Part shown: positions 1 through 49,237 of the stretch, piece by piece | Numbering within the stretch: the stretch's first letter is position 1 | Layout of the letters: each line of letters begins with the position of its first letter | Source of the DNA: a bacterium | GTDB taxonomy: Bacteria > CG03 | DNA: 49,237 nucleotides | Assembly (NCBI GenBank): GCA_013791675.1 | Contig: VMTI01000208.1 | Location: 1 to 49,237 of the forward strand | Reading direction: 5' to 3' | Notes under the pieces: generated by a model | What the model was told of the DNA's origin: nothing | Seen by the model: only the letters and a program-made list of their open reading frames with translations | The model's database searches: none | Position numbers and translations under genes: made by a program

Positions 1-324
1 AAGGAATATATGCAATTCCATAAGGATATTTCTTCAGCAACCGCCAGCCGGGATTTATTGTTTGGGATCAAAAATAAGATATTGAAAAAATCTGGCTGCG
101 CGTCACTTACGCGTTATAAATTTATTTAGGAAGTAATGGTGACGGGCGTTGACTTTCGTGACTTATTTCAAAACAAAAAGAAGGTGTCGGAGCTAATATA
201 ACAGAATTGATGCGCCGTGTCGCGCGGATGCTTTATATGTCAAATGTCAACCTGCCGGCAGGCAGGGATTAGGGTAAAGAAACGGTTTGCTTACAGAGGG
301 AACATTTCATATAATCGCAATGCT

Positions 325-1539
325 ATGAAAATATATAATGTACCTAAAGGAACAAGGGATATTGTCGGCGAGGAAGCCGGAAGATTTTCCCGCGTTTCGC
401 GGATTTTTGAAGAAGCCGCGAGGCTCTACGGCTATGGCCTGATCAACACGCCTATTTTTGAAGACACCGCTCTTTTTGAACGGACCATAGGCGGGGGCAG
501 TGACATCGTGCAGAAGCAGATGTACACTTTTCCGGATAAGGCCGGACGCTCCCTGACCCTGCGCCCCGAAGGCACGGCGGGAGTTGTCCGTGCGGCCATA
601 GGCGGAGGCCTTCTGCGGCCGCTGCCCCGGAGGCTTTATTATTCGGGGCCGATGTTCCGCTATGAAAGACCTCAAAAAGACCGCAAACGGCAGTTTTTCC
701 AGATGGGCGCCGAATACTTCGGAGACCAAACTTCTTTCGCCGATATAGAGATAATTTCTTTGTGCGCGTCGGCGCTTAATAAACTCGGCCTTGACTACGA
801 ATTGAAGATAAATTCCATCGGCTGTCCCGTGTGCAGGTCTGAGTACGAAAAGAAATTAAAGGCCTTCGCCGAAAAAAAGATTGACGGCCTCTGCGATGAT
901 TGCAGGGAGCGTCTCTGCGTTAATCCTCTCAGGATACTTGACTGCAAAGTTGAATCATGCGGAAAGATACTTTCCGGCGCGCCGGATGTGAGCGAAGCCC
1001 TGTGCCCGGACTGCGCCGATAATTTCACAGAGATCAGGCAGGGGCTGAATGACAGGCAAATCAGATTTACGCCGGATGTGAGGCTGGTCAGGGGCCTGGA
1101 TTATTATAACGGCTGCGTCTTTGAGTTTTACGCCAAAGGCGCCAGGGATGCCATCGCCGCAGGCGGGCGTTATGACGGCCTTGTGAAACTGCTGGGCGGT
1201 GAAGATGTGCCGGCGGTGGGTTTCGCGATAGGCGTGGACAGGATCATGCCTCTCATAGATTTTACACCGGAGAAACCCGATTACATGATCGTTTCCGCCG
1301 GAGCGCCCGTGGACGGCCTTATAGCTTTCGCGGATGATATAAGAGGCACGGGGAAGGTTTGCGTGATCTCCGCGAAGCCGAAACTTAAAAACGCTTTGAA
1401 AGAGGCTTCGGCGGCATCTTTCCGTTTCGTCCTGATCATGGGAGAGGATGAAATAAAAAATATGACGGTGACTGTCCGCGACATGGTAAGCGGTGAACAG
1501 GAAACATTATCCAGAAAGGAGTTTTTAAAAAGATTATGA
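325..1539 (+). CDS. hisS: histidine--tRNA ligase
   Basis: Track ORF 217..1539 (GTG). Class II HisRS pattern: PKGTRD near the N-terminus, RPEGTAGVVR, YYSGPMFRYERPQKDRKRQF (motif 2), GGRYDGL, and a C-terminal anticodon-binding region. Start trimmed to ATG 325 (MKIYNVPKGTRD) because homologues begin just before PKGTRD. Stop overlaps the next start (ATGA 1536-1539). Confidence 0.92.
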   Translation: MKIYNVPKGTRDIVGEEAGRFSRVSRIFEEAARLYGYGLINTPIFEDTALFERTIGGGSDIVQKQMYTFPDKAGRSLTLRPEGTAGVVRAAIGGGLLRPLPRRLYYSGPMFRYERPQKDRKRQFFQMGAEYFGDQTSFADIEIISLCASALNKLGLDYELKINSIGCPVCRSEYEKKLKAFAEKKIDGLCDDCRERLCVNPLRILDCKVESCGKILSGAPDVSEALCPDCADNFTEIRQGLNDRQIRFTPDVRLVRGLDYYNGCVFEFYAKGARDAIAAGGRYDGLVKLLGGEDVPAVGFAIGVDRIMPLIDFTPEKPDYMIVSAGAPVDGLIAFADDIRGTGKVCVISAKPKLKNALKEASAASFRFVLIMGEDEIKNMTVTVRDMVSGEQETLSRKEFLKRL

Positions 1540-2789
1540 TCTCAGAAAATTTGAAAGGCTTTAAATGTTTAAGGTGCGGAAAAGAATTTTCCTTGAAGCA
1601 GGCGCGTTACCAGTGCCCGGACTGCTCAGGGAATCTTGAGGCGGTTTACGATTACGCCCGCATAGGCCGAAAGGCTGACGCTGTGAAAAAATCTCTGGAA
1701 AAAGGCATATACAGGTATCTGCCATTTCTTCCCTTCGCTGATACAAAGCTGACGCCGCCTCTTCTGGTCGGCGGCACGCCCCTGGTGAAGAGCGACAGGC
1801 TTTCCTCAAAATGGGGCATTGAGCTTTTCTTCAAGGACGACACAAGGAATCCCTCGGCCTCGTTCAAGGACAGGGCCGGCGCCGTGGCGCTCACCGTGGC
1901 CCGCGAGGACGGGCTGGACAGGATATCCTGCGCTTCCACCGGGAACGCGGGCTCTTCTCTGGCGTGTCTTGCCGCGAGCGTGGGAATGGATTGCATTATT
2001 TTTGTTCCGGAAAAAGCCCCGCAGGCAAAGATAGCCCAGCTGCTCCTTTTCGGAGCGAAGGTTTTCGCCGTGCAGGGCACTTATGACGAGGCCTTTGACC
2101 TTTGCGCCTGTGTCTCGACGGAGATAGGCTGTTTCAACCGCAGCACGGGACTCAATCCCTGGACGAGGGAAGGCAAGAAAACGGTGTCTTTTGAGATCGC
2201 CGAGGATCTGGGATGGGAAGTGCCGGATTATGTTTTTGTCCCGGTCGGTGACGGCAACATAATAAGCGGTGTGTGGAAAGGCTTCCGCGAACTTTTCTAT
2301 GCGGGTTTCACGCAGAGCATCCCGAAGATCGTGGCCGTGCAGTCAAAAAATTCGGATGCCGTCCACAAAACGCTTGAAAAATATAAAGGCAAAGATGTGT
2401 CGCCCGAAGAGATAGAGATGATACAGGTGAACGCCACAACGATCGCCGATTCCATCAGCGTGGATGTGCCGCGCGACGGCCTCGCCGCCGTGCGGGCCGT
2501 GCGTGAGACGGACGGCTTTTCGGTGGAGATAAGTGACGAGGCGATCCTCGAGGCCATAAAAGAGATATCCTCGAACACGGGGCTGTTCCCGGAGCCGGCG
2601 GGAGCCACAGCCTACGCCGGACTTAAAAAGGCCCTTGAAGACAGGAAGGTGAAATCGGGCAGCAGGATAGTCTGCCTTGTGACAGGCAGCGGGCTGAAAG
2701 ACGTCGCATCCGCCCTCAAGGCGGCGGGCAAACCGATAAGCGTTTCAACGGATAAAGCTGAAACATTGAAGATCCTTTGCGGAAAGTGA
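1536..2789 (+). CDS. thrC: threonine synthase (PLP-dependent, N-terminal Cys4 zinc ribbon)
   Basis: 417 aa. CxxC-12-CxxC ribbon (CLRC...CPDC), PLP-lysine motif SFKDRAG, GNAGSS, tryptophan-synthase-beta-like fold pattern. Translationally coupled to hisS. Confidence 0.8.
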   Translation: MISENLKGFKCLRCGKEFSLKQARYQCPDCSGNLEAVYDYARIGRKADAVKKSLEKGIYRYLPFLPFADTKLTPPLLVGGTPLVKSDRLSSKWGIELFFKDDTRNPSASFKDRAGAVALTVAREDGLDRISCASTGNAGSSLACLAASVGMDCIIFVPEKAPQAKIAQLLLFGAKVFAVQGTYDEAFDLCACVSTEIGCFNRSTGLNPWTREGKKTVSFEIAEDLGWEVPDYVFVPVGDGNIISGVWKGFRELFYAGFTQSIPKIVAVQSKNSDAVHKTLEKYKGKDVSPEEIEMIQVNATTIADSISVDVPRDGLAAVRAVRETDGFSVEISDEAILEAIKEISSNTGLFPEPAGATAYAGLKKALEDRKVKSGSRIVCLVTGSGLKDVASALKAAGKPISVSTDKAETLKILCGK

Positions 2790-2797
2790 GCGAGCCC

Positions 2798-3295
2798 ATG
2801 GAAGAAAAAAATGTAAAAGAGGTAGCGCTGTCTCTCGGAAGCAATGTGGGCGATTCGTATCAGACGCTCCTGAGCAGCCTCAAGGACCTGAGCCGTTTCG
2901 TTGACGACATGAAGGTGTCAAGTTTTTACAGGACGGATCCGATGGATATGAAGTATCAGCCGGATTTTATCAATCTGGCGGTTGCCGGAAAAACGAGCAT
3001 ATCGCCGGATGCACTGCTCAAAAAAGTGAACAGCGTGGAGAAAAAATACGGCCGGGCCCGGGCGATAAAATACGGCCCCCGGACGCTGGATATAGACATA
3101 ATCCTTTTCGGTTCCGAGATAGTGAAGAGGGATGATCTCGTCATTCCCCATCCTGAATTCCGCAAACGGCTTTTTGTGATAGAGCCTCTCGCCGAGATAG
3201 CGCCGGAGATGAAAGACCCTGTTGACGGAAAAGAGGTGCACGAGATACTGAAGGAAGCCCGCGCGCACTTCAGCGACAGGATCGAGAAATTGTGA
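2798..3295 (+). CDS. folK: 2-amino-4-hydroxy-6-hydroxymethyldihydropteridine diphosphokinase (HPPK)
   Basis: LSLGSNVGD near the N-terminus, GPRTLDIDIILFG, IPHPEF. Track start is TTG 2777. ATG 2798 is chosen, but GTG 2786 (GTGA overlap with the thrC stop, a pattern used elsewhere in this window) is an equally possible start. Confidence 0.85.
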   Translation: MEEKNVKEVALSLGSNVGDSYQTLLSSLKDLSRFVDDMKVSSFYRTDPMDMKYQPDFINLAVAGKTSISPDALLKKVNSVEKKYGRARAIKYGPRTLDIDIILFGSEIVKRDDLVIPHPEFRKRLFVIEPLAEIAPEMKDPVDGKEVHEILKEARAHFSDRIEKL

Positions 3296-4149
3296 TAAGG
3301 GCCGTTTCGCCGAAAGACGCCGCGCGTATCTGCGATTTTAAGCGCCGGAAAGGAAAAACGCTGGGCCTTGTCCCGACGATGGGCGCACTGCACGAGGGGC
3401 ATGTCAAACTCATCAGGGAATGCCGGAAGCAGTGCTCTTTTCTGGTTGTGAGCATATTCGTCAATCCCGCTCAGTTCGGCCCGGGAGAGGATCTCGCGAG
3501 TTATCCGGCGGATTTGAAAAAAGATATGAGGATCTGCCGCGAGAACGGCGTTGATATGGTTTTTACCCCGGGGGCTGCGGATATGTATCCGGCGGATTTT
3601 GAGACTTTCGTGGAACCGGGAAGACTTGCCGCGCATCTGTGCGGGCTCAAAAGGCCGGGCCATTTCCGGGGCGTGGCGACGGTGGTCCTGAAACTTTTTA
3701 ATATTATAAGGCCGGACATAGCCGTGTTCGGGAAAAAGGACTATCAGCAGCTTGCGGTGATAAAAAAAATGGCGCGGGATCTGGATCTCACTCTGAAGAT
3801 CAGGGGCGTTGAGACCGTCAGGACGAAGAGCGGCCTCGCCGTCAGCTCCAGAAACCGCTATCTTTCCGGCGGGGAACTTGAACGCGCGGCTCTTTTAAGA
3901 AAGTCCCTGCAAGAGGGGCGCCTCATGGCCTCGCGCGGTTCGTCGGCCGATGCCATCAAAAGAAAAATAAGGGCAATGCTCAAAGCCGCCGGCGGCAGAA
4001 TAGATTATGTCTCTGTCTGCGACAGGGAATCGCTTGAGGATGTGAGGGAAGTGCGGGGAAAGGCCCTGATAGCTCTTGCCGTGAAGATCGGGCCCGCGCG
4101 GCTTATAGATAACATTGAGATAGAGGGGCCCGGCTCGGCGAAAAAATGA
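3292..4149 (+). CDS. panC: pantoate--beta-alanine ligase
   Basis: VPTMGALHEGH (HIGH-like), FVNPAQFGP, FGKKDYQQ, AVSSRNRYL. GTG start overlaps the folK stop (GTGA). Confidence 0.92.
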   Translation: MIRAVSPKDAARICDFKRRKGKTLGLVPTMGALHEGHVKLIRECRKQCSFLVVSIFVNPAQFGPGEDLASYPADLKKDMRICRENGVDMVFTPGAADMYPADFETFVEPGRLAAHLCGLKRPGHFRGVATVVLKLFNIIRPDIAVFGKKDYQQLAVIKKMARDLDLTLKIRGVETVRTKSGLAVSSRNRYLSGGELERAALLRKSLQEGRLMASRGSSADAIKRKIRAMLKAAGGRIDYVSVCDRESLEDVREVRGKALIALAVKIGPARLIDNIEIEGPGSAKK

Positions 4150-4424
4150 ATATAGACGAGATCAAAAAAATAGCGGCGCTCGCCAGAATAGAAATCCCGG
4201 AGGAGCGCCTGGAAGATTTTGCCGGTGAATTCAACAAGATACTGGAATATTTTAAAAAACTTGACAGCGCTCCGACCGAAGGAGTTGAGCCTTTTCGTTT
4301 TGAAGAGGAAAATGTCTGGCGGAGCGATCTCCCGTCTTCTGACAGCGACGCCAGAGAAAGAATACTCAAGAATGCCCCGGAGAGGCAGGATGACTTTTTC
4401 AAGGTCAGGAAGGTTATAGAATGA
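4146..4424 (+). CDS. gatC: Asp/Glu-tRNA(Asn/Gln) amidotransferase subunit C
   Basis: 92-aa acidic protein directly upstream of and overlapping gatA (ATGA at both ends). LARIEIPEE...F pattern typical of GatC. The call relies partly on gatCAB context. Confidence 0.8.
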   Translation: MNIDEIKKIAALARIEIPEERLEDFAGEFNKILEYFKKLDSAPTEGVEPFRFEEENVWRSDLPSSDSDARERILKNAPERQDDFFKVRKVIE

Positions 4425-5767
4425 GCGTAAAAGAAAATATCTCATCCTGCATAGTGAAGATAAAGAGCGACAGGACAAACAGCTTTATAGAAATTTTTGA
4501 GAAGAGGGCTCTCAGGAAAGCTGAAGGAATTGACAGCCGTCTTGCGTCGGGCGACAGGAATCTCCCTCTGGCGGGTGAGCCAGTGGCTATAAAAGACAAT
4601 ATGGTCATAAAGGGCGAGGCGGCCGGCTGCGCGTCCCGGATACTTGAGGGCTTTGTTTCGCCCTACGACGCTGAAGTTGTGACAAGACTGGAGAACGCCG
4701 GCGCTGTGATCGTGGGAAGAACGAATATGGACGAGTTCGCCATGGGCTCTTCAACAGAAACATCCGTCTTTGGCCCTACGAGAAATCCTGTTGATATGGA
4801 AAGAGTGCCGGGGGGTTCATCCGGCGGCTCCGCCGCGGCGGTCGCCTCGGGGCTGGTTCCTTATTCTCTGGGCTCCGATACGGGAGGCTCCATAAGACAG
4901 CCCGCGTCATTTTGCGGCATCTGCGGCATGAAGCCGACCTACGGGGCGGTGTCGCGTTACGGGCTGATAGCTTTTGCCTCGTCGCTGGACCAGATAGGGC
5001 CTTTCGCGAAGGATATGGACGGCATTGAAAAAATATTCAATATCATAGCCGGCAAGGATGAAAAAGATGAGACTTCCCGCGAGATAGAAAAACTTTCCGG
5101 GAAAAAAGGGAAACTTGTCTGCGGCATACCCAAAGAATTTTCAGGAAGCAGCCCTGGAGTGAAAGAGGTGTTTGATAAAGCGGTTAAGAAACTCAGCCGG
5201 GATTTTGAGATAATAGATGTTTCATTGCCCTCAACGGAATACGCGGTTTCGATATATTACATAATCGCGCCCTCGGAAGCGTCGTCCAACCTTTCCCGTT
5301 TTGACGGCATAAGATACGGTTTCAGAGCGGAATCAGAAGATCTCATAGACGGATATTTCAAAACAAGGGGGCAGGGTTTCGGCGATGAGGTCAAGAGAAG
5401 GATAATGCTGGGCGCTTTCGCGCTCTCGTCGGGTTATTACGACGCTTATTATATGAAAGCGCTCAAAATAAGGCGCCTCATAAAGAATGAGTTCGACAGC
5501 GCTTTTCAAAAAGCCGATGTCATAATCAGCCCCACCTCGCCGAGGACGGCTTTCAAACTGGGCGAAATAACGGATCCTCTTTCCCTCTATCTTCAGGATG
5601 CTTACACAATCCCGGCGAACATGGCGGGGCTGCCTGCCGTATCCATCCCCTGCGGAAAAGATCCCGCGGGCCTGCCGGTGGGTTTTCAGATAATGGCTCC
5701 GAGGGCAAGGGATATTTTCCTCATAGAAACGGCTAAACAAATTGAGGCGGTGTTTTCAAATGAGTGA
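4421..5767 (+). CDS. gatA: Asp/Glu-tRNA(Asn/Gln) amidotransferase subunit A
   Basis: Amidase signature GGSSGGSAAAVA and GSDTGGSIRQPA. 448 aa, followed by gatB. Confidence 0.94.
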   Translation: MSVKENISSCIVKIKSDRTNSFIEIFEKRALRKAEGIDSRLASGDRNLPLAGEPVAIKDNMVIKGEAAGCASRILEGFVSPYDAEVVTRLENAGAVIVGRTNMDEFAMGSSTETSVFGPTRNPVDMERVPGGSSGGSAAAVASGLVPYSLGSDTGGSIRQPASFCGICGMKPTYGAVSRYGLIAFASSLDQIGPFAKDMDGIEKIFNIIAGKDEKDETSREIEKLSGKKGKLVCGIPKEFSGSSPGVKEVFDKAVKKLSRDFEIIDVSLPSTEYAVSIYYIIAPSEASSNLSRFDGIRYGFRAESEDLIDGYFKTRGQGFGDEVKRRIMLGAFALSSGYYDAYYMKALKIRRLIKNEFDSAFQKADVIISPTSPRTAFKLGEITDPLSLYLQDAYTIPANMAGLPAVSIPCGKDPAGLPVGFQIMAPRARDIFLIETAKQIEAVFSNE

Positions 5768-7193
5768 TTTTATAGTCAGCATAGGCCTTGAGGTGCATGT
5801 GCAGTTGAAGACCAAAACCAAAATGTTCTGCTCCTGCGCCGCCGATTCACAGGCCCCGCCCAATACCAATATCTGTCCCGTGTGCACAGGACAGCCGGGA
5901 GTCCTTCCTGTTAAAAATGAAGAAGCTGTTTTACTGGGTATCCGGGCCGGTCTTGCGCTTAATTGTAAAATTGAAAAATTTTCAGTTTTTGAAAGGAAAA
6001 ATTATTTTTATCCCGATTTGCCCAAAGCTTATCAGATATCCCAATGTGAGCTTCCGCTGGCCAGCGGGGGATATATCGATGTTGGTGAAAAACGAATCAG
6101 ACTGACAAGAGCGCATCTTGAGGAGGACGCGGGCAAACTTCTCCATTTTATAGGCAGTGAGCCTGTTGACGGCTCTCTTGTAGATTTGAACAGATGCGGC
6201 ACGCCGCTCCTTGAGATCGTGTCCGAACCGGATATTGATTCGCCGCAGCTTGCTTTTGATTATCTTAAGACTTTGCGAAGGATAATGAGGTATGCCGGTG
6301 TTTCCGACTGCGACATGGAAGAGGGCTCTTTGCGATGCGACTGTAATATATCTATCCGTCGATCCGAGGACGAGCCGCTGGGTGTGAAAGCGGAAATAAA
6401 GAACATGAATTCTTTCAAGGAGCTGAAAGACGCATCTACTTACGAGATAGAAAGGCAGAAAAAACTCGTGGACGGCGGAGGGCAAGTCGTTCAGGAGACA
6501 AGGCTCTGGAATTCCTCCAAGGGAAAGACCTTTTCAATGCGTTCAAAAGAAGAGGCCGCGGATTACAGATATTTTCCGGATCCCGATTTGAAGCCCGTCT
6601 ATGTCAGTGCCGGGATGCTTAAAAAAGAGAAGGAAGCTCTACCTTCTCTGCCGCTGGAAATGAAGAAGAAATTTATGAGCCGGGGACTGAGCGAATATCA
6701 GGCGGACATACTCACGGATGAAAAAGTGCTGGCTGACTATTTTGATGAAGTTATCGCAGGCGTTACTCCGGACGGGCAGGAAGAAGCGGCCAATATCGTG
6801 ATAAGCTATCTTCTCGCGGAATTTGATCAGAGCGCGCTGTCTCTTGAAGAGTTGAAAAAAATAGTGCCGCCCGCCCATATATGCGAGCTGGTTAAATTAA
6901 GAAAAGAAGGGAAGATAAATAAGCAGGTTTTGAAAACGATTTTCCCGAAGATGGTTAAAGACGGTGCCTCACCCCGCGACCTTGCGGGTGATGTTGATAT
7001 TGTCAGCGATGAGAGCGCGATCATCAAACTGGCGGAAGAAGCGGTCAAGGCCAACGCCTCGTCGTGGGAAGACTATAAATCGGGCAAGGAAAAAGCTTCG
7101 GGAAGGATCGTGGCCCATGTCATGAAAGAAAGCCGCGGCGCCGCGGATCCGGCAACGGTCATGAAAATACTGAAGCGCATGGCGGGGAAATGA
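5760..7193 (+). CDS. gatB: Asp/Glu-tRNA(Asn/Gln) amidotransferase subunit B
   Basis: IGLEVHVQL, CPVCTGQPGVLP, LEEDAGK, C-terminal YqeY-like tail. Start moved from 5742 to ATG 5760 (MSDFIVSIGLEVH), overlapping the gatA stop (ATGAGTGA). Confidence 0.94.
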   Translation: MSDFIVSIGLEVHVQLKTKTKMFCSCAADSQAPPNTNICPVCTGQPGVLPVKNEEAVLLGIRAGLALNCKIEKFSVFERKNYFYPDLPKAYQISQCELPLASGGYIDVGEKRIRLTRAHLEEDAGKLLHFIGSEPVDGSLVDLNRCGTPLLEIVSEPDIDSPQLAFDYLKTLRRIMRYAGVSDCDMEEGSLRCDCNISIRRSEDEPLGVKAEIKNMNSFKELKDASTYEIERQKKLVDGGGQVVQETRLWNSSKGKTFSMRSKEEAADYRYFPDPDLKPVYVSAGMLKKEKEALPSLPLEMKKKFMSRGLSEYQADILTDEKVLADYFDEVIAGVTPDGQEEAANIVISYLLAEFDQSALSLEELKKIVPPAHICELVKLRKEGKINKQVLKTIFPKMVKDGASPRDLAGDVDIVSDESAIIKLAEEAVKANASSWEDYKSGKEKASGRIVAHVMKESRGAADPATVMKILKRMAGK

Positions 7194-7549
7194 AAAAAAT
7201 ACTTATAATAGAGGACAACGCGGATTCAAGGGAGATATTCCGCACAGTCCTGGAAATGGCGGATTATGAGGTGACGGAAGCCGTTGACGGCGAAGACGCC
7301 CTTAAAAAGATAGACGAATCGGAATATTCCGTGATCCTCGTTGACCTGTCACTGCCTAAAATATCGGGCTGGGATCTGATAGAGATAATAAAGGGCAAAT
7401 ACCCCTCGACGCCCCTGATAGCGGCCACTGCCCACGCGATGAGCGGCGACAGGGACAGGGCTCTGAAGGCCGGCTGCGATGATTATATATCAAAGCCGCT
7501 GAAACCCTCGGACCTTGTAAAGAAAGTCGGTAAATATACGGAACGATAG
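7190..7549 (+). CDS. stand-alone response-regulator receiver protein (CheY-like)
   Basis: 119 aa. IIEDN, phospho-acceptor context ILVDLSLP, T at AATAH, DDYISKP. No output domain. Start overlaps the gatB stop (ATGA). Confidence 0.88.
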   Translation: MKKILIIEDNADSREIFRTVLEMADYEVTEAVDGEDALKKIDESEYSVILVDLSLPKISGWDLIEIIKGKYPSTPLIAATAHAMSGDRDRALKAGCDDYISKPLKPSDLVKKVGKYTER

Positions 7550-7587
7550 AGAAAGAGGCCGGCCTATTGCCGGCGCGGGAGGATAAT

Positions 7588-7950
7588 ATGTCAAAAATAC
7601 TGATAGTTGAAGATGATCCGGATTCAAGGGAGATCCTGGGCGAACGCCTGAGGGCATACGGTTTTGATGTGGCGGAGGCGGTAAACGGATGGGAGGCCGT
7701 TGAAAAACTCAAAAAATATAAAGCCGATCTCATCATCATGGACATAATGATGCCGAAGCTTGACGGTTATACAGCCTGCAAGATCATAAGAGAAGATTCT
7801 AAAACCGCGAAAGTGCCGATAATTTTTTTGACGGCGAAAGAGCTCATCGGCGAGATAGAGAAGGCTTTTATCTGCGGCGGCGATGATTACGTCATTAAAC
7901 CTGTGACATGGGAGCGCCTGCTGCCCAAGATCAAGAAATTCATCCCGTGA
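7588..7950 (+). CDS. stand-alone response-regulator receiver protein (CheY-like)
   Basis: ILIVEDDPD, LIIMDIMMP, FLTA, DDYVIKP. ATG 7588 is preceded by GGGAGGA. Track start 7567 is rejected because it includes the SD. Confidence 0.88.
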   Translation: MSKILIVEDDPDSREILGERLRAYGFDVAEAVNGWEAVEKLKKYKADLIIMDIMMPKLDGYTACKIIREDSKTAKVPIIFLTAKELIGEIEKAFICGGDDYVIKPVTWERLLPKIKKFIP

Positions 7951-7975
7951 TCAGGGCGGAGCGGGGTTTTGAGCG

Positions 7976-9756
<1,781 letters not shown>

Positions 9757-9757
<1 letters not shown>

Positions 9758-10827
9758 TGAAAGTTTTTCATATTGATTCCGAGAAAACTTTTCGCGGCGG
9801 GCAGAGGCAGGTGCTCTATCTGCTGGAGGGCCTCAAAGAAAGAGGCGTGGAGAATTTTTTATTCTGCCCCGGGAAATCCCCTCTCTTTGAAAGAGCCGGC
9901 CATATCAGTAAGATCCCGGCGGCCATGCTTGGAGAATTCGATATTTTTTCCGCTTTCAAAATATCAAGACACATCAACAGGGAAGAACCGGATATAATCC
10001 ATTGCCACAGCGCCCACGCTCTTTCGATCGGGTTAATCGCGAAAAAGCTGGCTTCTTTCAAGCCCGCGCTAATTGCCGCGCGCAGAGTGGATTTCCATAT
10101 AAGATGTTTGAGAAAATATCTGAGCGCCGACAGAATTATAACGGTGTCAAAGGCGATACAAAAAATTTTAATATCAGACGGTGTGCCCGCGGATAAAATA
10201 GATGTTGTGTATTCGGGAATAAAAAAAGAGCAATTTGAAAATTTAAAGGGCGATTACCTTTACAAAGAATTAGGGTTAAACAAAAGCGATGTAATAGTCG
10301 GGAATATTGCCGCTTTGACCGAACAGAAAGACCACTTCACTTTTTTGAAGGCGGCGAAGATAGCATTGGGAAAAAATAAAAATATGAAATTTGTTATTGT
10401 CGGTGACGGGGGGCTTAGACGGAAACTTATGGATTTCAGCCGTAATAATGGCACGGGTGATAATGTTGTTTTTACGGGTTTTAGAAAAGATGCCCTGAAT
10501 TTTTTAAAGATTTTTAACATTTTTGCGATGTCGTCAAAATGGGAAGGTCTGGGCACTTCCATTTTAGACGCGATGTCGTCGGGAGTTCCCGTGGTATCAA
10601 CCTCTGCCGGAGGTATTAAAGAAATTATTGAAGACGGCGAAAACGGCTTATTAGCCGACCCCGGCGACGCGCCGGATCTGGCAGAAAAAATAATCAGGCT
10701 TGTCTCCGACGCGGGTTTGAGAAGGGCTTTGACGGATGAGGGCAGGAACATCGCCGAAAAATTCAGCTCCGAAAAAACCGCGGAAGGCACGCTTGCCGTT
10801 TACAGGAAGGTTTTAAATGGAAATTAA
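9757..10827 (+). CDS. glycosyltransferase, GT-B fold (family 4-like)
   Basis: 356 aa. FRGGQRQVLYL N-terminal half, C-terminal SKWEGLGTSILDAMSSGVPVVSTSAGGIKEIIEDGENG (E-x7-E region). ATG overlaps the kinase stop. Confidence 0.85.
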
Positions 10828-11806
10828 AGAGATACTGGTAATACAGATAAAGCAGATAGGCGACTGTATTCTGACGGAGCCGGTTTTCAGGGCGCTCAAA
10901 GAAAAATATCTCGGTTGCCGGACATCATTTGTCGTCTCGTCGGCCTTCTCGGGTATCTTTGAAAACAATCCCTATATTGACGAGGTCATATCATATAATT
11001 TCAAAAAGCCTTTTGCGGAGCTTATAAAAATAAGAAAGAAAAAATATGATGTCGTGATGGATTTCCTGGGCAATCCCAGAAGCCGCGGCCTCACTCTTTT
11101 CGCGAGGTCGCCTCTCAAGCTGGGTTTTACGAAAAAAGGAAGCGCTTTTTTCTACACAAAAACCGTGCCGGCCTCATCCGGCCCCGAATATGTCAGCGAT
11201 ACAAAATTCAGGATGCTAGCGGCGCTGGGAATATCCGCGTCGCCGAGGCCGATAAAGATCTATCTCACAGATGAGGAAAAGAAAATGTTCGCGGATTATT
11301 CCCGTGAAAAAGGCCGTGCCGGGCTTGTGGCCATATCTGCGACCAGCCGACGGCCGGCGCGCAGATGGACAAAAGAACATTTTGCCGAATTGGCTGATAT
11401 CCTGATGCGTAGCCACGGCCTTATGCCTGTTTTTGTCTGGGGGCCCGGCGAGGAAGATTATGTGAAGTCCGTGATGGATATGATGAAAGAGAAGGCTCTC
11501 ATGGCGCCGCCGACAAAATTACGGGAGCTTGCCTCATTGCTATATAATTGTAAGCTGCTTGTGAGCAACGATAACGGCGTCAGGCATCTGGCGGCGGCTG
11601 TGGGCACCCCCACACTTGTTATGACCGGCCCGACTTTCAGGGAGTGCTGGACGCCCAAAGAAAAAGAGCACCGCGCTTTACAGGCTGATGTGCCCTGTAT
11701 CGCCTGCAGCCGCACGGAGTGCGACAGCATGATATGTATGAAAGATTTAAGGTCGGAAGAAGTGGTGAAGGAAGCTGCGGATATGCTGGCAATACATAAG
11801 TGCTAA
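10817..11806 (+). CDS. glycosyltransferase family 9 (heptosyltransferase-like)
   Basis: ILVIQIKQIGDCILTEPVFRALKE N-terminus, RRWTKEHFAEL, LLVSNDNGVRHLAAAVGTP, typical of ADP-heptose:LPS heptosyltransferases. Confidence 0.85.
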   Translation: MEIKEILVIQIKQIGDCILTEPVFRALKEKYLGCRTSFVVSSAFSGIFENNPYIDEVISYNFKKPFAELIKIRKKKYDVVMDFLGNPRSRGLTLFARSPLKLGFTKKGSAFFYTKTVPASSGPEYVSDTKFRMLAALGISASPRPIKIYLTDEEKKMFADYSREKGRAGLVAISATSRRPARRWTKEHFAELADILMRSHGLMPVFVWGPGEEDYVKSVMDMMKEKALMAPPTKLRELASLLYNCKLLVSNDNGVRHLAAAVGTPTLVMTGPTFRECWTPKEKEHRALQADVPCIACSRTECDSMICMKDLRSEEVVKEAADMLAIHKC

Positions 11807-11818
11807 TTATTGCAGGTA

Positions 11819-11845
11819 TTGACGCCCTCACCGAATTTTTATAAT
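11819..11845 (+). promoter_or_regulatory. sigma70-like promoter candidate for the abiE pair (TTGACG-15 nt-TATAAT)
   Basis: -35 TTGACG at 11819-11824, -10 TATAAT at 11840-11845. The spacer is only 15 nt, which lowers confidence. Lies 37 nt upstream of ATG 11882. Confidence 0.4.
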
Positions 11846-11856
11846 ATTTCCGTAGA

Positions 11857-11872
11857 TTGATAAAAATATCAA
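11857..11872. promoter_or_regulatory. palindrome TTGATA-aaaa-TATCAA, candidate AbiEi operator
   Basis: Perfect 6-bp arms between the -10 candidate and the SD (GGTGGGGA). AbiEi antitoxins are known to autorepress via inverted repeats in their promoter. Confidence 0.3.
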
Positions 11873-11881
11873 GGTGGGGAA

Positions 11882-12514
11882 ATGAAATTTAGAGAATTTA
11901 TTCAAATCTACAAAGATGCGGTCTTAATTGACGGAAGCACATTTTCTGTTTTTGATAAAGCGCAAAATTTACGGCGGCAGGTGAGCGATTGGCTCAAAAA
12001 AGGTTACCTGATCCAATTAAAAAAGGGGACATATATTTTCAGCGATGAGTATAGAAAAATCAATCCGTCTATTTCGTTTATTGCCAATTTTCTATATTCT
12101 CCTTCGTATTTGAGCCTGGAATATGCACTTTCTTTTTATGGGCTGATACCCGAGAAAGTAACCGTAATCACTTCCGTGAGCGCCAGAAAAACAAAAACTA
12201 TTAAAAACCGGATGGGCAGGTTTGAGTATAATTCAATAAAGAAGGAATTGTTTTTCGGATTTAAAAAATCAGGAACTGACGGGCAGAATTTTTTTATCGC
12301 AGAACCTGAAAAAGCGCTTCTTGATTTTTTTTATTTGAGAACGGAATTCAAAGGTTCGGAGGCGGAGTTGAAATCGCTGCGGCTGCAGAATTCGGAGATT
12401 GTAGATCAGCAGCGGCTGGGTTTATACAGTTTGAAATATAACAAACGTGTGAGAAAAATCAGTAAAGCGTTAATTGAATTTATTAAAAGTGAGGAAAAAT
12501 ATAAAACTATATGA
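11882..12514 (+). CDS. abiEi: type IV toxin-antitoxin system antitoxin/regulator, AbiEi-like
   Basis: 210 aa. N-terminal winged-helix pattern (SDWLKKGYLIQLKKGTYIF), followed by and overlapping an AbiEii-type gene (ATGA 12511-12514). AT-rich. Confidence 0.75.
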   Translation: MKFREFIQIYKDAVLIDGSTFSVFDKAQNLRRQVSDWLKKGYLIQLKKGTYIFSDEYRKINPSISFIANFLYSPSYLSLEYALSFYGLIPEKVTVITSVSARKTKTIKNRMGRFEYNSIKKELFFGFKKSGTDGQNFFIAEPEKALLDFFYLRTEFKGSEAELKSLRLQNSEIVDQQRLGLYSLKYNKRVRKISKALIEFIKSEEKYKTI

Positions 12515-13317
12515 AAGACCACATTAAAGAAATCATAGATGCGAATTTTTCATGCGAAGAAAATAAAAACAGGATACGGGAATATATTCAGAAATATCTG
12601 CTTTACATTCTTTTCAAAAAAAAGATATACAAAGAACTGGTTTTTACCGGAGGCACGGCGCTAAGAATCATTCATAAAATTAAAAGATTTTCAGAAGATC
12701 TTGACTTTAGTTTGTCGGCAAAAAGCAGGGGGATAGATTTTGAGGATATGTTAAAAATCCTTAAAAAAGAATTGCAGTTATCAGGTTACAGCCCGGAAAT
12801 AAAATACAGCGGCGATAAAACCGTCAAGAGCGCATTTTTTAAATTTCAGGGTCTTCTTTTTGATTGCGGAGTAAGCAGTCACAGCGATGAAAAAATTTCC
12901 GTGAAAATTGAAGTGGACACAAATCCTCCGGCGGGGGGTAAGGAGGAAGTGATTTTGTGCAATTCTGTTTTTATGTTTTATATTCTGCATTATGATTTGC
13001 CGTCGCTGTTTGCGGGCAAACTGCATGCCGTTTTTTTCAGGGAGTACACAAAAGGAAGGGATTGGTATGATTTGCTATGGTATTTGAACAAATATAATTT
13101 AACCCCCAACTTTGTCATGCTTAACAATGCGATAAAACAGACTTCAACAGAATATCCGGAGGTTAATGAAAAAAACTGGAAATCAGAATTGAGGAAAGTC
13201 ATAGAATCGGCGGATATAAAAAAAGCGAGAAATGATGTCCGCCGGTTTTTGGATGACCCTGCTGAAATAGAGTTTTTGACCAAAGAAAACTTATACAAAG
13301 CGCTAAAAAAAAGTTAA
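12511..13317 (+). CDS. abiEii: nucleotidyltransferase toxin, AbiEii/AbiGii family
   Basis: 268 aa. FTGGTALRIIHKIKRFSEDLDFS (GG[ST]AL...R.S.DLDF nucleotidyltransferase core), KIEVDTNPP, RDWYDL. Confidence 0.85.
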   Translation: MKDHIKEIIDANFSCEENKNRIREYIQKYLLYILFKKKIYKELVFTGGTALRIIHKIKRFSEDLDFSLSAKSRGIDFEDMLKILKKELQLSGYSPEIKYSGDKTVKSAFFKFQGLLFDCGVSSHSDEKISVKIEVDTNPPAGGKEEVILCNSVFMFYILHYDLPSLFAGKLHAVFFREYTKGRDWYDLLWYLNKYNLTPNFVMLNNAIKQTSTEYPEVNEKNWKSELRKVIESADIKKARNDVRRFLDDPAEIEFLTKENLYKALKKS

Positions 13318-13320
13318 AAT

Positions 13321-13352
13321 CCCCTAATGCTTTAGAGAACGTAAATTAGGGG
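13321..13352 (+). terminator. hairpin after abiEii (CCCCTAAT - 16 nt - ATTAGGGG)
   Basis: 8-bp perfect arms at 13321-13328 and 13345-13352. There is no U-tract, so terminator function is uncertain. Confidence 0.3.
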
Positions 13353-13374
13353 AAAGAATAAGGAGGGGTAAGAA

Positions 13375-13584
13375 ATGAAAAAGAAATTCGGTGAATTTGT
13401 GAGTGAGCTCGCGATGACGAACATACAGTTGTGGCACGAGGAAGACAAGGCCAGGGTTAAAGATGACGCGCCCGTGGCCGCCGCCAAACGCGCCGTTGAT
13501 AAGCTCAACCAGAAGAGGAACGATCTCATAGAAAAGATAGACGAGATGGCGATGGCCCTCAGAAAAGGGGGCAAAAATGGCTGA
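13375..13584 (+). CDS. small helical protein, possibly DUF4254-like
   Basis: 69 aa. Strong SD AAGGAGG 8 nt upstream. [12 protein letters not shown] and [14 protein letters not shown] resemble, from memory, the DUF4254 family that accompanies GT9 genes. Not verified. Confidence 0.6.
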
Positions 13585-13846
13585 GACACTGGGCACTCTC
13601 GCGGATAAGATAGCTATCTTCGAGCTCAAGAGGTTTCATATGGCCGAGCAGCTTGAGCGCGCTGACGCCTCAGCCGAACACCAAAAAAGCTGCCGCGAAA
13701 AACTGAAGATCCTGACCGAACAGCGGGATGATCTCGCGGAAGAACTCAGCGGGCTCTATGACGATATCGCTTCCGGCAGAAAGAAGATAAAACTTTACCG
13801 CCAGTTCAAGATGTATAACGACCCCAAATATAATATAAAAAAATGA
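13577..13846 (+). CDS. small helical/coiled-coil protein, distant paralogue of the preceding gene
   Basis: 89 aa. Own SD (GGGGG, 5-nt spacer). Overlaps the previous ORF by 8 nt and the next by 4 nt. [14 protein letters not shown] and [13 protein letters not shown] mirror the motifs of the preceding ORF. Confidence 0.6.
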
Positions 13847-14685
13847 GTCCGGGAATATCCGTTATTGTCGCCGCCTATAACAGGGCCGAACTCTTCAGGC
13901 TCTGCCTGGAAGCCCTCGCCGGCCAGACTTCCAGTGATTTTGAACTCATCATCGCCGATGACGGCAGCGGCCCGGAAATAAAAAAAATAGCGGATTCGTT
14001 CCGCGGCAGGATGAATATAAAGCATGTGTGGCAGGCGGATGACGGTTTCAGGAAAACCCTGGCGATAAACAAAGCCGTCAAAATATCATCGGGAGACAAA
14101 TTATATTTTTTTGACGCGGACACTATTGCCCACCCCGATTACATCAGCAGGTCGAAAGAGTATATATGCGAAGGGCAATACATGGTCACACGCTCGGTGC
14201 TTTTGTCCGAGAAGATAGCCGCTCATATCCTGAAAAACGGATTTTCCGCGAAGGATATCTTTAGCGGTTCCGTCAAATGGAGGATAAGAAAAGACGGTTT
14301 TTTTGCCAAGACCCGGTACTGCACTTACGGTTTTCTGCTCCCCCGGTTCTTATCGGCCATTACACAGTCATTCAAGAAAAATTCAAACATGTCCGGAAGA
14401 TGCTGGGGTGTTCACAGAAAAGATTACGAAAGGGTCAACGGCTACAACAATGATTTTAGAGGCGCCTACTGTGAGGATTCCGAGCTGGATACCAGGCTCG
14501 CAAACGCCGGTATCAAGAGAAGGCTTGCCACGAATGAGGCCGTAAGCCTTCATTTCCCTCACGGGAAAAGCGCGTATTCCGGCGATAACGCCGCGCGGCT
14601 GGAAGAGGTTCTCCGCTCGGGAGCGCTGATATGCGCCAACGGCCTGGATCAGATCAGAATAGAGGACATCGCGGTGCTGAAATGA
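13843..14685 (+). CDS. glycosyltransferase family 2 (GT-A) with galactosyltransferase-like C-terminal part
   Basis: ISVIVAAYNRAELFRLCLEAL, ELIIADDGS, FFDADT (DxD), VNGYNNDFRGAYCEDSELDTRL. Confidence 0.85.
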   Translation: MSPGISVIVAAYNRAELFRLCLEALAGQTSSDFELIIADDGSGPEIKKIADSFRGRMNIKHVWQADDGFRKTLAINKAVKISSGDKLYFFDADTIAHPDYISRSKEYICEGQYMVTRSVLLSEKIAAHILKNGFSAKDIFSGSVKWRIRKDGFFAKTRYCTYGFLLPRFLSAITQSFKKNSNMSGRCWGVHRKDYERVNGYNNDFRGAYCEDSELDTRLANAGIKRRLATNEAVSLHFPHGKSAYSGDNAARLEEVLRSGALICANGLDQIRIEDIAVLK

Positions 14686-15725
14686 ATATAGCCGTCCTTG
14701 ATTTTGAAAGATGGGACAGTGGTATCACTTCCTACGCTCTGGCAGCGGCAGAAGGGCTGAAAAATAAAGGGCACAAAATCATTTTTGTGGGGCTCGAGGG
14801 AAAGCCGCCCGCCGACTCGGCGGAAAAGCGCGGCGTCAAAACTGCCTGGTTCTCATCCGCCGCCTCGATCTTTGACCTGATGAAACTTATAAGCGCAGAG
14901 GGGATAGAGTGCCTTAATCCGCACGACGGGAGATCGCATATGCTCTGCGCCATGGCCAAAATATTAACAAAAGCCCGCCCGCGCCTCGTCAGGACCTACG
15001 CGGACGCGAGGCCTGTCGGGAAACATGGCTATTTGTGGAATACAACAGACGCTTTTATAGCGGCTGCGGAATTCATAAAAGACGATTTTGTGAACAAAGG
15101 TTTACCTCCCGGAAAAATAAATGTGGTGCGTCAGGGCATGGATATGAATTTTACCGACAGCGCCGTTCCCGCCAAGCTCGCCGGAAAACACAATGTGAGC
15201 ATTGTGGGCCGCCTGGATCCGGTCAAAGGCCATGAAACTTTTATAAAGGCCGCCGCGATCGTCGCGATGAGTTTTCCGGATGTTTTTTTCTATGTGATAG
15301 GCGGAGAAAAAAATGTTAAAATAAATCAGCTTAAAGCGTTTGCGGAAAAGCACGCCGTCGGAAATATTGTGTTCACGGGTTTTGCGGATGATGCGGGATC
15401 TTATATGAGAGCGAGCGATATAGGCGTTATAGCCTCTTCCGGCTCCGAAGCTGTTTCGCGCGTTGCCGCGGAATGGATGGCTTGCGGAAAGCCTCTTGTG
15501 GCCACAACGGCCGGATGTTTGAGTGAACTGGTGGAAGACGGCGTCAGCGGCCTGATCGTCGCCCCGGATGATCCCGCGGCAATGGCGGTGGCAATTGAAC
15601 GCCTGCTCAAAGACGACTCCGCGCGCATATCAATGGGCAGGGCGGCGGCGGAGAGGGCGGAAGACATGTTTGATCCCGTGAAATTCGCGGAAAGCACGGA
15701 AAAGATATTGAAAGGAGATTTATGA
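14682..15725 (+). CDS. glycosyltransferase, GT-B fold (family 4-like)
   Basis: Start moved to ATG 14682 (MNIAVLDF; ATGA overlap with the previous stop). SGSEAVSRVAAEWMACGKPLVATTAGCLSELVEDGVSG (E-x7-E). Confidence 0.85.
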   Translation: MNIAVLDFERWDSGITSYALAAAEGLKNKGHKIIFVGLEGKPPADSAEKRGVKTAWFSSAASIFDLMKLISAEGIECLNPHDGRSHMLCAMAKILTKARPRLVRTYADARPVGKHGYLWNTTDAFIAAAEFIKDDFVNKGLPPGKINVVRQGMDMNFTDSAVPAKLAGKHNVSIVGRLDPVKGHETFIKAAAIVAMSFPDVFFYVIGGEKNVKINQLKAFAEKHAVGNIVFTGFADDAGSYMRASDIGVIASSGSEAVSRVAAEWMACGKPLVATTAGCLSELVEDGVSGLIVAPDDPAAMAVAIERLLKDDSARISMGRAAAERAEDMFDPVKFAESTEKILKGDL

Positions 15726-16468
15726 AAGTCAGCGTTATTGTGATCGCGCTAAATGAGGAAGCCAGGATAGCCGGCTGTCTTGAAAGCATCAGGTGGGCGG
15801 ATGAGATAATTGTCGTCGACACCGGAAGTTCCGACGGTACCGTTGATATTTGTAAAAAATACACGGATAAAATATCTCAGTCGGAATGGCTGGGTTTCGG
15901 GCCGCTCAAGGATTTTGCCGTTTCAAAAACTTCCAATGAATGGGTATTGAATATTGACGCGGACGAAAGGGTTTCGGATGAGCTGAGGGATGAGATCCTC
16001 GCGTTGTCTTCCAATCCCGCCATTGCCGCGTATAATATACCTTTTCACAATTTTTTTATGAACCGCCGTTTGCGTTTCGGGGGACTTGGCGGTGAAAAGC
16101 ATATACGGTTATTCAACAAAAATACCGCGGGGTTCGGCGCTGAAGCCGTGCACGAGTCTGTGGCGGTAAGAGGCAGAACAGGGAAACTCAAAGGACACAT
16201 AGAGCACCGGAGTTACAGGGACCTGTCCGCCTATTTTCAAAAATTCAATCTTTACACTTCAATGATCGCGCGCGAGAAATTTCAAAAAGGAAAGAAATTT
16301 CCTGTCAGCGCTTTTTTCAGAATACCGTACGAGTTCGGAGTAAGGTATTTTTTCAAACTGGGCTTTCTGGACGGCGTGGCGGGTTTTATCTATGCATCTA
16401 TTTCGGCTTTTTACGCCGGAGTCAAATATTTCAAGCTTTACGAACTGACGACGGGCTTAAAAGAATGA
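15722..16468 (+). CDS. glycosyltransferase family 2, LPS-core WaaE/KdtX-like
   Basis: VSVIVIALNEE, IIVVDTGSSDGT, NIDADERV, C-terminal amphipathic segment. 248 aa, as in core beta-glucosyltransferases. Confidence 0.8.
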   Translation: MKVSVIVIALNEEARIAGCLESIRWADEIIVVDTGSSDGTVDICKKYTDKISQSEWLGFGPLKDFAVSKTSNEWVLNIDADERVSDELRDEILALSSNPAIAAYNIPFHNFFMNRRLRFGGLGGEKHIRLFNKNTAGFGAEAVHESVAVRGRTGKLKGHIEHRSYRDLSAYFQKFNLYTSMIAREKFQKGKKFPVSAFFRIPYEFGVRYFFKLGFLDGVAGFIYASISAFYAGVKYFKLYELTTGLKE

Positions 16469-17247
16469 TTTATTTTTTAGCGGCTATCCTCGCTCTGGCT
16501 TTTTCGGCGAGATGGAACTGGTGGAGAAAAAAAACAGAGGGTGTGTCCATACTTATGTACCACAAGATAGGGACTCCACCCGCCGGCTCAAAACTCAAAA
16601 AATTATGGGTGAGCGGGGCGAAATTCGACAAACAGATGTCATATCTCAAAAGAGGCGGTTATGAAGTTGTCACATTCAAGGACATTGCCGGAGGAACGGT
16701 CAAAGACGGAAGAAAAAAAGTGATAATAACCTTCGACGACGGTTACAGGAACAATTACACGGAGGCTTTCCGCATACTTAAAAAATACGGTTTCAGGGCG
16801 GTTTTTTATGTGGTGAGCTCTACGATAGGCAAAAAGAATCTATGGCATGACGCCGATGTTGAAGAACCCCTTGAGATGATGGCCCCGGAGGAAATAAGGA
16901 AAATGGCATCCGCGGGCATGGAAATAGGGGGCCACACCGTTTCGCACAAAAATCTTGACCGTATTGATGATGCCGAAGCGGAAAGGGAGATCTCAGAAAA
17001 TAAAGATGATCTGGAAAAATTGACGGGTGAGAAAATGCTCAGTTTTTCCTATCCTTACGGCGGATACAACGCCAATGTGAAAAAAATCGCGGAGATAGCG
17101 GGATACCGCTATGCCGTGGTAATAAAACAGGGGAAGAACGCTTTTCCCTTTGCCGATAATTTCGCGCTGAAACGGCTGCTTGTCAGGAGCGAAGAGACTA
17201 TTTTTGATTTTTATCTGAATCTTTCGCGCGGGAGGAACAGATTGTGA
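16465..17247 (+). CDS. polysaccharide deacetylase (NodB homology domain) with N-terminal TM anchor
   Basis: ITFDDGYRNNY (NodB motif 1), GGHTVSH (motif 2), SFSYPYG (motif 3). N-terminal hydrophobic helix. Confidence 0.88.
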   Translation: MIYFLAAILALAFSARWNWWRKKTEGVSILMYHKIGTPPAGSKLKKLWVSGAKFDKQMSYLKRGGYEVVTFKDIAGGTVKDGRKKVIITFDDGYRNNYTEAFRILKKYGFRAVFYVVSSTIGKKNLWHDADVEEPLEMMAPEEIRKMASAGMEIGGHTVSHKNLDRIDDAEAEREISENKDDLEKLTGEKMLSFSYPYGGYNANVKKIAEIAGYRYAVVIKQGKNAFPFADNFALKRLLVRSEETIFDFYLNLSRGRNRL

Positions 17248-18092
17248 GCGCTGTTAACGCGCGGCCCGGCGTTTCGGTCGTCGTGAATGTTTACAAACAG
17301 GCCAAATTTTTCAGGTTGTGCCTTCAGAGCCTGGTCGATCAGACAGATAAAGATTTTGAGGTGATAGTCGCCGATGACGGCAGCGGCAAAGAGGTGGAAG
17401 ATGTTGTAGCGGAGTTCAGGGATTCGTTGAGGATAACGCATCTCTGGCAGGAGGACAGGGGTTTCAGGAAGGCCCTTGCCCTTAACAAGGCGGCGAAGAC
17501 GGCGTCGGGCGAAAAGTTGTTTTTTATTGACGGCGACATACTTGTCCACCCGAAGGGTGTGGCGGTCGTGAACAAAGAACTCCGGCAGGGCCGGTACATA
17601 ACATCGCGTGTTGTGAGAATATCCCAAAAACTGAGAGACAGGATAATAGGCGGCAACTACACATCACGAAAAATATTTTCTTTTCCATTTTTTGCGGCAC
17701 TGACGATAGATTGGCTCTTCGGCAAAACCCGTTTCCTTGAATACGGGATCATGCTCTCTCCCGTGCCCGCGTCTTTTTTTCAGAGCTTGAAGAAAAGCAG
17801 GCAGGTTTTCGGCGGCTGCTGGGCCATTTACAAATCCGATTTTGAGCTTGTGAACGGCTATGACAATTCCTATATCGGTTACGGCCACGAGGATTTTGAC
17901 ATAGGCTGGCGCCTGCACTGGGCCGGCGTGACGGCGAAGCTCGTCACCAACCGCCTTGTGATGCTGCATCTGTATCACGGTAAAAGGCAGGAAAACCTTG
18001 AAAACAAGGAGAAGAAAAAGCTCGCCGAACGAGATAAAAAGACCCGTTGCGAAAAAGGCCTCGCCGAAACGGATGACATAATATTGAAATGA
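17244..18092 (+). CDS. glycosyltransferase family 2, paralogue of 13843..14685
   Basis: GTG start in a GTGA overlap. VSVVVNVYKQAKFFRLCLQSL, EVIVADDGS, FIDGDI, VNGYDNSYIGYGHEDFDIGWRL. Colinear with the 13843 gene. Confidence 0.85.
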   Translation: MSAVNARPGVSVVVNVYKQAKFFRLCLQSLVDQTDKDFEVIVADDGSGKEVEDVVAEFRDSLRITHLWQEDRGFRKALALNKAAKTASGEKLFFIDGDILVHPKGVAVVNKELRQGRYITSRVVRISQKLRDRIIGGNYTSRKIFSFPFFAALTIDWLFGKTRFLEYGIMLSPVPASFFQSLKKSRQVFGGCWAIYKSDFELVNGYDNSYIGYGHEDFDIGWRLHWAGVTAKLVTNRLVMLHLYHGKRQENLENKEKKKLAERDKKTRCEKGLAETDDIILK

Positions 18093-19558
18093 GGGTGAGA
18101 CACATCCTGAAAAACATCAGAAAAAATATAAAAGACTTCCTTCGGCATCCGATAGCGTCTCTGGGTGGCAAAAGATACTGTTCATTTCCTCCCGTGTTGA
18201 GTTTCGATCTACGCAGCGATGATTTTAAGAAGGCCCTGCTGTTTTTTCTGGACAAGTTGAGAAAAGGAGAACACTTCGCTTTTTCAAGATGGGGTGACGG
18301 TGAGATGGCGATCTTAAAGGGTGACGCGATAGACATACTTAAAAAAGAGCACGGTGAATTTAAATATGATCCCTGCGATGAGAGCGATGAGTTTTATAGA
18401 ACTAAAATGACCGAAGCGTTCACCTTCAAATCGGCGAATTATTTTGTGGGCATAGGATGCCCCTGCTGTGTCGGCCCGGACGCTTTTGAATGGATGAAAC
18501 AAAGTTCGCGACAGGACGAAGCGCATCTGGCCTGGGCGAATCTGTTTGTGAATGCCAACTATGAGTATTTCCAAAAAAACTTTATTAACGGCGTATTCGC
18601 AGAAAGGAAAGTTGTTTTAGTGTGCAATGACAAGGCGGTTCCCGAAAAACTGCCTTTTATAAGTGAAAAAATCTTCAGGGTGTCGCGCAACTCGTGGAAG
18701 GAAGACTATGCTCTGATAGACAAGATAGGCCGGTGGATAGAAGAGAACAAAATAAAGGGCAGGGTATTTCTTTTCTGCGCGGGGCCGTTGAGTAATATGC
18801 TCGTTCATCAGCTGTATTCAAAGAACCCTGAAAATACTTATATTGACGCGGGGAGCGTTCTGGACCCTTTCATGGGCCTGGGCGCGACACGGGATTATCT
18901 GCGCGGGGGTTTTACCGCGCGCAAGATCTGCACATGGGACGCGGAATTGCAGAAAAAGAAAATATTCTTCTGCTACGGGCCAGCGTACGGCAGGAAAAAT
19001 ATGCTCAAAGAGACGGTCAAATATAACGCCATGTATTTCCCTCAGGCAAAAATAAAAATTGTCGCCAATGACCGCGCTGTCGGAAGGATGAAGATAAGGG
19101 GAGTGGATGTTGAAATCGACAAGTTCGCCAGGGAACGCGACCCCCGGTTCAGTTCTTTGAACGCTTTGATGCTGTCACTGCGAATGGCTGTCGCTGAAGG
19201 CGATGGCGACTTTATCATTTTCACTCATGAAGATTACCGGATACAGGACATAAGTCTCTTGAGCAAAGCTCTTATGAAAATTGAAGAAGGCTATGATATG
19301 GTTTTTCAGGAAAGCGGTGATGTTAAGGCAGAAGATCGTTTGGATTTTGATGTTTTAATTATCAGTTTTAGCGCCGCCTCAAAGATCTTTTCAAGTTTGG
19401 CAACAGTAAAACCCGCAACAGGCGAACATATCGAAGATTATTTTACAGGACTCGTGAAAAAGAACATTGCTGACGATAAAATTTTTTCCATTGAGCGCCG
19501 TTCGGTACCGGGTAAATCCGATGAGCTTGGCTTTTACCGTATCCCGCCGCAAAAATAG
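18089..19558 (+). CDS. two-domain protein: N-terminal GT-D (DUF1792)-like glycosyltransferase domain plus uncharacterised C-terminal domain
   Basis: 489 aa. FSRWGDGEMAILKG and CAGPLSNMLVHQLY...YIDAGS match my recollection of the GT-D family (RfGDGE ... LGPtAtvLa.dL...DiG). Residues ~300-489 have no motif I recognise. Confidence 0.6.
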   Translation: MRVRHILKNIRKNIKDFLRHPIASLGGKRYCSFPPVLSFDLRSDDFKKALLFFLDKLRKGEHFAFSRWGDGEMAILKGDAIDILKKEHGEFKYDPCDESDEFYRTKMTEAFTFKSANYFVGIGCPCCVGPDAFEWMKQSSRQDEAHLAWANLFVNANYEYFQKNFINGVFAERKVVLVCNDKAVPEKLPFISEKIFRVSRNSWKEDYALIDKIGRWIEENKIKGRVFLFCAGPLSNMLVHQLYSKNPENTYIDAGSVLDPFMGLGATRDYLRGGFTARKICTWDAELQKKKIFFCYGPAYGRKNMLKETVKYNAMYFPQAKIKIVANDRAVGRMKIRGVDVEIDKFARERDPRFSSLNALMLSLRMAVAEGDGDFIIFTHEDYRIQDISLLSKALMKIEEGYDMVFQESGDVKAEDRLDFDVLIISFSAASKIFSSLATVKPATGEHIEDYFTGLVKKNIADDKIFSIERRSVPGKSDELGFYRIPPQK

Positions 19559-19610
19559 AAACCGGTTCCCGGTGCGGAAAATAAAGAATTAATATAGTAG
19601 CTCAGGTAGA

Positions 19611-20738
19611 TTATTTTGACATCAGGGAGAGGATCTCGTCGTCCCTGTCGTCCCAGTTGTAGTCTTTTTCAATTTTTTTTCTGGCGTTATAAGATTGTTC
19701 TTCTATCTGGGAAGGTTTGTTTATATAGTCTTCAAGGATTCCTGCCAGGTGAGAGGTGTCGATGATAGCTTTTGTGAATGCCGTCCTCCGCCCCTTTTTT
19801 AGTTTTTTTACTTTTATCAGCCGGCCCTCCACTCCATCGTCCAGCCATTCATTCATCGTCGGAAAATCAGTGGTGACAACAGGCATTCCCGAAGCCATCG
19901 CTTCGGTTATCGTCAGCCCCACGCCTTCCTGCCAGGTGGGATAAACATAGACGTCCCCTGTATTAAAAAGGCCGCCCTTTGTGTTGTCGGCGGTTTTAAA
20001 GCTGAATTCGCAGGAAGTGTTTTTTTTAAAATATTTGATGAATTCCGGGTTTATCATTTCCCGCGCTTCTTCCTGGGCGGTGGCGGTAAAAACAAAATCA
20101 AGTTTTCGCGGAGCTAAAATCCTGCGCAAAAAGCCGCCTTTCATTTTTTCAAGAGTTCCGGGTATGAATTGATAGCCCTTCCTACGGCTGCCGTAACCGA
20201 CATTAGTGTAAAATCTGACTTTGTTTCCGGCTTTACGCGGTATGAATTTAAAATTATCGAGTATGACGCCCCAGCGTATAAGAACGGTATTGTCTATTCC
20301 CGCCTCCCTGAGCCAGTGAAAGTTCCTTTCCGTGTGGGCGAGACTTAAATCGTAAATGCCGTTCATCTTTTCTATCATGCCGGTGAGGAACCAGTCGGGA
20401 TAGTTTATCAGTTTGATGCCTTTTTTATGGAGCTGGCCGCTTTCCTCTTTCATCCCGCTTTTTCCGTAAATGTTCTGATCCTGAAAAAGAAGGATTTCCG
20501 GCTTAAAATCCTCAACCCAGCCCCAGAACAGCGGGTGGTCTATATCCATACTTTCGGGGCCCTCAACTATTTTTTCGCCATGCCAGCGCAGGGGCGTCAA
20601 CCAGGGGTTGCCTCTGGAAAATATGCTGTAGTTTATCTGGTCGGGGTGTTTGTCAAAGCTGTGAACCCAGTTCCGGGCGATGTGCCCCATCCCGCATTCC
20701 GCCCAGGCGGTTACAATACCCACGCGTACGGGTTTCAT
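19611..20738 (-). CDS. glycosyltransferase, GT-B fold (family 4-like)
   Basis: PTWQEGVGLTITEAMASGMPVVTTDFPTMNEWLDDGVEG. Start placed at ATG 20738 (MKPVRVGIV). The track TTG 20753 is possible. Confidence 0.82.
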   Translation of the reverse strand: MKPVRVGIVTAWAECGMGHIARNWVHSFDKHPDQINYSIFSRGNPWLTPLRWHGEKIVEGPESMDIDHPLFWGWVEDFKPEILLFQDQNIYGKSGMKEESGQLHKKGIKLINYPDWFLTGMIEKMNGIYDLSLAHTERNFHWLREAGIDNTVLIRWGVILDNFKFIPRKAGNKVRFYTNVGYGSRRKGYQFIPGTLEKMKGGFLRRILAPRKLDFVFTATAQEEAREMINPEFIKYFKKNTSCEFSFKTADNTKGGLFNTGDVYVYPTWQEGVGLTITEAMASGMPVVTTDFPTMNEWLDDGVEGRLIKVKKLKKGRRTAFTKAIIDTSHLAGILEDYINKPSQIEEQSYNARKKIEKDYNWDDRDDEILSLMSK

Positions 20739-20810
20739 AAAAGATAGCGGCAAGAAATATCTGTTTTTTTATCCGGCATTTTTTGCTTCTGCATCGTCCC
20801 GGCGCCGGTA

Positions 20811-21491
20811 CTATTTAAATGAACAGTAAGAGAATCTGCCAAGTTCATCCAGTGTATATTTTCTTAGGGATAGGCATTTGAATCCGTGTTCTTTCATTAT
20901 CGTTTTTGCCGTTTTCTCATAATCAGCTTTGTGCATATCATCAAGAACAATAATTCCGGTCTCTTTCACATGATCCATCGTGAAACCCAGCATATTTGTC
21001 CTTATCTGCATATTTCCCATATCATGAAAAATAATATCGAATTTTTCCGTCCCTATTCGCCCGATATCATCCAAAGTCAGCATGTTATCAGATTGTATTT
21101 TATTTTTTTCTAAATATTCAGCGGTTTTTTTAAGCCAGAGTGCGTCATCATCCACCGAGAATACCTTTGTACCCAGATTATTTTTCCTGGAGAAATATCT
21201 GAAGACGAAAGAACTGAAGCCGCTGCCCAGATCGATAACAGAGGCGGGTTTAAGGAAATCACATAAGATCAAATTAAAAACAGAGATCTCGATTGAAGCC
21301 GCCATAAACGCCGCTGAAGTCCCCTTGGTGTAGTCGTTATAGTATGGCTCGAGTTCCTTTTTTGCAGTCGCATAAAATTTTGGATAATCTCTGAGAAACT
21401 CAAATTTTTTTTCCAGCAAACGGCTGTCTTTTGCCGCCTGAAAATTTCTTTTTAGCTTTTTTACAAGTTTTCTTTCCGCGAATTTTTTCAT
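20811..21491 (-). CDS. class I SAM-dependent methyltransferase
   Basis: 226 aa. SAM motif I VIDLGSGFSSFVF, acidic post-I FSVDDD, IIFHDM. AT-rich. Confidence 0.75.
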   Translation of the reverse strand: MKKFAERKLVKKLKRNFQAAKDSRLLEKKFEFLRDYPKFYATAKKELEPYYNDYTKGTSAAFMAASIEISVFNLILCDFLKPASVIDLGSGFSSFVFRYFSRKNNLGTKVFSVDDDALWLKKTAEYLEKNKIQSDNMLTLDDIGRIGTEKFDIIFHDMGNMQIRTNMLGFTMDHVKETGIIVLDDMHKADYEKTAKTIMKEHGFKCLSLRKYTLDELGRFSYCSFK

Positions 21492-21522
21492 GTTTCCTCC
21501 CTGCTTTCGCAGTGTAGCAAAT

Positions 21523-22473
21523 CTATCTGGTATTTTCCATTTCCGCGTCGATCATAATTCCTATCATTTTATCGAAGCTGGTCGGCGGTTTCCAGCCGAT
21601 TTTTTGCCCTATCTTTTTTATATCACCCTGCAGATTATTTTTTTTTGTTTTCTGTATCAACGAAGGGTCTTCCTCCACATATTTTTTCCAGTTTAGGTCA
21701 AGTTTTCCGAAAGCGATTTCAACGAATTGTTTAATCGTTCTACTCCCGCCGCTCGCGATTATAAAATCTTCCGGCACGGGCTGCTGAAGGATTAGATACA
21801 TGGCCTCCACGTAATCGGGAGCATAGCCCCAATCAACTTTCGCATTTATATCACCGAGGATTAATTTCCCGGACATATTCTTTTTTATCGCCACGGCTGC
21901 TTTGATAATTTTTTGAGACACAAAGTTTTTAGCTCTGCGCGGGGATTCGTGATTGTATAGGATCCCCGCGCTTGCGAACAGGGAGTGTTTGTTGCGATAG
22001 TACCTGCAGGCGCTGACTCCCGCTGTTTTGGAAATGCCGTAAACACAGGAAGGGTTAAAAGGAGTCTGTTCGTCCTGCGTGTTTTTATCGGGATTACCGA
22101 ACATGTGAGATGAACCCGCACAAAATAAACGTGAAAGCTTTGAGTATTTTGCCATAGCGTCAAGAAAATTAATCAGCGAAAAAACGTTTATCAAATAACT
22201 TTTGCTGAACAGTTCTATATCGTTATATCCAATTTCCTCGGATGAGTGATGGAAAGCGGCAAGATAGTAAATTTCATCGGGTTTATATTTTTTCACGAGT
22301 CTATAGACCTGTTCGGTTTGTGTGATGTCCACGGCTTCAACCGGTTCAGAGAAAGTGTGACGGATTTTGTCTTTATCTAAACCGATAACGCTGTATTCCT
22401 CGGCTTGAAGTTTCTCGAAAAGATATGAGCCGTCCTGTCCCTCGGCCCCGACTATCAGGGCTGTTTTTCTCAT
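21523..22473 (-). CDS. GDP-mannose 4,6-dehydratase-family SDR (divergent; possibly reductase/epimerase rather than dehydratase)
   Basis: ALIVGAEGQDGSYL, YGISK (YxxxK), ILYNHESPRR, DWGYAPDYVEAM. The Ser/Thr-x-Glu catalytic segment reads SSHMFG (His codon at 22105-22107) instead of S-x-E. Confidence 0.8.
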   Translation of the reverse strand: MRKTALIVGAEGQDGSYLFEKLQAEEYSVIGLDKDKIRHTFSEPVEAVDITQTEQVYRLVKKYKPDEIYYLAAFHHSSEEIGYNDIELFSKSYLINVFSLINFLDAMAKYSKLSRLFCAGSSHMFGNPDKNTQDEQTPFNPSCVYGISKTAGVSACRYYRNKHSLFASAGILYNHESPRRAKNFVSQKIIKAAVAIKKNMSGKLILGDINAKVDWGYAPDYVEAMYLILQQPVPEDFIIASGGSRTIKQFVEIAFGKLDLNWKKYVEEDPSLIQKTKKNNLQGDIKKIGQKIGWKPPTSFDKMIGIMIDAEMENTR

Positions 22474-23724
22474 CTAAACGACCTCTATTTCAGGAAGAGG
22501 AAAAATGAATTTCCCGCCTTCGGCGAGATATTCTTTTTCGCGGAAAAGTATATTTTCTTTAAAATGCCACGGCAGAACGAGTAAATAGTCAGGTTTCATT
22601 TTTTTGGCCTCGGATTCCGAGATAATAGGAATATTGGTTCCGGGGGTATAGCACCCGAACTTGTCTTTGTTCACTTCGGCTATAAATGGGATGTCATCAG
22701 GGGTTAATCCGCAATATTGTAAAACAACATTCCCTTTTGTTGAGGCCCCGTAGCCGAGTATTTTCTTATTCTTTTTTTTCAGACTGCCGATAAATTCCAA
22801 TAGTTCGGTTTTATGCTTTTTGACGCGTTTTTCAAAGTCTTTATAAGGCGCCAATGTGTGCAGCTCCCTTTTGCGTTCTGTCTCCAGCAGCTCGGTGATT
22901 TGTCCGGCGTTGTCTTTGTAAGGGGCGTTTTTTTTGCAAACCATAACTGAAAAGCTGCCGCCGTTAATATTATTGATCTCAATATCAAGAATACGGAACC
23001 CTATTTTATCGCACATCCACTTTATCTGTTTGATGCCGTAATATTCAAGATGTTCGTGGCAGACAGTGTCGTATGCGTTGGCGTCGAGCATAGATAATAA
23101 ATAACTCTGTTCAAAAACCCAGACTCCCTGCTCATCAAGGGAGTTATAGATGTCCTGCACAAAATCCAAGGGCGACGCCAGGTCGTAAAACATAGCTATT
23201 GAAGTTATGATCTTAGCTTTTTTATCCCCGAATATTTTCTTAAAGGTCGCCGCTGAAAAAAAATCAGGGACCAGCTTAATATATGAAGGATAATAGTCTT
23301 TGAATTTCTTGCCTGTCGGGTCCATACCTATCAGGTCTATGTTGTAGTGAGGGTAGGCCTGAAGGAGCGTGCTGTCGTTGCTGCCTATATCCAGCACAAC
23401 ATCACCGTCCGACAGCTTCACTTTTTTCAGTATGTTCTGCACCTTCTGCTGCAGGTGCCGCACCATTGACTGATTCAGACCCGATCTGTAACCGTAGTTC
23501 TCGCCGTACATTTCTTCGGAGTCATAGCTGTGGCGCAGCTGTACCAGTCCGCAGGCCTCTCCCCGCCCGTCGTCCATGCATTTTACAAGTTCCAGCGGCC
23601 CTGATGTGAGATCATATTTGTTATTCGGCGGGAAAATACCCGTCAGATACTGATTGCCAAGATCGAGAATGGTGGCCAGATTGGCGTTGCCGCATATTCT
23701 GCATTTTTTTATTTCTTTATACAT
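22474..23724 (-). CDS. NDP-hexose C-methyltransferase (TylCIII-like: Zn-ribbon + SAM MTase + C-terminal C-methyltransferase domain)
   Basis: CRICGNANLATILDLGNQYLTGIF, VLDIGSNDSTLL, YDTVCHEHLEYY, ILGYGASTKGN. Start set to ATG 23724 (MYKEIKK), 5 nt after GGAGGGG. The track TTG 23736 would read through that SD. Confidence 0.82.
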   Translation of the reverse strand: MYKEIKKCRICGNANLATILDLGNQYLTGIFPPNNKYDLTSGPLELVKCMDDGRGEACGLVQLRHSYDSEEMYGENYGYRSGLNQSMVRHLQQKVQNILKKVKLSDGDVVLDIGSNDSTLLQAYPHYNIDLIGMDPTGKKFKDYYPSYIKLVPDFFSAATFKKIFGDKKAKIITSIAMFYDLASPLDFVQDIYNSLDEQGVWVFEQSYLLSMLDANAYDTVCHEHLEYYGIKQIKWMCDKIGFRILDIEINNINGGSFSVMVCKKNAPYKDNAGQITELLETERKRELHTLAPYKDFEKRVKKHKTELLEFIGSLKKKNKKILGYGASTKGNVVLQYCGLTPDDIPFIAEVNKDKFGCYTPGTNIPIISESEAKKMKPDYLLVLPWHFKENILFREKEYLAEGGKFIFPLPEIEVV

Positions 23725-23891
23725 AATCCCCTCCAAAAAAGTATATTATCATTATTTTTTTCGATAGGCAAATGCGTGCGACGTTGTTTACTACTTTAAT
23801 GTCGATTTAACTATTCATTTCAAGAGATAAAGCGGGAATTGTTGGTCTGCTGCAAAGTTAGACCAATAGGCCATAAACCAATGTCGAATGT

Positions 23892-23920
23892 TTGTCGCGA
23901 TATTTAAAAAATAGTATACT
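23892..23920 (+). promoter_or_regulatory. sigma70-like promoter candidate (TTGTCG-17 nt-TATACT) in the 309-nt divergent intergenic region
   Basis: -35 at 23892-23897, -10 at 23915-23920, 17-nt spacer. Upstream of a 30-codon ORF and the 24046 gene. Confidence 0.4.
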
Positions 23921-24045
23921 ACAATTTTGAGGAAATAGATGTTTTATGGGGATTTAAGAAATTATCCTGCAAGGATGATTATGTTTTTCAGTTTGGCTAA
24001 GTTAATTTTGTTGTTTTCCAAGCCATATTAAGATAGGGGGAAGAA

Positions 24046-25827
24046 ATGAGAACAGTTATGTTCGTCAACCATAAAGAAAAAAATTGCGGGGTATACCAGT
24101 ATGGTCGCATTATTGGCGATATTCTCACGAAATCTCAAAAATATCAGTTTGTTTATGCAGAATGCTCGAATAATGATGATTTAAAAGCTAAAATTCAAAA
24201 ATATTATCCGCAAGCAATTATTTATAATTATCATCCTTCGACGTTGGGATGGTTATCTAAGGTAACTAAAACAATAAATATTCCTCAAATAGGTATGATA
24301 CATGAAATTACGCAAGACGTTGCAGATAGGGCGGATAAAACTTTATTTGACTATCATATAGCGCCAGACCCCACTTTGCTTTTGAGAAATCCAATTGTAT
24401 TCAAAACAGGCCGCCCGATACCACAGTATGACAATAATGTTTTACCGCCTACAAATTTGACTATTGGATCTTTTGGTTTCGGGCATAAAACGAAGGGTTT
24501 TCATAAAATCGTTGAACTTGTACAGCAAGAATTTGACTTAGCATTGATTAGATTACAGATTACAACGCCTCATGGAAATTCAATTAGTGGAGAACAAGAG
24601 TATGAACGTATTGTGAATGAATGTAAGAGCAAGATATACAAAAAAGGGATAACTATAGAAACGAGTAATGAATTTTTAGAACCACAGGGGTTACTGGATT
24701 TTTTAGCAGGGAATACCGTGAATGTTTTTTTATATGATGACCAGCAAAATCGGGGCTTATCAAGTGTTATAGATTATGCTCTTGCTGTGAGAAGAACTAT
24801 AGCAATTTCAAACAGCAGTATGTTTAGGCATCTTTTTCCAGCGAATCCTTCAATTTGTATTTCACACAACTCGCTCTCAAATATTATTGCAAATGGAATA
24901 GAGCCACTTAAAAAATATTATAGTGAATGGTCAAATGCTAACTTGATATGGGAATATGAAAGGATTGTAGATACCGTGTCCAGAGATTTTATCCCTGTAA
25001 AACGGAGAAAACTAAATATATTTGAAAGGGTAATAAATAAGCACTATAAGGCACGTTTTGGGAAACGATTAATTAAAGTACCGAAATATGCATATAAAGT
25101 CAGCTGGAATGCTACAAGCACATACCATGCGATTGAATTTAATAATCAAAGTGGCAAAATGTTGCAACAATATATGCCGGTAAAAGGAATTAATAATTTC
25201 AATATTATTCTAGATGATGTTGCTAGACGAACATATGACGTGGCAGTTCGGCTACTAGGAGAATTATGCCCGGATCTAATTAAACGAAAAATGCCCCGCG
25301 CAAATATTCAGCAGGGGTTTGTTTTAGATACTGTTTATCGTTTTGCAAAGGAATTGCATAACCCAAAAATTTTATGTGTAGGCTGTTACGAGGATACGGC
25401 TGCCTATGCTCTTGCAAAGTTGGGGATTAATTTTGACGCAATTGACCCCATGATTAACTTTAATTTACAAGATTTTTTAGATAGACCGACAACTCTTAAG
25501 GGGCATTACGATATTATTTTTTCTACATCTGTCATTGAGCATGTGGATGATGATGAGCAGTTTGTTAAGGATATAGCGGTATTATTAAATTCAAATGGAG
25601 TTGCGGTGTTGACATGTGATTTCCAGGATACTTATAAATTGGGAGATGAGATACCCGAAGTCTGCGAGCGTTTTTATACAAAATATGACTTAGAGAATAG
25701 GTTGATGAATGTTATGCCGTACTGTAAATTGATTGGAAAACCAAATTGGGATTGTGATAACTATGATTTTGTCTTTGATAAATATCGCTATACTTTTGCT
25801 ACGTTTGTATTTAGAAAAGCAATGTGA
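24046..25827 (+). CDS. fusion protein: GT-B-like glycosyltransferase N-terminal part plus class I SAM methyltransferase C-terminal domain
   Basis: 593 aa, very AT-rich. LTIGSFGFGHKTKGFHKIVELV and SSVIDYALAVRRTIAIS resemble a GT4 C-terminal Rossmann half. C-terminus has ILCVGCYEDTAAYALAKLG (motif I-like), IIFSTSVIEHVDDD, NGVAVLT. Confidence 0.6.
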   Translation: MRTVMFVNHKEKNCGVYQYGRIIGDILTKSQKYQFVYAECSNNDDLKAKIQKYYPQAIIYNYHPSTLGWLSKVTKTINIPQIGMIHEITQDVADRADKTLFDYHIAPDPTLLLRNPIVFKTGRPIPQYDNNVLPPTNLTIGSFGFGHKTKGFHKIVELVQQEFDLALIRLQITTPHGNSISGEQEYERIVNECKSKIYKKGITIETSNEFLEPQGLLDFLAGNTVNVFLYDDQQNRGLSSVIDYALAVRRTIAISNSSMFRHLFPANPSICISHNSLSNIIANGIEPLKKYYSEWSNANLIWEYERIVDTVSRDFIPVKRRKLNIFERVINKHYKARFGKRLIKVPKYAYKVSWNATSTYHAIEFNNQSGKMLQQYMPVKGINNFNIILDDVARRTYDVAVRLLGELCPDLIKRKMPRANIQQGFVLDTVYRFAKELHNPKILCVGCYEDTAAYALAKLGINFDAIDPMINFNLQDFLDRPTTLKGHYDIIFSTSVIEHVDDDEQFVKDIAVLLNSNGVAVLTCDFQDTYKLGDEIPEVCERFYTKYDLENRLMNVMPYCKLIGKPNWDCDNYDFVFDKYRYTFATFVFRKAM

Positions 25828-25833
25828 TTTTAC

Positions 25834-27048
25834 ATGATAATTGTTTGTGAACCCGAATGCAGAGGAACCGCCCACGAGAAGATCAACAGCGCTTTTCTTT
25901 ACGGGGTGAGTCTGGCTTATCCGGAAGAGAAAATTGTCTTCTTTGCGGAAGAAAATCATATCGCGGCCATGAAAGATAATTTTACGCGTGATAAAATCAG
26001 CTTAAAAAACATAGAATACAGACACTTCTTATTGCCGGAACCCCCGTATGAGCGGATTGCCGCGTATTTTCAATATTATTCGCTGTTAAAAAGGATTTTT
26101 GGTTATGCCGGAGATTCCGGCTGTTGTAAAATGTTCTTTCTTTCCGCTAATTCAAATAACCTTTATTGCATAAAAAAAATATTGACCCGTTACCATCAGG
26201 ATATAAAGTGCGGGGTCGTGATGCATGGTATTGTAGAGACAATAAAGATTAAACCCAAATTTACCGATAGATTGAAAATATGGCCTTACATCATGTGGTT
26301 TAAAAACGCGCTGGAGTATCGGAGCGATCTTGCTGTGAATTATCTTATGCTGTCAAAGAGGGCGTACGCGAATCTGGCGGCATATATAGACGGGAATCTT
26401 TACCGGAAGTTCTTCTATATGGATATTCCCTACATTTTTGATCAGGAGTATGTGAAAGAACTTGATCCGAAACGGCTGATTGTTGCCACCATCGGACACG
26501 GCAATCCAAACAGATTGATCGATTTTGTAAATCTTTTAAGGAACAAGTTGGGCGGTTTGGCCGAAAAAAACTTTGAGATAAGGGTTATAAGCGACAGCAC
26601 GAAAAGGATAGAAAAAAAACTGAAAGATGAGACGGCCGTCAATTGCGTGTCTCCCAGGAAGAGGCTCACAAGAGATGAGATGGATTTTCATTCAAAGGAC
26701 GTGGATTATTTCCTTTTTTTGTATGACCGGGACAGTTATGAACTGACTTCTTCCGGGGCTTTTTTTGACGCGCTGCACTACAAAACACCGATAATAACAT
26801 TGAGGAATCCGGGTATTCAGTATTATAATGATCTTTGCGGCGATATAGGTTATACGCGCGATACCATTGATGAATTGGCGGATATTCTTGTGAAATTGAT
26901 AAATCAGGGGAATGAAAAAGAGAAATATGATAACTTTGTCAAAAACATCGAAACTCTGAAGGAAACAATATCAATAGAAAAATCGTTTCACAAACTCAGG
27001 CAGTTAATGGAAATTGAAAGCGGAAATGTTTCTACGGAGAAAGGATAA
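25834..27048 (+). CDS. uncharacterised protein, weakly GT-B-like
   Basis: 404 aa. Coding is clear (long ORF, 6 nt after the previous stop). LIVATIGHGNPNRL...FEIRVISD...TSSGAFFDALHYKTPIITL resembles a glycosyltransferase C-terminal Rossmann half. No firm family. Confidence 0.45.
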   Translation: MIIVCEPECRGTAHEKINSAFLYGVSLAYPEEKIVFFAEENHIAAMKDNFTRDKISLKNIEYRHFLLPEPPYERIAAYFQYYSLLKRIFGYAGDSGCCKMFFLSANSNNLYCIKKILTRYHQDIKCGVVMHGIVETIKIKPKFTDRLKIWPYIMWFKNALEYRSDLAVNYLMLSKRAYANLAAYIDGNLYRKFFYMDIPYIFDQEYVKELDPKRLIVATIGHGNPNRLIDFVNLLRNKLGGLAEKNFEIRVISDSTKRIEKKLKDETAVNCVSPRKRLTRDEMDFHSKDVDYFLFLYDRDSYELTSSGAFFDALHYKTPIITLRNPGIQYYNDLCGDIGYTRDTIDELADILVKLINQGNEKEKYDNFVKNIETLKETISIEKSFHKLRQLMEIESGNVSTEKG

Positions 27049-27052
27049 CTAA

Positions 27053-28045
27053 ATGAAAAAAGCATTGATCACGGGTATCGGCGGACAGGACGGGTCTTAT
27101 CTGGCAAAACTGCTTCTGGATAAGGGCTACGAGGTGACGGGCATTGTCAGAAACCTGAACAGCGTTGACGACAAAAAATTTAAATACCTGGGGATAACAG
27201 GCAGGATAAAACTTCTGGAAGTCAATCTGATGGATCTGTCAAATATACTCAGGGTTTTGGGGAATGAGGATTATTCTGAAGTTTATAATCTGGCCGCGCA
27301 GAGCTCGGTGGGTTTATCGTTCAAGCAGCCGATAGGAACGCTGGAATTCAATATTATCAGCGTCGCCAATCTGCTGGAAGCGATCCGCATCGCCGGTCCT
27401 AAAATAAAATTCTACCAGGCATCCAGCAGCGAGATGTACGGGAATGTCAGCCGGGAGAACCTGCCAGTCAATGAAAACTCAATTTTTATGCCGGTGAGCA
27501 TATATGGTATATCAAAAGCTTCCGCGCACTGGATAACAAACAGCTATAGAAAAGCGTACGGCATATTCGCATCCTGCGGAATTCTTTTTAATCACGAATC
27601 GGTGTTCAGGGAAGACAATTTTGTTACCAAAAAGATAATCAATACCGCTGTCAGAATCAGCAGGGGATTAGCGGACAGTCTGACGCTGGGCAATATGGAT
27701 GTGCGCAGGGACTGGGGGTATGCCCCCGATTATGTCATGGCGATGTGGCTGATGCTGCAGTATAAAGAGCCGGCCGATATTGTCGTCTGTTCAGGGCAGG
27801 CGCACAGTTTGACGGAATTCGTGAAAACCGTATTCCAGAAACTGGATCTGGATTATAAAAAATATTTGAAAAGCGATACAAAATTCTACAGGCCGCTGGA
27901 TTTGCAGGTTGTATACGGGGATAATTCAAAAGCTAAGAAATGTCTGGGGTGGGAGTACTCACTGTCATTTGAAAAACTCATTGAGAAACTTGTGGATGAC
28001 GAGATACAATATCTTGACTGGCAGGCCGGAGCAAAAGGAAAATAG
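27053..28045 (+). CDS. gmd: GDP-mannose 4,6-dehydratase
   Basis: ITGIGGQDGSYLAKLLL, YQASSSEMYG (Ser-x-Glu; Glu codon at 27431-27433), YGISK, ILFNHES, RDWGYAPDYV. 330 aa. Confidence 0.82.
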   Translation: MKKALITGIGGQDGSYLAKLLLDKGYEVTGIVRNLNSVDDKKFKYLGITGRIKLLEVNLMDLSNILRVLGNEDYSEVYNLAAQSSVGLSFKQPIGTLEFNIISVANLLEAIRIAGPKIKFYQASSSEMYGNVSRENLPVNENSIFMPVSIYGISKASAHWITNSYRKAYGIFASCGILFNHESVFREDNFVTKKIINTAVRISRGLADSLTLGNMDVRRDWGYAPDYVMAMWLMLQYKEPADIVVCSGQAHSLTEFVKTVFQKLDLDYKKYLKSDTKFYRPLDLQVVYGDNSKAKKCLGWEYSLSFEKLIEKLVDDEIQYLDWQAGAKGK

Positions 28046-28054
28046 ATACTGACA

Positions 28055-29065
28055 ATGGCGCGGATTGAAAGGATATTGTTCATCGCCTCAAAGCAGTCCG
28101 ACTATCTTGAAGACATTGCCTTCACTGGTTTGAGCGATGCGCTGGGCAGGGAAAATATTATTCCCCTGCGGGCGATGAGAAAGCATTATATCCCGACCCA
28201 TCATTATCCGAAGGCCATAGCCTGCCGCCGGAATTTAAGCGATTATTTCAGCGACCTGCTTGCCGGAAAAAAAATGCTGTCCCGTGCGGTTTACGACTGT
28301 GTGATAATCGGATCAACGAAGAGAGACGCATTTGAGGCCTATGACAGTATGGCGCAGAAGATATCAAAAAACGCGAAGGTTGTTTATATTGACGGCGGCG
28401 ATGAGTCTGAAGTCGGCGGAGATGCCTCAAGGCTCGGTTTCGCAGAACTCTACGGGAGGGCTTTTTCAAAAAGAGCGCCGGATGTTATATTCAAGAGGGA
28501 ATATCTGAAAAATAAAAATTATCCCGCGAATGTTTATCCTCTGCCGCTCTCTTACGGCGGCCCGCTCGTAGACGGTGCGGGCGGCGTGAAAAAATACGAT
28601 GTTGTTTTCTGGGCGGTGGATAATATTCCGGTGAGAGCGAAAGTGCTTGATTTTTGCGAGGGTAAATGGGATTGCGCTGAGAACGGCACCTCGCGGGGCC
28701 AGATATTTAAAAAATATAACAGAAAGGGGATCAAATATCTAAAAGAGCTTGCCGCCTCAAAGGTGTGCTATAACTTCCGCGGAGGGGGATGGGACACTCT
28801 CCGATACTGGGAAATCCCGGCAGTGGGAAGTCTTATGGTAAGCGGAAAGCCGGGCATAGTCATCCCCGATGATTTTGAGCACGGAAAGCACGCCGTGTTC
28901 TGCAAAGATGATCTCAGCGACCTTGAAGGTCTGACGAATTATTACCTGAAGCGCGATAAGGAAAGAGAAGGCATCGCCGCCGAAGGCAAAAAGCATCTTT
29001 TAAAATATCATCTCCCGCGCCACAGAGCGGAATATATTCTGGAGATAATAGGCAAAAGTGCCTGA
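28055..29065 (+). CDS. CgeB-like glycosyltransferase-family protein
   Basis: 336 aa. C-terminal RYWEIPAVGSLMVS...HAVFCKD...L resembles the CgeB / Glyco_trans_1_2 type. Family assignment is tentative. Confidence 0.5.
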   Translation: MARIERILFIASKQSDYLEDIAFTGLSDALGRENIIPLRAMRKHYIPTHHYPKAIACRRNLSDYFSDLLAGKKMLSRAVYDCVIIGSTKRDAFEAYDSMAQKISKNAKVVYIDGGDESEVGGDASRLGFAELYGRAFSKRAPDVIFKREYLKNKNYPANVYPLPLSYGGPLVDGAGGVKKYDVVFWAVDNIPVRAKVLDFCEGKWDCAENGTSRGQIFKKYNRKGIKYLKELAASKVCYNFRGGGWDTLRYWEIPAVGSLMVSGKPGIVIPDDFEHGKHAVFCKDDLSDLEGLTNYYLKRDKEREGIAAEGKKHLLKYHLPRHRAEYILEIIGKSA

Positions 29066-29146
29066 TTTGATCCGGAAAGTAATAAAAAAATATGATTATC
29101 GGACATGAAATTTGAAATACGGGGAAAGTTTGCTAAAATTAAAACT

Positions 29147-30013
29147 ATGAAAGGAATCATTCTTGCAGGCGGGCGGGCAACAAGGCTTTATCCTGTGACA
29201 AAAGCCGTGTGCAAGCAGCTTCTCCCGGTGTACGATAAGCCGATGATCTATTACCCGCTGTCCGTTCTGATGCTGGCGGGCATAGATGAGATACTGATCA
29301 TCTCAAGCCCGGGGGAATTGCCGAATTTCAGGCAAGTGCTGGGGGACGGCTCTCAATTCGGTATCAAACTCAGCTTTGCCGCGCAGGAGGAGCCGAGGGG
29401 ACTGGCCGACGCTTTTATCATAGGGGAATCTTTTATAGGGCGCGACAGCGTGTGCCTGATCCTGGGCGATAACATCTTCTTCGGCAGGGGGTTCAGCGAA
29501 TTGCTCGAATCGGCGGTATCTCTGAAAAAGGGGGCAAAGGTCTTCGCTTATTATGTCAAAGATCCCTCGCGTTACGGTGTCGCCGAATTTGACAAAAACA
29601 AAAAGGTCATATCGATAGAGGAAAAACCCTCAAAAGCTAAATCAAATTACGCGGTGACGGGACTTTATTTCTACGATAACGATGTCATAAATATAGCGAA
29701 ATCGCTCAAACCTTCCAAGCGCGGTGAGATAGAGATAACGGATGTGAATAAGGAATATTTGAAGAGGGGTCTTTTGAGCGTTGAGCTCCTAGGACGCGGT
29801 TTCGCATGGCTTGATACGGGTACGCACGATTCTCTTCTTGACGCGGCGCTCTATGTGCGCACTGTGGAGGAGAGGCAGTTTCTCAAGATCGGATGCGTCG
29901 AGGAGATAGCTTTCAGAAAGGGTTTTATAAGCAAAGAACAGCTTCTGAAACTTGCCGGCGAAAACAAAACGGATTATGGAAACTATCTCGCTTTCGTGGC
30001 GGAAGAAAAATGA
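29147..30013 (+). CDS. rfbA: glucose-1-phosphate thymidylyltransferase
   Basis: [44 protein letters not shown]. Start trimmed to ATG 29147. ATG 29105 is an alternative. Confidence 0.92.
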
Positions 30014-30996
30014 GATACAGGAAACTTCTTGTCACCGGCGGCGCCGGATTCATAGGGAGCGAGTTTGTCAGACAGAATGCCGGGAAATACAGAATAGCGG
30101 TTGTTGATAAACTCACATACGCGGGCGACATTAAGCGCCTGGCGGAAGTCGCGGGTAAATACTCTTTTTACAAAACGGATATTTGCGACTCGCGTAAAAT
30201 AGAAGCTGTTTTCAAAAAAGAAAAACCCGACGCTGTTGCCCATTTTGCCGCGGAAAGTCACGTTGACCGGAGCATTGACGACGCCTCGGTTTTTATGACG
30301 ACCAATGTCATAGGCACGCAGGTGCTGCTGGACGCGGCTAAAAAGCATAAGGTAAAAAGATTCCTGCATGTGTCCACCGACGAGGTTTATGGGGATATTA
30401 TCAAAGGAACATTCAGCGAGAATTCGCCTTTTTCACCGAACTCCCCTTACGCGGTGAGCAAGGCCGCCGCGGATATGCTCGTGTCCGCCTATCACAGGAC
30501 TTACGGACTGCCGGTTGTGATAATGAGGGCGAGCAATAATTACGGTCCCTGGCAGTTCCCGGAAAAACTTATTCCCGTTATAATAATGAACGCGCTCAAA
30601 AATAAAAGGGTGCCGGTTTACGCCAAAGGCCTGAACGTGCGGGAGTGGCTGTATGTCACGGATTGCGCGAAAGCGGTCGCCGCTATTCTTGAAAAGGGCG
30701 ACGACGGCCAGGCCTACAATGTCGGGAGCGGCATGGAGAAAAAAAATATTGATGTGGTCAGGGGCATTCTTGACGCGCTCGGAAAGCCGGATCGGCTCAT
30801 AGAGTTTGTGAAAGACAGGCCCGGCCACGATATAAGATATGCGCTGTCCGTCGCAAAAATAAGGCAAAAGCTCCGCTGGAAGGCGGGGACGGCCTTCGCC
30901 GAGGGGCTGAAAAAAACCGTTGACTGGTATGTAAAAAACACAAAGTGGACAGCGCGCGTTCTGACGGAAGAAAAAAAGACGGGGAGATCAAAATGA
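30010..30996 (+). CDS. rfbB: dTDP-glucose 4,6-dehydratase
   Basis: [26 protein letters not shown] (YxxxK), [11 protein letters not shown] 30010 overlaps the rfbA stop (ATGA). The track start 29893 lies inside rfbA. Confidence 0.92.
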
Positions 30997-32735
30997 ACAA
31001 CAATCAAAAAAAATCGCGTTTCTGGTTTTATGCCAGCGTCGCCGTGGTGGCCTTTTTTGCCCTGAAGTTTGCCGCTAATCACGTCAGGGGAAACGATTTT
31101 AAAGCCTCTTTCGTCGCGGAAGCTCATGCGCAGGACGCCTCAGCTAAAACGGCATCGAGCCCTGCTTCTTCGGAAATCGGCACGAGCAGGAACCTGGATA
31201 CGCCGCTGGGCTTGCGGCTTTTAAGTTTTTTCGGCATTTTCGTGCTTCTACTGATAAGCTACGCGATGTCGGTTGACAGGAAAAACATAAACTGGCGGCC
31301 GGTGATATGGGGGATAGCCCTCCAACTGATCTTCGGCCTCATAGTCCTGTCTGATACCGTCGGCTATTTTTTCTTCAATGTCGTCGATTACAGCGTCAAC
31401 ATCCTCCTTTCTTTCAGCGAGGAGGGTGCGGCTTTTGTTTTCGGCAAACTCGCTTACGGCCCGGGAAATCCCAGGGGGCTTAATGAGGGGATGTTTTTCT
31501 TTTTCTCGGTTCTGCCGACAATTGTTTTTTTCTCCTCTCTTATGACTATCCTTTATCATCTTGGGGTCATGCAGTTTATAGTCGAGAAGATAGCCCATGT
31601 GATGCAGAAGACGATGAAGACTTCCGGATCCGAGACCCTGTCGGCGGCGGCGAACATATTCGTCGGCCAGACGGAAGCGCCTCTTGTCATTAAGCCGTTT
31701 ATAAAAAACATGACGACCAGTGAGCTCCACGCGGTCATGACGGGAGGTTTTGCAACGGTGGCCGGAGGCGTGATGGCGGCGTATGTGCTTTTTCTGAAAG
31801 ATTATATTCCAAACATTGCGGGGCATCTCGTCACGGCGAGCATAATGAGCGCGCCGGCGGCGCTTGCCGTCTCAAAAATAGTGTACCCCCAGACAGAACA
31901 TTCGGAAACGACGGGAGAAACGAAAATAGAGGTTGAAAAGCCCGATGCCAATGTTATAGAGGCCGCCGCGCGCGGCGCTTCCGAGGGCATGACCCTTATG
32001 CTCAATGTCGCGGCAATGCTCATGGCTTTTGTCGGCATGATAGCGATGGTCAATTTCGGGCTGGAAAAATTCTGTGATTTGACCAGCAGTATGGTCGGCA
32101 GGAATCCTTATAAACTGGTTCTCGATGAGGCCGCGGCCAAAAATATAAAGCAGGGCGACACAATAAGCATCAACAACGGGATAATGACTTTTGAGTACAA
32201 TGTGAAGGAAACGCGGAGTAAGAGCGTTATCATAAAAGAAAGGCTTTCCTCGACTTACAAAAGCAGCCCATACACCGTCCGCCGCGGCGGCAAACTTCTT
32301 TTCAGAGGTACGGACGCCAAAGGTTCCAAGCCGCTGTTTTTTCTGAATCTCTCCATCCTTTTCGGCCTGATATTTTCTCCGATAGCATGGACGATGGGCG
32401 TGCCGTGGAGAGAGGCCGCGGTGGTGGGAAGGCTCCTCGGCGAGAAGCTCATTCTCACGGAATTCATCGCGTATCTGAATCTTGCGGGTATACTGAAGAC
32501 CGGATACCAGACCTTATCGGGCGAGGTGATAATGCTCTCGCAGCGTTCGGCGGTGATAGCGTCCTACGCGCTGTGCGGTTTCGCGAATTTCGCTTCCATA
32601 GGGATACAGATAGGCGGTATAGGCGGCATCGCCCCGAACAAAAGAGCGGCGCTTGCCAAAATAGGGATCAGGGCGATGTTTGCCGGAGCCATAGCCGCCT
32701 GCATGACCGGCACGGTCGCCGGAATACTGATGTAA
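30993..32735 (+). CDS. concentrative nucleoside transporter (NupC/CNT family) with N-terminal extension and internal ~85-aa insertion
   Basis: VFGKLAY, NIFVGQTEAPL, SELHAVMTGGFATVAG, IFSPIAWTMGVPW, ALCGFANFASIG. ATG 30993 overlaps the rfbB stop. Confidence 0.85.
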   Translation: MNNNQKKSRFWFYASVAVVAFFALKFAANHVRGNDFKASFVAEAHAQDASAKTASSPASSEIGTSRNLDTPLGLRLLSFFGIFVLLLISYAMSVDRKNINWRPVIWGIALQLIFGLIVLSDTVGYFFFNVVDYSVNILLSFSEEGAAFVFGKLAYGPGNPRGLNEGMFFFFSVLPTIVFFSSLMTILYHLGVMQFIVEKIAHVMQKTMKTSGSETLSAAANIFVGQTEAPLVIKPFIKNMTTSELHAVMTGGFATVAGGVMAAYVLFLKDYIPNIAGHLVTASIMSAPAALAVSKIVYPQTEHSETTGETKIEVEKPDANVIEAAARGASEGMTLMLNVAAMLMAFVGMIAMVNFGLEKFCDLTSSMVGRNPYKLVLDEAAAKNIKQGDTISINNGIMTFEYNVKETRSKSVIIKERLSSTYKSSPYTVRRGGKLLFRGTDAKGSKPLFFLNLSILFGLIFSPIAWTMGVPWREAAVVGRLLGEKLILTEFIAYLNLAGILKTGYQTLSGEVIMLSQRSAVIASYALCGFANFASIGIQIGGIGGIAPNKRAALAKIGIRAMFAGAIAACMTGTVAGILM

Positions 32736-32741
32736 GTCAAT

Positions 32742-32778
32742 GGGGACGGTTCCTAATGCTGCATTAGGAACCGTCCCC
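32742..32778. terminator. perfect 18-bp-arm inverted repeat (GGGGACGGTTCCTAATGC t GCATTAGGAACCGTCCCC)
   Basis: Read directly; arms at 32742-32759 and 32761-32778. Lies between the transporter stop and the tatD start. No U-tract, so it could be a transcript-end/stability hairpin or a protein-binding palindrome. Confidence 0.4.
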
Positions 32779-32786
32779 AATACCCA

Positions 32787-33542
32787 ATGATTGACACGCA
32801 TTGTCATCTCACTGACAAAAAATTCGCGTCCGACAGAGACGCTGTGATATCCCGCGCCCGTGAGGCCGGAGTGAAAAGGATGATATGCGTTCTCACCGAG
32901 TTCGCGCCTGAAGATATATCGCTGTTCAATGACTTGATATCAAGAGACGGCATCTGGGGCGCCGCCGGCTGTCATCCGCACGAGGCGGATGAATACGAAA
33001 AAATAAAGGGCATTCTGACCGGGCTTCTGGAAAATAAAAAAATCGTCGCTCTCGGCGAGATTGGCCTTGATTATTTCTATGAGTATTCTCCCCGTAAAAT
33101 CCAGATAGATGTTTTTGAGAGGCAGCTCCAGATGGCGAAAGAAAAAAAACTTCCCGTTATCGTGCATTGCCGCGAGGCCCGGGATGATTGCGCGGCAGTC
33201 CTTAAAAATTTCAGGGATGTCAAAACGCTCCTTCATTGTTTTTCGGGCGACAGCGCTCAACTGGAATACTGGCTTGAGCAGGGTTATTTTGTCTCTTTCG
33301 CGGGACAGGTCACATTCAAAAATGCCGGAGCTTTGAGGGAAACCGCTTTGAAGATGCCGCTTGACCGGCTGCTTTTAGAGACGGACGCGCCGTATCTGGC
33401 GCCCCAGCCGGTGCGGGGAAAGAGGAACGAGCCGGCCTATGTAAAACACACTTATGAAATGGCCGCTGAAATTATGGGCATTGGCACGGCGGAGTTTTCC
33501 AAAGCTGTTGATAAAAATGTCCGCGCCTTTTTTGGTGTGTAG
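32787..33542 (+). CDS. tatD: TatD-family metal-dependent hydrolase/DNase
   Basis: IDTHCHL, GEIGLDY, VIVHCREA, LLHCFSG, LLETDAPYL. Confidence 0.9.
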   Translation: MIDTHCHLTDKKFASDRDAVISRAREAGVKRMICVLTEFAPEDISLFNDLISRDGIWGAAGCHPHEADEYEKIKGILTGLLENKKIVALGEIGLDYFYEYSPRKIQIDVFERQLQMAKEKKLPVIVHCREARDDCAAVLKNFRDVKTLLHCFSGDSAQLEYWLEQGYFVSFAGQVTFKNAGALRETALKMPLDRLLLETDAPYLAPQPVRGKRNEPAYVKHTYEMAAEIMGIGTAEFSKAVDKNVRAFFGV

Positions 33543-33548
33543 GTAAAT

Positions 33549-33557
33549 TGCTATAAT
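33549..33557 (+). promoter_or_regulatory. extended -10 promoter candidate (TGcTATAAT)
   Basis: TG at 33549-33550, TATAAT at 33552-33557, 38 nt upstream of ATG 33595, which has a GGGGGGA SD. Confidence 0.35.
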
Positions 33558-33594
33558 GGCGCATGTAAGTGCGCTGTGAATTTGGGGGGATGAT

Positions 33595-34164
33595 ATGATA
33601 AAAGTGGTTTTAGTGTTATGCGCTGTGTTTTTAAATTCATGCGCGGGGACGAGCTATATAACGCCGGACACGGTGACAAAGTATGATTCAAAATTCAGCG
33701 ATACCGACCTGAAAATGATGTCGTCTTACATGGCGGAATCACTGAAAAATTCGGATGTTATTAAGGGTGCGGAAAAAAAGGCGCTGGGTATTCTGCATAT
33801 TAAAAACAAAACCAGCGAGCACATAAACAGCGACGGCATCGCGGATAAACTTATGGTCAATCTTCTGAAAACCGGTAAAGTCAAATTTGCCGACAGGGAG
33901 AACCTGAAAGAGCTCATAGAGGAACAGCGTTTGAGCGCCCTGGGTATGGTGGACGAGTCTAAGGCGAAGGAAATCGGAAAGCTTTATGGTATAGATTATT
34001 TTTTATCGGGTTTCATAGAATCAATTGAGAAGAGGTCATCACGGAGTGAATTGACATATTACCGTCTGAGTTTGAAACTCACGGATGTTGAGACGGGTGA
34101 GATTGTGTGGGCGGATGAAATGGAGCTTAAAAAAAAGAGCAGTACTCATATAATGGACTGGTGA
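33595..34164 (+). CDS. LpoB-like (penicillin-binding-protein activator family) lipoprotein
   Basis: Lipobox FLNSC. ILHIKNKTSEH, GKVKFADRENL, GIDYFLSGFIESI, YYRLSLKLTDVETGEIVWADE - colinear with E. coli LpoB as I recall it. Confidence 0.7.
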   Translation: MIKVVLVLCAVFLNSCAGTSYITPDTVTKYDSKFSDTDLKMMSSYMAESLKNSDVIKGAEKKALGILHIKNKTSEHINSDGIADKLMVNLLKTGKVKFADRENLKELIEEQRLSALGMVDESKAKEIGKLYGIDYFLSGFIESIEKRSSRSELTYYRLSLKLTDVETGEIVWADEMELKKKSSTHIMDW

Positions 34165-34174
34165 AAATAAAAAA

Positions 34175-35326
34175 ATGCGCACAGCAGAAGAGAAATTAAA
34201 AATTCGCGGCGCCAAGGTTTTTGTCTGTCTGGCAGGTCTTGTTTTCCTCGGCTCGTGCGGCGGTCCGCTCCAATATACAAAAAACGGCGATTTGCATTAT
34301 TCGCGGGGAGAATATGAGCGGGCTGCGGCGGAATACAGGAAAAATATCAAATATTATGAGAGCATAAATTATCCGCTTTATATGCTGAATCTCGCCGTGG
34401 CCAATTACAGGGCGGGTTTGTTGGATGAGTCTGAAAGAGCATTTTTGACGGCTTTGAAACTTTCGCGCGGCGAGAATTTGAGCGCGCTTGAGAAAAATTT
34501 CGGTTTTCTCGCGCCGAAGTCGGAGGAAAGTTATCGTCTCAGGAATTATGAGGAAGTCATGGCGCATTTTTATCTTGCTCTGATATATGTCAGGACGAAC
34601 AAACTGGATAAGGCAATAGTGGAATTTAAAAAGATAAATCTCATTGATCCTGAATATCCGCTCATGCGTTATATTATGGGGAAAAGTTATCAGCTTGACG
34701 GTAAGACGGAGGAAGCGGAAATAGAATTTCGTCTGACTAACAGATACAGAAAAGAATTTCCATACTCATATTTTGACAGGATTGAATTTTACGAGAGAAG
34801 CGGCATGAGCGGGGAAGCCGCGGGAGCGCTGAAAAAATATCTTGCGGCGGACGGCGGAAGCAGGCTCGCTGAAAAAGTGTCGGAAAGAGCTTTTGATTTT
34901 AGCGGGAGTGGCGAGTTAATAGTGCTTCTGGAACCGGAAAACCATGTTGAAAAGATTAAGAAAAAAAACAGAGGCTCATATTTTTATAAGATTTATATTG
35001 ACGGGGAATATTACGGCAAGTCGCACATCATAGAGGATATAGATTTGCAGAAGACGAAAAAACGAATAAGTAAAATGTTAAAAAGCGCGCTGAAGGATGC
35101 GGCGCGGTCAATGATTATAGAAAAAGTGTTTGGCGGCACGGCTTCGGATAATGTTGAGAGAAGGGAATGGGAAAAGATTCCGGGAATTGTACACATATTT
35201 AAAACGCATTTACCGACGGGCAGTTACAAGATGAAAGCGGTTCTTTATTTTAAGGAAATTGAAATCAGCGAAGCGGAAAGAACCGTTGAAATAAAGGAAA
35301 GCGGAGTTAGATTTGTGTCGTTTTAA
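34175..35326 (+). CDS. TPR-repeat lipoprotein
   Basis: Lipobox FLGSC. TPR-like helices (YERAAAEYRKNIKY, AHFYLALIYVRTNKLDKAIVEFKK), followed by a C-terminal non-TPR domain. Confidence 0.65.
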   Translation: MRTAEEKLKIRGAKVFVCLAGLVFLGSCGGPLQYTKNGDLHYSRGEYERAAAEYRKNIKYYESINYPLYMLNLAVANYRAGLLDESERAFLTALKLSRGENLSALEKNFGFLAPKSEESYRLRNYEEVMAHFYLALIYVRTNKLDKAIVEFKKINLIDPEYPLMRYIMGKSYQLDGKTEEAEIEFRLTNRYRKEFPYSYFDRIEFYERSGMSGEAAGALKKYLAADGGSRLAEKVSERAFDFSGSGELIVLLEPENHVEKIKKKNRGSYFYKIYIDGEYYGKSHIIEDIDLQKTKKRISKMLKSALKDAARSMIIEKVFGGTASDNVERREWEKIPGIVHIFKTHLPTGSYKMKAVLYFKEIEISEAERTVEIKESGVRFVSF

Positions 35327-35358
35327 AGCGCGCGGGTTTTAATAACCGAGGGGGGAAA

Positions 35359-36273
35359 ATGAAAAAAATGTTTTGTTATTGTGCGGCGGCCATTATTTTG
35401 ACAATTGGCCATGGTATTTTCGCTTATGAAGCGGAAGCCGAATCAAGTGTTGTCACGACAGATTCTGTTATCTGGCAGCAGACGAGTGTGGATACGATAG
35501 AGCCGACGCCGGATGCGGAAGAAACCGCGGTGGCGGAGGGTGTGGAAATGGGGATGCATATGATTATTGCGGACAAGACGAAAGTCGTTATTATTCCTCT
35601 TTCATATATTCTGCCGATAGATGTGATCGGCGGGAAGCTCTCACTCGGAGCCGGAATTCCATGGATACAGAAAACCAGCGCGGTAGATGAAACCAAATCA
35701 GGATTAGGGGATATTTCCCTTAAAGCCACGCATGACTACGGCGACGAAGTGTATTTCAGGAGAATATTTTCGGTTATCGTGAAACTGCCCACAGGGGATG
35801 AAGCCGCAAAATTCTCCGACGGTTCCTCCGCTCCTTTGGGAAAAGGGAGTCTTGATTACGCTTTCGCTTTTTCAGGAATCAGAAGGATGGGCACTTTCCG
35901 GCTTATAGGAAACGCGGGCTACAGATTTAACGGAGAATTTAAGGACACTGTCAATAATTTAACGAAAAAGTATGGCAATGTTATGAATCTGCTTGCGGGA
36001 ACGGAGTATAAGCTGAATTCACAGTTGTTTCCCTTTGTTTATGTGAGAATGGTTGAAACAGGTGAGTCGGAAACGGTATGGACGGGATGGTTATCGAAAA
36101 ATCAGGATGATGTAAAGGCAATAGACCTTATTACCGGCGCTAGATATAAAGTTCTTGGAAGTATCAGTTTAAGCGGCGCTTTGGAATTTCCTGTTTCCAG
36201 AAAATATCACGCCGGCGTCGTGGAGCCGCCGAACAAGGTCACCCTGACTTTGAAAGCGAATTATAAATTTTAG
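35359..36273 (+). CDS. outer-membrane beta-barrel protein (MetA-pathway/transporter-like family)
   Basis: Signal peptide ending FAYEAEA, alternating beta-strand pattern, SGLGDISLK motif, C-terminal aromatic residue (..ANYKF). Confidence 0.6.
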   Translation: MKKMFCYCAAAIILTIGHGIFAYEAEAESSVVTTDSVIWQQTSVDTIEPTPDAEETAVAEGVEMGMHMIIADKTKVVIIPLSYILPIDVIGGKLSLGAGIPWIQKTSAVDETKSGLGDISLKATHDYGDEVYFRRIFSVIVKLPTGDEAAKFSDGSSAPLGKGSLDYAFAFSGIRRMGTFRLIGNAGYRFNGEFKDTVNNLTKKYGNVMNLLAGTEYKLNSQLFPFVYVRMVETGESETVWTGWLSKNQDDVKAIDLITGARYKVLGSISLSGALEFPVSRKYHAGVVEPPNKVTLTLKANYKF

Positions 36274-36336
36274 GCTCTATCCGAAATCGGCTTGTCTGCC
36301 GGTAGGACGACCACAAGCCCACCTGCTCCGCCAACA

Positions 36337-36357
36337 GGCACGGTCTGCCGTTTTTTT
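36337..36357 (+). terminator. possible intrinsic terminator (short GGCA/TGCC stem + T7)
   Basis: T7 tract at 36351-36357 preceded by a weak 4-bp stem. A stronger 7-bp stem (GGCTTGT/ACAAGCC, 36289-36319) lies just upstream. The overall structure is unclear. Confidence 0.3.
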
Positions 36358-36407
36358 CTGCGTGTTGTAAGCATCAGGCTGATTTTGTAGACTTGCTTTG
36401 TAAACAA

Positions 36408-37196
36408 ATGTATAAAATAGCGGCAGCTTTATCTTTGATTATGTTTCTGGGATGTTCCGCTTCGGAAACACCCGTAAGCGCTCCTGAAATGACAGTCAGT
36501 TTTCTGCCTGTAGGGGGATATGCCGCGGTTTTTTCTCTTCCCTGCGGCGGAACAATGCTTGTGGACACGGGTGACGCGGGGCATGCCGGGCAACTTGTTA
36601 AAAGTGTTCGCGCTCAGATGCTGGGCGATCAGTTTGTGTATCGTTTCCTTTTATTTTTCGGATGGCAGCCGAGACTTGACTGGCTGGTCATCAGCGATTT
36701 TTCTCCGGAGAGAACCGGGGGTCTCAGGGAAATACTGGAAAATTTCCGGGTTTGGAAAATTTATCTGCCGTATGAGCTAAACAATCTGTTGATCGTCCAG
36801 TCGGATAGGATAAACAATTTAAGATTTCTTTTGGGGATGACGGGCAGGCCGCTGCTTTCGCTTTCATGCGTCGACGGCATTGAACTTTACCAGGACAAAA
36901 CCGGAATGAAATTTTTTGTGCTCAGGCCGGTGAAACCTCAAAAATCTGTTTTAGATTCATCGTTTTGCGCAAGGCTGGTTTACGGCGGTATGAGGTTTCT
37001 TTTAAGTTCCGCCCTGACTGAAAAAGATCAGGAACGTCTCTGCTCTTATATGGCGGAAGAGATTAACGCCGATGTGAGTTATCTGCACGATAATATCAGC
37101 GGCCGGTTCCTTGATATGGTTGCTCCGGTGAGAGAAATTCGCAGGGGAGAAGACGCCCGTTTTATTACCGACGGCACTGTTTTGGAAAAAATATAA
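36408..37196 (+). CDS. lipoprotein with degenerate ComEC-type metallo-beta-lactamase fold
   Basis: ATG 36408 gives MYKIAAALSLIMFLGCSAS (lipobox). VSFLPVGGYAAVFSLPCGGTMLVDTGDA is colinear with the ComEC MBL domain, but the HxHxDH position reads ISDFSPERTGG. Confidence 0.6.
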   Translation: MYKIAAALSLIMFLGCSASETPVSAPEMTVSFLPVGGYAAVFSLPCGGTMLVDTGDAGHAGQLVKSVRAQMLGDQFVYRFLLFFGWQPRLDWLVISDFSPERTGGLREILENFRVWKIYLPYELNNLLIVQSDRINNLRFLLGMTGRPLLSLSCVDGIELYQDKTGMKFFVLRPVKPQKSVLDSSFCARLVYGGMRFLLSSALTEKDQERLCSYMAEEINADVSYLHDNISGRFLDMVAPVREIRRGEDARFITDGTVLEKI

Positions 37197-37213
37197 ACGG
37201 AGGAAATTTGATT

Positions 37214-37654
37214 ATGAAATACAAAAGATCCATTCTGAATGTCCTGTTTAATGTGTCGGGCGCCAAAAGATATCTGGCGCTGCTCGCCGGTACGATTCTA
37301 ATTTTTGTTTTACTGTTAGGGGTTACCAACTTTATTTTTATTAAATCACTTCAGCTTGGGCCTTTCGCGGAAATTCATCTGGCGCGCGGAATCAATCTGA
37401 TTTTTATTTTGTGGCTGGCGGAATCAATTCTTCTTATTGGGCTTTCCGGCTGGCTGTCTCTTGTGCTGTCAAGAAAGATTGCGGGGCCGATAAAGCGTCT
37501 GGAGCGGGTTCTTGACGAGATAATCGGCGGGAAAAACAGCAGACTTGTTCTCCGCGACGGGGATGCTTTGTTTGGTTTGGCGGAACGGATTAATATTTTG
37601 CTTGAAAAATATGAGGCCGGAAAAGGTTCCGGTGAAGCGCGGGGGACGGATTAA
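37214..37654 (+). CDS. membrane protein with two TM helices and a HAMP-like domain only
   Basis: ATG 37214 is 9 nt after GGAGGA. Two hydrophobic helices, then LSRKIAGPIKRLERVLDEI...LFGLAERINILLEKYE. No output domain. Confidence 0.6.
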   Translation: MKYKRSILNVLFNVSGAKRYLALLAGTILIFVLLLGVTNFIFIKSLQLGPFAEIHLARGINLIFILWLAESILLIGLSGWLSLVLSRKIAGPIKRLERVLDEIIGGKNSRLVLRDGDALFGLAERINILLEKYEAGKGSGEARGTD

Positions 37655-38399
37655 GATTTTGAAAAAAGCCATTGTCATAGGAGCCAGTTCGGGGATAGGG
37701 CGGGCTCTCGCGAAAGAGCTGGCCGCGCACGGTTATGAGGTCGGTCTCGCTGCGCGCCGGACGGCGCTGCTGGAAGAGCTTCAAAAAGAAATAATCTCCA
37801 AAACTTACATAAAAAAAATTGACATAAGCGATGTCATTCCCGCGCAAAAACTGCTGAGGGAATTAATAGATGAGATGGGCGGCGCCGACCTCATCGTGAT
37901 AAATTCAGGTATCAGCGTGACGAACAAAGATTTCCGCGCGGAGCCGGAGCTTGAAACCATAGCCGTCAATGTGAGCGGTTTTACGGCGATGATGAATGTC
38001 GCGGTGAATTATTTTCTGGAAAAGGGCTTCGGGCATATCGTCGGAATATCATCAATAGCGGGCATTCGGGGCGCGGCCCCCGCTCCCGCCTACAACGCGT
38101 CCAAAGCGTTTGTGTCAAATTATATGGAAGGGATGAGACAAAAACTCAGTGGAACGAAAATAACCGTCACCGATATAAGGCCGGGTTTTGTCGCCACTCC
38201 GCTGATAGAAGGCCATGAATGGGCTTTCTGGACGGTGCCGCCGGAAATTGCCGTTGGACAAATATGCAGAGCGATCAGAAAAAAGAAAAAAGTCGCTTAT
38301 GTGCCGAAGCGCTGGTATTTTGTCGCGCAGTTTTTGAAAATTGTGCCTGAATTTTTGTATAATTGGGGCTACAACAGGATTTTTTGCGGGAAGGAGTAG
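37611..38399 (+). CDS. short-chain dehydrogenase/reductase (classical SDR)
   Basis: IVIGASSGIGRA, NSGI, YNASKAF (YxxxK). The start is uncertain: ATG 37611 overlaps the previous gene by 44 nt, while TTG 37659 (after GGGGGACGG) would give the usual short N-terminus. Confidence 0.85.
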   Translation: MRPEKVPVKRGGRIKILKKAIVIGASSGIGRALAKELAAHGYEVGLAARRTALLEELQKEIISKTYIKKIDISDVIPAQKLLRELIDEMGGADLIVINSGISVTNKDFRAEPELETIAVNVSGFTAMMNVAVNYFLEKGFGHIVGISSIAGIRGAAPAPAYNASKAFVSNYMEGMRQKLSGTKITVTDIRPGFVATPLIEGHEWAFWTVPPEIAVGQICRAIRKKKKVAYVPKRWYFVAQFLKIVPEFLYNWGYNRIFCGKE

Positions 38400-38432
38400 G
38401 CGGGGTTTTAACCCCGTGTTTGGGAGGAAAAA

Positions 38433-38528
38433 ATGGGAAGTAAAGACAAAGCGAAGCATGAAGTGAAAAAAGAAAAAAAATTGTCTCTTAAAGAAAAGAG
38501 GAAACTGAAAAGAGAAAAGAAACAGTAA
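38433..38528 (+). CDS. 31-aa highly basic small protein (MGSKDKAKHEVKKEKKLSLKEKRKLKREKKQ)
   Basis: Below the track cutoff. ATG 38433 is preceded by GGGAGGA (5-nt spacer) and followed by a strong terminator hairpin. 16 of 31 residues are Lys/Arg. Confidence 0.45.
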   Translation: MGSKDKAKHEVKKEKKLSLKEKRKLKREKKQ

Positions 38529-38565
38529 TAAAACAAGTGAAGCCGCATAGTCATAAGCGGCATTG

Positions 38566-38600
38566 AAGACCCTCTGATTCCTGTCAGAGGGTCTTTTCTT
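38566..38600 (+). terminator. intrinsic terminator (12-bp stem AAGACCCTCTGA/TCAGAGGGTCTT, 6-nt loop, T-rich tail)
   Basis: Arms at 38566-38577 and 38584-38595, followed by TTCTTCTTTTT. The right arm overlaps the last codons and stop of the convergent NSS gene. Confidence 0.65.
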
Positions 38601-40080
38601 CTTTTTCCCTTGATTTAGCCGCGAAGTGAGAGAACAGAAAGCTCGCTGTGAAGACCATTATCAGAACGAGCCATCCGAAACAGAAAAGAGCCCACTGGGG
38701 ATAGCCCCCATAGGGTTCACTGATGTCCTGCACAAGCCCTGTTATCAGGAGGACGAGCAGCAGGACGGGGATTATATAGGTAATGGTTATGCTCCATAAT
38801 CTGCCGATCTTTATATCCGACACCTCATTGATGTAGGCGCGCAGTTTTTCCGCCCCGTAAAAATGGACCACCGCCCATATCTCGAGCAGTCCCGCGGCGA
38901 CCAGGCCGTAGTTGGTTATAAAATGATCGGTTATATCAAGGTAGTAAAGGCCAGCGAAACTCGTGAATATTATTCCGCAGATGAAATTGGCGACGCAGAC
39001 ATAGAAAGAAATATCTTCTTTTCTCAGGTGCGGATAATTATCGCAGAGAACCGTTGAGGCGGCCTCAACCAGAGAAAAAGCGCTGTCAATGGCAAGGCTT
39101 ATCAGCATTACAAAAAACAAAACGGCAAACAGCCCAGCCATGGGCATGAGCGAGAGCGCTTTCGGAAAAACGATAAAAGCCAGCGAAGGCCCGCTGGCGC
39201 CGGCCAGGTCCGCTATTGATACGCCGCTTTGGACCGCCATGTAGCCGAGCGTTGAGAAAACGGCAAACCCCGCGACGATGGAAATCGTAGAGTTTATAAG
39301 GGAAGTGATGATGGCGGTCTTGCTGATATCGCTTGATTCGTGCTGGAAACTGGCATAGGCAATCATTATTCCGAAAGCCAGGCTCAGCGTGAAAAATATC
39401 TGCGACGCCGCGGCGCGCCAGACCGCAAGATCCAGCAGTGCGTTGAAATCCGGTTTTAAGTAAAAAATTATCCCATCCGCGGCTCCGGGAAGTGTGACTC
39501 CCCTGATGAGAAGGACGACTAAAAGTATGACCGGCAGGGGCATGGTGATCATGACGACCTTTCCGACGCTTTTTACGCCTTTCCAGATGGAAAAATAAAT
39601 CATTATCCACACGGCCACCAGAGCGAAAAGTATGGGGAGAACAATTTGCCCGGGGTCTCCGGCTCCGCCGCTCAAATGAAGAACCTGATTGAAGAAAAAA
39701 CTTTCGGTATCCGCGCCCCAGGAGAGTTTAAAGGAGAAGAACATATAAAGGAGTGACCAGGCCATGATCACCGCGTAGTATGTCACGACGACAAAACCGC
39801 AGAGCACCGCGGCCATGCCTATGCCGGCGAGCTTCTGCTTGATCTTTTGAAAAGCGCCGACAGCGCCCAGCTGCATCTTCTGGCCTATTGCGAATTCCAT
39901 AATGAGAAGAGGCAGTCCCAGCACGAAAAGCATTATTATGTAGGGGATCAGAAACGCGCCGCCGCCGTATTTGCCCGCCAGATAGGGGAAGCGCCACACA
40001 TTGCCGAGCCCCACGGCGGACCCGACAGCCGCGAATATAAAAATTAGCTTTGAAGACCAGCGTTCTCGTTGTATCGTCAT
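38584..40080 (-). CDS. sodium-dependent transporter, neurotransmitter:sodium symporter (NSS/SNF) family
   Basis: ERWSSKLIFIFAAVGSAVGLGNVWRFPYLAGKYGGGAFLIPY, about 11-12 TM helices. Start set to ATG 40080 (MTIQRERW), 5 nt after GGAGGAG. The track ATG 40095 reads through that SD. Confidence 0.9.
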   Translation of the reverse strand: MTIQRERWSSKLIFIFAAVGSAVGLGNVWRFPYLAGKYGGGAFLIPYIIMLFVLGLPLLIMEFAIGQKMQLGAVGAFQKIKQKLAGIGMAAVLCGFVVVTYYAVIMAWSLLYMFFSFKLSWGADTESFFFNQVLHLSGGAGDPGQIVLPILFALVAVWIMIYFSIWKGVKSVGKVVMITMPLPVILLVVLLIRGVTLPGAADGIIFYLKPDFNALLDLAVWRAAASQIFFTLSLAFGIMIAYASFQHESSDISKTAIITSLINSTISIVAGFAVFSTLGYMAVQSGVSIADLAGASGPSLAFIVFPKALSLMPMAGLFAVLFFVMLISLAIDSAFSLVEAASTVLCDNYPHLRKEDISFYVCVANFICGIIFTSFAGLYYLDITDHFITNYGLVAAGLLEIWAVVHFYGAEKLRAYINEVSDIKIGRLWSITITYIIPVLLLVLLITGLVQDISEPYGGYPQWALFCFGWLVLIMVFTASFLFSHFAAKSREKEEKTL

Positions 40081-40221
40081 AGTGCTCCTCCGCATTTTCT
40101 CGATATTTTTTGAAGTTTAACAAATTCAAAATAAATCTCAAAATCAGCGCAATGCCCTGCGACAACGGCGCCGGACGCATTGAAGCGGCAAGCGTTGAAT
40201 GAGTGAATGGCTATCGCCGCG

Positions 40222-40893
40222 TTACAGAGCGATTATATTTTTGAGTTCAGCCATGGAATCTATGAGATAATCGGGGGCAGCTTTTATTATATCCTCTTTC
40301 AGGCCGATGCCGTAGGTGACGCCGCAGGTTTTTATGCCCGCGGCTCTGCCCGTTATTATATCTATGTCCATATCGCCGACGATGAGGGCGGAATCCGCGG
40401 AAAAGCCGTATTTATTCATGATTTTTTTGATGCCTTCGGGGCTCGGCTTTCTGTATTTTTCGTCGTTGCCTCCGATTATGTCCGTAAAATAGTCGCTTAT
40501 ACCCAGCCCCTGTAAAACACTGATCGCTATGTCGCGGTCCTTGTTGGTGAGAACGGCCTTTGTTATCCCCGGCAGGTTTTCAAGAGTTTCTTCGACGAGC
40601 GGATAAAGCTTTGTCTCGGTTACGGGGTTTTCGCGGTAGAAATCGCGGAACAAGACGAGGGCTTTTTTTATGAGATTTTCATTTTCCCGGCTCGTTTTTG
40701 TGCCGTTTTTATCCAGCGCCCGTCTTATTGTTTCCTCAAGCCCGCCGCCGACATAGGAGTGCACCTCCGAGAGCGTTTTATTTCCCTCAATACCGAGAGC
40801 TTCGCGTGTGCGGTTGACGGCGTCGGTGATATCCTGACGCGAATCCGCGAGTGTGCCGTCAAGGTCGAAGAAAATGATATTTATGGCGCTCAT
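40222..40893 (-). CDS. HAD-superfamily hydrolase (phosphoglycolate phosphatase-like)
   Basis: IIFFDLDGTLADS (motif I), VLTNK (motif II), KPSPEG, IVGDMDIDI (motif IV). Confidence 0.85.
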   Translation of the reverse strand: MSAINIIFFDLDGTLADSRQDITDAVNRTREALGIEGNKTLSEVHSYVGGGLEETIRRALDKNGTKTSRENENLIKKALVLFRDFYRENPVTETKLYPLVEETLENLPGITKAVLTNKDRDIAISVLQGLGISDYFTDIIGGNDEKYRKPSPEGIKKIMNKYGFSADSALIVGDMDIDIITGRAAGIKTCGVTYGIGLKEDIIKAAPDYLIDSMAELKNIIAL

Positions 40894-40991
40894 AGAGAGG
40901 AAGTTAACATTTGTCCGCGCCGCGTGTCAACGCCACGCCTAAGCGGAAAGTGCGCCGAGGCGTGACGGCGGACGCAGACGCCGCACGGTGT

Positions 40992-42065
40992 TTATTTGAT
41001 CTTGTCGTATATGCCGGAAAGGGCTATTCTTTTATCCGTCATTTCTCTGTTATCAGCGTACATCAGAAATATATCTTCCCCTTTTCCGTCAAAACCGTAT
41101 AGTTCGCCGGCCCCGTCGGCAATGAGGCGAGACGGCACCAGCTTTTTCATTTCTGTGTTATAAAGGCGGTAGTCGGTTTCAACGCGGGTGTGAGAAATAT
41201 CGGCGGGCATGTGTATGGCGATGAGCCATTTGCTGTCAGCGCTGACATCCACGATCTGGAAAATTGATTTCGGATCGCGCACCAGCGTCTCTGTCCTGCC
41301 GTTTTTATCGGTCATCAGTATGGCGTTCTGGGATTCGTCCACATAGATTTTCGTCTGTTTTTCCCCGGGCGATTTGATTATGCCGATTTTTTTCTCAAAA
41401 GAGATGGCGCTCAGGCAGGTGTCGTCATATTTGTCGCCGTGGTAAACGCTGAGTATTTTGATCCGGAGGATGAACACCGCCCTCGGTTCCTGTTTCACGC
41501 CAGCGAGTTTTTCGCGGTTGATCTTTTTAAATTGCCTCGACGCCGAGTTTTTGAAACGCGCGAGCGCTTTCCATTTGAAAGGGAAATTTATTTTCTGCGG
41601 CCTTGATGAATCCTCAAGGGTGATCGTTTTCGTTTTTTTGTATGGCAGAGCGTTAAAGAGCACGCCTGTTTCCGTTACTTCGCCGGTAATGTGTATACCC
41701 GCGAGAATACTGAGCTCAGCCTGTTTGATCCTGTTGTTATCTTTGAATATTTTGTCGCTTTTAGCGTAGCCGTTCTGTATGACGATGATTTTTGTTCCTT
41801 CATCGATAGCAATGCTGACGCTTTCGCCAAGACCGTCGTCTTTGGCGCCTTCCGACCAGCAGGTCGCGGAATTGCCGTCAAAAAGATTGTGCGCGCCGTA
41901 GAGCCCGCGGACATAAGCGCCCCTGTTTTCCAGTTCGGAACTTGAAAAATAAAGATGCTCATAGCCGTCCCGCAGAATAATTTCTTCCCAGAGGTTTTTT
42001 TGAGGCGATGAGCATGCCGCGATAAAAGAAATTGTCACAGCCAGATATTTGACCGTTTTGTTCAT
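40992..42065 (-). CDS. lipoprotein with N-terminal discoidin/NADase-type glycan-binding-like domain
   Basis: Lipobox IAACS. NLFDGNSATCWSEGAKDDGLGESVSI, IQNGYAKS, NNRIKQAEL, YHGDKYDDTCLSAISF match the F5/8-type-C-like sensor domain pattern. The C-terminal half is uncharacterised. Confidence 0.55.
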   Translation of the reverse strand: MNKTVKYLAVTISFIAACSSPQKNLWEEIILRDGYEHLYFSSSELENRGAYVRGLYGAHNLFDGNSATCWSEGAKDDGLGESVSIAIDEGTKIIVIQNGYAKSDKIFKDNNRIKQAELSILAGIHITGEVTETGVLFNALPYKKTKTITLEDSSRPQKINFPFKWKALARFKNSASRQFKKINREKLAGVKQEPRAVFILRIKILSVYHGDKYDDTCLSAISFEKKIGIIKSPGEKQTKIYVDESQNAILMTDKNGRTETLVRDPKSIFQIVDVSADSKWLIAIHMPADISHTRVETDYRLYNTEMKKLVPSRLIADGAGELYGFDGKGEDIFLMYADNREMTDKRIALSGIYDKIK

Positions 42066-42138
42066 AACCCCGCTCCTTTTATTCCATCACATGCCTGCAA
42101 AATAGCTTAGCATAAAATCAAGGTTTTGTTAATGAGAA

Positions 42139-42167
42139 TTGCGTGTCCGGCGCGTATTAGCTAAAAT
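42139..42167 (+). promoter_or_regulatory. sigma70-like promoter candidate (TTGCGT-17 nt-TAAAAT)
   Basis: -35 at 42139-42144, -10 at 42162-42167. The track's TTG start for the SPFH ORF is this -35 box, which supports the later ATG 42208. Confidence 0.45.
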
Positions 42168-42207
42168 GCGAAAAAGAAGATTTTTGAACAGGGACCGGGA
42201 GGTTACA

Positions 42208-43071
42208 ATGGATCAGTATGAAATGCAGGCGAAATTCGGAAAAGGCATAGGTTTTTTTGTGATGTTATTCATAGTTTTTGTCATTTTGATGAAGAGTCTT
42301 GTCGTCGTGCAGCCCGGCACGGTAGGTGTCAGGGTGCTTTTCGGCAAAGTCAATCCGAAAACCCTCAAAAGCGGTCTTCACCTCATCAATCCTCTTGTCA
42401 ATGTGGTGAAGATGAGCGTCAGGACGGAAGAATACACCATGAGCATCGCCTCGGCAGAAGGTTACAAGAGCGGAGACGACGCGATTGATGCCCTCACATC
42501 CGAAGGCATGAAGATCAGGCTGGATCTGACGGCCTGGTACCGTCTTGACGAGGCCAAGGCCGCCCAGGTGTATGAAACGATAGGAACCAATTACGAATCA
42601 AAAATAGTGCGCCCGGTGCTCAGAACCGCCATCAGGGATGCCGTGGTAAAATACACCGCCGCCTCTATTTACACGGAAAAAAGAGCCCAGCTCGTCAGCG
42701 ACATAGAAAGAATAATGGCAGAACTGCTTAAAGACAGGGGCATCATTTCCGAAAAAATACTGCTGAGGAATCTCATACTTCCCAAGCGCCTCATGGAAGC
42801 CATTGACATCAAACTCTCCGCCGAGCAGGCCGCGCAGCAGATGGAATTTGTTGTGATGAAAGAGAGGAAAGAGAAGGAAAGAAAAATCGTGGAAGCGGAA
42901 GGCATCAGACGAGCGAATCAGATTATATCTTCCGGCCTCACGGACAAATACATCAAGTGGTACAGGATTGATATGATGAAGCAGCTCGTGGATTCTCCGA
43001 ACAACACAATAATATTCATTCCCGAGGACATGAGCTCCACGCCCATAATCAATATACCAGCCCAGAAATAA
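42208..43071 (+). CDS. SPFH/band-7 (prohibitin/HflC-like) membrane protein
   Basis: ATG 42208 is 5 nt after GGGAGG. N-terminal TM, VVVQPGTVGVRVLFGKV, PVLRTAIRDAV, coiled-coil EQAAQQMEF..EKERK. Confidence 0.88.
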   Translation: MDQYEMQAKFGKGIGFFVMLFIVFVILMKSLVVVQPGTVGVRVLFGKVNPKTLKSGLHLINPLVNVVKMSVRTEEYTMSIASAEGYKSGDDAIDALTSEGMKIRLDLTAWYRLDEAKAAQVYETIGTNYESKIVRPVLRTAIRDAVVKYTAASIYTEKRAQLVSDIERIMAELLKDRGIISEKILLRNLILPKRLMEAIDIKLSAEQAAQQMEFVVMKERKEKERKIVEAEGIRRANQIISSGLTDKYIKWYRIDMMKQLVDSPNNTIIFIPEDMSSTPIINIPAQK

Positions 43072-43075
43072 ACTA

Positions 43076-43594
43076 ATGAGCGAAGGCCCAAGCTTTCACG
43101 CCCGCCGTGTAACGGCTATTTTGTGGGCAGTAACTCTTGCCGCCATACCCGTGACTTCCTATTTCGGCCGGATCTGGCAGCGTTTGCTGACAGGCGCAAT
43201 CGGCAGAACGGGAATCGGCTGGCTGATGGCGGCTGTGGTGGCGGTGGTGCTCGTGGCGGCGGCGGTTGGCCTTGCGCGCAAAGCGGGCTGGACGGGCCTG
43301 TTCCATCTTATGTGGATGATTCTGCTCGCCGGAGCTTTGATGTATCTGCTGCGAAGACATCCCGAGCGCTGGCTGCATATACCGCTGTTCGGCATGCTGG
43401 GTTTTCTGTCCGTCAGCCTTTTTTCCAGAACCGGCGCTGAAATAGCTCTCGCGGTCGCTTTTCTGGATGAACTCTTTCAGTATTACCACCCTGAACGGGT
43501 CGGAGATTTCGCGGATGTCGTTGTTAACGCCGTATGCGCTTCAGCGGGAATCATTCTCTTCCTTGTCCTTTCCAAATTGCCGAAAAAAGACTAA
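43076..43594 (+). CDS. VanZ-like membrane protein
   Basis: 172 aa, 4-5 TM helices, DELFQYYHPERVGDFADVVVNAVCASAG typical of the VanZ family. Confidence 0.6.
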   Translation: MSEGPSFHARRVTAILWAVTLAAIPVTSYFGRIWQRLLTGAIGRTGIGWLMAAVVAVVLVAAAVGLARKAGWTGLFHLMWMILLAGALMYLLRRHPERWLHIPLFGMLGFLSVSLFSRTGAEIALAVAFLDELFQYYHPERVGDFADVVVNAVCASAGIILFLVLSKLPKKD

Positions 43595-43626
43595 ATTTCC
43601 TTATCTGCCGACGTCAGCCGGCGCAT

Positions 43627-43658
43627 TTGACGCGAAACAGTTATTGTTTATACAATAA
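43627..43658 (+). promoter_or_regulatory. promoter candidate (TTGACG-16 nt-TATACA) overlapping the palindrome TTATTGT-ttat-ACAATAA
   Basis: -35 at 43627-43632, -10 at 43649-43654. Palindrome arms at 43641-43647 and 43652-43658, ending 5 nt before ATG 43664. Implies a very short leader. Confidence 0.3.
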
Positions 43659-43663
43659 AGGCC

Positions 43664-46600
43664 ATGCTCATGGAAAAGTTAAGACATAAACGCGGCGTCA
43701 TAGGCCGGCTGTTCCGGCCATTGGTCTCAATTTTAGTACTGTTCCCCATTCTTTCTCTGCTGCTTTGCTCCGCCCCCGCTTTTGCGGCTGATTTAATAAA
43801 TGAGAATTTTGATACTGCCGGATATTTCCCGCCGGCTGGTTGGGCAAGAAATAATGTGGCTATAACTACAAATACAACTTCTCCAAATAGTGCGCCGTAT
43901 CGTGTAACTGGTTTTGCCGGGGGCACAAGATATTTCTTTACCCCGCTACTTACAAATCCGGATAATCTAACTTTATATTTATTGGTCTCTAATACCGCTT
44001 CAATATTTGAGATTAGCGTAGGAACTTCTCAGGTTGTTAGCGGGGATTGGACAGTGGTATTTACAACCGGAGGGTTAACCAGTTGGGCACAGAACAGCGT
44101 CGATTTGTCCTCATATAATGACATCTATGTTAGATTTAGACGTTCTGCGGGTGCTAACTTCTTTTATATTGACGATGTTGTTGTTACAGCGAGGGAAACT
44201 ATCCCTCCCTGCGCGATATCAAATCTTACGGCGATTGCGGGGAGCAAAGCGGGGACGGTGCTGCTTAAATGGACAGCGCCCGGCGACGACGGCACAGGCA
44301 CGGCAAATGCTTCCGCTTATCTTGTTAAATACGCCACGAAATACATATCAACGGATGATTTTTACGCCCCCTGGGTTTCCACTTATACACAGAGCTGGAT
44401 ACCCGCCGCGTTCGGGGCCGAAGAAGGAACTACAGGCAATAGAGTTATAAGCAGTCTTGACCAGGGAACGACTTACTGGTTTGCAATTAAAACGAAAGAT
44501 GATTTAAATAATTGGTCGTCGTGGACTTCTTCCGGAACGGTGAGCTGGGTGAACACATCAAATTCTACGAGAACACTTATTGTGCCTCCGACACCGCCCG
44601 CGGCCATAAGCAATCTGACCGCTTTGACAGGGGACACAATTCAGGGAACAATAAAACTTCAATGGACAGCTCCCGGCGGCGATGGAACTAGCGGAGGAAA
44701 CGCCTCCGCGTATGAAGTGAAATACGCGACGAAATATATAGGGACGAACGATTATTACGCCAGCTGGGTCAGTACATATACACAGGACTGGATTCCCGCC
44801 GATGCAGGAACCGAAGAAGGAACATCGGGCAACAGGGTGATAAGCGGTTTGAATCCCGGCGCAATGTACTGGTTTGCCCTAAAGGCCCGCGACGAGGAAA
44901 TGGATTGGAGCGTGTGGACATCATCGGGGGATAATCCTTCGGTGAATGTTTTGAATTCAACGACGGCTTATTTGAACGAGCCGCCCTCGGCGGTAAGTAA
45001 TTTGACGGCGCTTTCCGAGGGATCCGGCCTGAGCGGCGAGATAACTCTTAAATGGACGGCGCCCGGCTCCGACGGCACGAATGGCACGGCCTCGGCGTAT
45101 GAATTGAAATACTCTACAAAATACATAAGCGCTGATGATTACGCCTCGTCATGGACAAATCTTTACGCGCAGAGTTGGACTCCGAACGCGGGCGGCTCTG
45201 AAGAATTGCATATACTCACCGGTTTTAAGGAGAGGACGACTTATTATTTCGCGGTTAAGACTTATGACGGCCACAGTTGGTCTGTGTGGCCCGGATCAAG
45301 CTCTGTCCCGAGTCCGTATATAAATCCGGATAGTTTTAATTTTACGACCTCATCCGCGCCCGCGCCTGTTGGTGACCTCTCATCGGGAACGGGCACAGGA
45401 GGGGGCTCTGTTATACTTTCCTGGACGGCTCCGGGGGATGACGGCACTCAGGGGGATTTAATTTCAGGGAGCAAGTTTCTTGTAAAATATTCGTCTTATC
45501 CCGCAAAAGATTGGGACGCGATGGATTACAGCTGGTATATATCGACGGTGACGGCGGCGGGCTCGTCAAACGCTTTTACGGTGACGGGGCTCATTGAGAG
45601 AGCGACTTATTATTTCTACATCAAGACCGCTGATGAAAGGCCTAACTGGTCGCCTCTTTCCAACAAGACGACGACCTGGGCGATGTTCACATATCCGCGG
45701 GGAGACCTCGTTATTGACGAGATAAGTTGGAAGATTTCTGAATCGGGGGATTCTTTAGTAGGAAATAAAAGATATGTAGAGATACAAAACAGAAGCACAT
45801 GGACAGTCGGCATTTCCCATTATTATGTGGGTACTGGCGGCGCCAGCGACGATATGCACTGGTCAAGCGGTGTGATACCTCCGGGTGGATTCTGGGTAAT
45901 AGTTGACGGTGCGGGAACCGATCAGAGTTTGGGAAACAGAATTTATACATTTGAGAATAATAGCGATTTAGGCACTTTATTTGATTTAGTCGCAACAGAT
46001 GATGTAATAGTAATATCAACAGCAAATACCGCGGGGCTGGGGCAGAATAAGGATAAGATTATTGATTTTGTGGCCTATACAGACGGCACGAATACACCCG
46101 TGGCAGAACCGATTGCGGATGTAAATGCCGCCATTGACGCGGGTCAATGGGATCTTTACGGAACGGGGGCGTCAAGTTGTGTGTGGGCGAGCAATGACAG
46201 TCAGCCGGGTGTTATAATCACGGAAGATTTTATACACAGGATACAATACGATGATATCGCAGGAAACTTGGCGACGCATTTTACAGTAACTTCTTATCCG
46301 TGTATAGGCGACACAATGGAATTTATACCGCCCGCCGCAGTTTCAAATCTCACTGCTTTGACCGGCGGTAACGGTCACGGCGGTGAAATAAAACTTGAGT
46401 GGACGGCGCCCGGCGACGACGGCACCGGAGGCGGCGATGCCGCCGCCTATCAGCTGAAATACGCTACAAGACAGATAGGCGCTGACGATTATGACGCGAG
46501 CTGGACAAATCTTTACGCCCAGAGCTGGACGCCCGTAACTTTTGGCACGGCGGAAAGCAGAATTCTTTCAATGCCCATAGAAGGCGCGACTTATTATTTT

Positions 46601-49237
46601 GCCATCAAAGCCCGTGACGGCGTCAACTGGGCGATCTGGCCCGGCACCTCGGCTATTATCAATTCTCAGAATTACAGCTACACAAGCTCATCCGCTCCGG
46701 CTCCGGTGAACGATCTTTTGGCAACGCAGGGCGATATAGAAGGTAAAATACTTCTCAGCTGGACAGCTCCGGGCGACGACGGCACAACTGGGGCGCTTGT
46801 TTCAGGAAGCCGTTTCCTTATAAGGTATTCCACAAAAGAGGCGCAGGTATGGGACGATATGGATTACAGTTTCAACATCAGCACGGCAGTCGCCGCCTTA
46901 ACGGAAAGCTCTCATGTTTTTACCGGTCTTGAAACCGGCGCCACTTATTATTTCTATATAAAAACCGCCGACGAAAGGCCGAACTGGTCGCCGCTTTCAA
47001 ATAAAACGACGGCCTGGGCTCAAGTTGCCGTTGACGGTTTATCAAACGGAATTCTCACCGACGGAGACCACGACTGGAGTTTTGAACAGGTGACATCAAA
47101 AGCGAAATGGACTTACAACGGCGGAACTGCCGCGGACTACGAATCAACCACTACTCCTTATGACAGAGAGCAATTGTTCAAATGGTCAACGCTGACAACT
47201 AATTGGTCGGGAAGAGAAATTGTGACAAATAATTTCATAAACGGTGTGCTGGCTAAATCGTCTAACACAGCAAGTGTGCGGTGGCGCTCAACATCCGGTA
47301 CTTTTGCCAATGCCCGTTTAAGAATTGTTGTTGAGTGGTATGATACGTCGTATAATCTTATATCAAAAAGCACAAGCACGGAATTTTCTCTCTCTACGCA
47401 AGATGACTGGTATCAGGCGACCTCCACATTTACGGCTCCGGTGGATTCTAAAAAAGCGAAGCTGAGATTTCAGGCTCTTTTTGTCGGCGGCGACGCAATT
47501 GTTTATCTGGATTCGGCTGGTTTCTGGACGGAAGGCGGCGACGAATACGCGCCTTGCCCCGTATCAAATCTGACCGCTTTAAGTCTGGGGACGGGGCTGG
47601 GGAGTCAGTTAACTCTTGAATGGACTGCCCCCGGCGCCGACGGAACTGGAACAGCCAATGTCACATCCTACGAAGTAAAATACGCCACGAAATATATATC
47701 TTCTTCTGATTTCGGCGCCGTCTGGACGAGCGTTTATCCGCAGAGCTGGACGCCCGTGACTTTCGGAACGAAGGAGAGCCGTCTGCTCACCGGCCTGGAC
47801 GAGGGAAGCACTTATTATTTTGCTGTTAAAGCGACGGAAGGAAATTACTGGAGCGCATGGCCGGGCACCTCCTCCGTCGTGAACAGTTTGAGTTTTAATT
47901 TTCCCACTTCGTCCGCTCCCGCAAAAGTAAATAACCTTTCGGCTTTAACGGGCCCGGTCGGCGGGTCTGTCAAACTCAACTGGACGTCGCCGGGCGATGA
48001 CGGCACGACGGGTTTTATATCGGGGCAGCTGCACATAAAATATTCTGCGACTGACGAGGCATGGGGTGCCATGCCGAACGAAATATTTATTTCAACGGAA
48101 GTGGCCGCCGTCACGGATTGTTCCTATACGGTTACGGGCCTAACCGAAGGCGTCACATATTATTTTTACATTAAGACGTCGGATGAGAAACCGAACTGGG
48201 CGGAAGAATCCAATAAAGCGTTTGCAGGGGCAGAGAGAACACCGCCGCCCGCGCCTAACGGACTTTTGTTTTATGATATTCACGACTGGAGTTTTGAGAA
48301 CTCCAGCAGCACCGCTAAATGGTCTTACACAACGACAAATGCCGAGTATGGCTCTGCCACCAAGCAGTATGACAGGAATAAATCCTTTAAGTGGGGAACG
48401 CTGACAACCTCGTGGGGAGGCCGCGAGATAGTGACGGATAATTTCATAGCCGGCCTTGTGAGCAATTCATCCCACACCGCAAGCATACAATGGATGACTT
48501 CATCCGTGGAATTCACGGAGCCCTCCGCAAGATTTATAGTCGAGTGGTACAACAGTTCAAACTCTCTCATATCAAAGAGCACCGGCACGGAATTTTCGCT
48601 TTCTTCAACAGGCGGCTGGCATTTGATGACATCCACTTTTACATCGCCTGCCGACACCAGAAAGGCGAAGCTGATGGTCCAGTCAAAGAAGATCACAACG
48701 AGTTCATCAACGTTTGTTTATTTTGACGCTGCCGGCTTCTGGGCGGGCGAATGGGATGAAGTGCCGCCCGGCGCAATCAGCAATCTCACGGCGCTTTCTC
48801 AGGGAACGAATCTCAGCGGCGATATCACCCTCAAATGGACGGCTCCCGGCTCCGACGGGACGGGCCGGGAAGATCTTTATGCCTACGAGGTGAAATACGC
48901 CACAAAATATATTTCGACTAACGACTATGACGCGAGCTGGACAAGCGTTTATTCACAGAACTGGACGCCCGCGAATTTCGGCAGCGGAGAAACTCACATA
49001 CTCACCGGCCTGGCCGAAGGAGCGACTTATTTCTTTGCCGTAAAGGGTTATGATGAGAGGAACTGGGGCGTGTGGCCTGGCACATCGTCAGCCGTAAACA
49101 GTTTGAGTTTTAAGTTAGCGTCGTCTTCCGCTCCTGCGGCGGTCAATGATTTGAACGCTGTAACGGGTGCGGCCGCGGGTGAGATAGATTTGTCGTGGAC
49201 AACGCCGGGCGACGACGGCACCACGGGAGATTTAATC
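43664..49237 (+). CDS. 5' part (at least 1,858 codons, no stop within window) of a secreted repeat-modular surface protein: signal peptide, jelly-roll-like N-domain, FN3-like modules, lamin-tail-like domain, CBM-like domains
   Basis: Not in the ORF track. In-frame TGA at 43628, first ATG at 43664. I checked every TAA/TAG/TGA string between 43664 and 49237 and none is in this phase. The window ends exactly in phase. N-terminus MLMEKLRHKRGVIGRLFRPLVSILVLFPILSLLLCSAPAFA/AD is a signal peptide. Ten W-T-[AST]-P-G-x-D-G-T modules. Confidence 0.92.
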   Translation, partial: MLMEKLRHKRGVIGRLFRPLVSILVLFPILSLLLCSAPAFAADLINENFDTAGYFPPAGWARNNVAITTNTTSPNSAPYRVTGFAGGTRYFFTPLLTNPDNLTLYLLVSNTASIFEISVGTSQVVSGDWTVVFTTGGLTSWAQNSVDLSSYNDIYVRFRRSAGANFFYIDDVVVTARETIPPCAISNLTAIAGSKAGTVLLKWTAPGDDGTGTANASAYLVKYATKYISTDDFYAPWVSTYTQSWIPAAFGAEEGTTGNRVISSLDQGTTYWFAIKTKDDLNNWSSWTSSGTVSWVNTSNSTRTLIVPPTPPAAISNLTALTGDTIQGTIKLQWTAPGGDGTSGGNASAYEVKYATKYIGTNDYYASWVSTYTQDWIPADAGTEEGTSGNRVISGLNPGAMYWFALKARDEEMDWSVWTSSGDNPSVNVLNSTTAYLNEPPSAVSNLTALSEGSGLSGEITLKWTAPGSDGTNGTASAYELKYSTKYISADDYASSWTNLYAQSWTPNAGGSEELHILTGFKERTTYYFAVKTYDGHSWSVWPGSSSVPSPYINPDSFNFTTSSAPAPVGDLSSGTGTGGGSVILSWTAPGDDGTQGDLISGSKFLVKYSSYPAKDWDAMDYSWYISTVTAAGSSNAFTVTGLIERATYYFYIKTADERPNWSPLSNKTTTWAMFTYPRGDLVIDEISWKISESGDSLVGNKRYVEIQNRSTWTVGISHYYVGTGGASDDMHWSSGVIPPGGFWVIVDGAGTDQSLGNRIYTFENNSDLGTLFDLVATDDVIVISTANTAGLGQNKDKIIDFVAYTDGTNTPVAEPIADVNAAIDAGQWDLYGTGASSCVWASNDSQPGVIITEDFIHRIQYDDIAGNLATHFTVTSYPCIGDTMEFIPPAAVSNLTALTGGNGHGGEIKLEWTAPGDDGTGGGDAAAYQLKYATRQIGADDYDASWTNLYAQSWTPVTFGTAESRILSMPIEGATYYFAIKARDGVNWAIWPGTSAIINSQNYSYTSSSAPAPVNDLLATQGDIEGKILLSWTAPGDDGTTGALVSGSRFLIRYSTKEAQVWDDMDYSFNISTAVAALTESSHVFTGLETGATYYFYIKTADERPNWSPLSNKTTAWAQVAVDGLSNGILTDGDHDWSFEQVTSKAKWTYNGGTAADYESTTTPYDREQLFKWSTLTTNWSGREIVTNNFINGVLAKSSNTASVRWRSTSGTFANARLRIVVEWYDTSYNLISKSTSTEFSLSTQDDWYQATSTFTAPVDSKKAKLRFQALFVGGDAIVYLDSAGFWTEGGDEYAPCPVSNLTALSLGTGLGSQLTLEWTAPGADGTGTANVTSYEVKYATKYISSSDFGAVWTSVYPQSWTPVTFGTKESRLLTGLDEGSTYYFAVKATEGNYWSAWPGTSSVVNSLSFNFPTSSAPAKVNNLSALTGPVGGSVKLNWTSPGDDGTTGFISGQLHIKYSATDEAWGAMPNEIFISTEVAAVTDCSYTVTGLTEGVTYYFYIKTSDEKPNWAEESNKAFAGAERTPPPAPNGLLFYDIHDWSFENSSSTAKWSYTTTNAEYGSATKQYDRNKSFKWGTLTTSWGGREIVTDNFIAGLVSNSSHTASIQWMTSSVEFTEPSARFIVEWYNSSNSLISKSTGTEFSLSSTGGWHLMTSTFTSPADTRKAKLMVQSKKITTSSSTFVYFDAAGFWAGEWDEVPPGAISNLTALSQGTNLSGDITLKWTAPGSDGTGREDLYAYEVKYATKYISTNDYDASWTSVYSQNWTPANFGSGETHILTGLAEGATYFFAVKGYDERNWGVWPGTSSAVNSLSFKLASSSAPAAVNDLNAVTGAAAGEIDLSWTTPGDDGTTGDLI
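44216..45700 (+). repeat. in-frame array of three A-type (~130 aa) and one B-type (~110 aa) FN3-like modules
   Basis: Equivalent I/V-S-N-L codons at 44216, 44606 and 44993 (spacing 390 and 387 nt). B-type V-G-D-L at 45368. Each has L.WTAPGxDGT ... Y.[VL]KY ... G.TY[YW]F hallmark strands. Confidence 0.8.
46340..49237 (+). repeat. ~1.2-kb in-frame tandem supermodule [A-type FN3 | B-type FN3 | CBM-like], 2.4 copies, truncated by the window end
   Basis: Equivalent codons: V/I-S-N-L at 46340/47561/48776, V-N-[DN]-L at 46706/47927/49142, H-D-W-S-F at 47069/48281. Periods are 1221 and 1215 nt. Confidence 0.85.

Follow-up and report, generated by a model that had tools for sequence, protein, structure and literature searches.

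The interval from 43664 to 49237 on the forward strand is best explained as the 5′ 53% of a single chromosomal gene of ~10.6 kb, the product of which is 3,534-3,536 amino acids (aa) long, and we are highly confident of the identity of this gene and of the architecture of its product. We also consider it reasonably probable that the product is a Sec-exported, cell-anchored and enzyme-free adhesin fibre that binds glycans and is sorted by its C-terminal tail together with a cognate barrel. For the sorting step by tail and barrel taken by itself, our judgement is evenly balanced. The window, which is the whole stretch of DNA that was analysed (49,237 nucleotides), ends inside the gene, and its relevant features, all on the forward strand, are as follows.

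43627..43656, +, sigma-70-like promoter match TTGACG-18 nt-TACAAT, 10/12 of the consensus; a consensus match only, ending 7 nt before ATG 43664
43664..49237, +, 1,858-codon frame running off the window, the first 53% of a gene of ~3,536 codons (translation; identical to residues 1-1856 of the public protein P0130)
43664..43786, +, Sec-type signal peptide with predicted cleavage A-F-A/A-D and without a canonical lipobox (inspection of the translation)
43790..44203, +, N-terminal jelly-roll domain (N-domain), cleaved-adhesin/MAM/CBM-like (AF2 pLDDT 70, Foldseek)
44201..45337, +, fn3 modules of subtype A (SNLTA...WTAPGxDG): A1 44201-44569, A2 44588-44965 and A3 44978-45337 (Pfam fn3, motif positions, alignment)
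45341..45685, +, first fn3 module of subtype B, B1 (SSAPAPV...WTAPGDDG...YYFYIKT) (Pfam fn3, motif, module alignment)
45692..46324, +, divergent module resembling the lamin tail domain (LTD), ~210 aa, twice the canonical length (sub-threshold Pfam LTD)
46328..47023, +, fn3 A4 46328-46678 and fn3 B2 46679-47023 (Pfam fn3, motif, module alignment)
47021..47545, +, X1, a CBM_4_9-like jelly-roll module (AF2, Foldseek, profile relatives)
47546..48235, +, fn3 A5 47546-47899 and fn3 B3 47900-48235 (Pfam fn3, motif, module alignment)
48239..48760, +, X2, like X1 a CBM_4_9-like module and 51% identical to it (sequence comparison)
48761..49237, +, fn3 A6 48761-49114 and, truncated where the window stops, fn3 B4 49115-49237 (its first 41 residues)
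49170..49237, +, exact-repeat segment; the last 68 nt of the window equal the first 68 nt of contig L006 (contig comparison)

An open frame that continues beyond the window

Machine translation in the phase of ATG 43664 gave 1,858 codons and 0 stops up to base 49237, as the sequence-only reading had stated, and the in-frame TGA that it placed upstream was found at 43628-43630, followed by 1,869 stop-free codons (translation of 43628-49237). The remaining five frames of 43664-49237 contain 101, 108, 64, 75 and 98 stops, and the chance probability of an open run this long is ~e^-89 (at ~3 stops per 64 codons). The supplied list of open reading frames (ORFs) indeed omits this frame and only has short off-frame or antisense ORFs here (44118-44450, 45711-46025 and 48325-48696), because ORFs running off the window end are not listed. 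The earlier expectation that the gene could be much longer was correct: the full-length P0130, a public protein of 3,534 aa from a 63.5-kb JGI contig, is identical across all 1,856 shared residues and puts the gene at ~3,536 codons, residues ~1859-2252 of this full-length model being read from the protein sequence of P0130.

ATG 43664 is the earliest ATG, GTG or TTG downstream of the TGA at 43628-43630. The sole Shine-Dalgarno-like element, AAAGG (43657-43661), lies 2 nt upstream of this codon and 8 nt upstream of the in-frame ATG 43670, and JGI places the start of the identical full-length gene product at 43670; judging from these signals, ATG 43670 seems the more likely start. The mature protein is the same from either codon. 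The evidence for the sigma-70-like promoter is weak, because it is a consensus match and two such sites were found where 1.1 are expected in shuffles. No tRNA genes or Rfam families were found in the window.

Modules of the encoded protein

The signal peptide suggested earlier was recognized by inspection, with a basic n-region (MEKLRHKRGVIGRLFRP), a Leu-rich core and A-F-A/A-D. A lipoprotein was rejected because LLLC is not a canonical lipobox, and a T1SS/RTX-type adhesin was rejected in view of the Sec signal peptide and of Pfam/NCBIfam matches that include no RTX or other T1SS-type family.

The prediction of fn3 modules was clearly right: Pfam fn3 (PF00041) scores 129.2 bits over 7 stretches of the window part (cutoff 25), the best of them in A5, and 298.8 bits over 19 stretches of the full protein. 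Tandem Repeats Finder reported no repeats in 43000-49237, because the modules are too diverged in DNA, and a self-BLAST of the protein returned the diagonal only; the modules were delimited by motif segmentation and MAFFT in place of a self-BLAST dot plot. In the alignment, A1-A3 are 48-65% identical. After the window, the full-length protein has ~16 further fn3 modules, which are followed by a CarboxypepD_reg domain and, at the C-terminus, by a sorting-type domain of 80 aa. The whole protein thus has ~24 fn3 modules, and the jelly-roll modules, which are the predicted ligand binders, sit in its N-terminal half, the one covered by the window. Neither the window part nor the full protein matches a catalytic family in Pfam/NCBIfam, in agreement with the earlier description of beta-sandwich modules without an enzymatic motif. 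In TIGR00868, the model of CLCA proteins, positions 729-854 (the fn3 region at the C-terminus) are matched by fn3 subtypes A and B (E 5.5e-28, window part), but the whole-protein score is 97-146 bits against a cutoff of 900.85. This one domain is what the two have in common; the protein is not a CLCA protein, because only the C-terminal fn3 region of TIGR00868 matches and there is no vWA or protease domain.

Two further domain suggestions held in part. The proposed LTD does give a Pfam match (PF00932, E 3.7e-4, window residues 678-805), but at 21.3 bits it stays below the cutoff of 34.3. The module is weakly similar to regions of homologues that bear Pfam LTD, and a jackhmmer search seeded with the region found no homologue at E < 1e-3. 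It is therefore called LTD-like and not an LTD member, because the Pfam score is sub-threshold and the similarity to LTD-bearing regions is weak. The proposed CBM_4_9 modules agree in fold and through transitive profile links, but X1 and X2 have no direct Pfam match. The AF2 model of X1 (pLDDT 76, pTM 0.77) has a jelly-roll fold, with Foldseek matches to CBM4 (CBM4-2), CBM22, CBM16, CBM61 (E 1e-6 to 1e-4, TM 0.53-0.61) and the Fbs1 sugar-binding domain. Close homologues score 22 bits against Pfam CBM_4_9 (PF02018; cutoff 25.9), and six of ten sampled relatives retrieved with the X profile match this family, five of them above the cutoff (26.2-36.2 bits). For the N-domain, the top Foldseek matches are the K2/K3 cleaved-adhesin domains of the gingipain Kgp, CBM4 and the meprin MAM domain, and a homologous domain matches MAM weakly (E 0.005). 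Both models, N-domain and X1, are of moderate confidence (pLDDT 70-76), and phmmer with the whole protein against PDB sequences found no match. The N-domain and X1/X2 share the jelly-roll fold with gingipain/HagA cleaved-adhesin domains and CBM4/CBM9/CBM22, whereas identity to these is 9-20%, TM is ~0.5-0.6 and no catalytic domain is attached here. Glycan binding or another adhesive function is predicted from this architecture.

The C-terminal tail and the barrel gene downstream

The 80-aa C-terminal domain, which lies outside the window, is Ig-like and belongs to the FlgD-Ig/T9SS-CTD superfamily. By jackhmmer, it was found in 52 of 119 homologues and ended ≤2 residues from the C-terminus in 47 of these 52. 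We counted as a T9SS CTD an extreme C-terminal domain above the cutoff of TIGR04183, TIGR04131, PF18962 or PF13585; against TIGR04183 (cutoff 23), the tail of the present protein reaches 21.3 bits by itself and 14-16 bits within its sequence context. Among the homologous tails, 25/30 match TIGR04183 at E ≤ 0.01 and 9/30 match TIGR04131, and some members of the family are above the cutoff for CHU_C, FlgD_ig or Por_Secre_tail. The tail profile matches solved FlgD Ig domains as well as T9SS CTDs (8glj_D, 8glk_D, the RgpB CTD 5hfs, PorZ and PorU), the FlgD Ig domains being its best PDB profile matches.

Directly 3′ of the full-length gene lies a gene (L006 3845-5317) for an outer-membrane barrel that is PorV/PorP-SprF-like and has a C-terminal TPR extension. 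It matches nearly the whole profile of NF033709 PorV/PorQ at E 3.5e-14, with 53 bits against a cutoff of 90, and its ortholog matches PorP/SprF TIGR03519 (E 4.7e-6). Such a barrel does not prove a T9SS, because PorV/PorQ-like barrels belong to a wider FadL/UPF0164-type family. In loci L011, L012, L013 and L014, a giant fn3 protein with a CTD is closely followed by a homologous barrel (phmmer E 1e-30 to 1e-56), and the barrel of L014 has a recorded Pfam PorP_SprF match (E ≤ 1e-5). The order of giant and then barrel is thereby found in five distinct loci, and two of the four other loci are labelled Elusimicrobia/Elusimicrobiota; in two further sampled loci of CTD-bearing homologues (L015 and L016), no barrel was found nearby. 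T2SSK-like genes were seen near the paralogous locus L011.

In the mechanism that we propose, the protein would be exported via Sec, and its C-terminal domain would then direct outer-membrane crossing and retention there, in which the beta-barrel-TPR protein encoded immediately downstream would take part. The fn3 stalk, perhaps ~100 nm long if extended, would keep the N-terminal glycan-binding modules off the cell, where these modules (the cleaved-adhesin/MAM-like tip domain, the LTD-like module and the two CBM_4_9-like ones) may bind polysaccharide or the surface of another cell. The surface location would follow from this route, and the label "adhesin" is given on account of the architecture. 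In our best reading, the tail and its barrel are similar to the type B substrate/shuttle pairs of T9SS, SprB-SprF for example. A type B CTD substrate relies on, and binds, its cognate PorP/SprF-like protein, the gene of which follows immediately (PMC12618676, PMC9143113), and for cognate pairs of Flavobacterium johnsoniae an ipTM above 0.8 is reported (PMC12618676). As in SprB/SprF of F. johnsoniae and other type B pairs (PMC9143113, PMC12618676), the present protein is giant, repetitive, non-enzymatic and presumably at the surface, and it starts with a Sec signal peptide; its Ig-like, putative sorting domain at the extreme C-terminus and the PorP/PorV-like barrel directly downstream would correspond to the CTD and shuttle of those pairs. 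However, the SprB/SprF host belongs to Bacteroidota, not Elusimicrobiota; by score, the present tail is nearer to TIGR04183 (type A) and FlgD_ig than to type B; neither the tail nor the barrel reaches the curated cutoffs; the barrel has a C-terminal TPR extension; and in place of SprB repeats the protein has fn3 modules of the WTAPGDDG subtype. A further difference is that no gene of the T9SS core (SprA/Sov, PorK-N or GldK-N, PorU) or of gliding was recognized in the 49-kb window and the 7.4 kb downstream (49 kb + 11 kb of genome examined).

The same secreted multi-fn3 protein could instead carry the tail merely as a structural FlgD-type module, use another route of export or anchoring (e.g., T2SS or release to the medium) and stand next to an unrelated FadL-like transporter. 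The FlgD matches, the sub-threshold scores of tail and barrel and the lack of T9SS core genes in the region examined would all agree with this, as would the T2SSK-like genes near L011 and the fact that T9SS is described as confined to Bacteroidota/FCB (PMC11205867, PMC7463736). Nevertheless, the domain is strictly terminal in 47 of the 52 homologues, and the giant gene precedes a barrel gene in five distinct loci, an order described for type B CTD/shuttle pairs (PMC12618676); we regard this alternative as rather unlikely, though worth keeping in mind.

Assembly, relatives and implications

It is very improbable that the interval is an assembly artefact, i.e. a collapsed or chimeric repeat region instead of one real gene. 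This concern arises from the fact that all recovered contigs but that of P0130 break inside the gene, and that the modules past the window are 79-92% identical with one exact duplicate; the copy number in the 3′ half could therefore be wrong. For the window part, the worry about repeat mis-assembly raised in the sequence-only reading is answered by the repeat copies within 43600-49237, which are merely 60-85% identical in DNA, and by five further contigs from five different samples or runs, which have 0 mismatches to the window over their gene overlaps (the longest 3,278 nt). In addition, a single 63.5-kb contig covers the whole gene, and 10/11 partial gene products in the cluster map onto P0130, eight of them being confirmed exact substrings. 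The assemblies recovered here break within the gene because the window end falls in an exact internal repeat: the last 25 aa of the window are present twice in P0130, at positions 1831 and 2250, and contig L006 runs on as the second copy of the 49170-49237 block, ~419 aa deeper in the gene. A scan of metagenomes retrieved L006 (the 3′ end) and the orthologs L007-L009 (75-78%), all likewise truncated, and a scan of genome contigs found only a distant Endomicrobiia fragment, so the scanned genome contigs hold no usable representative of the species.

An S-layer or envelope-lattice protein, as the earlier term "S-layer-like" implied, is scarcely credible: the protein is indeed large, secreted, repetitive and non-enzymatic, but this reading is unsupported because no SLH or other S-layer anchoring module was found in Pfam/NCBIfam scans of the window part and full protein, and a string of ~24 fn3 modules, interspersed with CBM-like domains and closed by a sorting tail, is how fibrillar adhesins are built.

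Judged by its GatB, which is 96% and 82% identical to proteins of Elusimicrobia metagenome-assembled genomes (MAGs), the host is a groundwater Elusimicrobiota bacterium (JGI 3300015370 for the source groundwater), and the label "Candidatus Omnitrophota" of some MAG copies was rejected on the same grounds. A heptosyltransferase is also encoded in the window and would fit the LPS-bearing, two-membrane cell that is expected. To call the gene the least conventional element of the window was an overstatement, because a homologue search at E ≤ 1e-10 returned 179 proteins, the majority of them longer than 1,000 aa, and those that are named come mostly from Elusimicrobiota. Examples of large fn3/LTD/CBM proteins from MAGs of this phylum are P0062 (CVU77_04030, Elusimicrobia bacterium HGW-Elusimicrobia-1, 3,001 aa) and P0060. 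The N-domain recurs in proteins of this type (jackhmmer E ~1e-61 to 1e-64), as do the X module and the WTAPGDDG fn3 subtypes, and they too have a CHU_C/FlgD-type tail and a homologous barrel downstream. In contrast, their best local alignment to the present protein, which spans 14-17% of the query, is only ~35-45% identical, the order and number of modules differ, and they have clear Pfam LTD and CHU_C, both of which are sub-threshold here. Very large fn3/CBM surface fibres thus appear common in Elusimicrobiota MAGs. The kind of protein is common in the phylum, and its sole unusual aspect is the Bacteroidota-style (type IX-like) tail with its partner barrel, which lies outside the window.

For genome annotation, the biggest gene of the window is unseen by stop-to-stop ORF callers and cut at an exact internal repeat, so it will be under-reported wherever the contig is annotated or binned, and simply joining the next contig would lose ~419 residues. 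For the biology of Elusimicrobiota, the fn3/CBM fibres probably allow the bacteria to attach, in groundwater, to polysaccharide or other cells. Our literature search on T9SS in Elusimicrobia/Elusimicrobiota found nothing relevant. It is possible, if doubtful, that Elusimicrobiota, which are outside FCB, export and anchor giant fn3 adhesins by a T9SS-like logic, in which a cognate PorP/PorV-like TPR-fused barrel, encoded directly downstream, would recognize a C-terminal Ig-like sorting domain, via an undescribed translocon or a minimal ancestral system. The pairing of a T9SS-type tail with a PorP/PorV-like barrel, sub-threshold and outside the window as it is, recurs in a phylum not credited with T9SS, and if this pairing does function, it would matter for how CTD-dependent outer-membrane sorting originated and how it is distributed.

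Open frame and full-length gene

In-frame translation of 43628-49237 gives TGA at 43628-43630 followed by 1,869 sense codons, with ATG 43664 as the earliest candidate start codon downstream of that stop. Between ATG 43664 and the end of the window lie 1,858 codons without a stop, compared with 64-108 stops in each of the five other frames; thus, the open-ended ORF of at least 1,858 codons claimed in the sequence-only reading holds on machine translation. The supplied ORF list, which shows only short off-frame ORFs here, misses this frame because its lister, by its own description, leaves out any ORF continuing past an end. The features on the forward strand are as follows.

43627-43656, + strand: sigma-70-like promoter match, TTGACG-18-TACAAT (weak evidence)
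N-terminus, + strand: signal peptide by inspection, with basic n-region, Leu-rich core and A-F-A/A-D
After the signal peptide, + strand: N-domain, 135 aa
After the N-domain, + strand: three fn3 modules of subtype A, PPxA[IV]SNLTA...WTAPGxDG
After the three A modules, + strand: one fn3 module of subtype B, SSAPAPV...WTAPGDDG...YYFYIKT
After the first B, + strand: lamin tail domain (LTD)-like module, about 210 aa
After the LTD-like module, + strand: A-B, X1, A-B, X2, A and the beginning of B

The sole Shine-Dalgarno-like element, AAAGG at 43657-43661, lies 2 nt from ATG 43664, but its distance to ATG 43670, also in frame, is 8 nt; JGI, in calling the gene of the identical protein, starts at the latter. 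Alternatively, the weak promoter match would fit a near-leaderless ATG 43664; the mature protein is identical from either start.

Public databases already list the protein, under the name 'fibronectin type III domain-containing protein, partial'. At 90% identity, the window product falls in a cluster of 11 members, of which only P0130 (JGI/IMG, 3,534 aa, on a 63.5-kb contig) is not partial. P0130 agrees with the window product at every one of the 1,856 positions they share and adds 1,678 residues before a stop, indicating that the real gene is longer than its window part, as had been suspected. Eight of the ten other members are exact substrings of P0130; P0121 and P0125 have its C-terminal end in common, yet are not exact substrings. 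Repeat mis-assembly of 44-49 kb had also been feared. The repeat copies within the window are only 60-85% identical in DNA and 47-67% in protein, and L001-L005, five further contigs from as many samples or runs, have 0 mismatches to the window over the gene portions covered (longest overlap, 3,278 nt); therefore, mis-assembly inside the window is unlikely. Past the window end, the modules are 79-92% identical to one another, and the block containing the window's last 25 residues repeats exactly about 419 residues further on in P0130. The window's last 68 nt are the first 68 nt of L006, the contig with the 3' end of the gene, which then runs on as the second block copy. Because of this exact internal repeat, both contigs end at this point, and a naive end-join would lose about 419 aa. 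An assembly artefact, ruled out for the window part, could thus concern only the module copy number of the 3' half, which is based on one contig (that of P0130), and we consider it very unlikely.

Module architecture

Pfam fn3 is far over its cutoff (129 bits for the window part, 299 for the full protein), and no catalytic family was found in Pfam or NCBIfam scans of either. Past the window, the module order in P0130 is C-C-A-B-A-B-C-C-A-B-C-C-C-C, in which subtype C is classical fn3, followed by a CarboxypepD_reg domain (34.7 bits; cutoff 32.3) and an 80-aa tail. The A/B subtype is akin to the fn3 at the C-terminus of CLCA proteins (TIGR00868 positions 729-854); assignment of the giant protein itself to CLCA was rejected (97 bits against a cutoff of 901).

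X1 and X2 are 51% identical. The predicted fold of X1 is a jelly-roll (AF2 pLDDT 76, pTM 0.77), and its closest structures are CBM4-2, CBM22, CBM16, CBM61, the Fbs1 sugar-binding domain and carbohydrate-binding phage tailspike parts. An X profile search returned 4,612 representative proteins at E <= 1e-3, and six of ten sampled relatives have Pfam CBM_4_9 in the same region (five over cutoff). The N-domain model (pLDDT 70) matches best the K2/K3 cleaved-adhesin domains of Lys-gingipain and next CBM4 and the meprin MAM domain; a homologous N-domain has a weak MAM match. The families guessed earlier (fn3, LTD, CBM_4_9) were thus correct in essence, CBM_4_9 by fold and profile relatives, except that the LTD match is sub-threshold (21.3 vs 34.3 bits) in a module of twice the usual length.

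Organism and chromosomal surroundings

The window's GatB shares 96% identity with a protein from an 'Elusimicrobia bacterium HGW' MAG and 82% with proteins of other Elusimicrobiota MAGs, and most of the giant protein's named relatives are Elusimicrobiota. NCBI labels a giant-protein copy (P0125, MBA3052619.1) and a barrel copy (P0251) 'Candidatus Omnitrophica/Omnitrophota', which, because of the 96% GatB match on the same contig, is probably a mislabel or mis-binning. The window is ordinary chromosome (HisRS, GatA/GatB, histidine kinase, SNF transporter, HAD hydrolase, Band-7, VanZ), with a long glycosyltransferase and sugar-nucleotide cluster whose heptosyltransferase would be expected in an LPS-bearing, two-membrane cell.

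This cluster (9757-32735) holds GT1/GT4 glycosyltransferases, a GT9 heptosyltransferase, C-methyltransferases, and GDP-mannose dehydratase-type and RmlA/RmlB-type enzymes; its GC falls to 0.35-0.38 mid-cluster (minimum about 23000-27000) against about 0.49 elsewhere, and the cluster resembles an LPS/O-antigen island that may have been acquired horizontally. Within it, a nucleotidyl transferase (29105-30013) and a dehydratase (29893-30996) on the same strand have a listed overlap of 121 nt, and the true dehydratase start probably lies further downstream. At 33595-36273, three genes in a row encode an LpoB/CsgG-like lipoprotein, a TPR protein and an unknown protein of 304 aa; L001 and L002 keep this arrangement, perhaps a small module for envelope functions or secretion. 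The minus-strand gene at 40992-42065, which lies 1.6 kb upstream of the giant gene, encodes a 357-aa protein that carries a glycan-binding discoidin domain of the NADase type (PF25302 / NF047619) and is a putative second surface protein that binds glycans.

C-terminal tail, neighbouring barrel and proposed display

With the last 82 residues as query, jackhmmer found the tail in 52 of 119 homologues, ending <=2 residues from the C-terminus in 47 of these. Members of the tail family exceed Pfam cutoffs for CHU_C, FlgD_ig or Por_Secre_tail, and at E <= 0.01 homologous tails match TIGR04183 (type A sorting domain) in 25/30 cases and TIGR04131 (type B) in 9/30; the giant protein's own tail reaches 21.3 bits vs the TIGR04183 cutoff of 23. 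The tail profile matches solved FlgD Ig domains as well as solved type IX secretion system (T9SS) CTDs: substrate chains 8glj_D and 8glk_D, the RgpB CTD 5hfs, PorZ and PorU.

Directly past the giant gene's stop, L006 3845-5317 (contig Ga0180009_10007354) encodes a signal-peptide protein whose residues 1 to ~300 match PorV/PorQ NF033709 across nearly the whole model (E 3.5e-14, 53 bits, cutoff 90), with a C-terminal TPR domain joined by a Pro/Ala-rich linker. A 76%-identical ortholog also matches PorP/SprF. The weak TPR matches include the PorE model, and the protein could unite PorP-like and PorE-like roles. Homologous barrels (phmmer E 1e-30 to 1e-56), named in databases only 'hypothetical' or 'tetratricopeptide repeat protein', lie immediately 3' of the CTD-bearing fn3 giant in each of L011, L012 and L014, and with two small genes in between in L013; none lies within 5 kb of the CTD-bearing homologue in L015 or L016. 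Taxon labels (Elusimicrobia/Elusimicrobiota) exist for L011 and L012 but not for L013 or L014; the L014 barrel has a recorded Pfam PorP_SprF match (E <= 1e-5). The order fn3-CTD giant, barrel, SpoVG-like secreted protein and LTD/TP_1001_2nd protein is shared by L011 17011-20559 (an Elusimicrobia MAG locus), L013 15591-19576 and L014 11932-16647; in L006, an unrelated 205-aa secreted protein takes the SpoVG-like position.

In Bacteroidota, SprB and other type B CTD substrates depend on a cognate PorP/SprF-like barrel and remain attached to it, and the barrel gene typically lies directly downstream (PMC9143113, PMC12618676); the giant gene with its barrel has the same outline. From this match in arrangement we infer that Sec would export the giant protein and that the tail and neighbouring barrel would mediate outer-membrane passage and retention. 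With the C-terminus held at the cell, the fn3 stalk, whose length if extended we estimate at around 100 nm (about 24 fn3 modules, roughly 3.5-4 nm each), would project the N-terminal half, that is, the window part with all jelly-roll modules, which may bind glycans or another surface. That the tail is merely structural and export takes another route is plausible, if rather unlikely, as the tail is strictly terminal and its pairing with a barrel recurs. Against a literal T9SS stand the sub-cutoff scores of both tail and barrel, the place of PorV-like barrels in a broader FadL/UPF0164-type family, the lack of any core gene in the available DNA of this genome, and reviews confining T9SS to Bacteroidota/FCB (PMC11205867, PMC7463736). 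Our literature search found no paper describing a T9SS in Elusimicrobia, and no secretion-system genes adjoin the giant gene's 5' end in the window. An S-layer protein, the other option raised from the sequence, is most improbable, as no supporting module was found; apart from this, the open frame is real and its interpretation was largely right.

The giant protein appears to be a typical representative of a class apparently common in Elusimicrobiota MAGs, and its chief interest lies outside the window, in the recurrent but sub-threshold T9SS-like pairing of tail and barrel in a non-FCB phylum.

What the first reader, a model, noticed from the sequence alone, without database searches (positions are those of the whole stretch)
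46340..49237. Tandem ~1.2-kb supermodule (FN3-A / FN3-B / CBM-like) still repeating at the window edge
Equivalent landmark codons recur with constant offsets: V/I-S-N-L at 46340, 47561 and 48776; V-N-[DN]-L at 46706, 47927 and 49142; H-D-W-S-F at 47069 and 48281. The periods are 1221 and 1215 nt, always in frame. The copies are clearly diverged (by eye roughly half to two thirds of residues are shared in the CBM-like part). This therefore looks like an old higher-order duplication kept under selection, not an assembly artefact or a recent slippage repeat. A three-domain unit reiterated as a block is how very long fibre- or adhesin-type proteins are built, and it predicts more copies downstream.
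Basis: seen in the sequence. Interest (0 to 1): 0.7.

Follow-up and report, generated by a model that had tools for sequence, protein, structure and literature searches.

The report
Repeated FN3–FN3–CBM cassette in surface protein
The repeat is real: an old, in-frame duplication of a three-domain cassette (two fibronectin-III domains plus a sugar-binding-type jelly roll) inside a 3,534-residue secreted surface protein of an uncultured groundwater Elusimicrobiota bacterium, which is an ordinary way of building long bacterial surface fibres.

Summary
**Observation:** confirmed. All eight landmark codons sit where stated, and the periods are 1221 and 1215 nt, in frame. Units U1 (46340-47560) and U2 (47561-48775) share 52.6% of residues and 59% of bases.

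**Age and selection:** synonymous sites are saturated, with dN about 0.39. A 79% ortholog gives dN/dS of 0.08-0.19 per domain. This is an old duplication under purifying selection and not an artefact.

**The "CBM-like" part:** it is a divergent member of the CBM4/9/16/22 jelly-roll superfamily.
- AlphaFold2 model: pLDDT 94.
- Foldseek: CBM22, CBM4 and CBM16, TM 0.6-0.69.
- Family profile against the CBM22 structure 1DYO: E = 4e-4.

**Gene context:** the window is a whole contig. It ends inside a 77-residue exact repeat, and all nine NCBI copies of the gene are truncated. One JGI version is complete at 3,534 aa and identical over the window part.

**Downstream prediction:** only partly right. 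The gene continues for 1,678 more residues and four more FN3-A/FN3-B pairs (counting the partial one), but the CBM-like module never recurs. The third slot varies: LTD, CBM, CBM, two FN3, none, two FN3, several FN3. The array really starts at 44993.

**Function:** no catalytic domain was found. There is a signal peptide and a CHU_C/FlgD-Ig-like C-terminal tail. The most likely role is an extended glycan-binding adhesin or fibre. This is a new member of a known kind, of low to moderate interest.

The parts
43664..49237 (+). 5' part (1,858 codons) of a 3,534-3,536-codon gene for a secreted FN3-rich surface protein. It is cut by the contig end. An alternative ATG lies at 43670.
   Evidence: The frame is open from 43631 to the window end. 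The product is identical over 1,856 aa to the full-length JGI protein P0130.
43664..43786 (+). Predicted Sec signal peptide: a basic n-region, a hydrophobic core and an AFA|AD cleavage motif.
   Evidence: Read from the sequence MLMEKLRHKRGVIGRLFRPLVSILVLFPILSLLLCSAPAFA|ADL. This is an inference; no predictor was run.
43787..44203 (+). N-terminal domain of about 140 aa with no family assignment. It ends in FFYIDDVVV.
   Evidence: No Pfam hit at E<=10. hhalign against the CBM-like profile gives probability 7.6%. The 79% ortholog L002 has a lamin-tail-like domain here instead.
44216..44566 (+). FN3-A copy 1 (A1)
   Evidence: phmmer with A4 as query, E=1.5e-29; Pfam fn3.
44606..44956 (+). FN3-A copy 2 (A2)
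   Evidence: phmmer E=1.1e-31.
44993..45355 (+). FN3-A copy 3 (A3), the first domain of the first A-B-X cassette
   Evidence: phmmer E=2e-40; repeat families D2, D4 and D7.
45356..45685 (+). FN3-B copy 1 (B1)
   Evidence: phmmer with B2 as query, E=2.6e-44; 64% identical to B2.
45686..46318 (+). Lamin-tail-like domain (LTD), the third element of cassette 1
   Evidence: Pfam LTD E=4.3e-6, 27.5 bits, below the 34.3-bit cut-off. Conserved in ortholog L002, dN/dS 0.19.
46340..46693 (+). FN3-A copy 4 (A4), the start of unit U1 of the finding
46694..47023 (+). FN3-B copy 2 (B2)
47039..47551 (+). CBM-like jelly-roll domain, copy 1 (CBM1)
   Evidence: AF2 pLDDT 94.0, pTM 0.90. Foldseek finds CBM22, CBM4 and CBM16 at probability 1.00, TM 0.6-0.69. 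Pfam CBM_4_9 E=0.07, near full length but below threshold.
47561..47914 (+). FN3-A copy 5 (A5), the start of unit U2
   Evidence: phmmer E=5.5e-44 against A4.
47915..48235 (+). FN3-B copy 3 (B3), the most diverged B copy
   Evidence: phmmer E=6.7e-32 against B2; 51-55% identical to every other B copy.
48251..48766 (+). CBM-like jelly-roll domain, copy 2 (CBM2)
   Evidence: phmmer E=2.4e-52 against CBM1; 52% identity; Pfam CBM_4_9 E=0.008.
48776..49129 (+). FN3-A copy 6 (A6), the start of the third unit
   Evidence: phmmer E=3.7e-43.
49130..49237 (+). First 36 codons of FN3-B copy 4 (B4), cut by the contig end
   Evidence: In P0130 this B4 is followed by two other FN3 domains, not by a CBM-like domain.
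49061..49237 (+). First copy of a 77-aa exact intragenic repeat (P0130 aa 1798-1874 = 2217-2293). It is the likely cause of the assembly break that ends the window.
   Evidence: Exact amino-acid repeat. The last 66 nt of the window are identical to the start of contig L001, which begins in the second copy. All nine NCBI versions of the protein are truncated in the repeat region.

Best explanation
The finding lies inside one very long gene. It is 1,858 codons in the window and 3,534 in the only complete assembly. The organism is an uncultured groundwater Elusimicrobiota bacterium.

**Domain order**
- Sec signal peptide
- an unassigned N-terminal beta-rich domain
- two lone FN3-A domains
- seven FN3-A/FN3-B pairs, each followed by a variable 'payload': a lamin-tail-like domain, a CBM4/9/22-like jelly roll, a second such jelly roll, two other FN3 domains, nothing, two FN3, several FN3
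- a carboxypeptidase-regulatory-like domain
- an 80-residue C-terminal beta tail of the CHU_C/FlgD-Ig/Por_Secre_tail kind

**What the repeat is**
They are most simply explained as an ancient block duplication, now about 53% identical and kept under purifying selection.

**How it most likely works (inferred, not shown)**
- The protein is exported through Sec.
- It is sorted to or held at the cell surface by its C-terminal tail.
- It forms an extended stalk of about 25 beta-sandwich domains and has no enzymatic domain.
- The FN3 pairs act as rigid spacers. The two CBM-like modules and the LTD act as laterally displayed binding modules for a glycan or other polymeric ligand, giving multivalent adhesion.

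**Ongoing change**
The younger C-terminal cassettes are 78-93% identical and include a 77-residue exact repeat. This shows continuing duplication or gene conversion, and it explains why short-read assemblies, including this window, break inside the gene.
For: **Repeat and its statistics:**

**Age and selection**
- Paralogs: pS 0.76 (saturated), dN 0.39.
- Orthologs (window vs L002, 79% identity): dN/dS 0.075-0.19 for every domain, including CBM1 at 0.158.

**Full-length architecture**
- The 90% cluster holds P0130, 3,534 aa, with 0 mismatches over the 1,856 aa it shares with the window.
- Pfam finds 22 fn3 stretches, CarboxypepD_reg (E=2.2e-8) and no catalytic family.
- Domain map.

**CBM-like identity**
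- Pfam CBM_4_9 matches near full length but below threshold, E=0.07 and 0.008.
- 11 of 22 family members hit CBM_4_9, best E=7.8e-8.
- The family profile hits the CBM22 structures 1H6X and 1DYO at E=4e-4.
- AF2 pLDDT 94.
- Foldseek top hits are CBM22, CBM4-2, CBM16 and CBM61, probability 1.00, TM to target 0.6-0.69.

**C-terminal tail**
- It is homologous to the extreme C-termini of more than 40 related giant FN3 proteins.
- 17 of 23 of those tails match CHU_C, 13 match FlgD_ig and 7 match Por_Secre_tail.

**Similar arrangement elsewhere**
- P0058 reads FN3-CBMl-FN3-FN3-CBMl-FN3.
- P0006, P0160 and P0163 combine the same CBM-like domain with the same FN3 types.

**Setting**
- Chromosomal context of ordinary genes.
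- Taxon taken from >=90% identical neighbour proteins named Elusimicrobia HGW-Elusimicrobia-2 / Elusimicrobiota.

**Assembly break at an exact repeat:**
Against: **No functional evidence**
- Ligand binding by the CBM-like modules is untested.
- Both window copies fall below Pfam's CBM_4_9 threshold (14 and 17 bits against 25.9).
- Of the CBM22-2 cleft residues I recall as important, only Trp53 is conserved (W56 in both copies). Glu138 aligns with Gln145 and Tyr103 with Ser111. The loop alignment is unreliable and the residue roles come from memory.

**C-terminal tail is weak by itself**
- It does not reach any family threshold on its own: Por_Secre_tail E=0.033 and CHU_C E=0.07.
- Whether this organism has a type IX or other matching sorting machinery could not be examined.

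**Block duplication is not proven by domain trees**
- A4/A5 (56%) and B2/B3 (53%) are not mutual nearest neighbours.

**Downstream unit count rests on one assembly**
- P0130 residues 1857-2247 rest on a single JGI assembly of a highly repetitive region.
- No independent fragment covering them was found.
- The number of downstream units could be wrong through collapse or chimerism.

**Three-domain structure not obtained**
- The single-sequence AF2 model of a whole cassette failed (pLDDT 39.5), so the three-domain geometry is unknown.
Confidence: 0.62

Rival explanations
1. A structural envelope or S-layer-like protein. The whole chain, jelly rolls included, is scaffold that forms a surface coat or sheath. 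The CBM-like domains are spacers or stabilisers with no ligand of their own.
For: - No catalytic or canonical adhesin tip domain.
- The CBM-like copies score below the Pfam threshold, and the CBM22 cleft residues are only partly conserved.
- Non-binding 'CBM' spacers are described in xylanases (PMC8280721, discussion quoted).
Against: - The CBM-like domain is conserved as strongly as the FN3 domains: ortholog dN/dS is 0.16, and 87 positions are invariant between the two paralogs, including exposed aromatics W13, W24, W56, W100 and W124.
- The same rare domain is reused as a discrete module in many otherwise different proteins, often N-terminal or in tandem. That pattern is typical of binding modules.
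Confidence: 0.15
2. A non-catalytic component of a polysaccharide-harvesting system. The protein would be a surface glycan-capture protein that feeds separately encoded enzymes or transporters, like cellulosome-type or SusE/F-type binding proteins. It would not be an adhesin for attachment.
For: - CBM4/9/16/22-type fold.
- FN3-FN3-CBM trios are classic in glycoside hydrolases (from my own knowledge: B. circulans ChiA1, C. thermocellum CbhA).
- Some hits in the same protein search carry S8 peptidase or discoidin domains.
Against: - No glycoside hydrolase, lyase, dockerin/cohesin or TonB-dependent transporter gene was found in the protein or its neighbours. The upstream genes are VanZ, Band_7, a NADase_transloc-domain protein, HAD and SNF. 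The downstream genes are TPR, PsbP-like, RecD2, PD-(D/E)XK and a methyltransferase.
Confidence: 0.13
3. A cell-to-cell attachment fibre used by a host-dependent or predatory lifestyle, as proposed for very long proteins of Omnitrophota and other uncultured groundwater lineages.
For: - Groundwater candidate-phylum origin.
- One copy of the protein is annotated as Candidatus Omnitrophica.
- There is literature on giant surface proteins in such lineages (bioRxiv 10.1101/2023.11.21.568195, listed). I saw the abstract only.
Against: - At 3,534 aa the protein is far below the sizes discussed there.
- No peptidoglycan-degrading or toxin domain was found.
- Nothing in the contig indicates a reduced or host-dependent genome.
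Confidence: 0.07
4. An assembly artefact. The ~1.2-kb repeat, or the gene's apparent continuity, would be produced by mis-joining of reads from related strains or paralogs.
For: - The gene is demonstrably hard to assemble. Nine of ten database copies are truncated, the window itself ends in an exact repeat, and the middle of P0130 has single-assembly support.
Against: - U1 and U2 are only 59% identical in DNA, so they cannot be confused by an assembler.
- The window part is reproduced at 99.9-100% identity in several independent assemblies from different samples.
- A 79% ortholog has the same domain order through CBM1.
Confidence: 0.02

Closest known systems
CBM22 / CBM4 / CBM16 beta-jelly-roll carbohydrate-binding modules (Pfam CBM_4_9, PF02018), for example CBM22-2 of Clostridium thermocellum Xyn10B (PDB 1DYO) and CBM22-1 of Paenibacillus barcinonensis Xyn10C (4XUO)
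   Same: - Same fold (Foldseek probability 1.00, TM to target 0.62-0.69).
- Detectable profile similarity over nearly the whole domain (E=4e-4).
- Shared N-terminal 'xSFE' motif and C-terminal 'Y-x-D' motif.
- Trp53 of CBM22-2 aligns with an invariant Trp (W56).
   Different: - Only 11-18% identical, and below Pfam's gathering score.
- Not attached to any glycoside hydrolase.
- Belongs to a rare subfamily: 44 hits at E<=1e-3 among 1.84 billion representatives.
- Other cleft residues are not conserved, and the ligand is unknown.
FN3-FN3-CBM trios of bacterial glycoside hydrolases (B. circulans chitinase A1: two FnIII plus a chitin-binding domain; C. thermocellum CbhA: X1-X1-CBM3). From my own knowledge.
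   Same: Two tandem FN3-type domains immediately precede a carbohydrate-binding-type module.
   Different: - Here the trio is itself reiterated and there is no catalytic domain.
- The FN3 pair also precedes non-CBM payloads: an LTD or further FN3 domains.
Giant repetitive bacterial adhesins (LapA, SiiE, BapA, MpIBP) built from tandem Ig-like repeats with ligand-binding modules. From my own knowledge.
   Same: A very long, secreted, enzyme-free chain of beta-sandwich domains, with interspersed putative ligand-binding domains and recently homogenised internal repeats.
   Different: - Those use BIg/cadherin-like repeats, a C-terminal RTX type-1 secretion signal and an N-terminal retention module.
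- This protein has an N-terminal Sec signal, FN3 repeats and a CHU_C/FlgD-Ig-like C-terminal tail.
- No RTX or Big family reached threshold.
Titin A-band super-repeats (ordered Ig/FN3 patterns of 7 and 11 domains reiterated as blocks). From my own knowledge.
   Same: Higher-order periodicity: a fixed order of distinct beta-sandwich domain types duplicated as a block, so that equivalent positions are more alike than neighbours.
   Different: - Titin is eukaryotic and intracellular, with many more copies.
- Here there are only two copies of the A-B-CBM block and two to three copies of the A-B-C-D block.
- This is an analogy only, with no homology beyond the FN3 fold.
Large FN3/LTD proteins of Elusimicrobiota and neighbouring candidate phyla found in the search (for example P0002, P0006, P0008, P0058, P0062), annotated 'lamin tail domain-containing' or 'fibronectin type III domain-containing'
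   Same: - Same FN3-A/FN3-B types, LTD inserts and the same C-terminal tail.
- P0058 has a comparable FN3/CBM-like alternation.
   Different: - Identity is only 26-49% over parts of the protein.
- Domain orders differ, and none has been studied experimentally as far as the searches show.

Membership tests
Fibronectin type III domain (Pfam PF00041) | Significant match to the fn3 profile above the gathering score | tested here: met
   Window protein: E=6.7e-38, 129 bits against a 25-bit cut-off, 8 stretches. Full-length P0130: E=7.9e-91, 22 stretches.
CBM_4_9 superfamily (CBM4/9/16/22; Pfam PF02018) | Sequence match to the family profile at or above the gathering score (25.9 bits) | tested here: not met
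   CBM1 scores 13.9 bits (E=0.072) and CBM2 scores 17.0 bits (E=0.008). Both are near full length (profile positions 8-132 of 136) but below the cut-off.
CBM_4_9 superfamily (CBM4/9/16/22; Pfam PF02018) | Transitive or profile-level homology to bona fide members | tested here: met
   11 of 22 aligned homologs of the domain hit CBM_4_9, best E=7.8e-8. The family profile hits the CBM22 structures 1H6X, 1DYO, 2WYS and 4XUO at E=3.6e-4 to 3.5e-3.
CBM_4_9 superfamily (CBM4/9/16/22; Pfam PF02018) | Beta-jelly-roll fold of the CBM4/16/22 type | tested here: met
   AF2 model with pLDDT 94.0 and pTM 0.90. Foldseek against the PDB: CBM22, CBM4-2, CBM16 and CBM61 at E about 1e-7 to 1e-6, probability 1.00, TM to target 0.60-0.69.
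CBM_4_9 superfamily (CBM4/9/16/22; Pfam PF02018) | Carbohydrate binding in the concave-face cleft through conserved aromatic or acidic residues | tested here: inconclusive
   From the HMMER alignment to 1DYO: Trp53 aligns with W56 (kept in both copies), Glu138 with Q145, Tyr103 with S111, and Arg25 with N27 in CBM1 (T in CBM2). The residue roles are recalled from the CBM22-2 mutagenesis literature and were not verified here. Binding itself cannot be tested with these tools.
Lamin tail domain (Pfam PF00932) | Match to the LTD profile at or above the gathering score (34.3 bits) | tested here: inconclusive
   27.5 bits, E=4.3e-6, covering profile positions 4-107 of 109. Many homologs carry PF00932. 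It is likely a divergent LTD.
Type IX secretion C-terminal sorting domains (CHU_C PF13585; Por_Secre_tail TIGR04183/PF18962) | C-terminal domain of about 70-90 aa matching a CTD profile | tested here: inconclusive
   The protein's own tail scores Por_Secre_tail E=0.033 (14.2 against 23 bits) and CHU_C E=0.07. It is homologous to the C-termini of more than 40 relatives. Of 23 such tails, 17 hit CHU_C (best 1.2e-11), 13 hit FlgD_ig and 7 hit Por_Secre_tail. The tail lies outside the window, in P0130 and L001.
Type IX secretion C-terminal sorting domains (CHU_C PF13585; Por_Secre_tail TIGR04183/PF18962) | Presence of the cognate T9SS machinery (SprA/PorV/PorU and others) in the genome | not testable with these tools
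   Only contigs of 49 kb and 11 kb are available, and no such genes are on them.
RTX/T1SS giant adhesins (LapA/SiiE/MpIBP type) | BIg-type tandem repeats, C-terminal RTX nonapeptide repeats and a T1SS signal | tested here: not met
   No RTX/HemolysinCabind family and no Big family above threshold (Big_3_3 E=0.35) in Pfam scans of the window protein and of P0130. An N-terminal Sec-type signal is present instead.
Modular glycoside hydrolases with FN3-FN3-CBM | A catalytic glycoside hydrolase, lyase or esterase domain in the same polypeptide | tested here: not met
   Pfam and NCBIfam find no catalytic family in 3,534 aa. The only unassigned stretches are the 140-aa N-terminal domain and about 80 aa beside the LTD.

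The most novel reading that the evidence does not exclude
The FN3-A/FN3-B pair may be a conserved 'carrier' cassette into which different payload domains (LTD, CBM-like jelly roll, FN3 pair) are plugged and exchanged by recombination.

On this reading the protein is a rapidly reconfigurable display stalk.
- Its payloads and length would vary between strains.
- One sign of this is the N-terminal domain swap in the 79% ortholog.
- Another is the near-identical C-terminal cassettes.
- A third is the calling of some copies from an internal start codon.

The CBM-like module would then found a new CBM family, specific to candidate phyla, with a non-classical ligand.
Probability: 0.2. Interest if true: 0.45.

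Novelty: new member of a known kind. Interest (0 to 1): 0.25.

Why it matters
**Limited general importance.** Long bacterial surface proteins are routinely built by reiterating blocks of beta-sandwich domains. This case adds a documented example from an uncultured groundwater Elusimicrobiota lineage.

**Three practical points**
- **Assembly:** the gene is a systematic assembly breaker. Nine of ten public copies are truncated, so its length and repeat number are under-reported in MAG annotations.
- **Unannotated domain:** the CBM-like module is a rare, unannotated branch of the CBM4/9/22 superfamily (44 detectable relatives among 1.84 billion representatives). It could be defined as a new family and tested for ligand.
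- **Module exchange:** the variable third slot after a conserved FN3 pair, together with the N-terminal domain swap in the ortholog, gives a small natural example of module exchange in surface proteins.

Tried and rejected
- **Tandem Repeats Finder:** no rows. The period exceeds its 500-nt limit and the copies are too diverged. This is uninformative and is not evidence against the repeat.
- **Self-BLASTP of the protein:** returned only the trivial self hit. I replaced it with global alignment, diagonal counts and phmmer.
- **The search for homologous proteins with CBM1 alone:** no hit, not even to itself. I treated this as a limit of the word index. The exhaustive search found 44 relatives.
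- **Single-sequence AF2 of a whole A-B-CBM cassette:** pLDDT 39.5, unusable. The three-domain geometry was therefore not obtained.
- **Getting the 63.5-kb JGI contig.**
  - The look-up of encoding contigs has no record of P0130.
  - A look-up through the upstream VanZ gene returned only contigs truncated inside the gene.
  - The metagenome scan returned the C-terminal contig L001 and ortholog L002.
  - The GTDB genome scan found no relative.
- **Search for an independent fragment covering P0130 residues 1857-2253:** none at high identity.
- **N-terminal domain as a third CBM-like copy:** rejected. hhalign probability is 7.6% and there is no Pfam hit.
- **Paralog dN/dS for U1 vs U2:** not computable because pS >= 0.75. 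Ortholog dN/dS was used instead.
- **Literature searches for Elusimicrobia with FN3 or LTD proteins:** nothing.
- **Confirming the CBM22-2 cleft residue roles in an open paper:** failed, so that mapping is kept only as a lead.
- **Phage tail fibre or mobile-element origin:** considered and rejected. The context is chromosomal housekeeping-type genes, there is a Sec signal, and the window has no tRNA or Rfam features.


Full report
**1. The observation**

The frame holding 46340 is open from 43631 to the last base of the window. The likely start is ATG 43664 or 43670.
- VSNLT at 46340 and 47561, ISNLT at 48776
- VNDLL at 46706, VNNLS at 47927, VNDLN at 49142
- HDWSF at 47069 and 48281

A nucleotide self-comparison of 46340-49237 gives identity of 0.386 at offset 1215 and 0.342 at offset 1221. 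The background is 0.251 +/- 0.015, so z = 8.8 and 6.0. The repeat finder reports families with spacing 1221 and 1215 nt.

Unit U1 (46340-47560, 407 aa) and U2 (47561-48775, 405 aa) align end to end with 212 of 403 identical residues (52.6%) and only six gap columns. The partial third unit is 58-61% identical to the first two. The phmmer E-values between equivalent parts are 5.5e-44 (FN3-A), 6.7e-32 (FN3-B) and 2.4e-52 (CBM-like).

**2. Age, selection and artefact**

The two units are 59% identical in DNA. Third positions are 39.5% identical, pS is 0.76 (saturated) and dN is 0.39. A formal paralog dN/dS therefore cannot be computed, but dN is far below the saturated dS.

A better test comes from an ortholog on contig SWCC01002928.1 (locus L002). 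It is 79.5% identical over 1,073 aa and has the same domain order through CBM1. Per-domain dN/dS against the window is 0.075-0.19, with A4 at 0.090, B2 at 0.105 and CBM1 at 0.158. The copies are old and under purifying selection.

Copies this diverged cannot be confused by an assembler or made by slippage, and TRF finds nothing. The window sequence recurs at 99.9-100% identity in independent assemblies from several samples.

**3. What the domains are**

- **FN3.** Pfam finds fn3 at E=6.7e-38 with 8 stretches in the window protein.
- **CBM-like part, sequence.** There is no Pfam hit above threshold. Both copies match CBM_4_9 (PF02018) over almost the whole profile at E=0.07 and 0.008.
- **CBM-like part, relatives.** An exhaustive profile search of 1.84 billion representatives found only 44 relatives at E<=1e-3 and 12 at E<=1e-10. 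I aligned 22 domain copies (A2). Eleven of them hit CBM_4_9, best E=7.8e-8. The profile hits solved CBM22 modules of C. thermocellum Xyn10B (1H6X, 1DYO, E about 4e-4) and P. barcinonensis Xyn10C.
- **CBM-like part, fold.** With that alignment AlphaFold2 gives a confident beta-sandwich (pLDDT 94.0, pTM 0.90). Foldseek against the PDB returns CBM22, CBM4-2, CBM16 and CBM61 at probability 1.00, with TM to target 0.60-0.69.

So 'CBM-like' is right. It is a divergent, rare branch of the CBM4/9/16/22 jelly-roll superfamily.

Whether it binds sugar is open. In the HMMER alignment to 1DYO, Trp53 aligns with W56, which is kept in both copies. Glu138 aligns with Q145 and Tyr103 with S111. The roles of those residues are recalled from the CBM22-2 mutagenesis literature and could not be verified in an open paper.

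**4. The whole gene**

The window is an entire 49,237-bp contig (one search lists the window's product P0129 on a contig of that length). The 90%-identity cluster has eleven versions of this protein.
- Nine NCBI copies are partial. N-terminal fragments end at residues 1441-1856 and C-terminal fragments start at 2248-2875.
- One JGI version, P0130, is complete at 3,534 aa. It is identical to the window product over all 1,856 shared residues.

The window ends inside a 77-residue exact repeat (P0130 residues 1798-1874 = 2217-2293). Its last 66 nt are identical to the first bases of contig L001, which begins in the second copy. The contig end is therefore an assembly break at a repeat and not a biological end.

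*Domain map*:

| Segment | Content |
|---|---|
| N-terminus | signal peptide, then an unassigned 140-aa domain |
| Lone FN3 | A1, A2 |
| Cassette 1 | A3-B1-LTD |
| Cassette 2 (U1) | A4-B2-CBM1 |
| Cassette 3 (U2) | A5-B3-CBM2 |
| Cassette 4 | A6-B4 plus two other FN3 |
| Cassette 5 | A7-B5 |
| Cassette 6 | A8-B6 plus two FN3 |
| Cassette 7 | A9-B7 plus several FN3 |
| C-terminus | CarboxypepD_reg-like domain (E=2.2e-8), then an 80-aa tail |

The CBM-like domain occurs exactly twice. No catalytic family is detected in Pfam or NCBIfam.

The C-terminal tail alone is sub-threshold: Por_Secre_tail E=0.033 and CHU_C E=0.07. It is nevertheless homologous to the extreme C-termini of more than 40 related large FN3 proteins. 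Of 23 such tails, 17 match CHU_C, 13 match FlgD_ig and 7 match Por_Secre_tail.

**5. How the repeat arose**

Several features argue that A-B-CBM was copied as a block:
- The unit lengths are nearly equal.
- The B-to-CBM and CBM-to-A linkers are in register.
- Divergence is similar in the three parts: 56% (FN3-A), 51% (FN3-B) and 51% (CBM-like).

The FN3 identity matrices are close to star-like, however:
- A4 is 56% identical to A5 but 59% to A3.
- A5 is 67% identical to A8.
- B2 is 64-65% identical to B1 and B7 but 53% to B3.

So U1 and U2 are not mutual nearest neighbours in the FN3 parts. Unequal rates (B3 is the most diverged B against all others) or later conversion among A-B pairs would explain this, and the data cannot discriminate.

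The C-terminal cassettes are much younger:
- A7-A9 are 90-93% identical and B4-B7 are 78-88% identical.
- A8 vs A9 has dS 0.40 and dN/dS 0.12.
- Exact 34-50-nt repeats recur at offset 1257 nt in L001.

A period of roughly 1.26 kb thus continues downstream (A6 to A7 is 420 aa, A8 to A9 is 419 aa), but as a four-FN3 unit.

Caveat: P0130 residues 1857-2247 have single-assembly support, and no independent fragment was found. The downstream count may be off.

**6. Organism and context**

Neighbouring proteins are >=90% identical to proteins of 'Elusimicrobia bacterium HGW-Elusimicrobia-2' and 'Elusimicrobiota bacterium'. The best distant homologs of the giant protein are also mostly Elusimicrobiota.
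- Upstream genes: VanZ-like, SPFH/Band 7, a NADase_transloc F5/8-type-C protein, HAD hydrolase and an SNF transporter.
- Downstream genes in L001: a TPR protein, a PsbP-like protein, RecD2 helicase, a PD-(D/E)XK nuclease and a methyltransferase.
- There are no glycoside hydrolases, transporters of the Sus type, phage genes, tRNAs or Rfam features.

**7. Mechanism**

*Shown:*
- a Sec-type N-terminus by sequence
- about 25 beta-sandwich domains
- two CBM-fold modules and one LTD-like module interspersed
- a conserved C-terminal beta tail of the CHU_C/FlgD-Ig kind
- no enzyme domain
- purifying selection on every domain

*Inferred:* the protein is exported and retained or sorted by its C-terminal tail. 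It then extends from the surface as a fibre. The FN3 pairs are spacers, and the jelly rolls and LTD are laterally presented binding modules that give multivalent attachment to a glycan or other polymer.

*Rivals:* a purely structural coat protein, a nutrient-polymer capture protein working with separately encoded enzymes, and a cell-cell attachment fibre of a host-dependent lifestyle. None is excluded by sequence alone.

**8. Comparison with what is known, and novelty**

The cassette resembles several known systems:
- the FN3-FN3-CBM trios of chitinase A1 and CbhA, but without an enzyme
- giant repetitive adhesins (LapA, SiiE, MpIBP), but it lacks their BIg repeats and RTX/T1SS signal
- titin super-repeats, as an analogy for block-wise reiteration of ordered domain types

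Related Elusimicrobiota proteins share the same FN3 types, LTD inserts, CBM-like domain and C-terminal tail. One of them (P0058) shows a comparable FN3/CBM-like alternation.

This is a new member of a known kind of protein. Its mildly novel elements are the rare CBM4/9/22-like subfamily and the variable 'third slot' behind a conserved FN3 pair.

**Verdict:** the finding is real and largely well described, biologically ordinary, and of low to moderate interest (0.25).

Noticed in passing
window 19611-31000: A low-GC stretch (0.35-0.43 against about 0.49 elsewhere) holds a sugar-nucleotide and glycan-modification cluster. It encodes three GDP-mannose/dTDP-glucose-dehydratase-type epimerases, a nucleotidyl transferase, a C-methyltransferase, a glycosyltransferase-like protein and further methyltransferases. 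This looks like a surface-polysaccharide locus, possibly laterally acquired.
   Followed up: partly
window 33595-37196: An LpoB/CsgG-like lipoprotein and a TPR protein are followed by two ORFs of 304 and 267 aa with no Pfam family. ORFs of matching size and order occur in the ortholog contig L002, and the same gene order is called in other assemblies (L003, L004). This may be an uncharacterised envelope module.
   Followed up: partly
window 40992-42065 (-): A 357-aa protein carries a 'NAD glycohydrolase translocation F5/8 type C' domain (PF25302, E=2.5e-22). It lies two genes upstream of the giant gene (VanZ and Band_7 lie between), on the opposite strand, and the position is conserved in all related contigs.
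   Followed up: no
L002 9224-10000 (ortholog, SWCC01002928.1) vs window 43787-44203: In the 79% ortholog the unassigned N-terminal domain of the window protein is replaced by a lamin-tail-like domain, while everything from FN3-A1 onward is collinear. This is a domain swap at the N-terminus between close relatives.
   Followed up: partly
cluster members P0124, P0126, P0128 (equivalent to window from about 44258): Three 99.9%-identical NCBI copies are called from an internal GTG at residue 197, although they sit on contigs of 22-50 kb. The N-terminal part may be interrupted or different in those assemblies.
   Followed up: no
window 49061-49237 and L001 1-68: The contig ends inside a 77-aa exact intragenic repeat. 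Its last 66 nt are identical to the start of another contig that begins in the second copy. The same gene breaks nine of ten public assemblies.
   Followed up: yes
L001 3-3848 (C-terminal 1,281 codons of the same gene): There is a second, younger higher-order repeat of four FN3 domains (A-B-C-D) with a 1257-nt period and exact 34-50-nt matches. A8 vs A9 is 92% identical in protein, with dS 0.40.
   Followed up: yes
L001 3719-5317: The longest ORF for the downstream TPR protein overlaps the end of the giant gene by about 130 nt. Its true start is probably further downstream.
   Followed up: no
P0153 (332 aa, JGI fragment on a 1,260-nt contig): A fragment from a relative begins with the last 48 residues of the CBM-like domain. 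It also matches the FN3-rich middle segment of P0130 at 64% identity over 35% of that query. This suggests the CBM-to-FN3 junction exists in another organism, but the fragment's own domain order was not mapped.
   Followed up: partly
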